A DNA stretch of 50,755 bases from Gemmatimonadota bacterium (lineage in GTDB: Bacteria; 4572-55; J002): contig RFFQ01000102.1 in the NCBI GenBank assembly GCA_003697105.1, positions 1 to 50,755 of the forward strand, in the 5' to 3' direction. Shown piece by piece: positions 1-50,755 of this stretch; position 1 is the stretch's first letter; each line of letters begins with the position of its first letter. Below the pieces are notes generated by a model. That model saw nothing but the letters and a program-made list of their open reading frames with translations, made no database searches and had not been told where the DNA came from. The translations under genes and the position numbers were made by a program.

Positions 1-31
1 ATTTGACGCCATATTTTTTACACCACGGTTT

Positions 32-1435
32 CTATGATTTTTCAACGGGATGGATTGGATTCAGGTTGTATTTTTGTACTTTTTGCCAGAAATTTTTCCA
101 ATCCATTTTTGCTCGACGTGCCGCCTCGCGCATATTTCCATTGGATGCTTGTAGCGCTTGTTGGATATAACCCCGTTCAAATTGAATTTTGGCTTCTTTG
201 AACGGGAGTAATTCCGCAGTTACCGGAGAGGTGGCGGCGACTTCTGGTTTAAGCGGTTCTTCCGCAAACCCGAGGTCTGGGGCATCAATCATGAGGGATT
301 CAGTCATTAAAATCGCTTTTTGAATCATGTTTTCGAGTTCCCGCACATTTCCGTGCCACGGGTGATGGATCAGATGGTGCATTGCCCGTGGGGTAAACTC
401 CCGGACGGGTTTGCCCATCTGCTCGCTGTAAATCTTTAGGAAGTGTGTTGCCAAGATGGGAATATCGGTCGGTCGCTCACGGAGCGGAGGAACGCGAATG
501 GTGATCACATTGAGCCGGTAGTAGAGGTCTTCCCGGAAGCGACCCGCGGAGACTTCTTCTTTCAACCGGCGGTTGGTTGCCGCAATAAACCGGACATCCA
601 CTTTGATGGGTTGTGCCGAACCGACGCGTCGAATTTCATTTTCCTGAATTGTGCGGAGCAACTTCACTTGCATGTTGATGTTCATCTCGCCAATTTCATC
701 CAAAAAGACCGTCCCGCCGTTACTATTTTCGATGATGCCGATGGAGTGGCGATCCGCGCCGGTAAATGCCCCTTTGACGTACCCGAACAGCTCGCTTTCA
801 AACAACGTATCCGGTAATGCCCCACAATTGACGGGGATAAACGGCATTTTAGAGCGGGCACTCAACTGGTGAATTGAGCGGGCGACCAGTTCTTTGCCCA
901 CCCCGCTTTCACCTTCAATCACGACCGGTACATCTGTTTGGGAAACAACTTCTATCTGTTTGAAGACATTCTGAATTGCTGGACTTTTGCCAATAATCAT
1001 CTGCTCCAGACCGCTTTTTTGTAGTTGCAGTTTGAGCAATGCCACTTGCCGCTCTAATTTTCCGGTTCGTAGGAGTCGCTGGGCGCGGGCTTTGATTTCT
1101 TTGAGTTCAAAGGGCTTGGAAATATAGTCATCAATACCGTATTGCAACAATTCCACCGCATGGGCGATGTTTCCATGAGCGGTAATCAACAATGTGCCGG
1201 TATAGGGCGAGCTATCGTGAACCTGCTTCAGGATTTCATCCCCGGAAATATGGGGTAGTTTGTAGTCCGAAATAACGATGTCGTACACGTCCTGATTGAC
1301 CTTTTTCAAACCCTCTTTGCCGTCGGCGGCGGTATGAACTTCGTATTTTTCAAAGGTAAATAGGTCCTTAAGGGTATCCAGAATATCGGGATCATCTTCA
1401 ATGATTAACAATTTCGGGGTATGTGGTTTCATCAC
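32..1435 (-). CDS. Sigma54-dependent response regulator (REC-AAA+-Fis HTH; NtrC/AtoC/PilR family)
   Basis: Receiver (IIEDD...ISDYKLP...SKPF), Walker A GESGVGKE, intact GAFTGA loop, Walker B VFLDEIG, REDLYYRL, WHGNVRELEN, C-terminal HTH (GNMREAARRA). Confidence 0.95.
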   Translation of the reverse strand: MMKPHTPKLLIIEDDPDILDTLKDLFTFEKYEVHTAADGKEGLKKVNQDVYDIVISDYKLPHISGDEILKQVHDSSPYTGTLLITAHGNIAHAVELLQYGIDDYISKPFELKEIKARAQRLLRTGKLERQVALLKLQLQKSGLEQMIIGKSPAIQNVFKQIEVVSQTDVPVVIEGESGVGKELVARSIHQLSARSKMPFIPVNCGALPDTLFESELFGYVKGAFTGADRHSIGIIENSNGGTVFLDEIGEMNINMQVKLLRTIQENEIRRVGSAQPIKVDVRFIAATNRRLKEEVSAGRFREDLYYRLNVITIRVPPLRERPTDIPILATHFLKIYSEQMGKPVREFTPRAMHHLIHHPWHGNVRELENMIQKAILMTESLMIDAPDLGFAEEPLKPEVAATSPVTAELLPFKEAKIQFERGYIQQALQASNGNMREAARRAKMDWKNFWQKVQKYNLNPIHPVEKS

Positions 1436-4083
1436 CGGTTGTCTCCGTTGGTAGCGTGGTTTTCAGTGGGTTGGTAAGGGAAACGAATCGTAAAGGTGGT
1501 GCCTTCATGTTCTTTGCTAGTGAGGGTGATCGTGCCCTGATGTAGCTCGACCCCTTGCTGAATGATGGTCAAGCCTAAGCCGGTACCGCTAATTGTGCCG
1601 ACATTTTCGCCGCGATAAAAAGACTCAAATAGTTTTTCCTGATCGGCTTCCGGGATGCCGATCCCCTCATCCGTGACCGAGAGCCGCACATCTTCCCCTT
1701 CCCGGGCGAGGGTGAGATAGATGGATGTGCCGGATTCTGAGTACTTTATGGCATTGGAAAGCAGATTGGCAATGATGTGGTGCATTAGGTTTTCGTCAAC
1801 GTAAGCTTGGCTGAGTTCTCCGGTAGCTTCATAATGCAGGTGGTGATTTTTGCCTTGCGTCAACTGAAATTCGTGTACCAAACTTTCACCCAGTTCTGCC
1901 AGATCGATTCGTTTTGGCTTAAATTCCAGTTTACCGGCTTCGGCGCGACCCACCAGCAAGACTTGTTCTAGGAGGCGGGTAATATAGTTGACCGATTTCC
2001 GAATCCGGTTGAAGTACTTTGTCTTTTTCGCCGCATCCATTTGGTCGGCGTATTCTTCCAAGACATCGTTGGCGGCAGAAATAGCGGTTAATGGTGTGCG
2101 GAATTCGTGAGATGCTAAGGAGACAAAGCGGGTTTTTAACTGGCTCAGTTCTTTTTCCTTTTTCAGTGCTTCATTTAATTCGCGGGTGCGTTCTGCCACT
2201 TTTTTTTCCAGTTCTGCGGCGAAGGATTTTAGCGCTTCTTGTGCCTGTTTTTGCTCGGTAACATCCCGATTTAGCCCGATATTGCCGATCCAGTTGCCGT
2301 TGTTGTCATACAGGCGGGAGATCACGCTGTAGGTGATGCGGTGTTGCCCGGATTTGGTAATCACCGGTAATTCGCCTTCCCAAACACCCTCTCGATTCAA
2401 GCCTTCAAAGATGCGACGGGTGATGTCAGCGGCTTGATCCGGTGGATTCAGAAATTCGCACGTCCGGTTTAGCATTTCTGCTCGCGACCAGCCGTAAAGC
2501 CGCTCAGTGGCGGGGTTCAGGTCCACGGTGACGCCGTTGAGATCACTGATAATCACGGCTTCATTAATGCTTTCATAGACAAAATTTCGGAGTCGGAGCC
2601 GTTCCTCGATTCGTTTCCGTTCGGTAATGTCACGGATAATCCCAATAGTGCCAATGGGTTGTGGTTTGTTCCCCGGGGATATATTGGGGTCGTATAAAGG
2701 GCGGGTAATGACTTCGCCGTATTTCTGATTGGATTCAAGGGCATCTACATGGGTTTCTCGGGAGGCTTCTTCCGTCAATAACCGGATTTCAACGTGGCGT
2801 GATGCTTCTTCGGATTGCGCCGGTGAGTCTGTCACCAGTTTTGAGGCATCTTGGGGATGAATGAGCGTTGTGATTGGTTGCCCGATCAATTGTGCCGGCG
2901 AAAATCCCAGTTGCTCGACCGCGCGGTTGATAAAGGTAATCCGGTGGTCACAATCTACCCGGTAAACAATATCCGGTAGGGTTTCCATCAAGGTTTTATA
3001 CTTTTCTTCACTGGATCGCAAGGCGTGATCGGCGGACTCTAAATCTGCCAACATCCGGTTGATGGAATCTGCCAAGGCTTGTAGCTCATCCCCGCCGCTC
3101 ATGTGAATCCGGGCGGATAAATCTTGGCGGGTACCGATCTGGGTCACTTGTTGGGTCAGATTCAGGAGCCGGGAGAGCACGAATTTTTCCAAAATCACGT
3201 AGATGGCGATCAAAAATGTGACAATGACAACTGCCAGAGACCACAAAAAATAGCGGATTGCTTGCCGGGTTTGTTGGTAAATAGTCCGCAAGCTATCCAC
3301 TCGTAAGATCAAGCTAGGGTTGCCTTGAATATCCTCCAACAAGATATATCCCCCCAGTGCGACACCATAAAGGGGGTGGACGAAGATCGCGGTACGGTCG
3401 TTTAAAAGCGCCTGTTTTGCCTGCCGGAAATCATCTGGAATCAAAACATCATCCACCGGATAGATCGAAAGGGTGGTCAGCGTTTCTGCCGAAAAGCGGT
3501 CTATCACCGGCTCGGTCAAAACGCGCCCAAGCATCAGGGTGCCGCGGATTGGACCTTCGTCTTCACTGGTGATGATCGGGCGAGATGCTACCATCAGGGG
3601 AGTGTTGTTGTTCGATACAAAGCCGGCAACGCTACTTTGTGGGTTTGAGTGGTCGAGTAATACGGGATTCCGTACCAACAAGGTTTGGAGCAATGACTCG
3701 TCTAGCGGAATTTCGGTTGAATCGATCAAATCATAGGCTTTTCCGGCGACCAGAGACAAATTTTCGTCCAGAATCAACAGGAAATTGAGTCGAGACCCCG
3801 TGAACGTTTGATCCACTAGGTTGGAGGCGACATATTCGGGATTATGATCGTGCACAAATTGGTAAGTATCATCCCATGCGGCCCAATCATACGCCAAACG
3901 GTTCAAGTTCTCGACCTCTTCTTGAAGGGTTTTAGCGACCCGTTGCACGTTTCGTCGGGTGATCTGCCGTTCGACTTCTTCAAAATTTTGGATGATGATC
4001 GTCTGTGCCGAAAAATAAAGTATGACCAGTAATGCGGTGAGGGTCAAACTGACAATCAAAAATGTTTTGCGATGAAGGCTCAT
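1432..4083 (-). CDS. Membrane sensor histidine kinase (TM-CHASE4-TM-HAMP-2xPAS-HisKA-HATPase)
   Basis: CHASE4 motif DWAAWDDTYQFV, HAMP (DELQALADSINRML), two PAS/PAC ends (RDITERK, RDVTEQK), H-box SHEFRTPL, NLLSNAIKYS, DEGIGI, GTGLGL. Overlaps the regulator start by 4 nt. Confidence 0.93.
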   Translation of the reverse strand: MSLHRKTFLIVSLTLTALLVILYFSAQTIIIQNFEEVERQITRRNVQRVAKTLQEEVENLNRLAYDWAAWDDTYQFVHDHNPEYVASNLVDQTFTGSRLNFLLILDENLSLVAGKAYDLIDSTEIPLDESLLQTLLVRNPVLLDHSNPQSSVAGFVSNNNTPLMVASRPIITSEDEGPIRGTLMLGRVLTEPVIDRFSAETLTTLSIYPVDDVLIPDDFRQAKQALLNDRTAIFVHPLYGVALGGYILLEDIQGNPSLILRVDSLRTIYQQTRQAIRYFLWSLAVVIVTFLIAIYVILEKFVLSRLLNLTQQVTQIGTRQDLSARIHMSGGDELQALADSINRMLADLESADHALRSSEEKYKTLMETLPDIVYRVDCDHRITFINRAVEQLGFSPAQLIGQPITTLIHPQDASKLVTDSPAQSEEASRHVEIRLLTEEASRETHVDALESNQKYGEVITRPLYDPNISPGNKPQPIGTIGIIRDITERKRIEERLRLRNFVYESINEAVIISDLNGVTVDLNPATERLYGWSRAEMLNRTCEFLNPPDQAADITRRIFEGLNREGVWEGELPVITKSGQHRITYSVISRLYDNNGNWIGNIGLNRDVTEQKQAQEALKSFAAELEKKVAERTRELNEALKKEKELSQLKTRFVSLASHEFRTPLTAISAANDVLEEYADQMDAAKKTKYFNRIRKSVNYITRLLEQVLLVGRAEAGKLEFKPKRIDLAELGESLVHEFQLTQGKNHHLHYEATGELSQAYVDENLMHHIIANLLSNAIKYSESGTSIYLTLAREGEDVRLSVTDEGIGIPEADQEKLFESFYRGENVGTISGTGLGLTIIQQGVELHQGTITLTSKEHEGTTFTIRFPYQPTENHATNGDNR

Positions 4084-4125
4084 GCACGTTTACTATGGGT
4101 TGCTTTACTGAATGCAAGAATTGAG

Positions 4126-4572
4126 TTACTCACCGGTTGTTTCGCTGGGTGGTGCCATATCGAGATAGCTACCGTCAAACGGTTCGAGACCGAGGTCGGT
4201 CACCAGTAACTTACCGGTGGATTCGTCCACAACAATATCAAGCCGTCCTTGATACCGCTTACCATTACGGGTCATATCCTGTATTGCCCATTGGTACACT
4301 GTCCAATTATCCACTTCTACATTATCGGATCCTAAATACATAAACTGGATGTTCTGAGCAGATTCTAGCTTTTCCTGCAAATCGGCGAAAGCTTCTTTAT
4401 CGGCATCTTTTCCGAGGAGTGTTTTGGCTTGGTCAAACGCTTGTTCTGCTAATACCAATCGGGCAAATTTTTGCACCCGATTTTCGGCCGATTTTTTTGC
4501 GGAGAACATTTCACAGCCAATGGTACTTCCCAGTAGGGCTAACATTAGGCTAAGGATTAGATACGGTCTCAT
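4126..4572 (-). CDS. Hypothetical lipoprotein
   Basis: Start moved to ATG 4572 (SD GAGGAG); signal peptide MRPYLILSLMLALLGSTIG-C with lipobox. Confidence 0.7.
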   Translation of the reverse strand: MRPYLILSLMLALLGSTIGCEMFSAKKSAENRVQKFARLVLAEQAFDQAKTLLGKDADKEAFADLQEKLESAQNIQFMYLGSDNVEVDNWTVYQWAIQDMTRNGKRYQGRLDIVVDESTGKLLVTDLGLEPFDGSYLDMAPPSETTGE

Positions 4573-4622
4573 AGGGAACTCCTCAAGCGGGTTGAAGTGT
4601 TGAATACGCGGGATATGCCATA

Positions 4623-4652
4623 AGCATAACTGCCATCCGGCATATCTGTCAA
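4623..4652 (-). promoter_or_regulatory. Putative sigma70 promoter for the lipoprotein-kinase-regulator unit
   Basis: Minus strand TTGACA (4652-4647), 18 nt spacer, TATGCT (4628-4623), about 50 nt upstream of ATG 4572. Confidence 0.5.
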
Positions 4653-4671
4653 TTTTTATTTGTTGGTACAC

Positions 4672-4708
4672 AAATGCCCGGCAGAACCCTTTGCTCTACC
4701 GGGCATTT
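4672..4708 (-). terminator. Hairpin, probable terminator of the minor-pilin operon
   Basis: Minus strand AAATGCCCGGTAGAG-loop-TTCTGCCGGGCATTT, about 30 nt after the pilX-like stop; U-tail is short. Confidence 0.55.
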
Positions 4709-4739
4709 CCCCGTACCTATCATTTGATACCGGTAAATA

Positions 4740-7157
4740 TTAGTGTTCCAGATATTGTAAGATATTTACTTTACTGTCGCCGGGGAACAGTTGAACAATC
4801 GTTTCAATTTCGCGGGTGGTTTGGTCGCGGGGATTGGTGTAGTGGGCGGATAGGGCAATTTTAGAACCACCGACATTATTGAATTGATAGACTTGTACTT
4901 CCTGATTGATACTACCGGTACGGCGAGCATCGGCGCCATTATTGGTTGCCCCAATCACCTCTTGGTAGCCATCACCGTTCAAGTCGGTCACCAGCATTCT
5001 ATTGCCGAATCCACGTTTATTTCCGGTCTGGTTGGGTCCGCAATTGGCACCGTCGGAATCGCAAGGATATAGAGTTAAACTCCCGACACTCTTTAATTTG
5101 CCATCAGCCGTTGATCCAAAGGCGGCGAATCCGGCGGCAGTACCATCGTATGATGTCCCGCTGGCAATTTCCAAACCGGGGATTTCGGGGTCCATCTCCA
5201 CAAAAACAGGCGTTCCGTTGATTCCGCCGGGAACACCCAAATCGATGCGGTAGGAAATCGGTCGATCTTCTCCATTGGGTTTAATTGCGTACCGGTAGTG
5301 CCCTTGATGATCTTTTTTCACATTATTGTTGGAGTAAAAATAGGTTGCTGTGAGGGCATCCTGCCAATCCAGATTTGCCCAATCCGCGCCTTTGTAATCA
5401 GCGGAGCTGGATTTTAAGTGCCGCTCAAAGGCGACATTGACCACGTAGAGCAAACCGGCGGAGGTCTGGATCATGATTTCCAGTAAGTCTTCCGGTACTT
5501 CTTGGGGGTCTCGATTGCCCACACCCGGCGGATGCTGTGCAAATAACTGTCCCGGGTCCACCGTGTTATCGGCATTGGCAGCGGCGGGCCACAAGGGAAT
5601 CCGGATATCATCTGCCACGTGGACATCCGTATCGTTTTTGTCGCCGTCCCAGTTGAGGTCGGCATCCAGAGCGACCTCATTCAAGACCATATCTTGATCG
5701 TCTAAGACTACCGCATGAGTGGAGGCTTCGTAGGAACGACCTCCAAACTGGGAACCGGAGTTAAAGGTGGCAATGATTTCCAAATCACCGTCACCGTCCA
5801 AATCCCAACTGGTCATGTGGTTATCCCCCACGAAGTCATCACTGGTATTGACCCGGTCGGGTATCAGATTACCGTTACCATCGGTCAGGAGCGAGCCATC
5901 CCCATCGGCTTGAGTTTGCAACCCGACCCGATACGTCCAACGGGGTTCTCGAAGATTCCACGGATTGGGGTCTGCCCCGTCATAACAGTGAATAAAATGT
6001 CCGTCATTAACAATAATATCACTCACACCGTCCCCCGTTACATCAGCAACGACTGGTTTTGCCACAAAATGTCCCCGTGAGGAAGAGGCATTACCGACAT
6101 CATCCGGGTGAATTTGCCCGCTTCCGTAGGTTTTGGCATTAATAACACCTAATGACGTCATGGTACCATCGCTGTTTTTCGAGAGAATTTCCAGTGAATT
6201 GCCGGAGGGGACGATCAGCTCATCGCCGGGTATGGAGGCATCAACGTTCCCGACTTCCAAATCCCACCAACTGGGTTGGGATGAATTTATTTGATAGGAT
6301 GCTGAAAGAATCGGGGGTTCCGTGCTATTCAAGCGGGTGTAAACATAAACATTTGTTCCATTATCACCGGTATCTTTAAAGATCAGGTCTTCGGCACCAT
6401 CTCCATCGATATCCGGTAATATTTCTTTAATCGAGCCGTCGGAAAGCATTACTTTTTTGGTCACAAAATTGCCTCGAATATCGGGGTTGCCCGGTACATC
6501 TAACCAAGGGTCGCCAATTTGTTCCAGATTATAGCACCCATCCGGACCTTGTTTAAACACATACTTCCGAATTTCCCCTTCGCTGGATGCCACCAAAATG
6601 GCTTTGTAGCAGGTGGACGGGCGATTGATGTCTTCACATTCATCGATCACAATCGGCGCTGTGAAAATATTCCCATATACCTGAGAGACATCATCCATGC
6701 AAGCATTTGTTGCGGTTTTTGCGACGGTCCCTTGAATACCCATTAAGCCCACCCAAATGGTATCATTCACACCATCTGATCCGGTGAGAACAATTTCCAG
6801 GGTATCCGGCGTGGGGGAGCCATATTCATCATTGCCCAGTAAACTTTCGTACAATTCGGTAACGCCATAAAATTCTTTATCCGTGACGGGGTCGGTATCT
6901 TTGGTTAGGGGATGGGGGTAGGTTTCATCACCGTACATAATCAAGCGAATGGCTTCTTCGATACCGGCTTCGGCGGTGTAGTAGGCTTGTGCCCCTTTGG
7001 CTTGATTATCCGCAATCCGGCTTTCGGTAGAGGTCATCATCAAAAATGCGGTCGCTAACAGAGAAAGGATAATCATAAACAGCAGAGCCATGACCAGCGC
7101 GGAGCCGCTTTCCTGAGAAACATACCAATGCGTCTTTCGCGAATGAGTCCATCTCAT
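4740..7157 (-). CDS. PilX-like minor pilin with FG-GAP/VCBS beta-propeller
   Basis: Start at ATG 7157 (SD AAGGAG). Class III signal QESG|SALVMALLF lacking Glu5, as in PilX/GspK; PilX_N motif QAYYTAEAGIEEA; about 7 Ca-binding FG-GAP-type motifs (DIDGDGAEDLIF, DVTGDGVSDIIV, DLDGDGDLEIIA, DLNGDGYQEVIG). Confidence 0.85.
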   Translation of the reverse strand: MRWTHSRKTHWYVSQESGSALVMALLFMIILSLLATAFLMMTSTESRIADNQAKGAQAYYTAEAGIEEAIRLIMYGDETYPHPLTKDTDPVTDKEFYGVTELYESLLGNDEYGSPTPDTLEIVLTGSDGVNDTIWVGLMGIQGTVAKTATNACMDDVSQVYGNIFTAPIVIDECEDINRPSTCYKAILVASSEGEIRKYVFKQGPDGCYNLEQIGDPWLDVPGNPDIRGNFVTKKVMLSDGSIKEILPDIDGDGAEDLIFKDTGDNGTNVYVYTRLNSTEPPILSASYQINSSQPSWWDLEVGNVDASIPGDELIVPSGNSLEILSKNSDGTMTSLGVINAKTYGSGQIHPDDVGNASSSRGHFVAKPVVADVTGDGVSDIIVNDGHFIHCYDGADPNPWNLREPRWTYRVGLQTQADGDGSLLTDGNGNLIPDRVNTSDDFVGDNHMTSWDLDGDGDLEIIATFNSGSQFGGRSYEASTHAVVLDDQDMVLNEVALDADLNWDGDKNDTDVHVADDIRIPLWPAAANADNTVDPGQLFAQHPPGVGNRDPQEVPEDLLEIMIQTSAGLLYVVNVAFERHLKSSSADYKGADWANLDWQDALTATYFYSNNNVKKDHQGHYRYAIKPNGEDRPISYRIDLGVPGGINGTPVFVEMDPEIPGLEIASGTSYDGTAAGFAAFGSTADGKLKSVGSLTLYPCDSDGANCGPNQTGNKRGFGNRMLVTDLNGDGYQEVIGATNNGADARRTGSINQEVQVYQFNNVGGSKIALSAHYTNPRDQTTREIETIVQLFPGDSKVNILQYLEH

Positions 7158-7238
7158 GTCTCTTCTCCTTAAACACTTCGGGTATTGGCAGGGTTGAAGG
7201 GCAAACACTTTGTTTGCCCCATTTTATTAATTTTCCGT

Positions 7239-10200
7239 TTAGCGACAGGTGATAATCGCTACATAATTATTAGATTGGTTATCTTTCAAGCCAGGTAACT
7301 CAACCAATTCACCCATGTTATAATCATTGGCAAAAAGATAATATACATCGCCTGAAACACCCAGCTCATCGGGGAGCAAGTTCCAATTGCTTAACCATGA
7401 GGGGGTGTTTGCGTCCTGAGGTTTGGCGACAATTACCGTGATGTTTCGATCGGCGGTGAATTCGATCAACGTGGTATTCCAATGAACATTTGCGTCTGAA
7501 TTGGCGGTTTTAATCCACAGCCCATCTCGAACCGATGCCGGCATGGAGGTCACCCGGTAATTGAAGTCGTCAATGTAGATGGAACTTCCCGTGAGCATAT
7601 TTGCCGTATAATATGGCATCGGGTAGGACGACCCCGGTGATAAATCTGTGTACGAAATTTGATCCGTACAATTTTCATCCCGTGGAACCGGACAGACCCA
7701 GAAATTTTTGAACTGGACTTTCGATCGGTCCCCGTTTTTAAGACCAATAATGGAGGCATCAATATTCATTGTGTCCCCGACGACGATCATCCAGCCGGGT
7801 TCAGCGACGCCTTCTTCCCACGCTTTGGCGTATAAACGTTCCCCTTGCACCCGTAGTTTGATGAAATACCATGTGTTTAGTAAGGATTCATCCGGCATAT
7901 CTGCCATGTTTGCCAGACCGACGTTCCAATCCGAGGAACCCAATGTTCCGGAAAAGGTATCTTCGGACATCAGGAACATTTTATCCTTGGTAAAGAGCAA
8001 GGAGTTGAAATCGTAGTTGGTATAATCGTTGTACCGGAAGATAATCCCAACCCCATCTTTGGGTAAATCAGAGCGGCTGTTGGGAGAATTGGTGATACGC
8101 ATCATGGTACGGATTTCATACCCGTCGCTGGTCAGTGGGGTCGAAAAGGTATAAATATCGTTCGACCCACTATACCGGTTGGAGTAATAGGTGCTATCCG
8201 CTGGATTGGTTGACCACCAACTATCATTGGATTCCGTAAAGCCCAACGGCGTGCTTCCGCTGGTGAAATCATCGTGATAGATATACGGTGTACACCACAT
8301 ATCTTTTTCTGTAGGGATGGCGCCTCCATCATCTTCATAACTGGCGGGGCAAATGACAAAGTCATCCACCAGAATGTAGCCTCTATTAGGGTCACTTCCA
8401 CTGGCAGCGGCATAAATCCCTGGGGAACCGGTCAAAATCCGGTCATCGTAAGTCTCCAGAATCCAGGAGCCGGGTTCACCTAAGCCCTCGCGCCACCATT
8501 TTGCCTGATGTCGCTGTACCGGGATACCGTTTTTCTCCGTCCGGGTGACTTTGTATTTTACCCAATACCATTCGCCATTAACCGGTACAAAATCTTGCCG
8601 GTACCGGTCACCGGACTCATTTTGGTTATTTGCGTTTGTCCACGATCCATTGACCCGGCCTCGAATTTGGGCATAATTGCTTTCAAAAACTAAGCGCCAG
8701 AAATTATTTTCATCTTCATAACCAAAAATCAGCCCTTTGTAAGAGGATTCTTCTGGGAATTGGATTCGGGCTTTAATGTAGTATTCATCCCCCACGACAC
8801 TGGGTACCCAGGCGGCACCAACGCCACCACCCCCACAGCCGGAACGGGCATGGAAGTAACCGTTACAATTATCATACGGGTCGGTTTCTACCCGCCAACC
8901 CCCGCCATTGCTACACTCAGGTTTGGAGTAATACTGCCAGTCGTCATTTGTTGCCCAGGCACTGGTAATGTACCCCTGATTAAAATCATCTACGAACAAA
9001 GGATTGTCACAGATTTGGAATTGGGGTGCTGAGGTGCCCTCCACCAATACTTGCACGGTATCTGCCGCAAAACAACCTTCTGGGTTGTAGGCGCGGACTT
9101 CTATGGTCACAAAACCGCCACAGGTCGCGGGGGGCCAGTTATAGGTCAGGGTTTCTACTCCGTTGGGAGTACCATCAAATGCCATTGTGTAGGTATCGGG
9201 GTTGCCGTCACCATCCTCATCAATACTGAAGATGAATTCCACCTCACTGACATAACTGGTACCGGAGAGGTTCACATTAATGGGGGTTGATGTCCCTTCA
9301 CTACCGCCGATAATGGGGGCATGATTCGGATACGATTCGGGTGAGGTAATTTCCACGGTGGCGGGTACACAGGGTGCCCGATAGACGAAAAAGTCATCCG
9401 CACAGCCATCCTCACCGGCGTAGATTCCGGCGGCGCCCCAGAGCAAGGCATCCGGTGCCCACGCCTGACCGGAACGCCAACTGGCGATATCATCCCACGT
9501 AATGTGATGATCCCACGAATTCCGATCCGCTGGAGGGGTACCGCTATCATCACCAGGGAACCAGACATAGATGTTGTCGTCCAACACCCGGATAGCCATG
9601 CGCCACCAGTTGAAGTATTCGCTCACGGTTGAAGGTGTCGGGTTCTCGGGATCGTAAGGGTTACCTTGCTCACCGTTAAAACTACCATCTGGGTCCATCC
9701 AATTGAGGGTCTCTAGCGTGTGGTAGGTTTCTTCGTTTTGATATTCGACCAGTAGATCCAGTGTATAACTCGTTTTGTTTTGCCGCCGGACCACCACCGC
9801 GATGTAATTGTCCCGATTTTGCAAACGGGCAATTAACCCCATTTGGTGAATACTGCCGGAATAATCTTTGTCGGGATCGCCTTTTAGACGAGCGATGACA
9901 ATGTAATCATCATTATAATCCGTCTGGTATTTTTCTTCATCTTTTACGGCTCGTCGTTCGTCGTTCCACATGCTACCGTTGTAATAATAGACCCGATTGT
10001 TACAAAAAGCGTCATTACAGGCGACGTTCGTGGGTCCGGTAGCCGGAACGCCTTTCACGTCCCAGCGGCTGCTACTGGATAGGTCGCGCCAGTCGGAAGA
10101 GCGGGGATATTGCCAAAAACTTTCCTGCCGGTCGGTGAAATTATCGGCAACAATAATATTTTCTTCTGCTACGTTCAATTCAGACCACGTGGCACCTTCA

Positions 10201-12635
10201 CACGGATCACCATCACCACACCCCCAATTGTAGATCGACATTTCGTAATCACTAAAGAAGCCGTTGGTATCCCATGCTCGTACCAGCAGGTAGTGTGTCC
10301 CGGGCGGTACCGGCGGGTCAAGATAGCCCGGTTCCCCCGGATTGGCGTAGAAATCAACGATCCCATCCCCAAAAATCAGGAAACGGCTGGCACTTTTGAC
10401 TCCAATTTCCCCACCGAAATTGTAATCACCGGTTTCATAAACGGTGGTTTGGGTATCATAATGGACCCATTCCCCCGCATTATCATAATCGATGAAGAAC
10501 TGGACACTATCGATACCGCGATCATCCCATACCCACGCATCATAGATGAACGTGCTGTTACAATTGACTTCATCCCCGTAACTGGGAGAGTCAATTTCAA
10601 CCACAGGGGGTGTATTCCCTGCCGTGACATTTAGGATGCAGCGCTGCTGCCATCTACAGCCGGTTTTATCTTGTACCTCAAACCAGAAGGTATAAGGGCC
10701 CTCCGCCATGCCGATAAAATTCATTGGGACATCCGGTTTGCTGGTATTGCTTTCATTCATGCGGAAATGAATTTGTTCTTCTCCATTGCGCATGACCACA
10801 TCACTGCTACTGTAACTATCCCAATACCCATTAAGGGTCGGATCATCGGAGATATTACCCAGGCGGGCGCTCCACGGCAGGTTTGTTCCTTCCGGGTAGG
10901 CGCCTTGATAAATACGGAAGTACCCGTTATTCATAATAGGTGAGCCGTTGGGGTGCGGGGTAACATAAGCGTGCCAGGTAATCGCTTCGTCAGAACTGAA
11001 TTCCGCGGTTTGTCCATCTTCACACCCTAAGTTGGGTGAACCTCCGGTAAAGACAAATTCGATGGTGGGGCGAAGTTGTTCGCATTCAAAATTGCGGATG
11101 GTGACCTCGATTTCTTCTTCTGCCACATGATTGGCATATTCAACATCATACTCTCCGCTTTCGGGGTCGCTGTGTTTATTGTAACTGATGGCACGCAGGT
11201 AGTAAACATCGTCCACATATTGGGTGGTGTTGAAGGGAATTTGCAAATAACAATCTTGTGCCGTAATATTGCCCCCAAAATCTGCCGCGTAGATGGTGGT
11301 CAGCAGGGTATCTACCCCATTTCCGTTTTTGGATTCCAGGTAGAGTTCCACTTTAGTGATGCCGGCGAGTTCTTTTTTAAGGGTAATTTGGATGCTATCT
11401 TCACCGGCAATTTCCTGGTTGTCCACCGGATAGACCAAATCCACATTGGGCCAATTGTCCACATAGATGGTGTGGATGGGTGACGTGGATGTTTTACCAC
11501 CGGTTTCATAGGCTTTTGCCTGAATGACCATCGGTGTATTCAAGGGAGCATCTTTGTCGAGCGGTAGGGTGTTGATGGTGCCCTCAAACGGAGCGCCGGT
11601 ATCCGTTTCATGCAGGTTCAGCTCAAACATACTCGCCCCCATATAGAGTTCTATTTTTTCAATAGAACACTGATTACAGGGTCCGGGGATACTGGCGGAA
11701 GCCGCCCATTCGGCAATCCCGTGTAATCGATTGACCCCGCCCGGATCATGGGCGGGATAGGCAATTGACACAATGGGACTGTAGGGGCAAAGGGTGCAAT
11801 TGTCACAGTCTGCCGGCCGGTTCGGATCGCCTTCAGGATACGCTAAACAGGGATCGACGTCCTGATCGTCCGGGCGGATGACTTCATTAGCGACAAAGTA
11901 CCCGTAACTTCGGGGACGGATGCTCTGTTGGACGGCAAATTTAGCACTGCCTTCCGTGATGAGAAATGCCAAGTCCACCCGACGAATATTTTGTAGATGC
12001 CAACCAGTTATCGGCATTCCCGGATAATTTTCGGTATATTCAATGAGGGAATCGGGATTGGAGGGGTCTGCGGGTCCAAAATAGCGCAGTTTGAAGCCTT
12101 TCACCCCAGAGACAATTGGTGCCGGTTGGGGGAAGATGCGGGCACCGCTGCTATCCACCGCCATATCTTCGCGGTATAAAGTAAAGGTGCTATCTTCGGT
12201 CATGTCGGCAATAAAATACCGGATGTGTTCACCGGGGTCATTCACATCGCTATCCCCGTAAAGCGGCCGGTCATCGGCATCGACGTTCCGGTAGCGTCTG
12301 GCATTTTCCGCTTCTACCGGGTCTAAGACACCATTGCCATTGAGGTCTTCGGAGTTAAAATCCCCCACAAACTCAATGGTGTCTTGCGACGCAATTTTGA
12401 AGGTCGCATCAAACGCATTGAAAGGGTCGCTCCCTGCTTGGCGCATATCTTCGGTGATCAAGTCTAACACGGCACGTCCATTTTGCTGGACTTCAATTGC
12501 TCGTTGACCCCGGTCGTAAGTGTCCCGGCTGTGGATGTTCATCATGATGAGTGTTCCCACAATCAAGCTGAAGATAACGATGGCGATCATCACTTCTGCC
12601 AGTGTGAAACCGTGTCTGTTGAGTTGGAATCTCAT
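7239..12635 (-). CDS. Giant (1798 aa) modular PilW-like minor pilin with about 5 Ig-like and 3 ConA/DUF1080-like modules
   Basis: RHG|FTLAEVMIA prepilin motif; PilW-type QQNGRAVLDLITEDMRQAG and IRRVDL; Big_7-like units (PVVEIDSP...IDSVQFFID...GTHYLLVRAWD); lectin-like units (DDF...GLIF...WYWVK...AKWW...EPGSW...DDFVI). SD AGGAGG. Confidence 0.85.
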   Translation of the reverse strand: MRFQLNRHGFTLAEVMIAIVIFSLIVGTLIMMNIHSRDTYDRGQRAIEVQQNGRAVLDLITEDMRQAGSDPFNAFDATFKIASQDTIEFVGDFNSEDLNGNGVLDPVEAENARRYRNVDADDRPLYGDSDVNDPGEHIRYFIADMTEDSTFTLYREDMAVDSSGARIFPQPAPIVSGVKGFKLRYFGPADPSNPDSLIEYTENYPGMPITGWHLQNIRRVDLAFLITEGSAKFAVQQSIRPRSYGYFVANEVIRPDDQDVDPCLAYPEGDPNRPADCDNCTLCPYSPIVSIAYPAHDPGGVNRLHGIAEWAASASIPGPCNQCSIEKIELYMGASMFELNLHETDTGAPFEGTINTLPLDKDAPLNTPMVIQAKAYETGGKTSTSPIHTIYVDNWPNVDLVYPVDNQEIAGEDSIQITLKKELAGITKVELYLESKNGNGVDTLLTTIYAADFGGNITAQDCYLQIPFNTTQYVDDVYYLRAISYNKHSDPESGEYDVEYANHVAEEEIEVTIRNFECEQLRPTIEFVFTGGSPNLGCEDGQTAEFSSDEAITWHAYVTPHPNGSPIMNNGYFRIYQGAYPEGTNLPWSARLGNISDDPTLNGYWDSYSSSDVVMRNGEEQIHFRMNESNTSKPDVPMNFIGMAEGPYTFWFEVQDKTGCRWQQRCILNVTAGNTPPVVEIDSPSYGDEVNCNSTFIYDAWVWDDRGIDSVQFFIDYDNAGEWVHYDTQTTVYETGDYNFGGEIGVKSASRFLIFGDGIVDFYANPGEPGYLDPPVPPGTHYLLVRAWDTNGFFSDYEMSIYNWGCGDGDPCEGATWSELNVAEENIIVADNFTDRQESFWQYPRSSDWRDLSSSSRWDVKGVPATGPTNVACNDAFCNNRVYYYNGSMWNDERRAVKDEEKYQTDYNDDYIVIARLKGDPDKDYSGSIHQMGLIARLQNRDNYIAVVVRRQNKTSYTLDLLVEYQNEETYHTLETLNWMDPDGSFNGEQGNPYDPENPTPSTVSEYFNWWRMAIRVLDDNIYVWFPGDDSGTPPADRNSWDHHITWDDIASWRSGQAWAPDALLWGAAGIYAGEDGCADDFFVYRAPCVPATVEITSPESYPNHAPIIGGSEGTSTPINVNLSGTSYVSEVEFIFSIDEDGDGNPDTYTMAFDGTPNGVETLTYNWPPATCGGFVTIEVRAYNPEGCFAADTVQVLVEGTSAPQFQICDNPLFVDDFNQGYITSAWATNDDWQYYSKPECSNGGGWRVETDPYDNCNGYFHARSGCGGGGVGAAWVPSVVGDEYYIKARIQFPEESSYKGLIFGYEDENNFWRLVFESNYAQIRGRVNGSWTNANNQNESGDRYRQDFVPVNGEWYWVKYKVTRTEKNGIPVQRHQAKWWREGLGEPGSWILETYDDRILTGSPGIYAAASGSDPNRGYILVDDFVICPASYEDDGGAIPTEKDMWCTPYIYHDDFTSGSTPLGFTESNDSWWSTNPADSTYYSNRYSGSNDIYTFSTPLTSDGYEIRTMMRITNSPNSRSDLPKDGVGIIFRYNDYTNYDFNSLLFTKDKMFLMSEDTFSGTLGSSDWNVGLANMADMPDESLLNTWYFIKLRVQGERLYAKAWEEGVAEPGWMIVVGDTMNIDASIIGLKNGDRSKVQFKNFWVCPVPRDENCTDQISYTDLSPGSSYPMPYYTANMLTGSSIYIDDFNYRVTSMPASVRDGLWIKTANSDANVHWNTTLIEFTADRNITVIVAKPQDANTPSWLSNWNLLPDELGVSGDVYYLFANDYNMGELVELPGLKDNQSNNYVAIITCR

Positions 12636-12687
12636 GAAAATAACCTCCTGATAAGGTCGTTATACTCGGATACTTATGATTTCTTTA

Positions 12688-13278
12688 TTATGTCCCTAAT
12701 TTATAAGGGGTTCGTACTGTATTTAGTCGGTATTCCTGCATCTGGGAGCGTCCTCGCCATTCCACAATGACTTCGATGTACATAGGGGGTACGGGACCAT
12801 CACCGGGGCAGGGTCCTAACGGGTCAACGTGCCCAATGCTTTCATCCACATGCGCGGGCAGTGCATTGCGGCTAATTGAAAGTGTTTGCAAATTATCCGG
12901 ATTTCCCGGCGGAGAGTGACAGACGACCACTTTTTGCCCATTATTTTGAAAGAGTTCGCTTTCAATGACCCACCGGCGAACAAACGGCGCGGGTTCGGTT
13001 TGCGGGTCGCCGTCCACATCGATATAAACGGTATCGGCATGTTCTCCATGGTCTAAGATGCAGTCATTCCGGATGAAACACTTTCCGTCTAAGGGTTCGG
13101 TTTTTAATTTTTCCATCAGGTCTCGTGCGAGATAGACGGCACGGCTCTTCCGAGCGGCGTAATTAATTTCGCTGTAGCTCTCCGGGAACAGTTGGAAAAT
13201 AGCAAGCAAGCCAAAAGCGAGGATCGCCGCCGCAATAATTACTTCAACTAGATTGAATCCGAATTCATTTCGTCGCAT
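12688..13278 (-). CDS. PilV-like minor pilin
   Basis: EFG|FNLVEVIIAAAILAFGLLAI with Glu5; AVYLARDLMEKLK; FVRRW and IEVIVEW strands. Confidence 0.85.
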   Translation of the reverse strand: MRRNEFGFNLVEVIIAAAILAFGLLAIFQLFPESYSEINYAARKSRAVYLARDLMEKLKTEPLDGKCFIRNDCILDHGEHADTVYIDVDGDPQTEPAPFVRRWVIESELFQNNGQKVVVCHSPPGNPDNLQTLSISRNALPAHVDESIGHVDPLGPCPGDGPVPPMYIEVIVEWRGRSQMQEYRLNTVRTPYKLGT

Positions 13279-13316
13279 GGTTTATCTCCTTACTTAATGG
13301 TTTATCTCCTTACTTA
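13277..13316. repeat. Perfect 20-bp tandem duplication containing the pilV Shine-Dalgarno
   Basis: ATGGTTTATCTCCTTACTTA x2 (13277-13296, 13297-13316). Confidence 0.9.
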
Positions 13317-13332
13317 AAGGGGTGTCTCGTAG

Positions 13333-13929
13333 TTATTCTTGGGTTTGAAGGCGGGTAATCTCTTTATTTTTGACAAAACCGCCAATGCTGACCTCAATAT
13401 CAGCGGTATAGCGGTTGCTTTTATGTTGTAACTGAATTCGTGCCGGAAAGCCGTTACGCAGATTATCAATTTTCACGGTACCTTTGGGTTCAAAAATCAC
13501 GTAATATTCTGTAGAATCACTAAATACAATATGCTGTGGTAGAAAGATCATGGCGTCTTCTACGGTCGCGTTACCACTTCGTTCAATGATTTGGTCGGAT
13601 CGCTCGGTACGGACAAAATTATTAATGGTTTGCCACCGCCCCGAACTTAAAATCGGAGCACCATCTCCGCCAAAACAACCTCGCCGGCAGGTGCGCACCA
13701 GATAGGCATTGCTGAAATTAGAGAAATCCAGCATATAAAACCGGCGGGTTCGTGTTGCTTCCTCCCGCGCGAGTCGTAAATGGCTTGACACCTGCATTTG
13801 GGCGGATTCGATACCAGCACGCTGAACCCGGCTCACCAGCATGTAAACTGATGAGGAAGCAATCAGCCCGATAATAACCGCCACGAGCGATAATTCCAGC
13901 AGAGTAAAGCCTTTGGATGTTCGGATCAT
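13333..13929 (-). CDS. FimT/FimU (GspH-like) minor pilin
   Basis: Start at ATG 13929 (SD GGAGG); SKG|FTLLELSLV; LRLAREEA; IFEPKG and VSIGGFVK resemble FimT/GspH C-terminal motifs. Confidence 0.8.
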   Translation of the reverse strand: MIRTSKGFTLLELSLVAVIIGLIASSSVYMLVSRVQRAGIESAQMQVSSHLRLAREEATRTRRFYMLDFSNFSNAYLVRTCRRGCFGGDGAPILSSGRWQTINNFVRTERSDQIIERSGNATVEDAMIFLPQHIVFSDSTEYYVIFEPKGTVKIDNLRNGFPARIQLQHKSNRYTADIEVSIGGFVKNKEITRLQTQE

Positions 13930-13978
13930 GGGACCTCCTAATGTATTACAGGTTAAAACAATCGTTTGGCTCCCTCTA

Positions 13979-13994
13979 CGCAATGTGCGTGCCC
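13979..13994 (-). promoter_or_regulatory. Sigma54 (-24/-12) promoter of the minor-pilin operon
   Basis: Minus strand GGGCACGCACATTGCG matches the consensus TGGCACG-N4-TTGC in all but the first base, 50 nt upstream of ATG 13929. Confidence 0.8.
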
Positions 13995-14023
13995 TTCCGT
14001 AATTATGTTTATAACGTATTATT

Positions 14024-14036
14024 TATCAAATGGTTA
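14024..14036 (+). promoter_or_regulatory. IHF binding site
   Basis: TATCAAATGGTTA is an exact WATCAANNNNTTR match in AT-rich DNA, 30-42 bp upstream of the sigma54 -24 element. Confidence 0.6.
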
Positions 14037-14150
14037 TCGGATTTTATTCTGGAAGACCTTAAAGCAACATAACGCTGGTAGTTTAGTTGCTTTACTGTTA
14101 ATAACTTGCTGAAAATAAAGTTGTTATCGTTAAACACTGCAGAATAAGTT

Positions 14151-14195
14151 ATTATGTAATACACTTCCCTAGGGGTGGGAAACCGGTTACATAAT
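14151..14195. promoter_or_regulatory. Dyad-symmetric candidate upstream activator sequence (bEBP enhancer)
   Basis: ATTATGTAA-tacac-TTCCC-N7-GGGAA-accgg-TTACATAAT, about 160-200 bp upstream of the sigma54 promoter. Confidence 0.55.
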
Positions 14196-14300
14196 TCGGC
14201 GGTTGTGGGTACCGCATCGATTTTCTATTGATTCCCATCTGAAAAACCATTAACGTGGGGGGAATTCGCTCTTCATGAGTTTTGTTACCCGGATGAAACG

Positions 14301-16577
14301 ATGCGCAAAAAAATTGTGGTTGTTTGGTTATGTCTTTTTGGTCTGATGGGTACTCGCCCAGTACCGGCGGTGGAAGACCTTCCGGTGGGTGCCCGGGCTA
14401 TCGGCTTGGGCGAAGCGTTTGTTGCGTTAGCCGATGATGCCAATGGCATTCAGTGGAATCCCGCCAGTAGCGCCACGCTGAACCGGTATGAACTTACCAC
14501 TACTTACACCGATTTGTATGGGCTAGGGTTACCCCACATTTACCTTTCGGGAGTGTTACCGTTAGGACAACGGTTGGCGCTGGGGCTGGATTGGTCTCAT
14601 TTAGGCTACGAAGACAAGGCACTTTTTTTTGGTGAGGATATTCTGAGTGTTAATTTTGCTTACCGAAAGTGGGAGTGGTGGAGTCTTGGGTTAAATGTAC
14701 GCTGGTTGCAACGGACAATTGATAGTCAGGAGCGATTGAGCGGTACAGGATGGGGCTTTGATGCCGGACTCCTAATTCGTCCCTCGCCCGCGTTCCAGAT
14801 GGGCTTGACGGTAAAAAATATTGGCGGTACGCGGCTAACCTATAATACCGGCGCCACCGAGGTGACCCTCTCGCAGAACCTCAAAGGCGGTATCGCCGTT
14901 TTCCCCCATGTGGACTGGATCGTCTCCGCAGAAGTTGATGACCGCTATCATGTGGGGGTCGAATACCGGTTGCATCCCCTCCTGAGTGTGCGGGGGGGCA
15001 TCCAAAAACAGATTGATGTGGATCAAGATTGGATTTTCTCGCTGGGTATCGGTTTGCGGCAAGCCCCGTTAACATTTGACTATGCCTATCGGCGCGACCC
15101 CAATTTAAATGACACCCACCTGTTTAGTGTGACCACCTTTTTCGACCGCTACCAGTCACCGCTGGCAATTTCAGTACATCTTGATGATATTTTTCCGGTA
15201 AATTATAAGCGTTATATTCACCACCCTGTGGGCTATGCTCAGGTGCAAAATCGTTCCACTCGACCGGTCATTTTGCGGAAAATCAGGCTGAAGATTAACG
15301 GCGTATCCCTTGATTATGCCGATACCCCTTTGAGCCAAATCCTCGCTCCGGGAGAACAAACCGATTTACCACTGAATGCCCTTTTTTCCACTGCCTTACT
15401 CAATATGACGGAAGAACAGATCGCCCGTGCCCAACTGGAACTGGTTTATAAGGATTCTAAACCCCGCCGGATGACAACCCGTGAAAACGTGCTGATCCAC
15501 ACCAATCGCGCTATTGTGTGGGATGATGTGCGGAAGGTTGTGGCGTTTGTGGTGCCGCAATCCCCGGTAGTTGCCCAATTTACCCGCACCGTGCTGGATC
15601 AGAGTATCAACGTGCCAGCGTACCTCCCGGAAAATCTGTTTCATACCATGCGGGTTTTTGATGCCATGTCCGCACAGCATCTCCGGTATACCCTGGACCC
15701 CAATTATCCCGAGGTGTACCATCGGGATATTGTCGATGTGGTTCAACGCCCGGCGGAAACTCTATGTACCCAAAGCGGGGATTGTGATGATTTGGTCGTA
15801 TTGATGGCATCTTGTCTGGAAAATATCGGGGTGGCAACGGCTATTGTGGATGTGCCGGGGCATTTGTTTTTATTGGTTGATCTAAACCGCGATCTGGATG
15901 ACCCCTTTATTTCCGCGTATGAACGCCAATTTTTGGTGGAATATCGGGACCGGTTCTGGTTACCGGTCGAAACCACCGACGTGGGTCGTTCCTTTATCGA
16001 CGCATGGCAAAATGGGTATCAGCAGTACCAGCATTTTATCACTGAAGGCACTCTGGGTATTTATCCAACTGCCGAAGCGTGGGAAGCGTATCCACCAACC
16101 ACGCTTTCCGGCGAATCATGTCTGATCCAGCCCCGAGCTCCCCTATTTCTTGGCGAGGATTTAGACCGGTTACGTCGTGAAAAAATCAAGGCGGTGCGAG
16201 AAGCCTATTACCTCAACCGGAAATCGCCGGAAATCTCTATCACGCAACGGTTACGGTGGGGGATCGGTCTGGCAGAAAGTGGCTTGTATGATGAGGCAGA
16301 AGCCGAATTTTTGGCGGTGATCTCCCTAGATTCAACCAACACGCGGGCTTACAGTAACTTAGGGGTTATTTATTCCCTAACAGGACAAATGGAAAAGGCG
16401 AAAGAGACGTTGCAAAAGGCGCTGGAATTGAATCAAACCGATGCGGAAATCTGGATCAATTTAGCCTTGGTCTATTATGAATTACACCAGTGGGAAAACG
16501 CACGCCAAGCCTATCGGCAAGCCATTGCGCTCCAACCCGAATTCAAAACGGTTTATCATTTTCTGGAGCAACCGTAA
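14301..16577 (+). CDS. PorV/UPF0164-like outer-membrane barrel fused to transglutaminase-like and TPR domains
   Basis: Signal peptide; GARAIGLGEAFVALADDANGIQWNPA; amphipathic strands ending FDYAY...THLFSV; transglutaminase-like motifs GDCDD, PGHLFL, PVETT; about 3 C-terminal TPRs (AYSNLGVIY, IWINLALVY). Confidence 0.75.
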   Translation: MRKKIVVVWLCLFGLMGTRPVPAVEDLPVGARAIGLGEAFVALADDANGIQWNPASSATLNRYELTTTYTDLYGLGLPHIYLSGVLPLGQRLALGLDWSHLGYEDKALFFGEDILSVNFAYRKWEWWSLGLNVRWLQRTIDSQERLSGTGWGFDAGLLIRPSPAFQMGLTVKNIGGTRLTYNTGATEVTLSQNLKGGIAVFPHVDWIVSAEVDDRYHVGVEYRLHPLLSVRGGIQKQIDVDQDWIFSLGIGLRQAPLTFDYAYRRDPNLNDTHLFSVTTFFDRYQSPLAISVHLDDIFPVNYKRYIHHPVGYAQVQNRSTRPVILRKIRLKINGVSLDYADTPLSQILAPGEQTDLPLNALFSTALLNMTEEQIARAQLELVYKDSKPRRMTTRENVLIHTNRAIVWDDVRKVVAFVVPQSPVVAQFTRTVLDQSINVPAYLPENLFHTMRVFDAMSAQHLRYTLDPNYPEVYHRDIVDVVQRPAETLCTQSGDCDDLVVLMASCLENIGVATAIVDVPGHLFLLVDLNRDLDDPFISAYERQFLVEYRDRFWLPVETTDVGRSFIDAWQNGYQQYQHFITEGTLGIYPTAEAWEAYPPTTLSGESCLIQPRAPLFLGEDLDRLRREKIKAVREAYYLNRKSPEISITQRLRWGIGLAESGLYDEAEAEFLAVISLDSTNTRAYSNLGVIYSLTGQMEKAKETLQKALELNQTDAEIWINLALVYYELHQWENARQAYRQAIALQPEFKTVYHFLEQP

Positions 16578-16598
16578 ATCCGGCGGTGTAAATCGCGG

Positions 16599-16627
16599 TT
16601 GACAGGTTTTTCATGTTGATGTATTAT
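16599..16627 (+). promoter_or_regulatory. Sigma70 promoter
   Basis: TTGACA (16599-16604), 17 nt spacer, TATTAT (16622-16627), 50 nt upstream of ATG 16677. Confidence 0.7.
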
Positions 16628-16676
16628 GTGAAAAATCGTTTCGGTTCGTTACTTTTCGCAAATTGAGGCTAAGCTT

Positions 16677-17978
16677 ATGTCTTCAGGCACAAATTACCGG
16701 GTGTTGGTCGCGGATGATGACCCAAACGTTCGTAATGATATTCTCCAGCGGTTGCTCCTCGATAACTATGAGGTTGATGCGGTGGATTCTGGGATTATCG
16801 CTATGGATTATATGAATTCCCGTGAATATGATCTGGCATTTTTCAGTGTGAATCTATTTGATATGAACGGGCTGGTGTTGACCCAAATTGCGCGGGAAAA
16901 TGGTAAGGATTTTCGGATTATCATCATCAGTGACCGGGAAAATCTGGAAACCGCCATCGATGCCAAGAGTATGGGCGCCAATGATTTTATTATTCAACCG
17001 TTTGAAGACCTTAAAGATATTAATGCCGTTGCCTACCGTGCGCTGGAAAATAAGCGCCTAGAAGAAGAGAAAGAACGGCTATTTCGCCAACTCCAACAGT
17101 CTAACCGGGAATTAGCCGCGGCGAAACAAGAGATTGAAGCTTGGAGTCACGAGTTGGAACGAAAAGTCCAAGAGCGAACGTATGAACTGGAACAATCACG
17201 CCGGCAAATCCAAAAATATGCCGAAGAATTGAAACGCAGTAATGAAGAATTAAAGCAACTCGATGCGATGAAGACCGACTTTCTGGCAAATATCAGCCAT
17301 GAATTGAAAACCCCACTGACCGCTATTTTGGGTTACAGCGAAATTTTTATGATGGGGGATGAAAATAACATCTCACCCCAATTCAAAGAATTTGCCTCGA
17401 TGATCAATGATAGCGGTAAACAACTTTTGACCCTGATTACCGACATCCTCTCCTTCTCGGAAATTGAACGGGGTGTGATGGAACTGAACTTACAACCGGT
17501 GCATATCCATGAGATTATTGAGCCAGCGGTTGATGAGATTCAAGATAAAGCAGATCAGAAGCAGATCCACCTGCATTTTGAACGCCATGATGAATATCCG
17601 GCGGTCAATGCGGACCCCGCTAAATCAAAACTTGCCTTGCTTAAATTGCTGGACAATGCTGTCAAATTCACGCCAGAGGGGGGTTCGGTGACAATCCGTA
17701 CCGAAATCAAAGGTAATTTTTTATGGACTCATGTTCGAGATACCGGTATTGGTATCCCCGCCGACCAATTTGATGTCATCTTTCAGCGGATGCGGCAAGG
17801 GGATGGCTCTTCCACCCGGGAATATGGCGGGTTGGGGGTGGGTCTCTCTATGGCGAAAGAACTCATCGAACTGCATAATGGCAGCATCACCGTTGAAAGT
17901 GAGGTTGGTCGCGGAAGTTGTTTTTCGTTCAGCTTGCCGTTAGTTGATCCTACTTCAGACGATTACGGTTTTAATTGA
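16677..17978 (+). CDS. Cytoplasmic histidine kinase with degenerate N-terminal receiver and coiled coil
   Basis: REC fold (VLVADDD) but DLAFFSVNL and FIIQPF; H-box SHELKTPL; DNAVKFT; DTGIGI; GGLGVGL. Confidence 0.9.
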   Translation: MSSGTNYRVLVADDDPNVRNDILQRLLLDNYEVDAVDSGIIAMDYMNSREYDLAFFSVNLFDMNGLVLTQIARENGKDFRIIIISDRENLETAIDAKSMGANDFIIQPFEDLKDINAVAYRALENKRLEEEKERLFRQLQQSNRELAAAKQEIEAWSHELERKVQERTYELEQSRRQIQKYAEELKRSNEELKQLDAMKTDFLANISHELKTPLTAILGYSEIFMMGDENNISPQFKEFASMINDSGKQLLTLITDILSFSEIERGVMELNLQPVHIHEIIEPAVDEIQDKADQKQIHLHFERHDEYPAVNADPAKSKLALLKLLDNAVKFTPEGGSVTIRTEIKGNFLWTHVRDTGIGIPADQFDVIFQRMRQGDGSSTREYGGLGVGLSMAKELIELHNGSITVESEVGRGSCFSFSLPLVDPTSDDYGFN

Positions 17979-17979
17979 T

Positions 17980-18438
17980 ATGCAACGCGCATGGGGCGTT
18001 ATCATTTTCGCCAGCTTGATGGGTCTAGGGCTTATTCAGTGTAAAGGATCCGGGTTGAAACCCTGTCAGGTGGAGATCATCCGTACCGAGGTCAATCCCC
18101 TCAGTGAAAATGATGTATTTGTCATTGTGTATGTTGCCGTGACCAATCCCAACCCCAAAGTGTTGCGTCTGACCTCCATTACCACAGACTTAATTGTTTC
18201 CCGTAAAAAAGTTGGTTCCAGCCATATTTCCGAGCCGTTACAACTTTCCCCGAATATCCCCACTCGTTTGACGATTTCGTTTTTTATCTCCTACACCGGT
18301 CTTCATGAAGACCCGGCGTTTACCCTTCGCCATCATAACGGAAATCTACCCTGCCAGTTAGAGGGTGAAGTCACCGTGAATGATGCCGGAGGAAGTGTTA
18401 CGTTTCCCTTTCGATCCAATGAGTTTGGTTCACCGTAA
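17980..18438 (+). CDS. LEA type 2 / WHy-domain protein, probable lipoprotein
   Basis: Start at ATG 17980; hydrophobic N-terminus ending LIQC; VTNPN motif. Confidence 0.7.
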   Translation: MQRAWGVIIFASLMGLGLIQCKGSGLKPCQVEIIRTEVNPLSENDVFVIVYVAVTNPNPKVLRLTSITTDLIVSRKKVGSSHISEPLQLSPNIPTRLTISFFISYTGLHEDPAFTLRHHNGNLPCQLEGEVTVNDAGGSVTFPFRSNEFGSP

Positions 18439-18459
18439 CCCCCAATAAGTTGTGTACCA

Positions 18460-19704
18460 ATGCCGACACCCCTTTCTGAACAGCACCTTATTTATGATTG
18501 GAATGAATGCCATCGAGCGGCGGTACAGGTGAATTCCATTGAATTGGTTGATGAAACTCTGCGTGACGGGTTGCAATCCCCTTCTGTAACCGACCCCACT
18601 ATTGAACAAAAGATCAAATTAATACACTTAATGGTCGAACTGGGTATTGCAGGAGTGGATTTAGGGTTACCGGCATCAAGTTCGCGCGCCCTCGCGGATG
18701 TGATCAGTCTGGGACGGGAAATCGTGGACCAAAAACTACCGCTGCGTCCGTATTGTGCCGCCCGAACGCTAAAATCGGATGTCCGGGCAATCCTCCGCGC
18801 TTCCGATAAAATCGGCAAACCGTTGGAAGCGGCGTTGTTTATTGGTTCAAGCCCTATCCGGCAATATGCTGAAAATTGGACTCTCGACCAACTTTTGCAC
18901 CACACGGAAGAGACCGTTACATATGCGGTTAAGCAGGGGTTGCCGGTGATGTTCGTGACTGAGGATACAACCCGCTCGCATCCAGACACACTCCGGCAGT
19001 TGTATAGCACCGCCATTGAATGCGGTGCCCGGCGAATCTGTATCGCGGATACTACCGGCCATGCCAGCCCCCACGGCACCCAGCAGATTATTGCATTTAT
19101 CCGGCAGATCGTCGCGGAAAGCGGTGAAGCGGTCAAAATCGACTGGCACGGTCACCGGGATCGGGGCTTAGCTGTTGCCTGCTCCATTGCCGCGGTGGAA
19201 GCCGGGGTAGATGCCGTCCATGGCACCGGCTTGGGCGTTGGGGAACGCTGTGGCAATACGCCGCTGGAATTGCTCTTGATCAATTTCCGCCTGTTGGGTT
19301 ATATTGATAACGATTTATCACAATTGAACAACTATTGCCAACTCATTGCCAGTGCCTGCCAATTGCCGGTACCGGTCAACACACCGGTTGTGGGTAAGGA
19401 TGCCTTCCGGACGGCAACAGGCGTACACGCTGCCGCACTCATTAAAGCGATGGAAAAAGGGCATCATTGGTTAGCGGATCGCGTCTATTCGGCTGTTCCG
19501 GCAAGCTGGGTGGGGCGGGAACAAGGGATCGAAATCGGGCCCATGAGCGGTACATCCAATGTGATTTATTGGCTGCGAACGCACGGTTATGGCGCCGAAA
19601 GTAAATTAGTAGAGCAAATTTTCCGCGTTGCCAAGCACTATAATCACACCCTTAGCGACGAGGAAATTTTAGCGATTGTCCGCTCTGCTCAAATGTGGGT
19701 TTGA
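18460..19704 (+). CDS. leuA: LeuA-family DRE-TIM acyltransferase (2-isopropylmalate synthase-like, no regulatory domain)
   Basis: DETLRDGLQ, HGHRDRG metal motif, GVGERCGN, AFRTATGVH; only 414 aa. Confidence 0.75.
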   Translation: MPTPLSEQHLIYDWNECHRAAVQVNSIELVDETLRDGLQSPSVTDPTIEQKIKLIHLMVELGIAGVDLGLPASSSRALADVISLGREIVDQKLPLRPYCAARTLKSDVRAILRASDKIGKPLEAALFIGSSPIRQYAENWTLDQLLHHTEETVTYAVKQGLPVMFVTEDTTRSHPDTLRQLYSTAIECGARRICIADTTGHASPHGTQQIIAFIRQIVAESGEAVKIDWHGHRDRGLAVACSIAAVEAGVDAVHGTGLGVGERCGNTPLELLLINFRLLGYIDNDLSQLNNYCQLIASACQLPVPVNTPVVGKDAFRTATGVHAAALIKAMEKGHHWLADRVYSAVPASWVGREQGIEIGPMSGTSNVIYWLRTHGYGAESKLVEQIFRVAKHYNHTLSDEEILAIVRSAQMWV

Positions 19705-19776
19705 GGGGGGATTTCACAATGGTCAGACTAAAACTTTTAATTCTATCAAAATATTTAGGAAGTCTATCGCCAGAAT

Positions 19777-20574
19777 ATGCCAGAGCTACCCGAAGTTGAA
19801 ACTATCGTCCGGGAACTCCGCCAACCGCTGGTGGGGCGTACTTTCACCCAAGTAATTGTCCGCTGGGAAAAGACGATCCAAACACCGGTTGCGGAATTTA
19901 AGCACAATCTGCCGGGCAAACAAATTGAGTCAATCCGGCGACGGGCAAAATATATCTGGTTTCATTTGTCCGGTGGATGGTCGCTGTTTATTCATTTGAA
20001 AATGAGTGGGAATTTGCAGGTATTACCCGTTTCTACGCCTTGCGAGAAGCATGTTCATACTATTTTGAGGCTGGATAACGGCCATGAGGTACGGTTTAAG
20101 GATACACGCAAGTTTGGTCGAGCTTATTTGACGCGCGATCCGGAGACGGTGACAGGACATCTCGGACCGGAGCCCCTCGCCGACAATTTTACCTTGGCAG
20201 ACTTTAAGGCGCTGTTTCACCGCAAAAAAGGGCGGTTGAAACCTTTATTGTTGAATCAAGCATTTATCGCCGGTTTAGGTAACATCTATGCCGACGAAGC
20301 CTGCCATGATGCGGGAATTCTCCCCAACCGTACCGCTGATACCCTCTCTGCCGTAGAATTAGAGCGGCTGTATCACAGCATCCGTAAGGTGCTGAATCAC
20401 GGCATCATGCACCGGGGCGCCACGTTTGATGAGGTCTATCCCGGTGGTAAATTTCAAAACTTTTTTCAGGTGTACGGGCGTACCGGTGAGCCGTGCCGCA
20501 CCTGTGACCAACCCGTTGAGCGGATTGTCCTCAGTAGCCGCTCCACGCATTTTTGCCCGAATTGCCAGAGGTAA
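19777..20574 (+). CDS. mutM: Formamidopyrimidine-DNA glycosylase / AP lyase
   Basis: MPELPEVET, HLKMSG, DTRKFG, GLGNIYADE, C4 zinc finger CRTC...CPNC. Confidence 0.97.
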   Translation: MPELPEVETIVRELRQPLVGRTFTQVIVRWEKTIQTPVAEFKHNLPGKQIESIRRRAKYIWFHLSGGWSLFIHLKMSGNLQVLPVSTPCEKHVHTILRLDNGHEVRFKDTRKFGRAYLTRDPETVTGHLGPEPLADNFTLADFKALFHRKKGRLKPLLLNQAFIAGLGNIYADEACHDAGILPNRTADTLSAVELERLYHSIRKVLNHGIMHRGATFDEVYPGGKFQNFFQVYGRTGEPCRTCDQPVERIVLSSRSTHFCPNCQR

Positions 20575-20577
20575 CCG

Positions 20578-22326
20578 ATGGACCGTTTTGTATTGCAACA
20601 GATTACTCAGGAACTCCGAACAACCCTGTCCGGTATGCGAATCACGAACCTGAGCCACGTGGATCAAAATACCGTGCAACTGGGGTTTTCCGGCGGGCTG
20701 TCCGCCATCCTTTCAATTGACCCGAACTTGCCGCGCCTTTACCAAACCACAGCAACACTGGAAGCCACCGGAAAGCGAACCCCCTTTACATCAAAACTGG
20801 AACATGCCCTATTGGGGGCAACGCTGACGGAAATCTCCATGCAAGAGACCGACCGCATTGTGGAGTTCTTAGGGGAACGGGTCAATAAAATTGGTGTGGT
20901 GCACCGCTTTCGACTGGTCTTTGAGATCATGGGGCGGATGTGTAACCTCTTGTTGGTTGACCCTAAAGAACATCAAATTATTGATTGTCTGAAACGATCC
21001 GAGCGAGGGGGGCGACGTCAATTTCCGGGGGAACCATACCAGTTTCCAAGCCCACCCTCGGGAATTTCCATTGCCGGTTTGGAACGAGACCAACTTCAAA
21101 CCGAATTAGAACAGCGACCCACCCAGACCATCCGTTCCGCTTTGATGCAGGCGGTGCAGGAATTTTACCCGCAACTGGTTGATGAGATATTGTATCAAGC
21201 GCAGGTGGATAAAGCCCGGCGAGTAGAGGCGTTAACGGTGCGACAGTGGTCGCAGGTGATGGAAGCGACCATGGCGTTCATCAATCGAATTCATTCGGGA
21301 CAGTTTGAACCCACAATCATGGTGGATGCACACGATAAATTGATTGCCCTTTCGGCGTTTCCGTTGCATCATGTGGGGGAGGTTGCTCGGTCCTTTCCCA
21401 CCATGAATGCCGCTGCCGAGACCTTTTACCAGACCACTCAGGCGCAATTCATGGAGGCAGAATTGCGCCGCCAGTTACAACATATTATTGAGAAGAACAT
21501 CCAAAAATTGGAAGGGCTAAAACACCAGCTTGAAATCGACCTAAAACAAGCAGAAAATGCCGCTGAATTTCGCTTAAAAGGGGAGTTGATCACCGCCAAT
21601 CTGCATCGCCTCAAACCGGGGTTGAAGACCGTTCGTCTGCCAAACTATTACGAACACCCGCCAGTAGAGCTTGAGATCGAACTTGACCCCACGATCAGTC
21701 CGCAAAAAAACGCCGACCGGTATTTTCGGAAATACCGCAAAGCTCGGGATGGGCGGGAGATTATCGCGGCTCGCCGGATTGAAATCAAAAAGAGTTTGCA
21801 GGAGTGGAACCAATTTCGTAACGAGCTTGAACAGGCGATTCATCTTTCCGATTTGCAAGTGTTAGAAGCAAAATTGAAACGCGGGGGTGAAATTCGACCC
21901 AAAGATGAGCGCCGCCGACGTAAAAGTAAAAAGTCATTGGAAGAAGTCATCCGTCCCCACCAATATACCACGTCAGAGGGGTGGACTGTGCTGGTTGGAC
22001 GCAACAACACCGAAAACGATGTGTTGACCTTGCATATTGCCCGGAAAAACGATATTTGGCTCCACGCCCAAGGTGTGCCGGGTTCGCACGTGGTGTTACG
22101 CCGGGACGGGCGACGCGAGATCAGTCCTAAGGCATTGGAAGAAGCCGCCGCGATCGCGGCATTCCATAGCCGGGCAAAGCATTCTGAGCATGTACCGGTG
22201 ATATACACGGAGCGCCGGTATGTGCGCAAACCCCGTGGCGCCGCGCCGGGACAAGTCACGTGCTCGCAGGAAAAATCGATTTTTGTGAAACCAAAGCGAC
22301 CAACCGTCGGAGCAAATCGTGACTGA
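20578..22326 (+). CDS. rqcH: Ribosome quality-control protein RqcH (NFACT/FbpA family)
   Basis: DRIVEF, FEIMGRMCNLLLV, KGELITANL, NADRYFRKYRK, VGRNNTEND, WLHAQGVPGSHV, VRKPRGAAPG. Confidence 0.92.
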   Translation: MDRFVLQQITQELRTTLSGMRITNLSHVDQNTVQLGFSGGLSAILSIDPNLPRLYQTTATLEATGKRTPFTSKLEHALLGATLTEISMQETDRIVEFLGERVNKIGVVHRFRLVFEIMGRMCNLLLVDPKEHQIIDCLKRSERGGRRQFPGEPYQFPSPPSGISIAGLERDQLQTELEQRPTQTIRSALMQAVQEFYPQLVDEILYQAQVDKARRVEALTVRQWSQVMEATMAFINRIHSGQFEPTIMVDAHDKLIALSAFPLHHVGEVARSFPTMNAAAETFYQTTQAQFMEAELRRQLQHIIEKNIQKLEGLKHQLEIDLKQAENAAEFRLKGELITANLHRLKPGLKTVRLPNYYEHPPVELEIELDPTISPQKNADRYFRKYRKARDGREIIAARRIEIKKSLQEWNQFRNELEQAIHLSDLQVLEAKLKRGGEIRPKDERRRRKSKKSLEEVIRPHQYTTSEGWTVLVGRNNTENDVLTLHIARKNDIWLHAQGVPGSHVVLRRDGRREISPKALEEAAAIAAFHSRAKHSEHVPVIYTERRYVRKPRGAAPGQVTCSQEKSIFVKPKRPTVGANRD

Positions 22327-23140
22327 AGAGCAGGCGTACCAGAGCATCTTAAATAAAGTACGGGACATTGTGCGGTATGACTGCACCCAATACAAAGAAA
22401 AATGCCTGCGACGACGCCTTACGGTGCGGATGCGAGCACATCACGTAACCACATTCGAGGATTATCTGGAAATTTTAGAGCGTAATCCGAACGAATTTCA
22501 GGAATTAAAACGTGTATTGACCATCAACGTCAGCCGCTTCTTCCGAAATAAATCGGTCTTTGATTATATCTTCCAGCACCTTATGCCGGATATTATGGAA
22601 CAAAAAAGACGGTCGCGCTCCCGCTGTTTACGGTTTTGGAGTGCCGGATGTGCCGGGGGGGAAGAACCCTACTCCTTAGCAATTATGTTGCACCAGTTTT
22701 ATCCCTATGTGTTCAGCCGTTATGACCTCAGCATTGTGGGCACAGATATTGACGAAGAAAGTTTGCAACGTGCCCGAACCGGTGTTTATGATGATATGGC
22801 AATGGAGGAAGTCCCCGCCGAGTGGATAGACCGCTATTTTGAAGGAAAAAAACAGTATCGCCTGATTCCCACCATCAAAGAGAAAGTCACCTTTCAGATT
22901 CTGGATTTAGTGCAGGATGCGGCTTTGGAGCCGTGCGATTTAATTTTGTGCCGCAATGTGATGATCTACTTTGGGCGCGAACTTCAAGAAAAGGTTTTTA
23001 ATAAATTGGCAAATGCACTTCTGCCCGGCGGTTACATCGTTTTAGGCAAAACCGAAACGACCATCGGTTTTCATACCGAACCGTTTATAAAATCCGTGAA
23101 TTTACGCGAACGGATTTACCAGCGACAAGACCATCGCTAG
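22319..23140 (+). CDS. cheR: Chemotaxis protein-glutamate O-methyltransferase
   Basis: TINVSRFFRN, WSAGCAGGEEPYS, GTDID, DLILCRNVMIYF, LGKTE. Confidence 0.95.
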   Translation: MTEEQAYQSILNKVRDIVRYDCTQYKEKCLRRRLTVRMRAHHVTTFEDYLEILERNPNEFQELKRVLTINVSRFFRNKSVFDYIFQHLMPDIMEQKRRSRSRCLRFWSAGCAGGEEPYSLAIMLHQFYPYVFSRYDLSIVGTDIDEESLQRARTGVYDDMAMEEVPAEWIDRYFEGKKQYRLIPTIKEKVTFQILDLVQDAALEPCDLILCRNVMIYFGRELQEKVFNKLANALLPGGYIVLGKTETTIGFHTEPFIKSVNLRERIYQRQDHR

Positions 23141-23153
23141 AAAAGAGGGAAAC

Positions 23154-23630
23154 ATGGCACTTACAGTCCGAATATCAGATATTCAAGTGGCGAAAGCACC
23201 GGAAATTCTCGTCACCTACGGCTTAGGGTCGTGTATTGCACTGATGCTCTACGACCCGCTGGAACAGATCGGGGGTATGAGCCATTACATGCTACCGGAT
23301 TCTACCACGATGAGCCGCCGTCGCCCAGAAGCCTATGCCGATACCGCACTCGTATTGCTGAAAACGAAGCTTCTACACTTAGGCGGGTCCCCGGCCCGCT
23401 TACGCGCCAAGATCGCCGGTGGCGCCAGCATGTTTGCCGATATTTTCCCAAATCCGGCACTGAGCATGGGCAACCGCAACATTGAAGCCGCGCATACCTT
23501 ATTGCGTGAACACAATATACCGCTCATGGCGGAAGATGTCGGTGGGATTATCGGTCGCTCCGTCTATTTTGATGTGGCTACTGGCAAGGTCCGCATCCGG
23601 TATGTCTCACGGGAAGAAACGACCATTTGA
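23154..23630 (+). CDS. cheD: Chemoreceptor glutamine deamidase
   Basis: TYGLGSCIA, SHYMLP, YADTA, AKIAGGASMF, EDVGG. Confidence 0.95.
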   Translation: MALTVRISDIQVAKAPEILVTYGLGSCIALMLYDPLEQIGGMSHYMLPDSTTMSRRRPEAYADTALVLLKTKLLHLGGSPARLRAKIAGGASMFADIFPNPALSMGNRNIEAAHTLLREHNIPLMAEDVGGIIGRSVYFDVATGKVRIRYVSREETTI

Positions 23631-23639
23631 GGTAGGTGC

Positions 23640-24728
23640 ATGACGAAAAAGACGGCTCCGATTCGGGTACTGATTGTCGATGACTCGCTGTTTATGCGAA
23701 CGCTGTTGACCGAGATCATCAAAAGCGATCCGCGTCTGATCGTCGTCGGGACGGCGAAAGATGGCTATGAAGCTATTGAAAAAGTCACCCAACTCCACCC
23801 GGATGTGATCACGATGGATGTAGAAATGCCCAACTTAGATGGGCTACAAGCACTCGGATACATCATGAGCGAGTGCCCCACGCCGGTCGTGATGCTGAGT
23901 GCCCACACCCATGCCAATGCTGAGGTCACGTTTAAAGCGCTCGATTATGGCGCCGTCGATTTTGTCCCCAAACCGGCTGGGAGTATCTCTTTGAATATCA
24001 AAGAGATCAAACCGATGTTGATTGATAAGTTGGTCGTAGCAAGTCACGCGGATATTACCAAAATACCCCTCCGGGTGGATGCCCCCCATATTCCGTTCAA
24101 ATCTACGAAACGTGCCGCACCCACTCAGCGAGACCACCTCACTTCCACAATATCAACGGTTGTTATTGGGGCTTCCACTGGAGGCCCCCGGGCACTCACC
24201 GATATTTTGACCGCCCTACCGGGATATTTACCCGTTAGTATCGTGGTGGTACAACACATGCCGCCAACGTTCACCCACTCTTTTGCCAATCGCTTGAATG
24301 CGATCAGTGAATTGGAGATCAAAGAGGCGGAAGCGGGCGATTTTCTACAACCGGGGTACGTTTACGTCGCTCCCGGCGGGTTTCATCTAGAACTGGAAGC
24401 CGCCGCCGGTGGACACCGTATCACCCTTAACCGTAAGCCCGCTTTGCACGGTGTCCGCCCCTCTGTGGATATAACGATGACCTCTGTGGCGGAGCATCTG
24501 GGACCCGCCGTGTTGGGTGTTTTGCTGACCGGAATGGGCAAAGATGGTGCGAAAGGTATCCAAACGATCAAGAAAAAAGGGGGAAGAACCCTCGCCCAAA
24601 ATCAAGAAACCTCGGTGGTGTTTGGGATGCCACAAGCCGCGATTGCGACCGGTGCTGTCGATAAAATAGTGCCTTTGTCTGAAATGGCGAAAGAAATTGT
24701 AACCACTATCAAACAGAAACACACATAA
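23640..24728 (+). CDS. cheB: Chemotaxis response regulator methylesterase
   Basis: REC (VDDS, TMDVEMP, FVPKP) plus methylesterase triad GASTGG, QHMP, GMGKDGA. Confidence 0.97.
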   Translation: MTKKTAPIRVLIVDDSLFMRTLLTEIIKSDPRLIVVGTAKDGYEAIEKVTQLHPDVITMDVEMPNLDGLQALGYIMSECPTPVVMLSAHTHANAEVTFKALDYGAVDFVPKPAGSISLNIKEIKPMLIDKLVVASHADITKIPLRVDAPHIPFKSTKRAAPTQRDHLTSTISTVVIGASTGGPRALTDILTALPGYLPVSIVVVQHMPPTFTHSFANRLNAISELEIKEAEAGDFLQPGYVYVAPGGFHLELEAAAGGHRITLNRKPALHGVRPSVDITMTSVAEHLGPAVLGVLLTGMGKDGAKGIQTIKKKGGRTLAQNQETSVVFGMPQAAIATGAVDKIVPLSEMAKEIVTTIKQKHT

Positions 24729-24741
24729 ATACGGAGGATTT

Positions 24742-25965
24742 ATGGCGATATCATCTTCTGCTTTACGTCTCAGTAGTCGAATAGCAATGATTTTCATCGG
24801 GTTGGTTTATGTGGTGGCTGGTGCCGTCAAAGCAATAGAACCGGTCGTGTTCGCATATGAAATTCAGGCGTTTGCAGAAGTATTGGTTCCGGCAATTGAG
24901 AGTGCCGATGCCCAAGTGTGGTATTTATATGCCGCTCTGTTGATGATTGCGGTGGAACTTTTGCTCGGGCTGGCATTGATCATTAATTATCGTTCCAATG
25001 TGACGATCCCGCTTGCCGGTATCATAATGCTCTTTTTCATCATTATTTTGATTAGTGCATGGGATCAGGTGGAAAACTGTGGCTGTTTTGGTTCGCTGTT
25101 TGATCGCACACCGGTACAGTCGGTGATTGAAGATGTCATTTTTCTGGGCGTGATCCTTCTGGCGTGGTTTGGGCGGCGCGGGATGCCCGTCGTGCATACC
25201 AAACTTCAGGCGTATACGCTACTAGGGATGTTTTGTGTCGCTGTTTTGGCGCCGCTTTATTTTGTTCAACATCCGAACTTTTTAGCAATTTTAGAAGAAG
25301 GGATGGATTTATCTCAAGAATTACAGGAGCAGGTGTCGGATATCCGGCAGTATGCGCTCACCCCGCTGGACACAACTCAAGTGGATAGCACCGTCCAAGA
25401 TACCACCCGCTATCTTCCGTTACGGTTCCATGACCCGGTCAAAAATGAATGGATTTTCCTGAAATTAGCACATTACCCGACGGCAGTGGATACGATGAAT
25501 TTAGCCCAAGGGGAGTATCTGATTTTCTTGATCAGTCCCACTTGCGAACATTGTCGGGCATCGGTGCCGGTTATCAATCAATTGTATATGATGTATCACG
25601 CCGGCATTTTACCGGTGCGGGTGGTGGGGCTGTTCCGCTCGTTACCGCCGGCTCGACCTGAGATTGCCGCCCGGGAAAAAGACCAACGCCAGCGGTTTCG
25701 GATGGGGCGCTATCGCGATGAAAACGGAAATTGGAGTCAGGAAGACCGCTATGGCTTGCTCCATGAAAGTGCGCTGTTCCCTATTGGATACCTCGACCGG
25801 AAGTTACACGCGGATTTAGCCCGGCAAGTTCCGCGAGTGTTCACGGTCTCCAATGGGATTGTCGGGCATATTTGGGATGACATCCCCACTTTTGCCGATT
25901 TGGCTGAGGTATATCCCACTTTAAATCCCTATTTACAGGCGTTTCAAGCCTCCAATACCCAATAA
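24742..25965 (+). CDS. MauE/DoxX membrane domain fused to a thioredoxin-like domain
   Basis: TM helices with AGAVKAIEP and NCGCFG; C-terminal SPTCEHC (CxxC) and QVP cis-Pro-like motif. Confidence 0.75.
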   Translation: MAISSSALRLSSRIAMIFIGLVYVVAGAVKAIEPVVFAYEIQAFAEVLVPAIESADAQVWYLYAALLMIAVELLLGLALIINYRSNVTIPLAGIIMLFFIIILISAWDQVENCGCFGSLFDRTPVQSVIEDVIFLGVILLAWFGRRGMPVVHTKLQAYTLLGMFCVAVLAPLYFVQHPNFLAILEEGMDLSQELQEQVSDIRQYALTPLDTTQVDSTVQDTTRYLPLRFHDPVKNEWIFLKLAHYPTAVDTMNLAQGEYLIFLISPTCEHCRASVPVINQLYMMYHAGILPVRVVGLFRSLPPARPEIAAREKDQRQRFRMGRYRDENGNWSQEDRYGLLHESALFPIGYLDRKLHADLARQVPRVFTVSNGIVGHIWDDIPTFADLAEVYPTLNPYLQAFQASNTQ

Positions 25966-25978
25966 AATGAGGTTTCGG

Positions 25979-26602
25979 ATGAGCAAAATTCACGTGGTTG
26001 ACCATCCCCTGTTGCGACATTCTCTGACGATTATCCGGGATAAAACAACGAATACGGATGATTTTCGTCGCCATACGGCAATTGTCTCTCAAATTATGAT
26101 CATGGAGGCGACCAAGTCCCTTAAAACGTTTCCGAAACGCATTGAAACCCCTTTAGCACCGATGGACGGGCACGAGATACAGAAATCGATCGTCTTTGTG
26201 CCGGTATTGCGGGCAGGCATTTCGATGCTTTTTCCGGCACGGGATTTCCTGCCGTGGGCGTCTGTGGGGTTCATTGGTTTGGAGCGGGATGAAGAGACGG
26301 CAATCGCCCGCGAATACTATCAAAAATTCCCGCCTCATTTGGCAGAAAAACTGGTATTGGTGCTAGACCCCATGCTGGCAACCGGCGGCTCCTTTGCGGA
26401 TACCATTTCGGCTCTCAAAACAAAGGGCGCAAAAACGATCAAAGCGGTCTGTATTGTGGTGGCACCAGAAGGGGTTGCCCATTTACAACAACAGCATCCC
26501 GACGTGGATATTTACACGGCGGCGCTGGACTCCCATTTAAACGAGAAAAAATACATCGTACCCGGTTTGGGTGATTTTGGAGATCGCTATTTTGGGACGT
26601 AA
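25979..26602 (+). CDS. upp: Uracil phosphoribosyltransferase
   Basis: VPVLRAG, VLDPMLATGGS, YIVPGLGDFGDR; start at MSKIHVV. Confidence 0.97.
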   Translation: MSKIHVVDHPLLRHSLTIIRDKTTNTDDFRRHTAIVSQIMIMEATKSLKTFPKRIETPLAPMDGHEIQKSIVFVPVLRAGISMLFPARDFLPWASVGFIGLERDEETAIAREYYQKFPPHLAEKLVLVLDPMLATGGSFADTISALKTKGAKTIKAVCIVVAPEGVAHLQQQHPDVDIYTAALDSHLNEKKYIVPGLGDFGDRYFGT

Positions 26603-27317
26603 ATCCGAAAGACGCCGGTGGGTACACCGGTGTTTCTTTTTTTCGTTGATGCTGGTTGGGTTCGCTTGTAGCGGGGATGATAGCTCCGTACCGCCCGCCG
26701 AGATTATCGTCACGTCACCCCTTCCCCAGACGGTCGTGTGGGATGTCGTAGAGATCACCGTCGAGGTGGAAAATGATGTGCCGGTGGAGCGGGTCGATAT
26801 CTTTATTGATGACTATTTTCTGGGACGAGACCAGACCGAACCTTTTCAGTTACAATGGGATACCAATGTTGTACCCTCCAAAACCTACAGTGATCGCTCG
26901 CATACTATCAGTATCAACGCCGTAGATCTGCGTGGCCATTTCATTCGCACCGAGGTACCGGTCAATGTTCGCCGGTTTACCAAAACGAATGCCGAAGGGG
27001 CGATTATTGGACCCCCCGATCCCAACGATTGGTGTAGTGGTGAGATCGGATTATGGGCCTACCCCAATCCGGCTCGAAATACGGTCAATTTTCAATTGGG
27101 ACTCACTCAGGAAAGTCTTGTCCAGTTAGAAATTGTTGATCTTGAGGGACAACCGGTTCGTATTCTCATTGATGACGAACCCATGAGCGCCGGTCAATAT
27201 CTCATCCGGTGGGAGGTGAACCGCGATGATGTTGTTGTGCCGGCGGGGATGTATCGCGCCATTCTAACAACCGCAGAAGCACATTGTTATGGTGATATTG
27301 TTGTGGTGAAAGATTAA
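26571..27317 (+). CDS. Lipoprotein with Ig-like (Big_7) domain and FlgD-Ig/T9SS-CTD-like C-terminus
   Basis: Lipobox VGFA-C; VERVDIFID...PFQLQWDT; YPNP...LEIVDLEGQPVRIL...AGQYLIRWE...AGMY. Start uncertain; TTG 26592 with GGAG upstream is also plausible. Confidence 0.7.
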   Translation: MILEIAILGRKSERRRWVHRCFFFSLMLVGFACSGDDSSVPPAEIIVTSPLPQTVVWDVVEITVEVENDVPVERVDIFIDDYFLGRDQTEPFQLQWDTNVVPSKTYSDRSHTISINAVDLRGHFIRTEVPVNVRRFTKTNAEGAIIGPPDPNDWCSGEIGLWAYPNPARNTVNFQLGLTQESLVQLEIVDLEGQPVRILIDDEPMSAGQYLIRWEVNRDDVVVPAGMYRAILTTAEAHCYGDIVVVKD

Positions 27318-27346
27318 CATGTTAGCTTGTTTTCAGGGAACGAACG

Positions 27347-30283
27347 ATGACACCCTCTGCACTCCCCGATTTTTTAAATGACCTCCGTCCCCGTATTGCG
27401 GGTGAACTTCGCACAGACCTTTACAGCCGGTTATTTTACAGCACCGATGCCAGCATTTACCAGATGATGCCGCACGGTGTGCTGATTCCTCGTCACATGG
27501 ATGATGTACAGGCGGCGGTGGAATTGGCTCACCAGTACCGCATTCCGATTTTGCCGCGAGGGGGCGGTAGTAGCCTTGCCGGTCAAGGAGTAAATGAGGC
27601 TCTGGTCATTGATTTTACGCCGTATTTGCATCAAGTGGTGGAAATCAATCCGGCGGAGCAGTGGGTACGGGTTCAGCCGGGCATTGTGCTCGACCAACTC
27701 AACTTGCAGGTACGTTCTTACGGGCTTCAATTTGGTCCCGATCCGGCAAGTAGTAACCGTGCCACCCTCGGTGGTATTGTCGCGAACAACTCCACCGGCA
27801 GTCACTCCATTTGTTACGGTATGACCGCCGATCACGTCCTTGACCTCACCGCCATTCTCAGTGATGGCTCCATCGCTTTTTTTGATGCCATTGCCCCGGC
27901 GACGCTACCCCAACATTTACGCAAATCCGGTTTGGAAGGTGATATTTACCGGCAGATTCACCAGATCATCACCGATTATGCGGAGACGATCCGGCAGGGC
28001 ACACCCCAACATTGGCGACGGGCAGGCGGTTATAATCTGGATCGATTTATTGCGGGGGTGTCGCGCACACCCTACCAACCGGATGCGCCGCCCGCATTTA
28101 ATTTAGCCCAACTCATTTGTGGTTCAGAGGGTACTTTGGGCCTCATTAAAGAGGTCAAGCTGAATCTGGTGAAACGTCCGCACCATAAGGGGCTGGCAAT
28201 TGTCCACTTTGATGACCTATACCATGGTTTGGAAAGTGTCCCGGTGATTTTAGAGACCCAGCCCACGGCAGTCGAGTTGCTGGATCATTTTGGTTTAACC
28301 ATGTGCCGCTCCGTTCCGGCATACGCCCGGTTATTGCCGAGCTTCATTGAAGGTGACCCGCAAGGGATTCTCATCACAGAATATTACGGCGAAAATGATG
28401 CTGAATTGCGGTCTAAAGTCGATCACTTGCGTGTTCATCTAAAGCAAAACGGGGTACAGGCAACAATTGTTCCGGCGATTGACCCAGCGGTGCAAGCAAA
28501 TGTTTGGCTCGTGCGGAAGGAGAGTTTAGGGCTGGTGATGTCGCTGCGAGGTGACCACAAACCGATTCCGATGATTGAGGATATGGCAGTTCCGGTGGAG
28601 CATCTGGCGGCATACATCCAAAAGGTGGAAGCGTTTTGCCGGGAACATCATACCAAAATCGGTTATTATGCTCACGCCAGTGCCGGTTGCTTGCATGTAC
28701 GCCCGCATCTGAACACCAAATCCGCCCAAGACCTTGCCAAAATGCCCGTACTGACCCAGTTTTGTGCCGATTTAGCCGGTTCGTATGGTGGCGTGATGTC
28801 CAGTGAACATGGTGACGGGCGCGCGCGGGGGTGGCTCAACGAACGGTTTTTTGGTACAGATTTATACCAATTATTCCGGCAAGTCAAAGCCGCTTTTGAT
28901 CCCTACAATCTGATGAACCCGGGTAATGTGGTTGATGTCGGCTCCATGACCGATCATTTGCGCGTGGCAGCGCCGTACCGCCCCTTGCCCCTCACGGAAA
29001 AATTGGATTTTTCCGGCGATCAGGGTTTTGTTCGGGCAGTGGAGATGTGTAACGGATCGGGAGTGTGTCGCAAAACCACGACCGGCACGATGTGCCCCTC
29101 CTTCATGGCAACCCGTGAGGAAGAGCACAGCACCCGCGGGCGGGCAAACGCACTCCGCGCGGCGCTCACCGGTAAGATTCCGCCGGAAGAATTCACCGCC
29201 ACGCGAATGTTTCAGGTACTTGATTTATGCCTTTCGTGTAAAGCGTGTAAGTCGGAATGCCCCTCCTCAGTTGATATGGCAAAAATTAAACTGGAATTTT
29301 TAGGGCATTACTATGAACACCATCCGCTACCCTTCCGGTCGAAATTGTTTGCGGATATTCCCCGTTACAGTCGATTGAATTCAGGAATGTGGGCGCCGTT
29401 CATCAACGCCATCGGTAAAACGGGTCTTGTACGCGGTGTGATTGCCAAAGCACTCGGAATCACGCCCCAACGGAACTTGCTCGCGTTTGCTAAAGAGCCG
29501 TTTACCCGTTGGTTTGAGAAAAGACGCCGGGAGCTAGAAGCTAGAGACCCGAAACCGCAAGTCGTCCTGTTTAACGACACCTTTAATACCTACCATGATC
29601 CCCATATTGCCATTGCTGCCACGCAAGTGCTTGAAACGTTAGGGTTTACCATCCATTTGCCCCGACATTACTGTTGTGGTCGTCCGGCGCTTTCTAAAGG
29701 GCTTATTGCTCAGGCACAGCACTATGCGAACGGTACCCTTGCCGCGCTGTTGCCTTTTGCCGAACAAGGCATTCCAATTGTTGGTTTGGAGCCGAGTTGC
29801 TTGCTTTCTATGCGCGATGATTATCACTATCTATTAAAAGGGGATGATCGCGTTCAGATCGTTTCCGATCAGTGCTTTACGTTTGAAGAATTTCTCACGG
29901 AGCGGGTAAGTGCCGGTCTATTAGAGGCGGCGCTGGGGCATTATCAAATACAAAAAACGGCGCTATTGCATGGCCACTGCCACCAAAAAGCGATCACTGG
30001 AACGGAAGCGGCGCATCGATTGTTAGAAATCGCCGGGTTCACCGTAGAGGAAATTGATACCAGTTGTTGCGGTATGGCAGGATCATTTGGGTATGAGGTG
30101 GAACATTACGACATTTCCGTAAAGATGGCGGAACGGCGTTTGTTGCCGGCAATCCGTGCGATGGACGCCACTACGGTTTTAGTGGCGGCAGGGACAAGCT
30201 GCCGGCATCAAATTCAGGATTTAACCGGAAAACGGGCAAGGCATCCGGCGGAAGTCCTATGGGATGTACTGAAGACGGGTTAA
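27347..30283 (+). CDS. FAD-linked / Fe-S oxidoreductase (YdiJ-like D-2-hydroxyacid dehydrogenase, GlcD-GlcF type fusion)
   Basis: PRGGGSSLAGQ, GSEGTLG, SEHGDG, MNPG; CNGSGVC...MCPS; CLSCKACKSECP; CCG domains (CCGRP, HGHCHQ, CCGMAGSFG). Confidence 0.9.
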   Translation: MTPSALPDFLNDLRPRIAGELRTDLYSRLFYSTDASIYQMMPHGVLIPRHMDDVQAAVELAHQYRIPILPRGGGSSLAGQGVNEALVIDFTPYLHQVVEINPAEQWVRVQPGIVLDQLNLQVRSYGLQFGPDPASSNRATLGGIVANNSTGSHSICYGMTADHVLDLTAILSDGSIAFFDAIAPATLPQHLRKSGLEGDIYRQIHQIITDYAETIRQGTPQHWRRAGGYNLDRFIAGVSRTPYQPDAPPAFNLAQLICGSEGTLGLIKEVKLNLVKRPHHKGLAIVHFDDLYHGLESVPVILETQPTAVELLDHFGLTMCRSVPAYARLLPSFIEGDPQGILITEYYGENDAELRSKVDHLRVHLKQNGVQATIVPAIDPAVQANVWLVRKESLGLVMSLRGDHKPIPMIEDMAVPVEHLAAYIQKVEAFCREHHTKIGYYAHASAGCLHVRPHLNTKSAQDLAKMPVLTQFCADLAGSYGGVMSSEHGDGRARGWLNERFFGTDLYQLFRQVKAAFDPYNLMNPGNVVDVGSMTDHLRVAAPYRPLPLTEKLDFSGDQGFVRAVEMCNGSGVCRKTTTGTMCPSFMATREEEHSTRGRANALRAALTGKIPPEEFTATRMFQVLDLCLSCKACKSECPSSVDMAKIKLEFLGHYYEHHPLPFRSKLFADIPRYSRLNSGMWAPFINAIGKTGLVRGVIAKALGITPQRNLLAFAKEPFTRWFEKRRRELEARDPKPQVVLFNDTFNTYHDPHIAIAATQVLETLGFTIHLPRHYCCGRPALSKGLIAQAQHYANGTLAALLPFAEQGIPIVGLEPSCLLSMRDDYHYLLKGDDRVQIVSDQCFTFEEFLTERVSAGLLEAALGHYQIQKTALLHGHCHQKAITGTEAAHRLLEIAGFTVEEIDTSCCGMAGSFGYEVEHYDISVKMAERRLLPAIRAMDATTVLVAAGTSCRHQIQDLTGKRARHPAEVLWDVLKTG

Positions 30284-30307
30284 AAGCCATTTCGTAAACC
30301 GATTTTA

Positions 30308-30940
30308 TTAGCGAAAAGAGCCTTTCACGGCTCCCCAATCGACGGTATTGGTTCGTTGGTCCTGCCAATATTGAATTTTCCAAAAGCCGGCGTCGTCTTC
30401 AATTAACGTAAAAATGGCAATACCTTGGGCCGAGGTCTCAAACGGAGGATTCGGCTGGGGTGGTGTGAGTTCCAAGGCGTACATCCGGTATAAAATGGCA
30501 GTTCGTCCCGAAATATCATCGTCTCGGTCAGGTAACCGCGAGAAAAAAAGGGAAATTCCACCCGCTTCAATCGCTTCAAATATGGCTTGGGTGACATCCT
30601 GTTCGACCTCGAATGTCCAGTTGGTATATAAATTTCCGAGCGGACCATCACGCTCAAAGGGATCGGCTTCAAAGATGAAGGTGGTATCCAAGCATTGCTG
30701 GTAATTTTCCAGATGGCGCCCTTCATAGGCATGTTTCAGGTTTGTTAATACGATTTGCGGTGATACCGGTTGTTCCCATGTAAATGGGTCTTCATTGGGG
30801 GGCGTTGGGGTGCGGGTTTCAAAAGGATTGGAACAGGCACTAAACCCGATAATGACCAGCAACATTGGAACAAAATTCGCTTGCCTTTTCCACCATTTCA
30901 ACCTATTTTTAGCGCTCTCAATCGGGAAATTCTCATGCAT
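30308..30940 (-). CDS. Hypothetical lipoprotein (SnoaL/NTF2-like)
   Basis: Lipobox GFSA-C then NPFETR.P..P; VLTNLKHAY; WKIQYWQD. Start uncertain. Confidence 0.6.
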   Translation of the reverse strand: MHENFPIESAKNRLKWWKRQANFVPMLLVIIGFSACSNPFETRTPTPPNEDPFTWEQPVSPQIVLTNLKHAYEGRHLENYQQCLDTTFIFEADPFERDGPLGNLYTNWTFEVEQDVTQAIFEAIEAGGISLFFSRLPDRDDDISGRTAILYRMYALELTPPQPNPPFETSAQGIAIFTLIEDDAGFWKIQYWQDQRTNTVDWGAVKGSFR

Positions 30941-30969
30941 ACTTTACGTTCCTTACCGGGGGATAGGGT

Positions 30970-31566
30970 ATGGCGCTGATTAATTTTGCCCAGCGTCAAA
31001 TTATGACCAAGATTGTGTATTATGGTCCAGGGATGTCGGGCAAAACCTCCAATTTGGAATATATTTACAGCAAAGTACCAGAAGCGCAACGTAAAAAGAT
31101 GGTCTCTGTCGCTACTGAACTGGAGCGGACGATCTTCTTTGATTTTTTTCCAATGGATGTGGGCACCATTGCGGGCTTAAAAGTGATCTTTCAGTTATAT
31201 ACCGTGCCGGGGCAGGTCTATTATTCCTCTACCCGCCGGTTGGTGCTGGATGGGGCGGATGGGATCATCTTTGTGGCAGACTCCCAAGCCTTCCGCTTAC
31301 AAGCCAATATTGAAAGTTTTCGCGATTTGTATGAGAATCTTGCCAGTTATAAAGTGGATATTCGTAAGATTCCCATCATCATTCAATACAATAAGCGCGA
31401 TTTGGATACCGCGCTACCCGTTTCGGAGTTAGAAGAAAAGCTCAATTACCGCTATTTACCCTCTTTTGAAGCCACCGCACACACCGGCGAAGGTGTGTTT
31501 GAGACCCTCAAAGCGGTCACGACCCGTGTGTTAGATAATCTCCGCAAGGAATTTGACCGCAAATAA
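30970..31566 (+). CDS. mglA: MglA-family small GTPase
   Basis: KIVYYGPGMSGKTSNL, ERTIFFDF, YTVPGQVYY, DGIIFVADSQ, QYNKRDL, GEGVFETL. Confidence 0.92.
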   Translation: MALINFAQRQIMTKIVYYGPGMSGKTSNLEYIYSKVPEAQRKKMVSVATELERTIFFDFFPMDVGTIAGLKVIFQLYTVPGQVYYSSTRRLVLDGADGIIFVADSQAFRLQANIESFRDLYENLASYKVDIRKIPIIIQYNKRDLDTALPVSELEEKLNYRYLPSFEATAHTGEGVFETLKAVTTRVLDNLRKEFDRK

Positions 31567-31574
31567 ACCTATTA

Positions 31575-32426
31575 CTAAATAAACAAAATTTCCAGCACCC
31601 GTTTGATCGGATCGACGACCACCCGGAAGCGCTCACCGTGTACCATTGTTCCACCTAGATGTGCAGTTATTCCGACCAGTAGCGCACTCCCAAAGATGAG
31701 TATCCGGTACCAAAACAGACTTTTGTACCGGCTGAACCGGAGGTCTAAAAACCGGATACCCGTAGCGATGCCGATCAAAAGGGTGGAGAGAATCCCCAGA
31801 TTTTTGTGGCTATTCAGCAACTGATGCCCCCGCTCTGTGGCGTAAATCACACCGCTAGCGGAGGTCACTATCGCGGAGACAATGGCAATCCCCAATAACC
31901 CCCAAATGATGTGTTCATACCATGCTGGCGGCTGGCGGAATAAAAAGATCAACTCCAGCAGTGCCACTAAAGAGACGAAGGCAATCGGAAAATGAAGCAC
32001 CAGCAGATGAAATCGTCCGAATAAAACCACCCCAAGGGGGCGCTTTTCCTCCGGTGCCACCGGTTGCGCCGCCGTCGGAGATTGCCGCAGGGCTTCTTGT
32101 TGGGCGATCCGGTTCAGTTCTGTTCGCAAGATGAGGTAATCCAGGAGAAGGGTACGTTCTTCGGTAGTTAGCAAGTTATCTTTTTTTTTCATCATTTGAT
32201 CGATGACGTGATTCCATTCCGTATAATCATACAGATGCTTATCAACCCGATTGGCATCATGGCATTCGCTACAGCGTTCCTCCAGTATTACCGCTCCGTG
32301 ATCGGCGGCTCGTGTGAGTCGATCTGCCGGGTCGAGCTGGTTTTGGGCTATTGCCCAACTTCCGCTTAGATGGAGACTCAGGATAAGCACTCCGGCGAGC
32401 CGCCTTACACTAACGCAATGGTTCAT
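31575..32426 (-). CDS. Monoheme cytochrome c fused to DUF2231-like membrane domain
   Basis: Signal peptide; CSECH with downstream W..VIDQM; GRFHLLVLHFPIA...H...HLGGTMVHG. Confidence 0.8.
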   Translation of the reverse strand: MNHCVSVRRLAGVLILSLHLSGSWAIAQNQLDPADRLTRAADHGAVILEERCSECHDANRVDKHLYDYTEWNHVIDQMMKKKDNLLTTEERTLLLDYLILRTELNRIAQQEALRQSPTAAQPVAPEEKRPLGVVLFGRFHLLVLHFPIAFVSLVALLELIFLFRQPPAWYEHIIWGLLGIAIVSAIVTSASGVIYATERGHQLLNSHKNLGILSTLLIGIATGIRFLDLRFSRYKSLFWYRILIFGSALLVGITAHLGGTMVHGERFRVVVDPIKRVLEILFI

Positions 32427-32441
32427 GATTTCTCCTCCTTG

Positions 32442-33935
32442 TTATCTGCGCCAAAAGTCAGGGACGATGAGTACCAGCAAGGTGTAAAATTCCAGCCGCC
32501 CTAAAATCATACAAAAAGACAAAAACAATTTGCCTATGGGGGGAATAAAGGCGAAATTCATGGTGGCGCCCACCTGTGACAATCCCGGACCAATATTAAA
32601 AAGGGTTGCCGCAACCGCCGTTGTCGCCGTCGCGAGATCGTAATCAAATAAGGTCATAAAAAGCGACCCGCCCACAAAAGTGGTTATGGCAATGACAAAA
32701 AAACCAAAAATGGAACGGATAATGTCGTCCGGGATGGTCGAATTGTTTATTTTGACCGAAATAACCCGTTGCGGGCGGAATGTCTTGTAAATTTCGTAAT
32801 GAGCGGCTTTGATCAACACGATAATACGTGACACTTTGATTCCCCCAGCGGTTGACCCTGCACTGCCGCCGATGAACATCAGGCAGACTAACAGCAATTT
32901 GGAAAAGGTCGGGTAGAGGTCAAAGTCATCTGTGCCAAAACCGGTGGTGGTGATCATTGCCGTGACCTGAAATGCGGCATGACGAAAGGCTTGAAATAGG
33001 TTTTCATGGCGGAATTCCCAGATATTTAGGGCTACCAGCACTGTCGCCGCTACCACAATACCCAAATATGTCCGAAATTCGGTATCTTTGAAGATTGCCA
33101 AAGGCGACCGCCGGGTCAATGCCACATAATAGAGCGAAAAGTTGACCCCCGCCAAAAACATAAAAAGCGTGATGACTAGATCAATCGATACACTGTTAAA
33201 ATCGGCAACACTTCCGTTTTTCGTGGAAAATCCACCGGTTGCCATCGTCGCAAAGGAGTGGCAGAGTGCATCAAACCACCCCATGTCACATACCGGTGAG
33301 ATTAAAATGAGGAATTCAATGAGGGTCAATCCCACGTAAATACGCCATAGTACCGTTGATGTCTCCTTGATTTTCGGTTTCAGCCCTTCGGTGATGGGTC
33401 CCGGGACTTCTGAACGGAAGAGATGCTTTGCTCCCACCCCAAGTTGCGGAAAAATTGCAATAAATAGGACGATGATACCCATCCCACCCAGCCAGTGGGT
33501 CAAGCTACGCCAATAATGTAACCCGTGTGATAGCTTTTCAATTTCGGTTGTCAAGACAGGGTCTAGCACGGTCGATCCGGTTGTAGTAAAGCCGGAAATC
33601 GTCTCGAAAAAGGCATCCGTGTAGTTGTGAAATAACCCGTAGCGAAAGAATACGCCATCATACAAGTACGGTAGTGCCCCGAATACGCCGATTAATATCC
33701 AGCTTAAACTCACCACAACTAATGCTTCTCGCCGAGAGATGGTGGCATGTGCATATCTTCGCCCGATAAAGAAAAGGATGCCGCCGGCGGTCAAGGTGAT
33801 AAATACAGCGTTCAGGAGGGCGTACGTGGTGTCGCGTTCGTTGAAAAGCTCGCTGAAAAAGATCGAGGTGGACATTGCCCCGGAAAGGACGATCAATAAC
33901 ACACCCAGAAGACGGGAGATGATGTGATAATTCAT
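32442..33935 (-). CDS. trkH: Trk potassium uptake membrane protein
   Basis: FETISGFTTTG, WLGGMGII, ATGGFS, TTTGF, GSTAGGIK, NIGPG, GRLEF; start at ATG 33935. Confidence 0.95.
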   Translation of the reverse strand: MNYHIISRLLGVLLIVLSGAMSTSIFFSELFNERDTTYALLNAVFITLTAGGILFFIGRRYAHATISRREALVVVSLSWILIGVFGALPYLYDGVFFRYGLFHNYTDAFFETISGFTTTGSTVLDPVLTTEIEKLSHGLHYWRSLTHWLGGMGIIVLFIAIFPQLGVGAKHLFRSEVPGPITEGLKPKIKETSTVLWRIYVGLTLIEFLILISPVCDMGWFDALCHSFATMATGGFSTKNGSVADFNSVSIDLVITLFMFLAGVNFSLYYVALTRRSPLAIFKDTEFRTYLGIVVAATVLVALNIWEFRHENLFQAFRHAAFQVTAMITTTGFGTDDFDLYPTFSKLLLVCLMFIGGSAGSTAGGIKVSRIIVLIKAAHYEIYKTFRPQRVISVKINNSTIPDDIIRSIFGFFVIAITTFVGGSLFMTLFDYDLATATTAVAATLFNIGPGLSQVGATMNFAFIPPIGKLFLSFCMILGRLEFYTLLVLIVPDFWRR

Positions 33936-33978
33936 GAGTTCGTAAATATGGGGGGGTTGGGAAAACGTGAGGGATGGT

Positions 33979-35340
33979 TCATAACGAGAATGCTTTTTTC
34001 TTGAATAGCTTTTCAATGGACGGGCGAACTTCCGGGGTGGTAAAAATCACGATGGAATGGCTGGGCTTGATCACGTCATTCCCATCGGGTACAAAGACCC
34101 CATCGGCACCGGCAATCACGCCAATCACGGCGCCTCGCGGGAAATTGATGTGCCGCAGGGGACTGTTTGCCAACTTGCTATTGGCAGGTACGAGAAATTC
34201 CAGTACTTCCCCTTTGCCGTCGGCAATAATCGACATGGAAATCACTTCGCCCTCCCGAACGTACTTCAAGATGTGGTTTGCGGCCAACAGACGCGGGCTG
34301 ATCGTGGCATCGATTCCCAATTGTTCATAAATTGGTACATAATCGGGGCGGTTGACCCGTGCGATGGTCTTTTTGGCACCTAATTGGCGGGCGAGCAACC
34401 CCGACATCAAATTGACTTCGTCATAGGAACTGGCGGCGACAAACACGTCACAAACATCAATATCGTATTCCCGTAGAAGGTCAAGATTTGTACCATCTCC
34501 ATTGATAATACGGACGTTTTTGCCCAAAGTGGCTGCCAGTTCCTCGCATCGTTCGCGGTTGTGGTCAATTAGCTTGATCTCGATCGGTTCATTTTCGAGT
34601 GAGCGAGCGATGGAAGCGCCGATCTGTCCGCCGCCGACAATCACGAGCCGGCGCACCTCTCCCCGGCGGGACGCACCAAAAATCCGTTCAATACGGGGCA
34701 TACTCTCGGTTTTACCGATCACAAACACATCATCATCCGGTAGAATCATATCATTTCCACCGGGGATGATCAGCTCGTCATTGCGCAGGATGCCCACAAT
34801 CAAGCAATCTTCCGGTAGGGAAACATCCTTCAGTAATTTATTAATAATTTTGAGGTTAGCGGTGATCGGGAATTGGATCACCTCTACCCGATTATCGGCA
34901 AAGGTTTGTACCGTAATGGCGCCCATACTCCGTACTAACCGGTTGATTTCAATCGCGGTCAAAATTTCCGGTGCGAGCAGCAGATCAATCCCTAAATAGT
35001 CATAATACACCCCCCGATTTCCTTCCAGATAATCCGAACCGGATACCCGGGCAATGGCTTTGCGGGCTCCCAACTGTTTGGCGGTCAGGCTGGCAAGCAT
35101 GTTGACCTCGTCATCACTGGTGGCGGCAACCAGCAGATCCGCCTGGTGGACGTTTGCCGCCTGTAACACTTTGGGACTGCAACCGTGCCCGTGCAGTGCC
35201 ATCACATCCATGCGTTCTTCCGCTTTGGCAAGCGCTTCACTGTGGTTGTCGATGATCGTCACATTGTGACCTTCCCCCGCAAGCACCGTACTCAGATGTT
35301 TGCCGACTTCACCCATGCCAATGACGATTACGTTATTCAT
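33979..35340 (-). CDS. trkA: Trk potassium uptake regulatory subunit
   Basis: Two RCK/NAD-binding units (GMGEVG, GGGQIG), DEVNML, GDGT, ISPR. Confidence 0.95.
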   Translation of the reverse strand: MNNVIVIGMGEVGKHLSTVLAGEGHNVTIIDNHSEALAKAEERMDVMALHGHGCSPKVLQAANVHQADLLVAATSDDEVNMLASLTAKQLGARKAIARVSGSDYLEGNRGVYYDYLGIDLLLAPEILTAIEINRLVRSMGAITVQTFADNRVEVIQFPITANLKIINKLLKDVSLPEDCLIVGILRNDELIIPGGNDMILPDDDVFVIGKTESMPRIERIFGASRRGEVRRLVIVGGGQIGASIARSLENEPIEIKLIDHNRERCEELAATLGKNVRIINGDGTNLDLLREYDIDVCDVFVAASSYDEVNLMSGLLARQLGAKKTIARVNRPDYVPIYEQLGIDATISPRLLAANHILKYVREGEVISMSIIADGKGEVLEFLVPANSKLANSPLRHINFPRGAVIGVIAGADGVFVPDGNDVIKPSHSIVIFTTPEVRPSIEKLFKKKAFSL

Positions 35341-35352
35341 GGTTGCCTCAAT

Positions 35353-36447
35353 TTACAGGGATTCTGCTTTTTCAAATGCCTCCGCTGCTTTTTCCGCGTC
35401 GCCCATTTTACGGTAGATATTGCCCATCAATTGGTAGGCCTCTTTGTAAGTGTTATCAATGGAAATTGCCTCTGATACGGCATTTAGGGCATCTGCCAAC
35501 TGATTTTGGTGAAGATACAAGTGGGCGAGCTGGTAATGGCTAATTTTGTCCGTGGGATCGCTTTGTATGGCTTTTTGATATGCTGTAATTGCTTGATCAT
35601 ACTCTTCTAACCATGTGGCACTGGCGCCGATACCCTGCCATGCCTTCCCATTCATGGGGGCAATGTTGGTGATGGCAGTATAATGAGCGATAGCACTTTG
35701 ATAATCGCCCTGTCGCTGTTCACAATTGGCTAGATCAAATAGTGTCGAGATCGAGAACGGATTGAGGTCGATCAGTTCCTTCAAGATGGGAATAGCGGCT
35801 TCACAATTTCCTTGTGCCAGATACGCTTTCGCCAATTTTTCACGGATTTTCGCATCGTTGGGGCGCAGTTCCATTACTTTTTGATAACTCGCGACGGCTT
35901 TATCGTACTCATGGGTCCGATTATAAAATTCTGCCAGCAGTTCATACCATTGGGGATTATCACTATCCGTTTGGGTCATCCGTTCCAACTGGTTTTTGGC
36001 TTCATCCGCCATGTTCAATTCTACGTAGGCGGCGGTGAGGTAGCGGTTTGCATCTTTATGATGGGGATCGAGCGCGACGGCTTTTTTTGCTAAATTGAGG
36101 ACTTCTGAATAGTTACCCTGCTCGGCATATTCATCTGCTTGATTGAGGTAGATGCGGATTTTGTAAGGGGTGATCAAAGCGTGCCAGAATTCTTCTTTGC
36201 TTGGATCAATGTGTGCTTCGGCTTGCTCAAAATATGCTAGTGCATTGGCATCATCTCCGTTGCGGTAATAGGCGCACGCTGTATAAAACAGCCCTTCACT
36301 GGATGTTAGATGAGAAAATTCCTCGATTGCGGTTTCAAAATCACCGGAGTTATACGCATATTGACCCCGTTCCAAGGCTTTGTTGGCACATCCACTCAGG
36401 GTAAGGCTGATCCAGCACATCAATGTAACCGGTAATACCGTTTTCAT
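35353..36447 (-). CDS. TPR-repeat lipoprotein
   Basis: Start at ATG 36447 (SD GAGG); lipobox LSG-C; multiple TPRs. Confidence 0.8.
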   Translation of the reverse strand: MKTVLPVTLMCWISLTLSGCANKALERGQYAYNSGDFETAIEEFSHLTSSEGLFYTACAYYRNGDDANALAYFEQAEAHIDPSKEEFWHALITPYKIRIYLNQADEYAEQGNYSEVLNLAKKAVALDPHHKDANRYLTAAYVELNMADEAKNQLERMTQTDSDNPQWYELLAEFYNRTHEYDKAVASYQKVMELRPNDAKIREKLAKAYLAQGNCEAAIPILKELIDLNPFSISTLFDLANCEQRQGDYQSAIAHYTAITNIAPMNGKAWQGIGASATWLEEYDQAITAYQKAIQSDPTDKISHYQLAHLYLHQNQLADALNAVSEAISIDNTYKEAYQLMGNIYRKMGDAEKAAEAFEKAESL

Positions 36448-36471
36448 ATATCGTAACCTCAATTTACGTGT

Positions 36472-36657
36472 TAAAAAAATAAAACCCCGTGAAGACGATC
36501 CGGGGTGGGGTTTGAAGGCGGGGAAGCGGGCAACATCACTCCTGCGATGGGTAAAATAGTATAAAGCCAAAAGCTGAGCAAGTGAAAAATCGGCTCGTCT
36601 TCTCTCCATTCCCGAAGCGGGCGCTACGGCGAGGATAACATGCCCAACATCCGTTTG
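36472..36657 (-). ncRNA. Candidate structured RNA (6S-like rod or attenuator leader)
   Basis: Closing stem 36629-36645 / 36528-36545 (G-U pairs favour the minus strand), central bubble, apical stem AUGGAG/CUUUAU, AGAAG/CUUUU, GAGC/GCUC, then an intrinsic terminator. Confidence 0.4.
36473..36506 (-). terminator. Intrinsic terminator just upstream of the TPR-trkA-trkH genes
   Basis: ACCCCG-gatcgtcttca-CGGGGT followed by TTTATTTTTTT on the minus strand. Confidence 0.7.
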
Positions 36658-36702
36658 TAAGGTGAATATCCTCATATAGTTACGCCTATAATCAGAAATA
36701 TC

Positions 36703-36731
36703 TTGACGAACCGGATTCTCTCTGGTATCAT
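36703..36731 (+). promoter_or_regulatory. Sigma70 promoter with extended -10
   Basis: TTGACG, 17 nt spacer ending TGG, TATCAT; 50 nt upstream of ATG 36781. Confidence 0.65.
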
Positions 36732-36780
36732 AAGCCCCGGTAAATAATCAACCTATTCATTTGGTTCGCATGAGGTCATT

Positions 36781-36966
36781 ATGATACTAGGCGGTACGCC
36801 CCTGCGCGGTAAGATTATCGGCTCGGTGCTGGGTTTGGCGTGTGGGATCAGTTATCTGGCTTTTGGATTTTGGGATACCCTGATTTTATTCATGTTGATG
36901 GGTATTGGTTTTTTCATTGGAAAATTCTATGATGACCGGGCGGAGATTTTCACCGATGAAGATTGA
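36781..36966 (+). CDS. Small membrane protein (DUF2273-like)
   Basis: RGKIIG..LGL...FGFWDTL...IGFFIGK..D pattern; SD GAGG. Confidence 0.7.
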   Translation: MILGGTPLRGKIIGSVLGLACGISYLAFGFWDTLILFMLMGIGFFIGKFYDDRAEIFTDED

Positions 36967-37693
36967 TGTTTTTCTGATTCCGGGTTCTATTGAGGCAGTT
37001 CCCAAGGATGTACCCGGTGTGATAATTGATGTGCTTCGCGCCAGTTCTTCCATTATCACTGCCTTGGAAAACGGTTGTGGGCGAATTATCCCCACCGATA
37101 GTACCGAATCCGCGAAAAAACTTGCGGTTTCATTGGGTGGTGGCGAAGATATTTTGCTGTGTGGGGAGCGGAAAGGGCAGTTGATTGAAGGGTTTCATAT
37201 CGGTAATTCACCCGCAGAGTACACCGCCGAGCGCGTGGGCAACCGAATCCTGATCTATACGACTACGAACGGCACCGGGGCGATTCTCCGGTGTAAAGCG
37301 GCGGAACCCCTCTATATCGGCGGTTTTTTGAATGTAGATGCGCTGGCAGACCATCTGGTACAGAACACGGATGCCTTTTTTATTTTGTGCGCCGGTAATA
37401 ATAATCAATTTTCGTTGGATGATACCGTATGCGCCGGCATGTTGGTGGGGGCAATTCAGCAGCGTGTTACGGAATTAGAACTAACCGATAGCGGGTTGGC
37501 GGCACTCAACCTGTATCAGGCTTATAAAACCAACCTGTTAGGCATGATGCGGGAGTCCGAACATGGACAGACCTTAATCAATTTGGGTATGGAAGATGAC
37601 TTATCCCTTTGTGCGCAAACCAATGTGAGCCGGGTGATTCCAACGTTTACCGATGGGCGGATTACGGCGACAGTTTCCGCCGTGCCTGATTAA
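36956..37693 (+). CDS. comB: 2-phosphosulfolactate phosphatase family protein
   Basis: IDVLRASSSI, CGER.G, GNSP, TTTNGT, FSLDD..CAG; start at ATG 36956 (SD GGAG). Confidence 0.92.
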   Translation: MKIDVFLIPGSIEAVPKDVPGVIIDVLRASSSIITALENGCGRIIPTDSTESAKKLAVSLGGGEDILLCGERKGQLIEGFHIGNSPAEYTAERVGNRILIYTTTNGTGAILRCKAAEPLYIGGFLNVDALADHLVQNTDAFFILCAGNNNQFSLDDTVCAGMLVGAIQQRVTELELTDSGLAALNLYQAYKTNLLGMMRESEHGQTLINLGMEDDLSLCAQTNVSRVIPTFTDGRITATVSAVPD

Positions 37694-39692
37694 GAAATTG
37701 GGCAATGCGACCCCGGCTGGGGGATGCCGGCGCCAATTGTAGATACCGCTCCCAGTACTGTATCGCCGCTGCAAAGTCGCCTTCTTGATAGGTTAATAAA
37801 CCCAAATATTTGTAAGGCTCCGGGTAATTTGGTGCCAGTTGTAGCGCGGTTTGATATTCAAATCGCGCTTTTTCGTTTTGTCCGGTTCGCGCGTATGCCT
37901 GCCCCAAATTACAGCGAATATCCGGCTTATCCGACCGAATTTCCACCGCTTTTTCCAAATAGGTTATCGCCTTTTCAAACTCCTGCCGGTAAAAGTAGGC
38001 TGTGCCTAAATTATTATAAACATACTCCCGGTTCAGTCCCGATTTCCCCCAATCCAACTTGACTGCCCGTTCGTAGTACTGGATCGCTGTTTCAAAATCC
38101 TGCTGGTAAAAATAGATATTGCCCAGATTTGTCAGCGTGCGGATTTGGTTTGGTTCTAATTTCAGGGATTGCTCATAATGATGTGCGGCTTGCGCCAGAT
38201 CACCCCGTTCCCGGTACACATTGCCTAAATAAAAATGAGCATGCGGGTTGTTGGGGTCAACTTTCAGCGCGGCACTCCATAGGGTGTAATTGGATTTCCA
38301 ATCGCCGTTGCGATCAATCGTTTTAAACCCATATAACCCGATTAACAGAGCCAACACGCCAATCCCGAGGGGGCGAAACCGTTTGTTAATTAGCCATGCC
38401 CACAACCCGTACCCCACCAGCAAACAAAATCCAACAGAAGGCAGATAAAGATAGCGTTCCGCTACGAAATAAGCGGCGGGAATGAGGTTGGAAACCGGTA
38501 GCAGGTTGATCAGATAAAATCCCAGTGCAAACGTAATCAAACGGGAACGACGGAAACTCCAAATCATTACACTAAGCACAAGTATGATCAAGCCAAGAGA
38601 AAAAAGCACCGCCGGTTCATACCATGATTCAGAAGGTATCAAGTATTGGTCTGCCGAGAGGTTCGCCGGAAAGATCAGAAGCTGTAAATTGTGCCAAAAG
38701 GAGCGAATGGTAGTGAACAGTACGCGATCATAGGTCAAGCCGCGTGTCTGCTCCGCGCTAAACAGATAAAGAAAGCGTTCCGTGAGATTTTTGCTGATTT
38801 GGGGTAGATGTGGTGCGTATTTGATCAGCGGAATCAACAGAAATAAACATGAGAGAGCCGCACCGGTCTTAAACAATACGCTGGTTGCTGTTGAACGGGC
38901 TGAAACCCACCGGACGATGACCGGTAAGGTTAATGCCACTAAAAAGGTTATCCCAATATAAATGGGGCGGGCACTGATGTAGTTGGCAAAGGCGAAGCCG
39001 GCAACCATAAAGTACATGATGTAACGTGGTACATAAGGTTTGATTTCCCTCCACGTCTGAATCCGAAAACAGCAATCAAAACCGATTAATACCAGCGGCA
39101 GCGTGATTGCCACCTCTTTGGAGAGTAAGGCGAAGACAAACGCCACGGTTGAGAGCATGTCCCACCCTAACCGGTTGGGCAAATAGGCGTAAAATGCGGC
39201 TAAAAAGAACACGGTTACCAGCATTTCTTTTCGGTTGGCAATTCCGGCAACGGCTTCGGTGTGAACCGGATGCGCCGCGAAGAGAAGGACAACGATTAGG
39301 GCAAATAGGAAGCTCGACGTCTCGCGCGTTTGCCAAATCCCCATCGTTTGAAGACGAACCAACCACGCATAGAGCATGAGGCACGCCAATATATGCCAAA
39401 TGACATTCCACAAATGGAATCCAACCGGATTTAAGCCCCACACCGCATAATCGATCATAAACGTCACTGTGCGCAAGGGACGCCCATCATGGAGAATTTG
39501 TTTGAGATTTCCCATATCCTGAATCAGTGGATTTTCCACAATTAGATGGGTGTCATCGTACACAAACTCAAATTCGGGGCTAAGTGTATTACCGTACAGC
39601 ACCAAATTGATCAAAATGATGATACCGCAGGCGAAAAGGTGTATGTGCGGCTGTTTCAACTGTCGCTTGGCGGGCATGGATGGTTTGGGCAT
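37662..39692 (-). CDS. TMTC-like GT-C membrane glycosyltransferase with C-terminal TPRs
   Basis: FVYDD, RPL, GFHLWN, LFAAHPVHTEAV, LLSKE, AERYLYLPS, RN.DW; 5-6 TPRs. Start may be ATG 39677. Confidence 0.8.
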   Translation of the reverse strand: MPKPSMPAKRQLKQPHIHLFACGIIILINLVLYGNTLSPEFEFVYDDTHLIVENPLIQDMGNLKQILHDGRPLRTVTFMIDYAVWGLNPVGFHLWNVIWHILACLMLYAWLVRLQTMGIWQTRETSSFLFALIVVLLFAAHPVHTEAVAGIANRKEMLVTVFFLAAFYAYLPNRLGWDMLSTVAFVFALLSKEVAITLPLVLIGFDCCFRIQTWREIKPYVPRYIMYFMVAGFAFANYISARPIYIGITFLVALTLPVIVRWVSARSTATSVLFKTGAALSCLFLLIPLIKYAPHLPQISKNLTERFLYLFSAEQTRGLTYDRVLFTTIRSFWHNLQLLIFPANLSADQYLIPSESWYEPAVLFSLGLIILVLSVMIWSFRRSRLITFALGFYLINLLPVSNLIPAAYFVAERYLYLPSVGFCLLVGYGLWAWLINKRFRPLGIGVLALLIGLYGFKTIDRNGDWKSNYTLWSAALKVDPNNPHAHFYLGNVYRERGDLAQAAHHYEQSLKLEPNQIRTLTNLGNIYFYQQDFETAIQYYERAVKLDWGKSGLNREYVYNNLGTAYFYRQEFEKAITYLEKAVEIRSDKPDIRCNLGQAYARTGQNEKARFEYQTALQLAPNYPEPYKYLGLLTYQEGDFAAAIQYWERYLQLAPASPSRGRIAQFLNQARRKLSP

Positions 39693-39735
39693 AATCCGTG
39701 GTGTGGGGTTGGGGTGAATATAGCGAACGTCTTTC

Positions 39736-41049
39736 CTATTGGTATTGCCGGATTACGTCGTAAATCACATTTGTTCCGAATTCAATTGATTTTACCGGTA
39801 CGCGCTCATTGGCGGCGTGGATCATCTGCAACGGATTCATGTCCGGTGGGAGATTCAGCGGCAGATAGCCATAGGTCTGGATGCCCAATTTGGCAAAATG
39901 ACGACCATCTGTCACCGCCGGCATAAGATAGGGAATGGGTGTACCATCTGGATCCGCCGCTTTGAGAACAGAAGCAAGTAGATCGAATTTATCCATGTTC
40001 ATCGGGGTCGGTACCGGCTCGTAATGCAAAATTTCCAATTGACCGGTGTTGCCGATGATTTGCCGGACTTCGGTGACCATGTCATCCGCTGTAAAGCCGG
40101 GCAAGAGCCGCCCATCCATTTGCAAGGTGACTTCGCTGGGGATCACATTGATTTTTGTCCCGCCAGAAACAATCGTCGGGTTGACCACATTCCGTATCAT
40201 GGACTCAAAAAAGCGTCCTTGGCTACCGAATCCCTCTAAGGTTTGGAAGCTCATCGTGGGGTCTGCTATCTGCTCAAAAATAGCGTTCATGGGTTCGGGT
40301 AGATGGTGGGCGATGGTTTCCAACATCTGTTTGACTACCAAATTGATATGGATGGGCAACGGGTATTGGTCTAACTGTTTTAGGATATATCCTAACTGCG
40401 CCATTACGCCGCCTCGTAGCGGGACTGCGCCATGCCCCGACCCGCCGTGAATGGTCAATTTTAGTTGGCATAACTGCTTTTCTGCCACTTGAATCAGATA
40501 AAATTTGTGTTGCCCGATGTAAATCGGGAAGCCGCCAAATTCGCCGATGGCGTATTTTATTCCTTCAAAGTATTCGGGATACTCTTCCACCAGATATTTG
40601 GCACCGTGCGTACCGTGAGCTTCTTCGTCGCTGAGGGCGCAAAAAATCAGATCACCTGCCGGTTGAATTCCTTCGGCTTTGGCACGCATGAATGCCGCCA
40701 ACATCATTGCTACGCCACCCTTCATGTCGAGTGTGCCTCGTCCCCACAGGGTTTTATCAATAATCAGTCCTTCAAAGGCCGGGTAATCCCACATTTGGTC
40801 ATGGGTGGGGACGACGTCCACATGTCCGTAAAGCAGGAGCGGAGGTGCGTTTCCGCGTCCTTTTAACCGGCTGATGAGATTGGGGCGTTCCGGTTGTTCA
40901 CCCAACAAGATGGTCTCCATGCCCACACCGCGAATCAATTGTTCGATATAGTGGATGCACTCCCGTTCATTCCCAGGTGGATTGGTGGTGTCAAACCGGA
41001 TCAATTTTTGAAGCAACTCAACAGGTCGCTGATAGATGGTCGTATCCAT
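39736..41049 (-). CDS. M20 family metallopeptidase/deacylase
   Basis: TTNPPGNE, YGHVDVVP, GRGTLDMKG, DEE, GHG, TDGRHF, HAANERV. Confidence 0.92.
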   Translation of the reverse strand: MDTTIYQRPVELLQKLIRFDTTNPPGNERECIHYIEQLIRGVGMETILLGEQPERPNLISRLKGRGNAPPLLLYGHVDVVPTHDQMWDYPAFEGLIIDKTLWGRGTLDMKGGVAMMLAAFMRAKAEGIQPAGDLIFCALSDEEAHGTHGAKYLVEEYPEYFEGIKYAIGEFGGFPIYIGQHKFYLIQVAEKQLCQLKLTIHGGSGHGAVPLRGGVMAQLGYILKQLDQYPLPIHINLVVKQMLETIAHHLPEPMNAIFEQIADPTMSFQTLEGFGSQGRFFESMIRNVVNPTIVSGGTKINVIPSEVTLQMDGRLLPGFTADDMVTEVRQIIGNTGQLEILHYEPVPTPMNMDKFDLLASVLKAADPDGTPIPYLMPAVTDGRHFAKLGIQTYGYLPLNLPPDMNPLQMIHAANERVPVKSIEFGTNVIYDVIRQYQ

Positions 41050-41073
41050 GATCGTTCCTCTTTTTTCTAGTCT

Positions 41074-41802
41074 TTATCCCTCAAAGGTGTGGAGGGAAAA
41101 TCCCGCTGGGGAGAGTGTGGCGTAGGTAAATTGGTGAATCCAATCCCCCGTGTTGATGTACCATCCGTCCAGAATGGGGGTAATTTCCGGTTTATGGCGA
41201 TGTCCCATAATCACCGCCCGGCAACCTTCACCGATGCGTTCCGCGGCAAACTCGTAATAATCCTGATCGTCCAATATCTGTTGTTTAGAGGTGGTATAAA
41301 ACCGGCTGGTATGGGACGTTTTTTTAGCGATTCGGAACGCAAGGTCTGGGTGCAATAGCCGGAATAATTTGATATTAATTGGGTTGCGTAATACCCGCTT
41401 CAAAAAGCGATAGCCCCGATCCCGCTTTAAAATACCATCCCCGTGATGGAGGTAAATCCGTTGCCCAAAATGGGTTACGATGGCTTCATCCGGGTAAAAC
41501 ACAATCGGGGTTTCCTCCGCTAAAAATTGACCCGCCCAAAAATCATGGTTGCCGGCAAAAAAAGCTGTGGGAACCACCTTCGCGAGCTGTTCCAAGCGGC
41601 AAATTAACCGGAAATGCTGGCGCGGCATCACGTAAGTATAATTATACCAAAAATCGAACAGATCGCCCATGATGTAAACTGCACCGGCATGATCGTATAA
41701 ATGATCCAGAAAGCGGAACAGTTTGGCAGTGCGCTCTTTTTCCGTTTCGGAATCTGCATTACCCAGATGTACATCAGCGAAAAAATAGACCGGTTTTTCC
41801 AT
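41074..41802 (-). CDS. lpxH: UDP-2,3-diacylglucosamine hydrolase (LpxH-type metallophosphoesterase)
   Basis: ADVHLG, MGDLFDFW, GNHDFW, HHGDG, MGHRH, NTGDW; start at ATG 41802. Confidence 0.85.
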   Translation of the reverse strand: MEKPVYFFADVHLGNADSETEKERTAKLFRFLDHLYDHAGAVYIMGDLFDFWYNYTYVMPRQHFRLICRLEQLAKVVPTAFFAGNHDFWAGQFLAEETPIVFYPDEAIVTHFGQRIYLHHGDGILKRDRGYRFLKRVLRNPINIKLFRLLHPDLAFRIAKKTSHTSRFYTTSKQQILDDQDYYEFAAERIGEGCRAVIMGHRHKPEITPILDGWYINTGDWIHQFTYATLSPAGFSLHTFEG

Positions 41803-41806
41803 CACG

Positions 41807-42829
41807 TCATTCCACCACAAGCACTACTTTGCCGGTAGATTTGCCACTTCGCAGATGATCCACCGCCTGCGGCGCCGCGGTAAACGGGAATGACTGCCCA
41901 ATGAACGGTGGCTCTAATTCCAAGCGGTCTAATGCGTCGATCATCTCCTTGAATAAATTGACCTGATCATACAACCAAATCAGATTAAATGCCATTACCG
42001 ATTTGTTATCACCTGCCATTTTCATGGGATCGTACAACGGACGGCGCAGGTATTTTAGTGCTAGCCGGAGCGGGTTCGGGCGATCACCGTGGGGCGTAAA
42101 TTCTGCGGACCCATAGACCACCAACCGGCTCATGGGAGAAAGGAGCTTATACGTATCCTTTTGCACGTGCCCCCCAATGGCATCCAGTGCGAGGTCTAGG
42201 CGTTCCCCGTTGAGAATCGATTTTACCTGTTCGACCCAATTCGGGGTGCGCACCACGACCTGATTGAATCCCATCGTTTTGAGGCGGTCTATTTTTGCCG
42301 GATTTCCCACCGTGCCGAGAGGGTTCGCTCCCAGTTTTTGGCAGATGCGCATTGCCTGCAGTCCGACCCCACCAGCGGCACTGTGAATCAGCACATTTTG
42401 CCCCGGGCGCACATCCCCCAGTGGCTTGAGGGCATAATAGGCGGTGAGGGTTTGCACCGGATACGCCGCGCCTTGCTCAAAGCTCCAGCCTTCCGGCAGG
42501 GGGAGGCAATATGCCGGTTTAATATCGATCACGCTGGCATAGCCGCCGAAGCGCGTCACACCCATCACTGCGCTCCCAAATTTTACATCTTCCACGGCAT
42601 CCCCGGTGCAGATGACCGTGCCGGCAAATTCCAAACCGGGGATAAAATCCGTTTTCGGTGCGGCGGCATACAGCCCAATAATACCGAATATATCCGCGAA
42701 ATTCAACCCGACTGCCCGCACCTGCACCCGCACGTGATCGGGCTTCAGGGCGGGTAACGCTTCCGATTGCAATTGCAAATCGCTAAAGGACTTTGCGCGG
42801 GCGGTCTTCCATACTTGACGATGACTCAT
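41807..42829 (-). CDS. MDR-family quinone oxidoreductase (VAT-1-like)
   Basis: GLNFADI, PGLEFAG, FGGY, HSAAGGVG, GKSTGKVVL; start at ATG 42829. Confidence 0.88.
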   Translation of the reverse strand: MSHRQVWKTARAKSFSDLQLQSEALPALKPDHVRVQVRAVGLNFADIFGIIGLYAAAPKTDFIPGLEFAGTVICTGDAVEDVKFGSAVMGVTRFGGYASVIDIKPAYCLPLPEGWSFEQGAAYPVQTLTAYYALKPLGDVRPGQNVLIHSAAGGVGLQAMRICQKLGANPLGTVGNPAKIDRLKTMGFNQVVVRTPNWVEQVKSILNGERLDLALDAIGGHVQKDTYKLLSPMSRLVVYGSAEFTPHGDRPNPLRLALKYLRRPLYDPMKMAGDNKSVMAFNLIWLYDQVNLFKEMIDALDRLELEPPFIGQSFPFTAAPQAVDHLRSGKSTGKVVLVVE

Positions 42830-43623
42830 TGGCGTTCCCTGTAGGCGAGTAGGTCTTGATGCCCTACGATTAGGCTTAATTCCTGATGTTCCATTTGGTG
42901 TTTCCGTACCCGGCGCCATGTTTGGAGGCGATTCTGCTGTCCGGGGGGGCAGATTTCCTGCACGGCTAGACTGATCCCCGTGACGAGGGCGGTGAGCATC
43001 GGGGTATCTGCCGGGGTGATCTGCCAATCACTATCGCCGGTGTGGACGGTAAATCCCTTGTTTTTCAATATCTGGCAAACCGTGGGCACTGCACGTGCCC
43101 CCAGCGCGATGCCCAAGCCTTTGTCCTGTTGCATGTGGCGGTGAAACATTACCCGAATCCACTCGTCCAGCGGATGGGCAGGTTGCCATTGTTGCCGCCC
43201 ATCGTAGGTGAGGGTGAAGAAGAAGAGGGTGTTATTGTCACCGGTTGCCCCAACCAGCGCCGCCACCCATTCTGCCGAGACCAAATCCAGCAGCGCCGAT
43301 CCCGTAATCAGATCGACCGGATATAGCTTACGTAAATTTTCGAGATGTGTCAACTCCCATTGGTAAAATGTGCCGGACACCCCGAGTTCTTGAGCGTGCT
43401 GCAGCAGATCGGCGTCATGATCGATAAGTATCCATTGCGACGCCCGCTCCATTCGGGGTTGTAAATAGCGATAGTTTGAGCCTAAACCACATCCCAAGTC
43501 CATGATTCGGAGGGGTGACCGTTCCGGCAAGCGGGCGATCATCTGCTGGGTTAATGGGATTGAGCGGGCGGCGTGATCGAACGGCTCACGGCGGCGGAGC
43601 CACGCGGCATCAAACTGTGCCAT
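42826..43623 (-). CDS. Class I SAM-dependent methyltransferase-like protein
   Basis: WLRRREPFDHAARS, DLGCGLGSN, SALLDLVS, VGHQDLLA; start at ATG 43623. Confidence 0.85.
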   Translation of the reverse strand: MAQFDAAWLRRREPFDHAARSIPLTQQMIARLPERSPLRIMDLGCGLGSNYRYLQPRMERASQWILIDHDADLLQHAQELGVSGTFYQWELTHLENLRKLYPVDLITGSALLDLVSAEWVAALVGATGDNNTLFFFTLTYDGRQQWQPAHPLDEWIRVMFHRHMQQDKGLGIALGARAVPTVCQILKNKGFTVHTGDSDWQITPADTPMLTALVTGISLAVQEICPPGQQNRLQTWRRVRKHQMEHQELSLIVGHQDLLAYRERQ

Positions 43624-44668
43624 AAACCGCCTCAATAAAGGCATTTGTGCTCTGTTGCCACGTGGGGAGCTGCGGGCGCACCTTTTGGCTTAAATGTGCC
43701 AACCGGCGGCGATACTCCGGCTGATCCAGCACCAGCCGCAGTGCCTCTGCCAAGGCTTCCACATCACCGGGGGGAACAAGCACTGCCGCGCCCCGCGTGG
43801 TGAAGGGAATCGCGCCACCGGTGGTACTGACCACCGGTAAACCGGCACTGATCGCCTCGGCAAGTGCCATTCCATACCCTTCGTAGAGCGAGGGAAAGAC
43901 AAACAGGTCGCTCTGGCGGTAAATCCCCCTCAATTTAGCCGGGGAAACCGCACCGGTCAGGTGGATTCGGTGGGATAACCCCTGTTTTTTGATCTGGGTG
44001 CGTAACCGCTCAACCGTTTGCGGTTCCATTGTCAGGGAACCGGCGGCGGTGAAGTGCCAATCGTACGCTTTTAACCGGGCAAGGGCATCCACCAGCACGG
44101 AGTAGCCTTTCCGGTACAGTACATTGGCAACACAGAGCAGGTGCACGGATTGGGAGCGGGACCCCCGCGCCAACCGTTGTGTATTGGTGCCGGGTAAAAC
44201 GGTTGTCACCGGTAAATCCTCCAACTGCCAGAATTGCAGTAATAGGCGCGTAAATGGGCTGGTAACAATCAGTTGATCCATCAATCGAAAGGCAGCTTGT
44301 TCCGCTTGCCGCAACCGGGCTTGCTCCGCCGCGTTGAATTCCGGTTCTTCGCTGTGGGGATGGTGAATCAAGCCGGTAAAATGCAATCGTTCTTTTTCCG
44401 GGCGGATCACCTCCGCGGCGCCTGCCAGCATCAGCCCATCTATAACGACGAGCGAGCCGTCCGGGATGTACCAAAATGCCCGGGCGAATGCCGCTTTATC
44501 TTCCGCCCGCGGGCTGGGAAATGTGCCCGGAACTTCATGTACTTCCACATAAATGCCCCGCCGCCGGATGCCATCGATGATCTGCTTGTCATACAGCGTA
44601 CCACCGGTAAGGCTCTCCAGAGAACCCGGTACTATAAAATGGAGGGGTCGATCATATTTGATTTTCAT
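43610..44668 (-). CDS. Glycosyltransferase family 4
   Basis: [33 protein letters not shown]; start at ATG 44668. Confidence 0.9.
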
Positions 44669-45029
44669 AGGATGCCCAGGCAATGTGCGATTCGTGCAAT
44701 GTGACTTTTAACCTGCCATTAAATTGGGGCTTGACCCGTTCGCCGAGCCGCCGGAAAATCTCTTTTGCCAAAAATTCGGTGGTGGTGTTGGTGCCGGCAA
44801 ATTCCGGCAGGTTGTCCAGATTTTGGTAGTTGAGCGGTTGCAAAACGGCTTTTAGCTGTTGCTGTGCCCAGCCAATATCAACCACCAAGCCGTGTTTATC
44901 CAGTTCCACCGCGCTAAATTCCACATCAACAATGTAGGTCGCACCGTGCATCTGTTGGGCGGGTCCGAAAATCTCGCCCTTAAAACTGTGGGCAATCATC
45001 AGGTGATCCCGTACGCCAAGGGTGTACAT
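44652..45029 (-). CDS. QueD/6-pyruvoyl-tetrahydropterin synthase-like T-fold protein (HGATY subfamily)
   Basis: [31 protein letters not shown]. Confidence 0.85.
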
Positions 45030-45062
45030 AAGGGGTGACTCCTTCTGAAAAATGTACCAAAT

Positions 45063-45299
45063 CTAGCCTTCTTCTTCATGCTTCAAAAACAACTCCGGGA
45101 CAACGGGTAACCCGCACCACTGGGCAATCCGGTTGTAGTTTTTAGCGATGTCCTGCGCGTAGCCCACACCATCCTCTACTTTTTGGATGGCTTTCCCGAT
45201 ACGGGTGCTGGTATCCCCCAGTTTCTTCACAAATTTACTGACCGCGCGTTTTAACTCGTCAAAAGATTGCCGGATCGTAGCGGCAACATCAATGGCTAT
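45063..45299 (-). pseudogene. Start-less 3' gene remnant (78 aa)
   Basis: Translated by hand: IAIDVAATIRQSFDELKRAVSKFVKKLGDTSTRIGKAIQKVEDGVGYAQDIAKNYNRIAQWCGLPVVPELFLKHEEEG*. No ATG/GTG/TTG at its 5' end; begins right after the ggt stop; absent from the ORF track. Confidence 0.55.
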
Positions 45300-45301
45300 A
45301 C

Positions 45302-47068
45302 TTAATATCCGCGCACGGCGCCCTGTCCGCGTGGGTCGCTCATGCCCTGCAATTCTCCGGTTTCGGGGTCTATGAGGATTAGTTCTGCCCGGCCAATATA
45401 GCCCCAGTAATGCTCATCCACCCGATGCCCCTTGGCACTAAGATTTTGGATGACATCATGTGCTAACCCATATTTTTCATAGTAAATTTTATCCGGGTAC
45501 CACTGGTGATGCACCCGGGGGGCATGGAGTGCCTCGTGGGCGTTCATGCCGTGATCGATCACGTTGAGGATGATCTGCAGCACGGTAGTGATAATCGTTG
45601 AGCCGCCCGGTGACCCAACGACCATTGCCACGGTGCCATTTTTCAGCAGGATGGTGGGCGTCATGGAACTCAGCGGGCGCTTGCCCGGCGCCACAATATT
45701 GCGGTTGCCTTGCATCAAGCCGTAATAATTGGGTTGTCCGGGCTGGGTGGTGAAGTCATCCAGTTCGTTGTTGAGCAAAAAACCGGTGCCCGGCACCACC
45801 ACTTTGCTACCGTAGCTGGTATTCAGGGTATAGGTCAGGCTAACGGCGTTTCCGGCACTATCGACCACGCATAAATGGGTGGTCTCTGGGCTTTCATAGC
45901 CCGGGGGGTTGCCGGCTTTTACAGCGCGGCTGGGGGTTTTGTAATAGCGGTTGATTTTTTGGCGCAGTTTATCCGCGTAGAGCTTGCTGGTAAGCCCCTC
46001 CATAGGGACATCCACGTAATCCGGGTCACCGAGATATTCAAAGCGATCCGCATAGACGCGCCGTTCGGCTTCTGTCATCAGATGGATGGTTTCAGCAGAA
46101 TTGTGCCCCAACCATGCCAGCGGGTAGCCTTCCAAGATATTGAGGAGTTGTACTAAGGCAATCCCCCCCGATGATGGCGGCGGCATGGAGACCACCTCGT
46201 AACCGCGATAGCTGCCGTAAACCGGTTCGCGGAATTTGACCTGATAATTGGCGAAATCGGCGGCACGCATTGCCCCGCCGTGGGCGATCATGGCTTGTTC
46301 AATGCGTTGGGGAATTTCCCCGGTATAAAAACCATCCCGCCCGTACTCAGCAATTTTACGGAGGGTTTGTGCCAAATCTTTTTGATAAAACCGGTCTCCG
46401 GCATGGTAAAAATAGCGATCCTCGGTGATGAAAAGCGGTTGTCCATCCACGGGTGACGGTAGCAAGAGCGAATCCGGCGGTGTTTCCTTCAAAAAAATGG
46501 CTGCCGAGCCGGGGAAACGCGCAAATTGCGGGGCATAATAGCGCAATGAGGCGGCAAATGGGTGGGAGACTATAAAACCGCTATCTGCTAGGGCTATTGC
46601 CGGTTGCAGGAGCTCGGCTAGGGGTAATGTGCCAAATGCCTGATGCGTTTCGACCAGCATGGCAACGGTGCCGGGTGTACCGGCAGCGGTATATCCCAGC
46701 AGGCTATTGCGGGCGGTGCCATCCGGTTGGGGCAGGTAGTAGGTGGAATCCATGAGGGCGGGTGCCGTTTCGCGCCCATCGATGGCGATATTCTGCCCGT
46801 TTGCGGTGTGGAGTATCAAAAATCCCCCGCCCCCCAAATTTCCGGCAGAAGGGTAGGTAACTGCCAAGGCAAATGCCGTTGCCACGGCGGCATCCACGGC
46901 ATTTCCGCCGCGTTTGAGTACCTCTGCCCCAATATCTGCTGCCTGTGGTTCCGCACAAACCACCATCCCGTGTTGTTTTACGACTGGGAGGCGTTTCCCA
47001 TAGGCAAAACTGTTCAGTGGAAATGCCAATATGACCGTTAAAATCAATATTGATAGGCGATGTTGCAT
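45302..47068 (-). CDS. ggt: Gamma-glutamyltransferase
   Basis: Signal peptide; GGNAVDAAVA, PPPSSGG, catalytic ETTH, LNNELDDF, KRPLSSMTP, GSPGG, SDPR. Confidence 0.97.
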   Translation of the reverse strand: MQHRLSILILTVILAFPLNSFAYGKRLPVVKQHGMVVCAEPQAADIGAEVLKRGGNAVDAAVATAFALAVTYPSAGNLGGGGFLILHTANGQNIAIDGRETAPALMDSTYYLPQPDGTARNSLLGYTAAGTPGTVAMLVETHQAFGTLPLAELLQPAIALADSGFIVSHPFAASLRYYAPQFARFPGSAAIFLKETPPDSLLLPSPVDGQPLFITEDRYFYHAGDRFYQKDLAQTLRKIAEYGRDGFYTGEIPQRIEQAMIAHGGAMRAADFANYQVKFREPVYGSYRGYEVVSMPPPSSGGIALVQLLNILEGYPLAWLGHNSAETIHLMTEAERRVYADRFEYLGDPDYVDVPMEGLTSKLYADKLRQKINRYYKTPSRAVKAGNPPGYESPETTHLCVVDSAGNAVSLTYTLNTSYGSKVVVPGTGFLLNNELDDFTTQPGQPNYYGLMQGNRNIVAPGKRPLSSMTPTILLKNGTVAMVVGSPGGSTIITTVLQIILNVIDHGMNAHEALHAPRVHHQWYPDKIYYEKYGLAHDVIQNLSAKGHRVDEHYWGYIGRAELILIDPETGELQGMSDPRGQGAVRGY

Positions 47069-47085
47069 TCGAGAATCTCCTCAGG

Positions 47086-48144
47086 TTATTGGATGGTGTA
47101 TTCAAAATCGATATGTTTATTTGATGTTATTTTTATTTTACGGCTATAATACCAAAATTGCACGCTTTCCACATCTATTTTATCCAGATTGAGCGGCTCG
47201 CGGTATCTTTCCCGGCGATCTTCATCAAACACCCGTAAAAACGGGGTGGAAGATGTACCGCTAGGATCATCCAGTTCAAACGTAATGAGGGTTAGGTAGT
47301 GTCCCGCATCATTAATGCCGGCAAAATCAACGACACCATCAACCTCCATCTGATCGACGACCTGCAGAGAATCCCAGATCGAAATCTGCGACCGGAACGG
47401 AAGGGTTTCGGGGCGTACTTCCGCCGGATATGCTGAACTCAGAATCCATCTGCCGGAGGGGGAGACGCCAATAAAGCGGGTGGTCTGCTGGGGATTGGAT
47501 TCCAACCGCTGGATGAACTCCCCTTTCAGATTATATAAATAGCTGGTAAATGTGTGGTGATCGGGGTCAAACAGCCGGAAGCTGAATTTGTGCGCTTGTG
47601 GGTATGCTCTAAACTCTAGAGCTAACAAATTGCCGGTGGGGATTTCCCATTGCACGGCTCCGGTGGGGTCCACGGCGGTGATTTGCCATCTCTGGGTGCT
47701 ATCTAGCGGGACGAAGTGATTAATCAAGCAGAGTGAGTCTGGTAGTAGCCAGTATTCCATAAATTCCCCGTGCCAAGTGCCCAATGAATCCCCGTTCACA
47801 TGAAAAAAGTGCAGATTGTGCCCGCGCAAAATGGGGGAGGCGGCGGTCCCTGCCGGTAGGGCAATATATGTTTCGCTGGGGTCTATCTGAATCCCGTTGG
47901 AATGGGTGTGTTTGTGCCAAAGCGGTTTTCCGGCGGCATTGAGTAACGTGAATTGGTAGGTCTGCGGATCATCTGTCGGAGTCAGTTGTCCGTGATACTG
48001 GGGAGTGGAAAAGAGGAGGGTTCCCGCATGGGTGGGTGGTGGGGGTGGCGCAATTTCACCCGCGGAGCGGATAAGGGGGGCAGACCCGCAACCCAGAACC
48101 ATAACGAGCCAAAAAAAGGATAAACAGAGACGTACACGTTTCAT
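47086..48144 (-). CDS. Hypothetical lipoprotein, probably beta-propeller
   Basis: Start at ATG 48144; lipobox VLG-C; repeated GKPLW / GAVQW strand motifs. Confidence 0.6.
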   Translation of the reverse strand: MKRVRLCLSFFWLVMVLGCGSAPLIRSAGEIAPPPPPTHAGTLLFSTPQYHGQLTPTDDPQTYQFTLLNAAGKPLWHKHTHSNGIQIDPSETYIALPAGTAASPILRGHNLHFFHVNGDSLGTWHGEFMEYWLLPDSLCLINHFVPLDSTQRWQITAVDPTGAVQWEIPTGNLLALEFRAYPQAHKFSFRLFDPDHHTFTSYLYNLKGEFIQRLESNPQQTTRFIGVSPSGRWILSSAYPAEVRPETLPFRSQISIWDSLQVVDQMEVDGVVDFAGINDAGHYLTLITFELDDPSGTSSTPFLRVFDEDRRERYREPLNLDKIDVESVQFWYYSRKIKITSNKHIDFEYTIQ

Positions 48145-48152
48145 TTTGTTGA

Positions 48153-48800
48153 TTATGACAGCCGGTATAGGAGGTCTTCGATAATCATTAGCAAGGCTTC
48201 GGGGTAGGTGGCGTAGGTGACACCGTTCACAACCCACGTGCTGGGGTTATTCGCATCCAATATGAGGGGGTAATCTACGGATTCGGCGACCATTTCCACT
48301 TGGTCTTGTGCCAGGTTCCATGCGGCTTGTACCCAAAAGCATTGGGCGACCAGAAGCCGGATATCCGACGCGTTGACGGTGGGATCCCCGCGAGAAAAAC
48401 GCCAACCGGCATCCAGTGCCAACACGTGCTGGGCATCGTCCAAGGCGTTAGGGATCTGATCTAGTGTCCATGATAAAAATGCCCGTACCGCTAGCGCATC
48501 CACCTGATCCGGCGGGCTGGGTTGGTGTTGCAGTGCCTGATTCGCGTATGTGAGCGCGGTGTTTTGATCGCCCAAGCGGGCATACGCCCAAGCACCGACG
48601 ACGTACGCCTCCACAAAGGTGGCGGAGAGGTTCAGGGCGGCATCGGCTTTTTCTGCCGCTTGGGTATAATCGCCTTGCTGAAAGGCACTCCACGCGCTGG
48701 CGGTTTCTGCCTCTGGGGTGGATGGATCACTGTCCCCACTGCAACCCGCCAGCCCTATGACGAAGAGGACGATGATCCATCTATTCAACCATATCATCAT
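48153..48800 (-). CDS. TPR-like lipoprotein
   Basis: Start at ATG 48800; lipobox LAG-C; AW.AF..GDY and AYVVGAWAY helical repeats. Confidence 0.7.
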   Translation of the reverse strand: MMIWLNRWIIVLFVIGLAGCSGDSDPSTPEAETASAWSAFQQGDYTQAAEKADAALNLSATFVEAYVVGAWAYARLGDQNTALTYANQALQHQPSPPDQVDALAVRAFLSWTLDQIPNALDDAQHVLALDAGWRFSRGDPTVNASDIRLLVAQCFWVQAAWNLAQDQVEMVAESVDYPLILDANNPSTWVVNGVTYATYPEALLMIIEDLLYRLS

Positions 48801-50118
48801 CGGTGTTGACTTTTGTTTTGTGAGTAGGAAACTCGGCGATGAACGTAGCACCTTGCCCTGGTTCGCTCTCACACCAAACCGAGCCGTGCATCGCCTCTAC
48901 CAATTTTTTGACAATGGATAGCCCTAGACCGGTGCTGTGTTCCCCGCCGGTGGGTTTGGGGCTTAATTTAGCAAATTTTTCAAATAGTTTTTTCTGATCC
49001 GATGCACTTAAGCCGGGACCTTCATCCCGTACATAGCACCGGACGTAACCGCGTGTTTTTTCCAACCGGATGTAAATCGATTTGCCGCGCGGGGAATATT
49101 TCACTGCATTGGAGACTAGATTGTCCAGTACGCGCAACGTGGCTTTTTCATCGGCATAGACCGGATATTGCACCTCCAGTGGCTCGCACACAATCTGAAT
49201 ATTTTTGCTCGATGCCGTCTGGCTGAAATTATTGACCACCATCAGCAGGGGTATGCGCAGATCAAATTCTTCAAAACGCAGATTCATTTTTCCGACTTCT
49301 AAGGCGTCCAAATCCAGCAGGTTGTTGATGAGTTCAAACATCCGGTTGGCGCCGTGTTCTATATCCAGAGCATGTTGGACGACTTCTTCCTTAGAAAGGA
49401 CATCATAAAAGGCATAAATGGATTCTGCCGTGCCCCGAATGGCGGATAACGGGTTTTTGAGGTCATGGGCGACGATACTGAGGAGTTCATTTTTCTCCCG
49501 ATTGAGGGCTTCCAGATGGTTGAGGGCTTCGGCAAGTTCGCTATTGGTACGGCGGAGTTTTTCTTCGGCGGCTTTGCGTTCGGTGATGTCTTCACAAATT
49601 GTTGCCAAGCCTAACGGGTTACCGGCGGCATCAATAATGGCATTGGAGATCAGTTGGACGGGGAATATAGAGCCATCTTTGTGTAGATTGAGGCTTTCCC
49701 GTCGCCAATTTTTGATCTGCTTCATCTCTTCGGGAGACATTTCGCGCTGAATCTCCGGGGGGGCGAACATACGAGCTGGCTGTCCGATCAGTTCTTCCAC
49801 CCGGTAACCGTGCATTCGGGCTTCGGTGGTGTTGGTGTAGATGATCCGTCCCTGTGTATCGGTGATGGTTACGCCCACTTCCACCGTTTCGATGGCGGCT
49901 TGCAGGGCATACCAAGAGATGGTTGCTCTGCCGTCTTCAATCCCCTGCGGGAAATAAGCCATAATATTTTGTAAATCCGTTAGGGCTTCTTCGATTTCCT
50001 GCCGTATATGCGTTTTAGAATCCACGGGGAGGGACTCTTGTAACCACCGTAACCGCCGTTCCAGCCGTTGTATCGGGTCTGAAATGCTGTCCATGTGGGG
50101 ATGTAACGATGTATTCAT
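48781..50118 (-). CDS. Cytoplasmic PAS histidine kinase
   Basis: PAS/PAC (HKDGSIFPV...EDITERK), AHDLKNPL, NLVSNAVKYS, DEGPG, STGLGL. Confidence 0.92.
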   Translation of the reverse strand: MNTSLHPHMDSISDPIQRLERRLRWLQESLPVDSKTHIRQEIEEALTDLQNIMAYFPQGIEDGRATISWYALQAAIETVEVGVTITDTQGRIIYTNTTEARMHGYRVEELIGQPARMFAPPEIQREMSPEEMKQIKNWRRESLNLHKDGSIFPVQLISNAIIDAAGNPLGLATICEDITERKAAEEKLRRTNSELAEALNHLEALNREKNELLSIVAHDLKNPLSAIRGTAESIYAFYDVLSKEEVVQHALDIEHGANRMFELINNLLDLDALEVGKMNLRFEEFDLRIPLLMVVNNFSQTASSKNIQIVCEPLEVQYPVYADEKATLRVLDNLVSNAVKYSPRGKSIYIRLEKTRGYVRCYVRDEGPGLSASDQKKLFEKFAKLSPKPTGGEHSTGLGLSIVKKLVEAMHGSVWCESEPGQGATFIAEFPTHKTKVNTDDDMVE

Positions 50119-50196
50119 TGTTTACCTCAGTACCAACGGGTGAGATGGGGAGCATCAACGGGGTTAAACTTATGTCAAAATGACTATAAAGGCAAC

Positions 50197-50227
50197 AAAA
50201 AAGCCCGCTTTCGCAAGGAAAACGGGC
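50197..50227 (-). terminator. Intrinsic terminator
   Basis: Minus strand GCCCGTTTTC-cttgc-GAAAGCGGGC followed by TTTTTT. Confidence 0.7.
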
Positions 50228-50250
50228 AGAAAAAGCATCGTTGTTGGGTA

Positions 50251-50556
50251 TTAGTCTGCCATGGCGCTGACCGAACCAGACCCCACCACGTGGGTCTTTG
50301 TCTGGGGATTCCCTTTATACCGTACATCACCACTACCGGTGGGGTGGTAGCGGGGGAAGATGAGTTTAGCGGGCTGGTCGCCGTTTTCGATGTGGATGAA
50401 ACTGCCCACCAGTTCCAGCATGCTATCTAGGGCGTCGCGTTTTTCCACCTGGCTGTCGTGCTGTTTTTCCAAATCCTGCCAGATACCGGGTTGGGTGGCA
50501 GTGATGAATGCCAGCACCAGTTCCCAGTCCAGTACCAGGGCGCGGTCGTAATGATT
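50251..50556 (-). pseudogene. Degraded, internally deleted type I restriction subunit (HsdR-like) remnant
   Basis: YDRALVLDWELVLAFITATQP.IWQDL.KQH resembles an HsdR N-terminus; DSMLELVGSFIH...LIFPRYH resembles the segment before the HsdR helicase domain. The ORF-track ATG lies inside the REP. Confidence 0.55.
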
Positions 50557-50636
50557 GTAGAGACGTTGCATGCAACGTCTCTACGGATAATGTGTTTCAA
50601 TTAACGTGTAATGCGCATTCACGAATGGCTCGATCA
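50557..50636. repeat. 80-bp repeat unit, copy 1, starting with a GTAG-type REP palindrome
   Basis: Perfect palindrome GTAGAGACGTTGCATGCAACGTCTCTAC (50557-50584) plus a 52-bp tail. Confidence 0.85.
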
Positions 50637-50674
50637 TTTCCTGTCACCTGATGTTCCCGGTGGCGGTTGCGGTG

Positions 50675-50755
50675 GTAGAGACGTTGCAATGCAACGTCTC
50701 TCCGGATAATGTGTTTCAATTAACGTGTAATGCGCATTCACGAATGGCTCGATCA
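50675..50755. repeat. 80-bp repeat unit, copy 2 (runs to the window end)
   Basis: GTAGAGACGTTGCAATGCAACGTCTCTCC plus an identical tail; differs from copy 1 by one insertion and one substitution. Confidence 0.85.

Follow-up and report, generated by a model that had tools for sequence, protein, structure and literature searches.

The window, a stretch of 50,755 nt from contig RFFQ01000102.1 of a hot-spring Gemmatimonadota bacterium (assembly GCA_003697105.1), carries four prepilin genes, all on the minus strand and in the order GspH/FimU, GspI/PilV, GspJ/PilW and GspK/PilX (H, I, J and K types below).

13983..13333, minus strand: H-type ORF; translation probably begins at the ATG at 13929, which has a GGAGG ribosome-binding site in front of it, and yields a FimU/GspH-like minor pilin of 198 aa with Glu5 (13333..13929; PF12019 GspH, 23 bits, cut-off 21).
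13278..12688, minus strand: I-type ORF; PilV/GspI-like minor pilin, 196 aa, Glu5 (TIGR02523 pilV, E 2.6e-8).
12635..7239, minus strand: J-type ORF, 1798 aa.
7208..4740, minus strand: K-type ORF, 805 aa if translation starts at Met18 (7157) and 822 aa if it starts at GTG.
About 4706..4674, minus strand: hairpin after the pilX-like stop codon (-37.3 kcal/mol, z -6.05).

An earlier note on this DNA had described four co-oriented prepilins in FimU-PilV-PilW-PilX order, with Glu5 in three and absent from the PilX-like one, and had remarked on the unusual sizes of PilW (1798 aa) and PilX (about 805 aa). ORF and family searches, signal-peptide reading and the public gene call (805 aa for the K type) bear out these points. 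The class III signal peptides with Glu5, as read from the H, I and J sequences, include KG/FTLLE, FG/FNLVE and HG/FTLAE; the fourth, of the K type, reads SG/SALVM and lacks Glu5. Against the models for core minor pilins, only GspH (H type) and PilX_N (K type) pass their Pfam cut-offs; the best NCBIfam matches, to PilV, GspI, GspJ, HpsC and GspK, follow the H-I-J-K order but are sub-threshold. In two runs of a single study, contigs span the giant J ORF with 1 and 0 differences; it is not an assembly artefact.

The operon was originally thought to end at the hairpin, but the same strand carries on into three further genes and a second minor-pilin cluster.

4126..4572, minus strand: predicted lipoprotein, 148 aa, with a lipobox-like TIGC (sequence reading).
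1432..4083, minus strand: sensor histidine kinase, CHASE4-HAMP-PAS-PAS-HisKA-HATPase (CHASE4 E 3.9e-38, HATPase_c E 7.9e-31).
32..1435, minus strand: NtrC-type sigma-54 activator with receiver, AAA+ and HTH_8 domains (Sigma54_activat E 1.7e-71).

None of 200 shuffled sequences was as stable as the hairpin; it has no clear U-run after it and was not listed by the terminator scan. A sigma-70-like promoter is located at 4652-4623, near the lipoprotein gene, whose product gave no match in Pfam or NCBIfam searches. The first 99 nt of the window are identical to an overlapping part of another contig, C35, and contain the last codons of the sigma-54 activator; therefore the locus runs on via the lipoprotein, the CHASE4 kinase and the activator to the second cluster. 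This paralogous set adjoins the window on C35 and has the same architecture (J type 1157 aa, K type 709 aa); the gene after it is on the opposite strand. A contig of 58,954 nt from run X1 extends about 8.5 kb to the left of window position 1.

The H-type protein scored 20.6 bits with N_methyl, against a cut-off of 21.2, and matched TIGR01708 gspH under its cut-off (E 2.2e-7). The I-type protein reached 34.5 bits with TIGR02523 (cut-off 52.2), with weaker matches to XpsI and GspI, and is 38% identical to its C35 paralog. The giant J-type protein can be divided as follows.

11916..12635, minus strand: pilin module, aa ~1-240, with Glu5 (N_methyl 26.6 bits).
10206..11783, minus strand: about four Ig-like beta-sandwich modules, aa ~285-810 (Big_7, PF17957).
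9351..10205, minus strand: ConA-like module 1, aa 811-1095 (fold inferred from module 2).
9021..9350, minus strand: Ig-like module, aa 1096-1205 (weak Big_7 match, E 0.033).
8340..9020, minus strand: ConA-like lectin/glucanase-fold module 2, aa 1206-1432 (AF2 model).
7671..8339, minus strand: ConA-like module 3, aa 1433-1655 (similarity to module 2).
7239..7670, minus strand: C-terminal module, aa 1656-1798, and stop codon (similarity to protein P0152).

A PF16074-positive PilW from G002, a genome of the same class, is matched by residues 6-95 of the giant (E 5e-8), and the pilin module has weak HpsC, Verru_Chthon C and GspJ matches; T2SSJ weakly matches the C35 paralog (E 0.023). The globular part did not match the PilW and GspJ models at their cut-offs, and PDB sequence searches matched the N-terminal helix alone. 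The pilin module of the giant aligned with that of the C35 paralog at 33% identity over 228 aa (E 1e-34). J-type pilin modules are thus kept between paralogs (33-39% identity) while the modules behind them differ, with Calx-beta in the C35 protein, as expected of a conserved carrier whose cargo has been swapped.

Behind the pilin module, the boundaries of the Ig-like modules within aa ~285-810 were set by eye from the sequence. Big_7 matched the protein in two stretches (E 2.3e-12, 47.8 bits; best aa 677-724), and in scans of individual segments it matched aa 676-810 (E 1.1e-5) and aa 401-530 (E 0.027); the remaining two segments gave no match. A Pfam scan up to E 5 found nothing in the ConA-like modules. 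The AF2 model of module 2, from a 5-row alignment, is of moderate confidence (pLDDT 58.4, pTM 0.65). When it was compared with 48,161 chains using VIA-align, lectin and jelly-roll-type chains dominated the top 50, led by a thrombospondin C-terminal domain (Z 13.9, rmsd 2.9, 163 aligned) and including galectins, ERGIC-53, legume lectins, the lectin module of the Streptococcus sanguinis minor pilin PilC (7oa7, Z 12.3) and a DUF1080 structure (3hbk, Z 10.7); Foldseek agreed. Module 3 is 26% identical to module 2 over 135 aa (E 6.8e-5) and has a motif, GIIFRYNDYTNY, that matches the PF06439 domain of P0152, and module 1 aligns with modules 2 and 3, with the C35 paralog module and with the same PF06439 domain. 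The C-terminal module resembles the unannotated C-terminal part of P0152 (29% identity over 106 aa, pairwise E 2e-5); it drew a blank in the Pfam scan and its family is unassigned. The Big_7 match, the AF2 model and the VIA-align result all support the Ig-like and lectin-like modules that had been predicted in the PilW-type protein.

The K-type protein has three parts, numbered on the 805-aa form.

6732..7157, minus strand: PilX/GspK-like N-terminal part without Glu5 (PilX_N PF14341, 35.9 bits, cut-off 25.5).
4872..6731, minus strand: FG-GAP beta-propeller with long loops, aa ~143-762 in the model (FG-GAP 36.7 bits, FG-GAP_3 27.2 bits).
4740..4865, minus strand: three C-terminal strands, aa 765-804, outside the propeller in the model, and stop codon.

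GspK NF037980 also matches the N-terminal part (E 2.4e-4). In the AF2 model (6 rows; pLDDT 59.1, pTM 0.61; moderate confidence), a leader is followed by a long alpha-1 helix (aa 19-75) and first strands (aa 118-141). The propeller has three DxDxDG-type motifs and a fourth that reads DLNWDG; its best VIA-align match is WDR41 (Z 21.4, rmsd 3.0, 322 aligned), and BamB (Z 20.6), the designed 8-blade Ika8 (Z 20.1) and Vibrio cholerae Bap1 (Z 17.3) also align. A separate ESM Atlas model aligned to FG-GAP clusters over about residues 85-762. The propeller proposed in the earlier note is thus borne out by both models and by VIA-align, but it is not a C-terminal graft, as first supposed; it is flanked on one side by the N-terminal pilin part and on the other by three conserved strands (765-774, 781-791 and 796-804; block pLDDT about 55-75), whose sequence pattern is common to the family members that reach the C-terminus. 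Profile comparison with a small PilX from G002 gave an alignment limited to the N-terminal helix. Among 54 long PilX_N-type matches scanned, 48 have PilX_N and 7 have DUF7305 as well; the sole FG-GAP protein, P0010, is without PilX_N.

The PilY1 domain (PF05567) was not found in this 96.85%-complete genome (best match E 0.089) or in either of two same-class genomes, and the same search passes its cut-off in 15 of 151 other genomes. Type IV pilus machinery was located elsewhere in the genome: 12 T2SSE matches above cut-off and 2 weak ones below, two secretins, both beside PilM/N/O-type genes, a prepilin peptidase gene (C123) and PilT retraction ATPases. One contig (C18) has PilM-N-O with an AMIN-domain secretin and another (C171) has PilB-PilT-PilC; a second machine set lies on C24, its secretin being of STN type and its ATPase PilB/GspE-like. 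GspL and GspM were not detected above cut-off in the genome, although the controls were.

From these observations we propose, with a probability of about 0.6, that this is a core minor-pilin tip set in which the adhesive and capping roles of PilY1 are built into the giant J and K pilins themselves. In Pseudomonas, Neisseria and Myxococcus, these functions are on a separate PilY1/PilC protein. We infer that the H/FimU, I/PilV, J/PilW and K/PilX proteins form a complex that would prime and cap a type IVa-like pilus, served by the PilMNOPQ, PilB/T/C and prepilin-peptidase genes placed elsewhere. The J subunit would be a modular pilin of about 201 kDa, with a pilin module followed by about nine beta-sandwich modules (Ig-like of Big_7 type, three of ConA-like lectin fold and one unclassified at the C-terminus); together these would form a flexible arm on the tip that probably binds glycans. 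The K subunit is predicted to be apical because it is without Glu5; its FG-GAP propeller, whose DxDxDG loops look like Ca sites, would separate the N-terminal pilin part from the C-terminal strands. By analogy with systems described in PMC13533445, these three strands are proposed to complete the subunit's own pilin sheet in cis, so that a PilY1 C-terminal strand would not be needed to license assembly.

The four co-oriented prepilins, with only the K type lacking Glu5, resemble both FimU-PilV-PilW-PilX of the Pseudomonas and Myxococcus T4aP and GspH-I-J-K of the T2SS, and here too the machinery is elsewhere; a sigma-54 two-component system is nearby, as in P. aeruginosa, where pilSR adjoins fimT/fimU. 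The differences are the absence of a PilY1 domain and the sizes of J (1798 aa) and K (805 aa), compared with a few hundred residues. The concept of pilin-borne modules replacing PilY1 is already published. Modular pilins were described in 2021 (Raynaud et al., PMC8179133), among them S. sanguinis PilB (vWA) and PilC (ConA-like lectin); the InterPro survey reported there gives more than 1,200 in 264 architectures, and the most extreme multi-domain example given in the main text has 860 residues. As in PilB and PilC, a prepilin motif is followed here by non-pilin modules, one of which, as modelled, matches PilC itself, but the J-type core minor pilin has about nine of them and the host is diderm.

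Precedents from 2026 include cyanobacterial PilX insertions that are proposed to replace PilY1, the addition of a beta-strand in cis and a minor pilin with a propeller (PMC13759059, PMC13533445, bioRxiv 10.64898/2026.10.06.756255). PilK homologs of type IV filaments without tip adhesins are described as having large insertions and giving the last strand in cis (PMC13533445), and a cyanobacterial PilX beta-solenoid is proposed to take over the PilY1 cap role (PMC13759059); PilK/PilX homologs with a large insertion and a C-terminal strand acting in cis include Thermus ComZ, Caulobacter CpaL and T2SS GspK, and the cyanobacterial PilX prepilins are of 482-799 aa (both papers). Like these, the K-type protein would be an apical subunit that lacks Glu5 and works where PilY1/PilC is absent, with a bulky domain between its N-terminal pilin part and C-terminal strands; unlike them, the insert is an FG-GAP beta-propeller rather than a beta-solenoid or alpha-domain. 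Nanosynbacter lyticus, a monoderm episymbiont, likewise has minor pilins bearing, as the adhesin, a lectin-like jelly roll (PilX1) or a seven-bladed propeller (PilX2), the latter likened by the authors to PilY1, but these are C-terminal binding domains on proteins of about 380 and 577 residues (bioRxiv 10.64898/2026.10.06.756255). Here the propeller is inside a PilX_N protein, with best matches that are 8-bladed (BamB, Ika8), and the three jelly rolls belong to another protein, the J-type subunit. The giant J and K pilins take to an extreme a design known from recent descriptions in other bacteria; what is new is their size, the use of the J subunit as principal carrier, the insertion of an FG-GAP domain and the tandem sets. 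The TIGRFAM Verru_Chthon proteins D, B, C and A (TIGR02596, TIGR02598-02600) are also four H/I/J/K-type prepilin-like proteins with a very large K-like member, but all matches here are far under cut-off (protein A, 12.8 vs 332.3 bits), and a literature search found no paper naming that cassette.

It seems unlikely that the set instead serves a non-pilus type IV filament, either a T2SS-like pseudopilus or an Hps-like filament for polysaccharide secretion, in which it would tip a short periplasmic or envelope-spanning fibre and the lectin-like modules would act on secreted polysaccharide or cargo and not in adhesion. Several top NCBIfam matches are indeed to pseudopilins (GspH, XpsI/GspI, HpsC at E 2e-5, and GspK), carbohydrate-active proteins typically have ConA-like and DUF1080-like folds, the C24 machine set could fit such a filament, and the cyanobacterial hps locus encodes a PilX_EPS subfamily with very large insertions, according to PMC13759059. 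However, the pseudopilin matches are all far under curated cut-offs, GspL and GspM were not found above cut-off, both secretins have PilM/N/O-type neighbors and PilT is present; an arm of about 200 kDa would also fit poorly in a periplasm-bound pseudopilus.

We regard as improbable a separate, non-homologous tip adhesin that docks in trans, leaving the pilin-borne modules accessory and PilY1 not replaced by them. The model for this is MshQ, which is not a PilY1 homolog and is predicted to add a strand to MshP of MSHA pili (PMC13533445). In G002, the gene after a set of small minor pilins (167, 227, 138 and 189 aa) encodes a protein of >597 aa with a Sec signal and PPC domains, and on C24 a Big_1 protein of 1064 aa, located between the secretin and PilB, is a candidate for this role. 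However, neither cluster is followed by a large non-pilin gene, the hairpin and the 148-aa lipoprotein gene coming after the first and the opposite-strand gene after the second, and the K-type protein has conserved C-terminal strands of its own. Unpolymerised surface or periplasmic adhesins or enzymes, using the prepilin signal for export and anchoring alone with the gene order as a relic, are also very doubtful: the globular pilin parts are strongly diverged and under family cut-offs, the rarity of the K type (1.84 billion representatives contain four relatives outside the source genome) might point to a side use specific to the lineage, and Verru_Chthon is another H/I/J/K-like cassette of unknown role (protein-A model, 1296 positions), but a complete H-I-J-K set is retained twice, with the Glu5 pattern kept in the window set, and the J pilin module is conserved between paralogs whose rear modules differ.

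Under the preferred reading of a self-sufficient tip set, the kinase and sigma-54 activator probably choose which of the two sets is made. Sigma-54 control of the first operon is suggested by the nearby activator, by the presence of rpoN (C10) and by one upstream element.

13979..13994, minus strand: candidate sigma-54 promoter GGGCACGCACATTGCG (GG-N10-GC), located some 50 nt before the first start codon.

With 2 mismatches allowed, the sigma-54 pattern is not enriched in the window (23 seen vs 26.4 expected). Base composition predicts about 14 occurrences of the core GGCAC[GA]N4TTGC in the 4.18-Mb genome; there are only 6, and the candidate promoter is among them.

The genome to which the window belongs is 4.18 Mb in 199 contigs and 96.85% complete, and the window comprises all of contig C172. 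The minor-pilin operon consists of four consecutive ORFs with intergenic gaps of 30 to 54 nt:

13929..13333, minus strand, FimU/GspH-like (H) minor pilin, 198 aa, with an ATG start behind a GGAGG site
13278..12688, minus strand, PilV/GspI-like (I) minor pilin, 196 aa
12635..7239, minus strand, giant PilW/GspJ-like (J) pilin, 1798 aa
7157..4740, minus strand, PilX/GspK-like (K) protein, 805 aa, the same length as in the public gene call

The H, I and J types have a predicted short basic leader with Gly at -1, Phe at +1 and Glu at +5; the predicted N-terminus of the K type is PilX-like (G|SALVM) and lacks Glu5. The set has the class III signal peptide and hydrophobic helix of type IV pilins and pseudopilins, with Glu5 in all except the K type. 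The N_methyl model (PF07963) scores 26.6 bits in the giant pilin (cut-off 21.2) and falls narrowly short of the cut-off in the first two proteins (20.6 and 19.5 bits); the H and J types also score above the cut-off of TIGR02532. The H type matches GspH (PF12019, 23 bits versus a cut-off of 21), the I type matches PilV (TIGR02523) at 34.5 bits versus a cut-off of 52.2 (E 2.6e-8), and the K type matches PilX_N (PF14341, 35.9 bits versus 25.5) and has FG-GAP repeats and a weak GspK match. For the giant pilin, Pfam and NCBIfam gave no match to PilW (PF16074) and a GspJ (TIGR01711) match at E 0.058; it also weakly matches the HpsC, Verru_Chthon C and GspJ models of NCBIfam, and over residues 6-95 it resembles a PF16074-positive PilW (E 5e-8). 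The family order from Pfam and NCBIfam is H, I, J, K, and this co-oriented cluster of four types occurs together with filament machinery in one genome, as is characteristic of core minor pilins. A very stable hairpin (-37.3 kcal/mol, z -6.05) lies 3' to the last stop codon and is not listed by the terminator scan. The earlier note had described four prepilins in this order, three with Glu5 and a K type without it, and the ORFs, signal peptides, family matches and hairpin all agree with that description. Complex prediction for PilV-like residues 8-196 with giant pilin residues 10-250 returned 0.01 versus a mark of 0.32, a value that is uninformative either way with alignments of three rows.

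The reading frames were compared with contigs assembled from two public runs, both belonging to one hot-springs-metagenome study. A 58,954-nt contig of run X1 spans positions 4000-14400 with one T>C difference, at position 8080, and an 8,487-nt contig spans 4927-13413 with zero differences; no other variation was seen across 10.4 kb in the two runs. The difference at 8080 falls within the giant pilin gene. The runs are separate assemblies, not independent organisms, and both may be the source of the genome. An assembly chimera is rejected, since the same ORF is present in both runs and the same build recurs in a paralog on contig C35.

The operon had been thought to stop at the hairpin; the locus is larger. 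Downstream on the same strand lie a gene for a 148-aa lipoprotein with its own sigma-70-like promoter and, further on, a CHASE4-HAMP-PAS-PAS histidine kinase followed by an NtrC-type sigma-54 activator. The final 99 nt of C35 (locus L010, 9002-9100) are identical to window positions 1-99, and the 58,954-nt contig reaches ~8.5 kb past the left end of the window. Because of this identity and this extension, C35 is taken to continue the locus, and the 99-nt overlap therefore places a second minor-pilin cluster directly downstream of the sigma-54 regulator. This cluster is preceded by a canonical terminator (14-bp stem plus U7) and comprises the following:

L010 (C35) 1176-8767, second minor-pilin cluster, a paralogous set
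prepilin, 194 aa
small ORF, 111 aa
GspH-like (H) protein, 173 aa
PilV/GspI-like (I) protein, 147 aa
J-type prepilin, 1157 aa, with three Calx-beta domains and a weak T2SSJ match
K-type protein, 709 aa, with FG-GAP repeats

Between the two sets, the pilin modules of the J-type proteins share 33% identity over 228 aa (E 1e-34), and one ConA-like module is common to both proteins; the remaining modules differ. The K-type proteins align from end to end at 22% identity. By sequence comparison, these are two tandem paralogous sets in which the carrier is conserved and the cargo exchanged.

A candidate sigma-54 promoter, GGGCACGCACATTGCG, was found ~50 nt 5' to the first start codon. Its core, GGCAC[GA]N4TTGC, occurs only 6 times in the whole genome. 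The sigma-54 pattern with 2 mismatches is not enriched in the window (23 found versus 26.4 expected), and the stricter core alone is informative. A weaker putative GG-N10-GC element precedes the second set. The location of a sensor kinase and a sigma-54 activator between the two sets suggests that they control one or both of them.

The mature giant pilin is ~201 kDa, with a pI of 4.3 and 29 Cys. When ten segments of it were searched against Pfam, Big_7 alone was found, significantly at residues 677-724 (47.8 bits for the protein) and weakly at two other places. Three modules of ~220-285 aa lie beyond Pfam recognition, ConA-like modules 1-3 having no Pfam match at E <=5. The three ConA-like modules align with one another and with a module of the C35 paralog. 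They also align with the PF06439 (DUF1080) domain of the outside protein P0152, a link made by a short motif match (pairwise E 6e-4). P0152 is the sole outside match to the giant pilin, found weakly (E 6e-3) in a word-index search among shorter proteins with residues 1206-1798; the word-index search with the whole protein returned only itself. The final 143 residues resemble solely the unannotated C-terminus of P0152. A PDB sequence search gave no match to the giant pilin, the I and J module profiles reaching N-terminal pilin helices only, and a search of the ESM Atlas by features with residues 811-1798 gave only leads under 0.9 (Big_7, DUF1349). The AF2 model of the second ConA-like module (5 alignment rows, pLDDT 58.4, pTM 0.65) was compared with 48,161 chains using VIA-align, and the top 50 were mostly of lectin or jelly-roll type, with Z from 13.9 down to 10.6. 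They include the thrombospondin C-terminal domain (Z 13.9), the lectin module of the Streptococcus sanguinis minor pilin PilC (Z 12.3), and galectins, ERGIC-53, legume lectins, CBM66 and DUF1080 structures; Foldseek concurs with these jelly-roll matches. Membership of the ConA-like superfamily is thus found at the level of the jelly-roll beta-sandwich fold and not at that of sequence. A PilW bearing lectin and Ig-like modules, as had been proposed, is supported to the same extent, at fold level, by these model matches and by Big_7.

Within the J-type pilin module, residues ~86-122 of the giant pilin (window 12270-12380) form an acidic insertion with a DLNGNG motif, as judged against the C35 paralog and the PilW of G002, a genome of the same class. 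This insertion may be a Ca-binding loop. Elsewhere in the window, at 26571-27317 on the plus strand, a 248-aa protein has a Big_7 Ig domain (E 2e-10), the domain type present in the giant pilin.

A HMMER scan of 1.84 billion representative proteins with the PilX-like protein gave 322 matches at E <=1e-3, nearly all to the N-terminal helix only, and 4 at E <=1e-10, the query included. Relatives that extend past the helix are P0003 (763 aa), P0004 (565 aa), P0005 (673 aa), P0007 (a 150-aa C-terminal fragment) and the C35 paralog; the combination of PilX_N with FG-GAP is also present in P0003 and P0005. Members of the family that extend to the C-terminus have in common the consensus IITAEA..R.IEAVVRL..NYEIL.W.ER. 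The AF2 model, from six alignment rows (pLDDT 59.1, pTM 0.61), predicts a long helix at residues 19-75, two strands at 118-141, an extensive beta region and, last, three strands at 765-804. In the VIA-align comparison (48,161 chains), model residues ~143-762 match single beta-propellers, 8-bladed ones best: WDR41 (Z 21.4, rmsd 3.0, 322 aligned), BamB (Z 20.6), the designed Ika8 (Z 20.1) and the Vibrio cholerae matrix protein Bap1 (Z 17.3). A separate model, from the ESM Atlas, aligns with FG-GAP propeller clusters over ~85-762. The propeller has three DxDxDG motifs of the kind seen at FG-GAP Ca sites, and a fourth motif, DLNWDG. Since the helix and two strands precede it and strands 765-804 follow, the propeller is predicted to be inserted after the N-terminal pilin part and ahead of the C-terminal strands, the bulky-domain arrangement of PilK homologs, in a model of pLDDT 59.1. 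When the PilX-propeller family was aligned by hhalign with the small PilX of G002, the N-terminal helix alone aligned. Other searches with the PilX-like protein gave little: Foldseek with the whole model found generic multi-propeller proteins only (TM <=0.25), the ESM Atlas search by features no usable match, the word-index search only the query itself, and the PDB sequence search no match.

Many of the FG-GAP clusters matched in the ESM Atlas bear T9SS sorting domains. As the closest structural neighbours, these tailed propellers are a pointer to the origin of the PilX-like propeller, which may derive from T9SS-tailed FG-GAP proteins. Por_Secre_tail and FlgD_ig C-terminal domains are found on proteins of the same genome, for example at L024 (C145, 1555-4446), so that T9SS-type cargo is also present in it.

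Prepilin clusters were also sought around relatives in other genomes. P0003 detected 10 loci in the species genomes; the five inspected (L032-L035, L038) had no prepilin cluster, and the one prepilin pattern flagged, in L032, proved spurious, lying in a 907-aa protein of cytoplasmic appearance. In JGI metagenome contigs, alignment A5 as query returned 185 stretches and no relative, and P0005 returned 2 loci, both encoding Sec-signal FG-GAP proteins and not pilins.

The genome-wide search for PilY1 (PF05567/IPR008707) that the earlier note had proposed gave a best match of E 0.089 in this 96.85%-complete genome, and the PilX-like protein has no PF05567 match at E <=0.1. The class has two further genomes in the species set, and no others represent the phylum there; PF05567 likewise has no match in either. 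As a positive control, a wider sample of 151 genomes had PF05567 matches above the cut-off in 15 of them. The FG-GAP propeller thus counts as an analogue of PilY1, outside its family. The search for pilQ and pilB/T, proposed at the same time, showed the secretins, PilB, PilT and PilC to be present: there are two secretins, 12 T2SSE ATPase matches above the cut-off and 2 weak ones below it, and the genome encodes a prepilin peptidase and rpoN. No GspL or GspM was above cut-off in the genome, and the controls for these models were positive. The machinery is located as follows:

C18, PilM-PilN-PilO and an AMIN-domain secretin
C171, PilB-PilT-PilC
C24, second machine set: pilin, PilT, pilin, PilM, STN secretin, 1064-aa Big_1 protein, PilB, PilC

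The 1064-aa protein between secretin and PilB (L011, C24 7172-10366) has Big_1 and invasin-like Ig domains and may be a non-pilin adhesin or a protein associated with the secretin.

In G002 the minor pilins are small (167, 227, 138 and 189 aa) and bona fide by Pfam (GspH, PilW, PilX_N); the giant forms are therefore specific to the lineage of the genome studied here. The G002 cluster (L046, C8 3-4236) encodes GspH, PilW, PilV-like and PilX_N types and then a Sec-signal protein of >597 aa with PPC and Golvesin_C domains. The latter is a possible in-trans tip adhesin where the present genome has modules in cis.

Modular pilins were defined by Raynaud et al. 2021 (PMC8179133), who counted >1,200 in 264 architectures and remarked on a like modularity in PilY1 proteins. 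Both large pilins of the window are modular in this sense, the giant combining N_methyl (26.6 bits) with Big_7 (47.8 bits) and the PilX-like protein combining PilX_N with FG-GAP (36.7 bits). Ellison et al. 2026 (PMC13533445) showed that either PilC/PilY1, in trans, or PilK itself, in cis, supplies the final strand of the PilK sheet, and noted that filaments without tip adhesins often show a large insertion in the PilK homolog; the propeller insertion in the PilX-like protein has that same arrangement. Cyanobacterial PilX proteins of 482-799 aa carry a beta-solenoid, proposed to assume the capping role of PilY1, according to a 2026 PLoS Genetics paper (PMC13759059), and a 2026 preprint (10.64898/2026.10.06.756255) describes Nanosynbacter minor pilins with a jelly-roll or seven-bladed propeller adhesin domain. 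Thus, from such 2021-2026 work, the concept is known: pilins can bear grafted adhesin modules, PilX/PilK homologs are enlarged in systems that lack PilY1/PilC, and a terminal beta-strand, in trans or in cis, licenses assembly. The Verru_Chthon cassette differs, its models scoring below their cut-offs (D, TIGR02596, 18.4 bits versus 70; TIGR02598-02600: B, 17.4 versus 51.4; C, 16 versus 256.5; A, 12.8 versus 332.3), and the full-text literature searched does not mention it. Full-text searches found no work pairing FG-GAP with minor pilins of type IV pili, and none on minor pilin or PilX propeller fusions that describes the present build; the titles and abstracts listed for PilW, lectin, Ig-like and modular pilins contained no giant PilW-type pilin. 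The general concept had already been published, and what is absent from the literature searched is the particular form: a 1798-aa J carrier, FG-GAP in a PilX_N protein, and tandem sets around one regulator pair.

On moderate-confidence models and by analogy with these systems, a PilY1-independent tip, in which the cap subunit would complete its own fold and the J subunit would show a lectin-like arm, is the reading that we consider probable. The alternative tip complex of the earlier note is partly supported, its mechanism resting on these models and analogies. The wider reading, to which we assign a probability of about one in five, is that the ~23-kb locus is a switchable tip cassette system with a propeller cap in cis, reached by an independent evolutionary route. 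The CHASE4 kinase and sigma-54 activator would select between two giant tips for a shared T4P machine to assemble, one with ConA-like and Ig-like modules and the other with Calx-beta and ConA-like modules. In both tips, the FG-GAP propeller in the cap subunit lacking Glu5 would take over in cis the trans-acting work of PilY1: it would cap the pilus, exert Ca-dependent control and, through its own terminal strands, license assembly. If so, one pilus would have two adhesive specificities, and a propeller-capped pilus would have arisen independently.

The J (PilW-type) subunit, beyond the apical K, would be the main cargo carrier, at ~201 kDa with ~nine extra modules. The beta-propeller is the fold class of the PilY1 C-terminal domain, and in the K subunit it is recruited from the unrelated FG-GAP family, which suggests a functional advantage for a propeller-bearing tip. 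That two sets flank one sensor-regulator pair suggests regulated tip exchange. Since the phylum has only 3 genomes in the species set, the locus also widens the sampled diversity of tip complexes. The passage of so large a tip through the secretin, raised as a problem by the earlier note, becomes, we infer, a lesser difficulty given the giant pilin's beads-on-a-string build and the display at pilus tips of PilY1-class proteins of ~1000 residues.

Several other genes may be mentioned. Divergent from the operon, at 14301-16577 on the plus strand, is a gene for a 758-aa protein with an N-terminal PorV/PorQ-family barrel (NF033709, 91.4 bits versus a cut-off of 90) and C-terminal TPR repeats with weak matches to PilW/Tgl-type pilus lipoproteins; this protein could partner either the pilus or T9SS in the outer membrane. 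Also on the plus strand are a cluster for chemotaxis adaptation, cheR-cheD-cheB, at 22319-24728 and a small Ras/Arf-like GTPase gene at 30970-31566. A second Ras/Arf-like GTPase gene, at L030 (C54, 5138-8713), adjoins genes for a Roadblock/LC7 protein and a 583-aa T2SSE-like ATPase, and this GTPase-Roadblock/LC7 pair resembles the MglA/MglB polarity pair near pilus motors.
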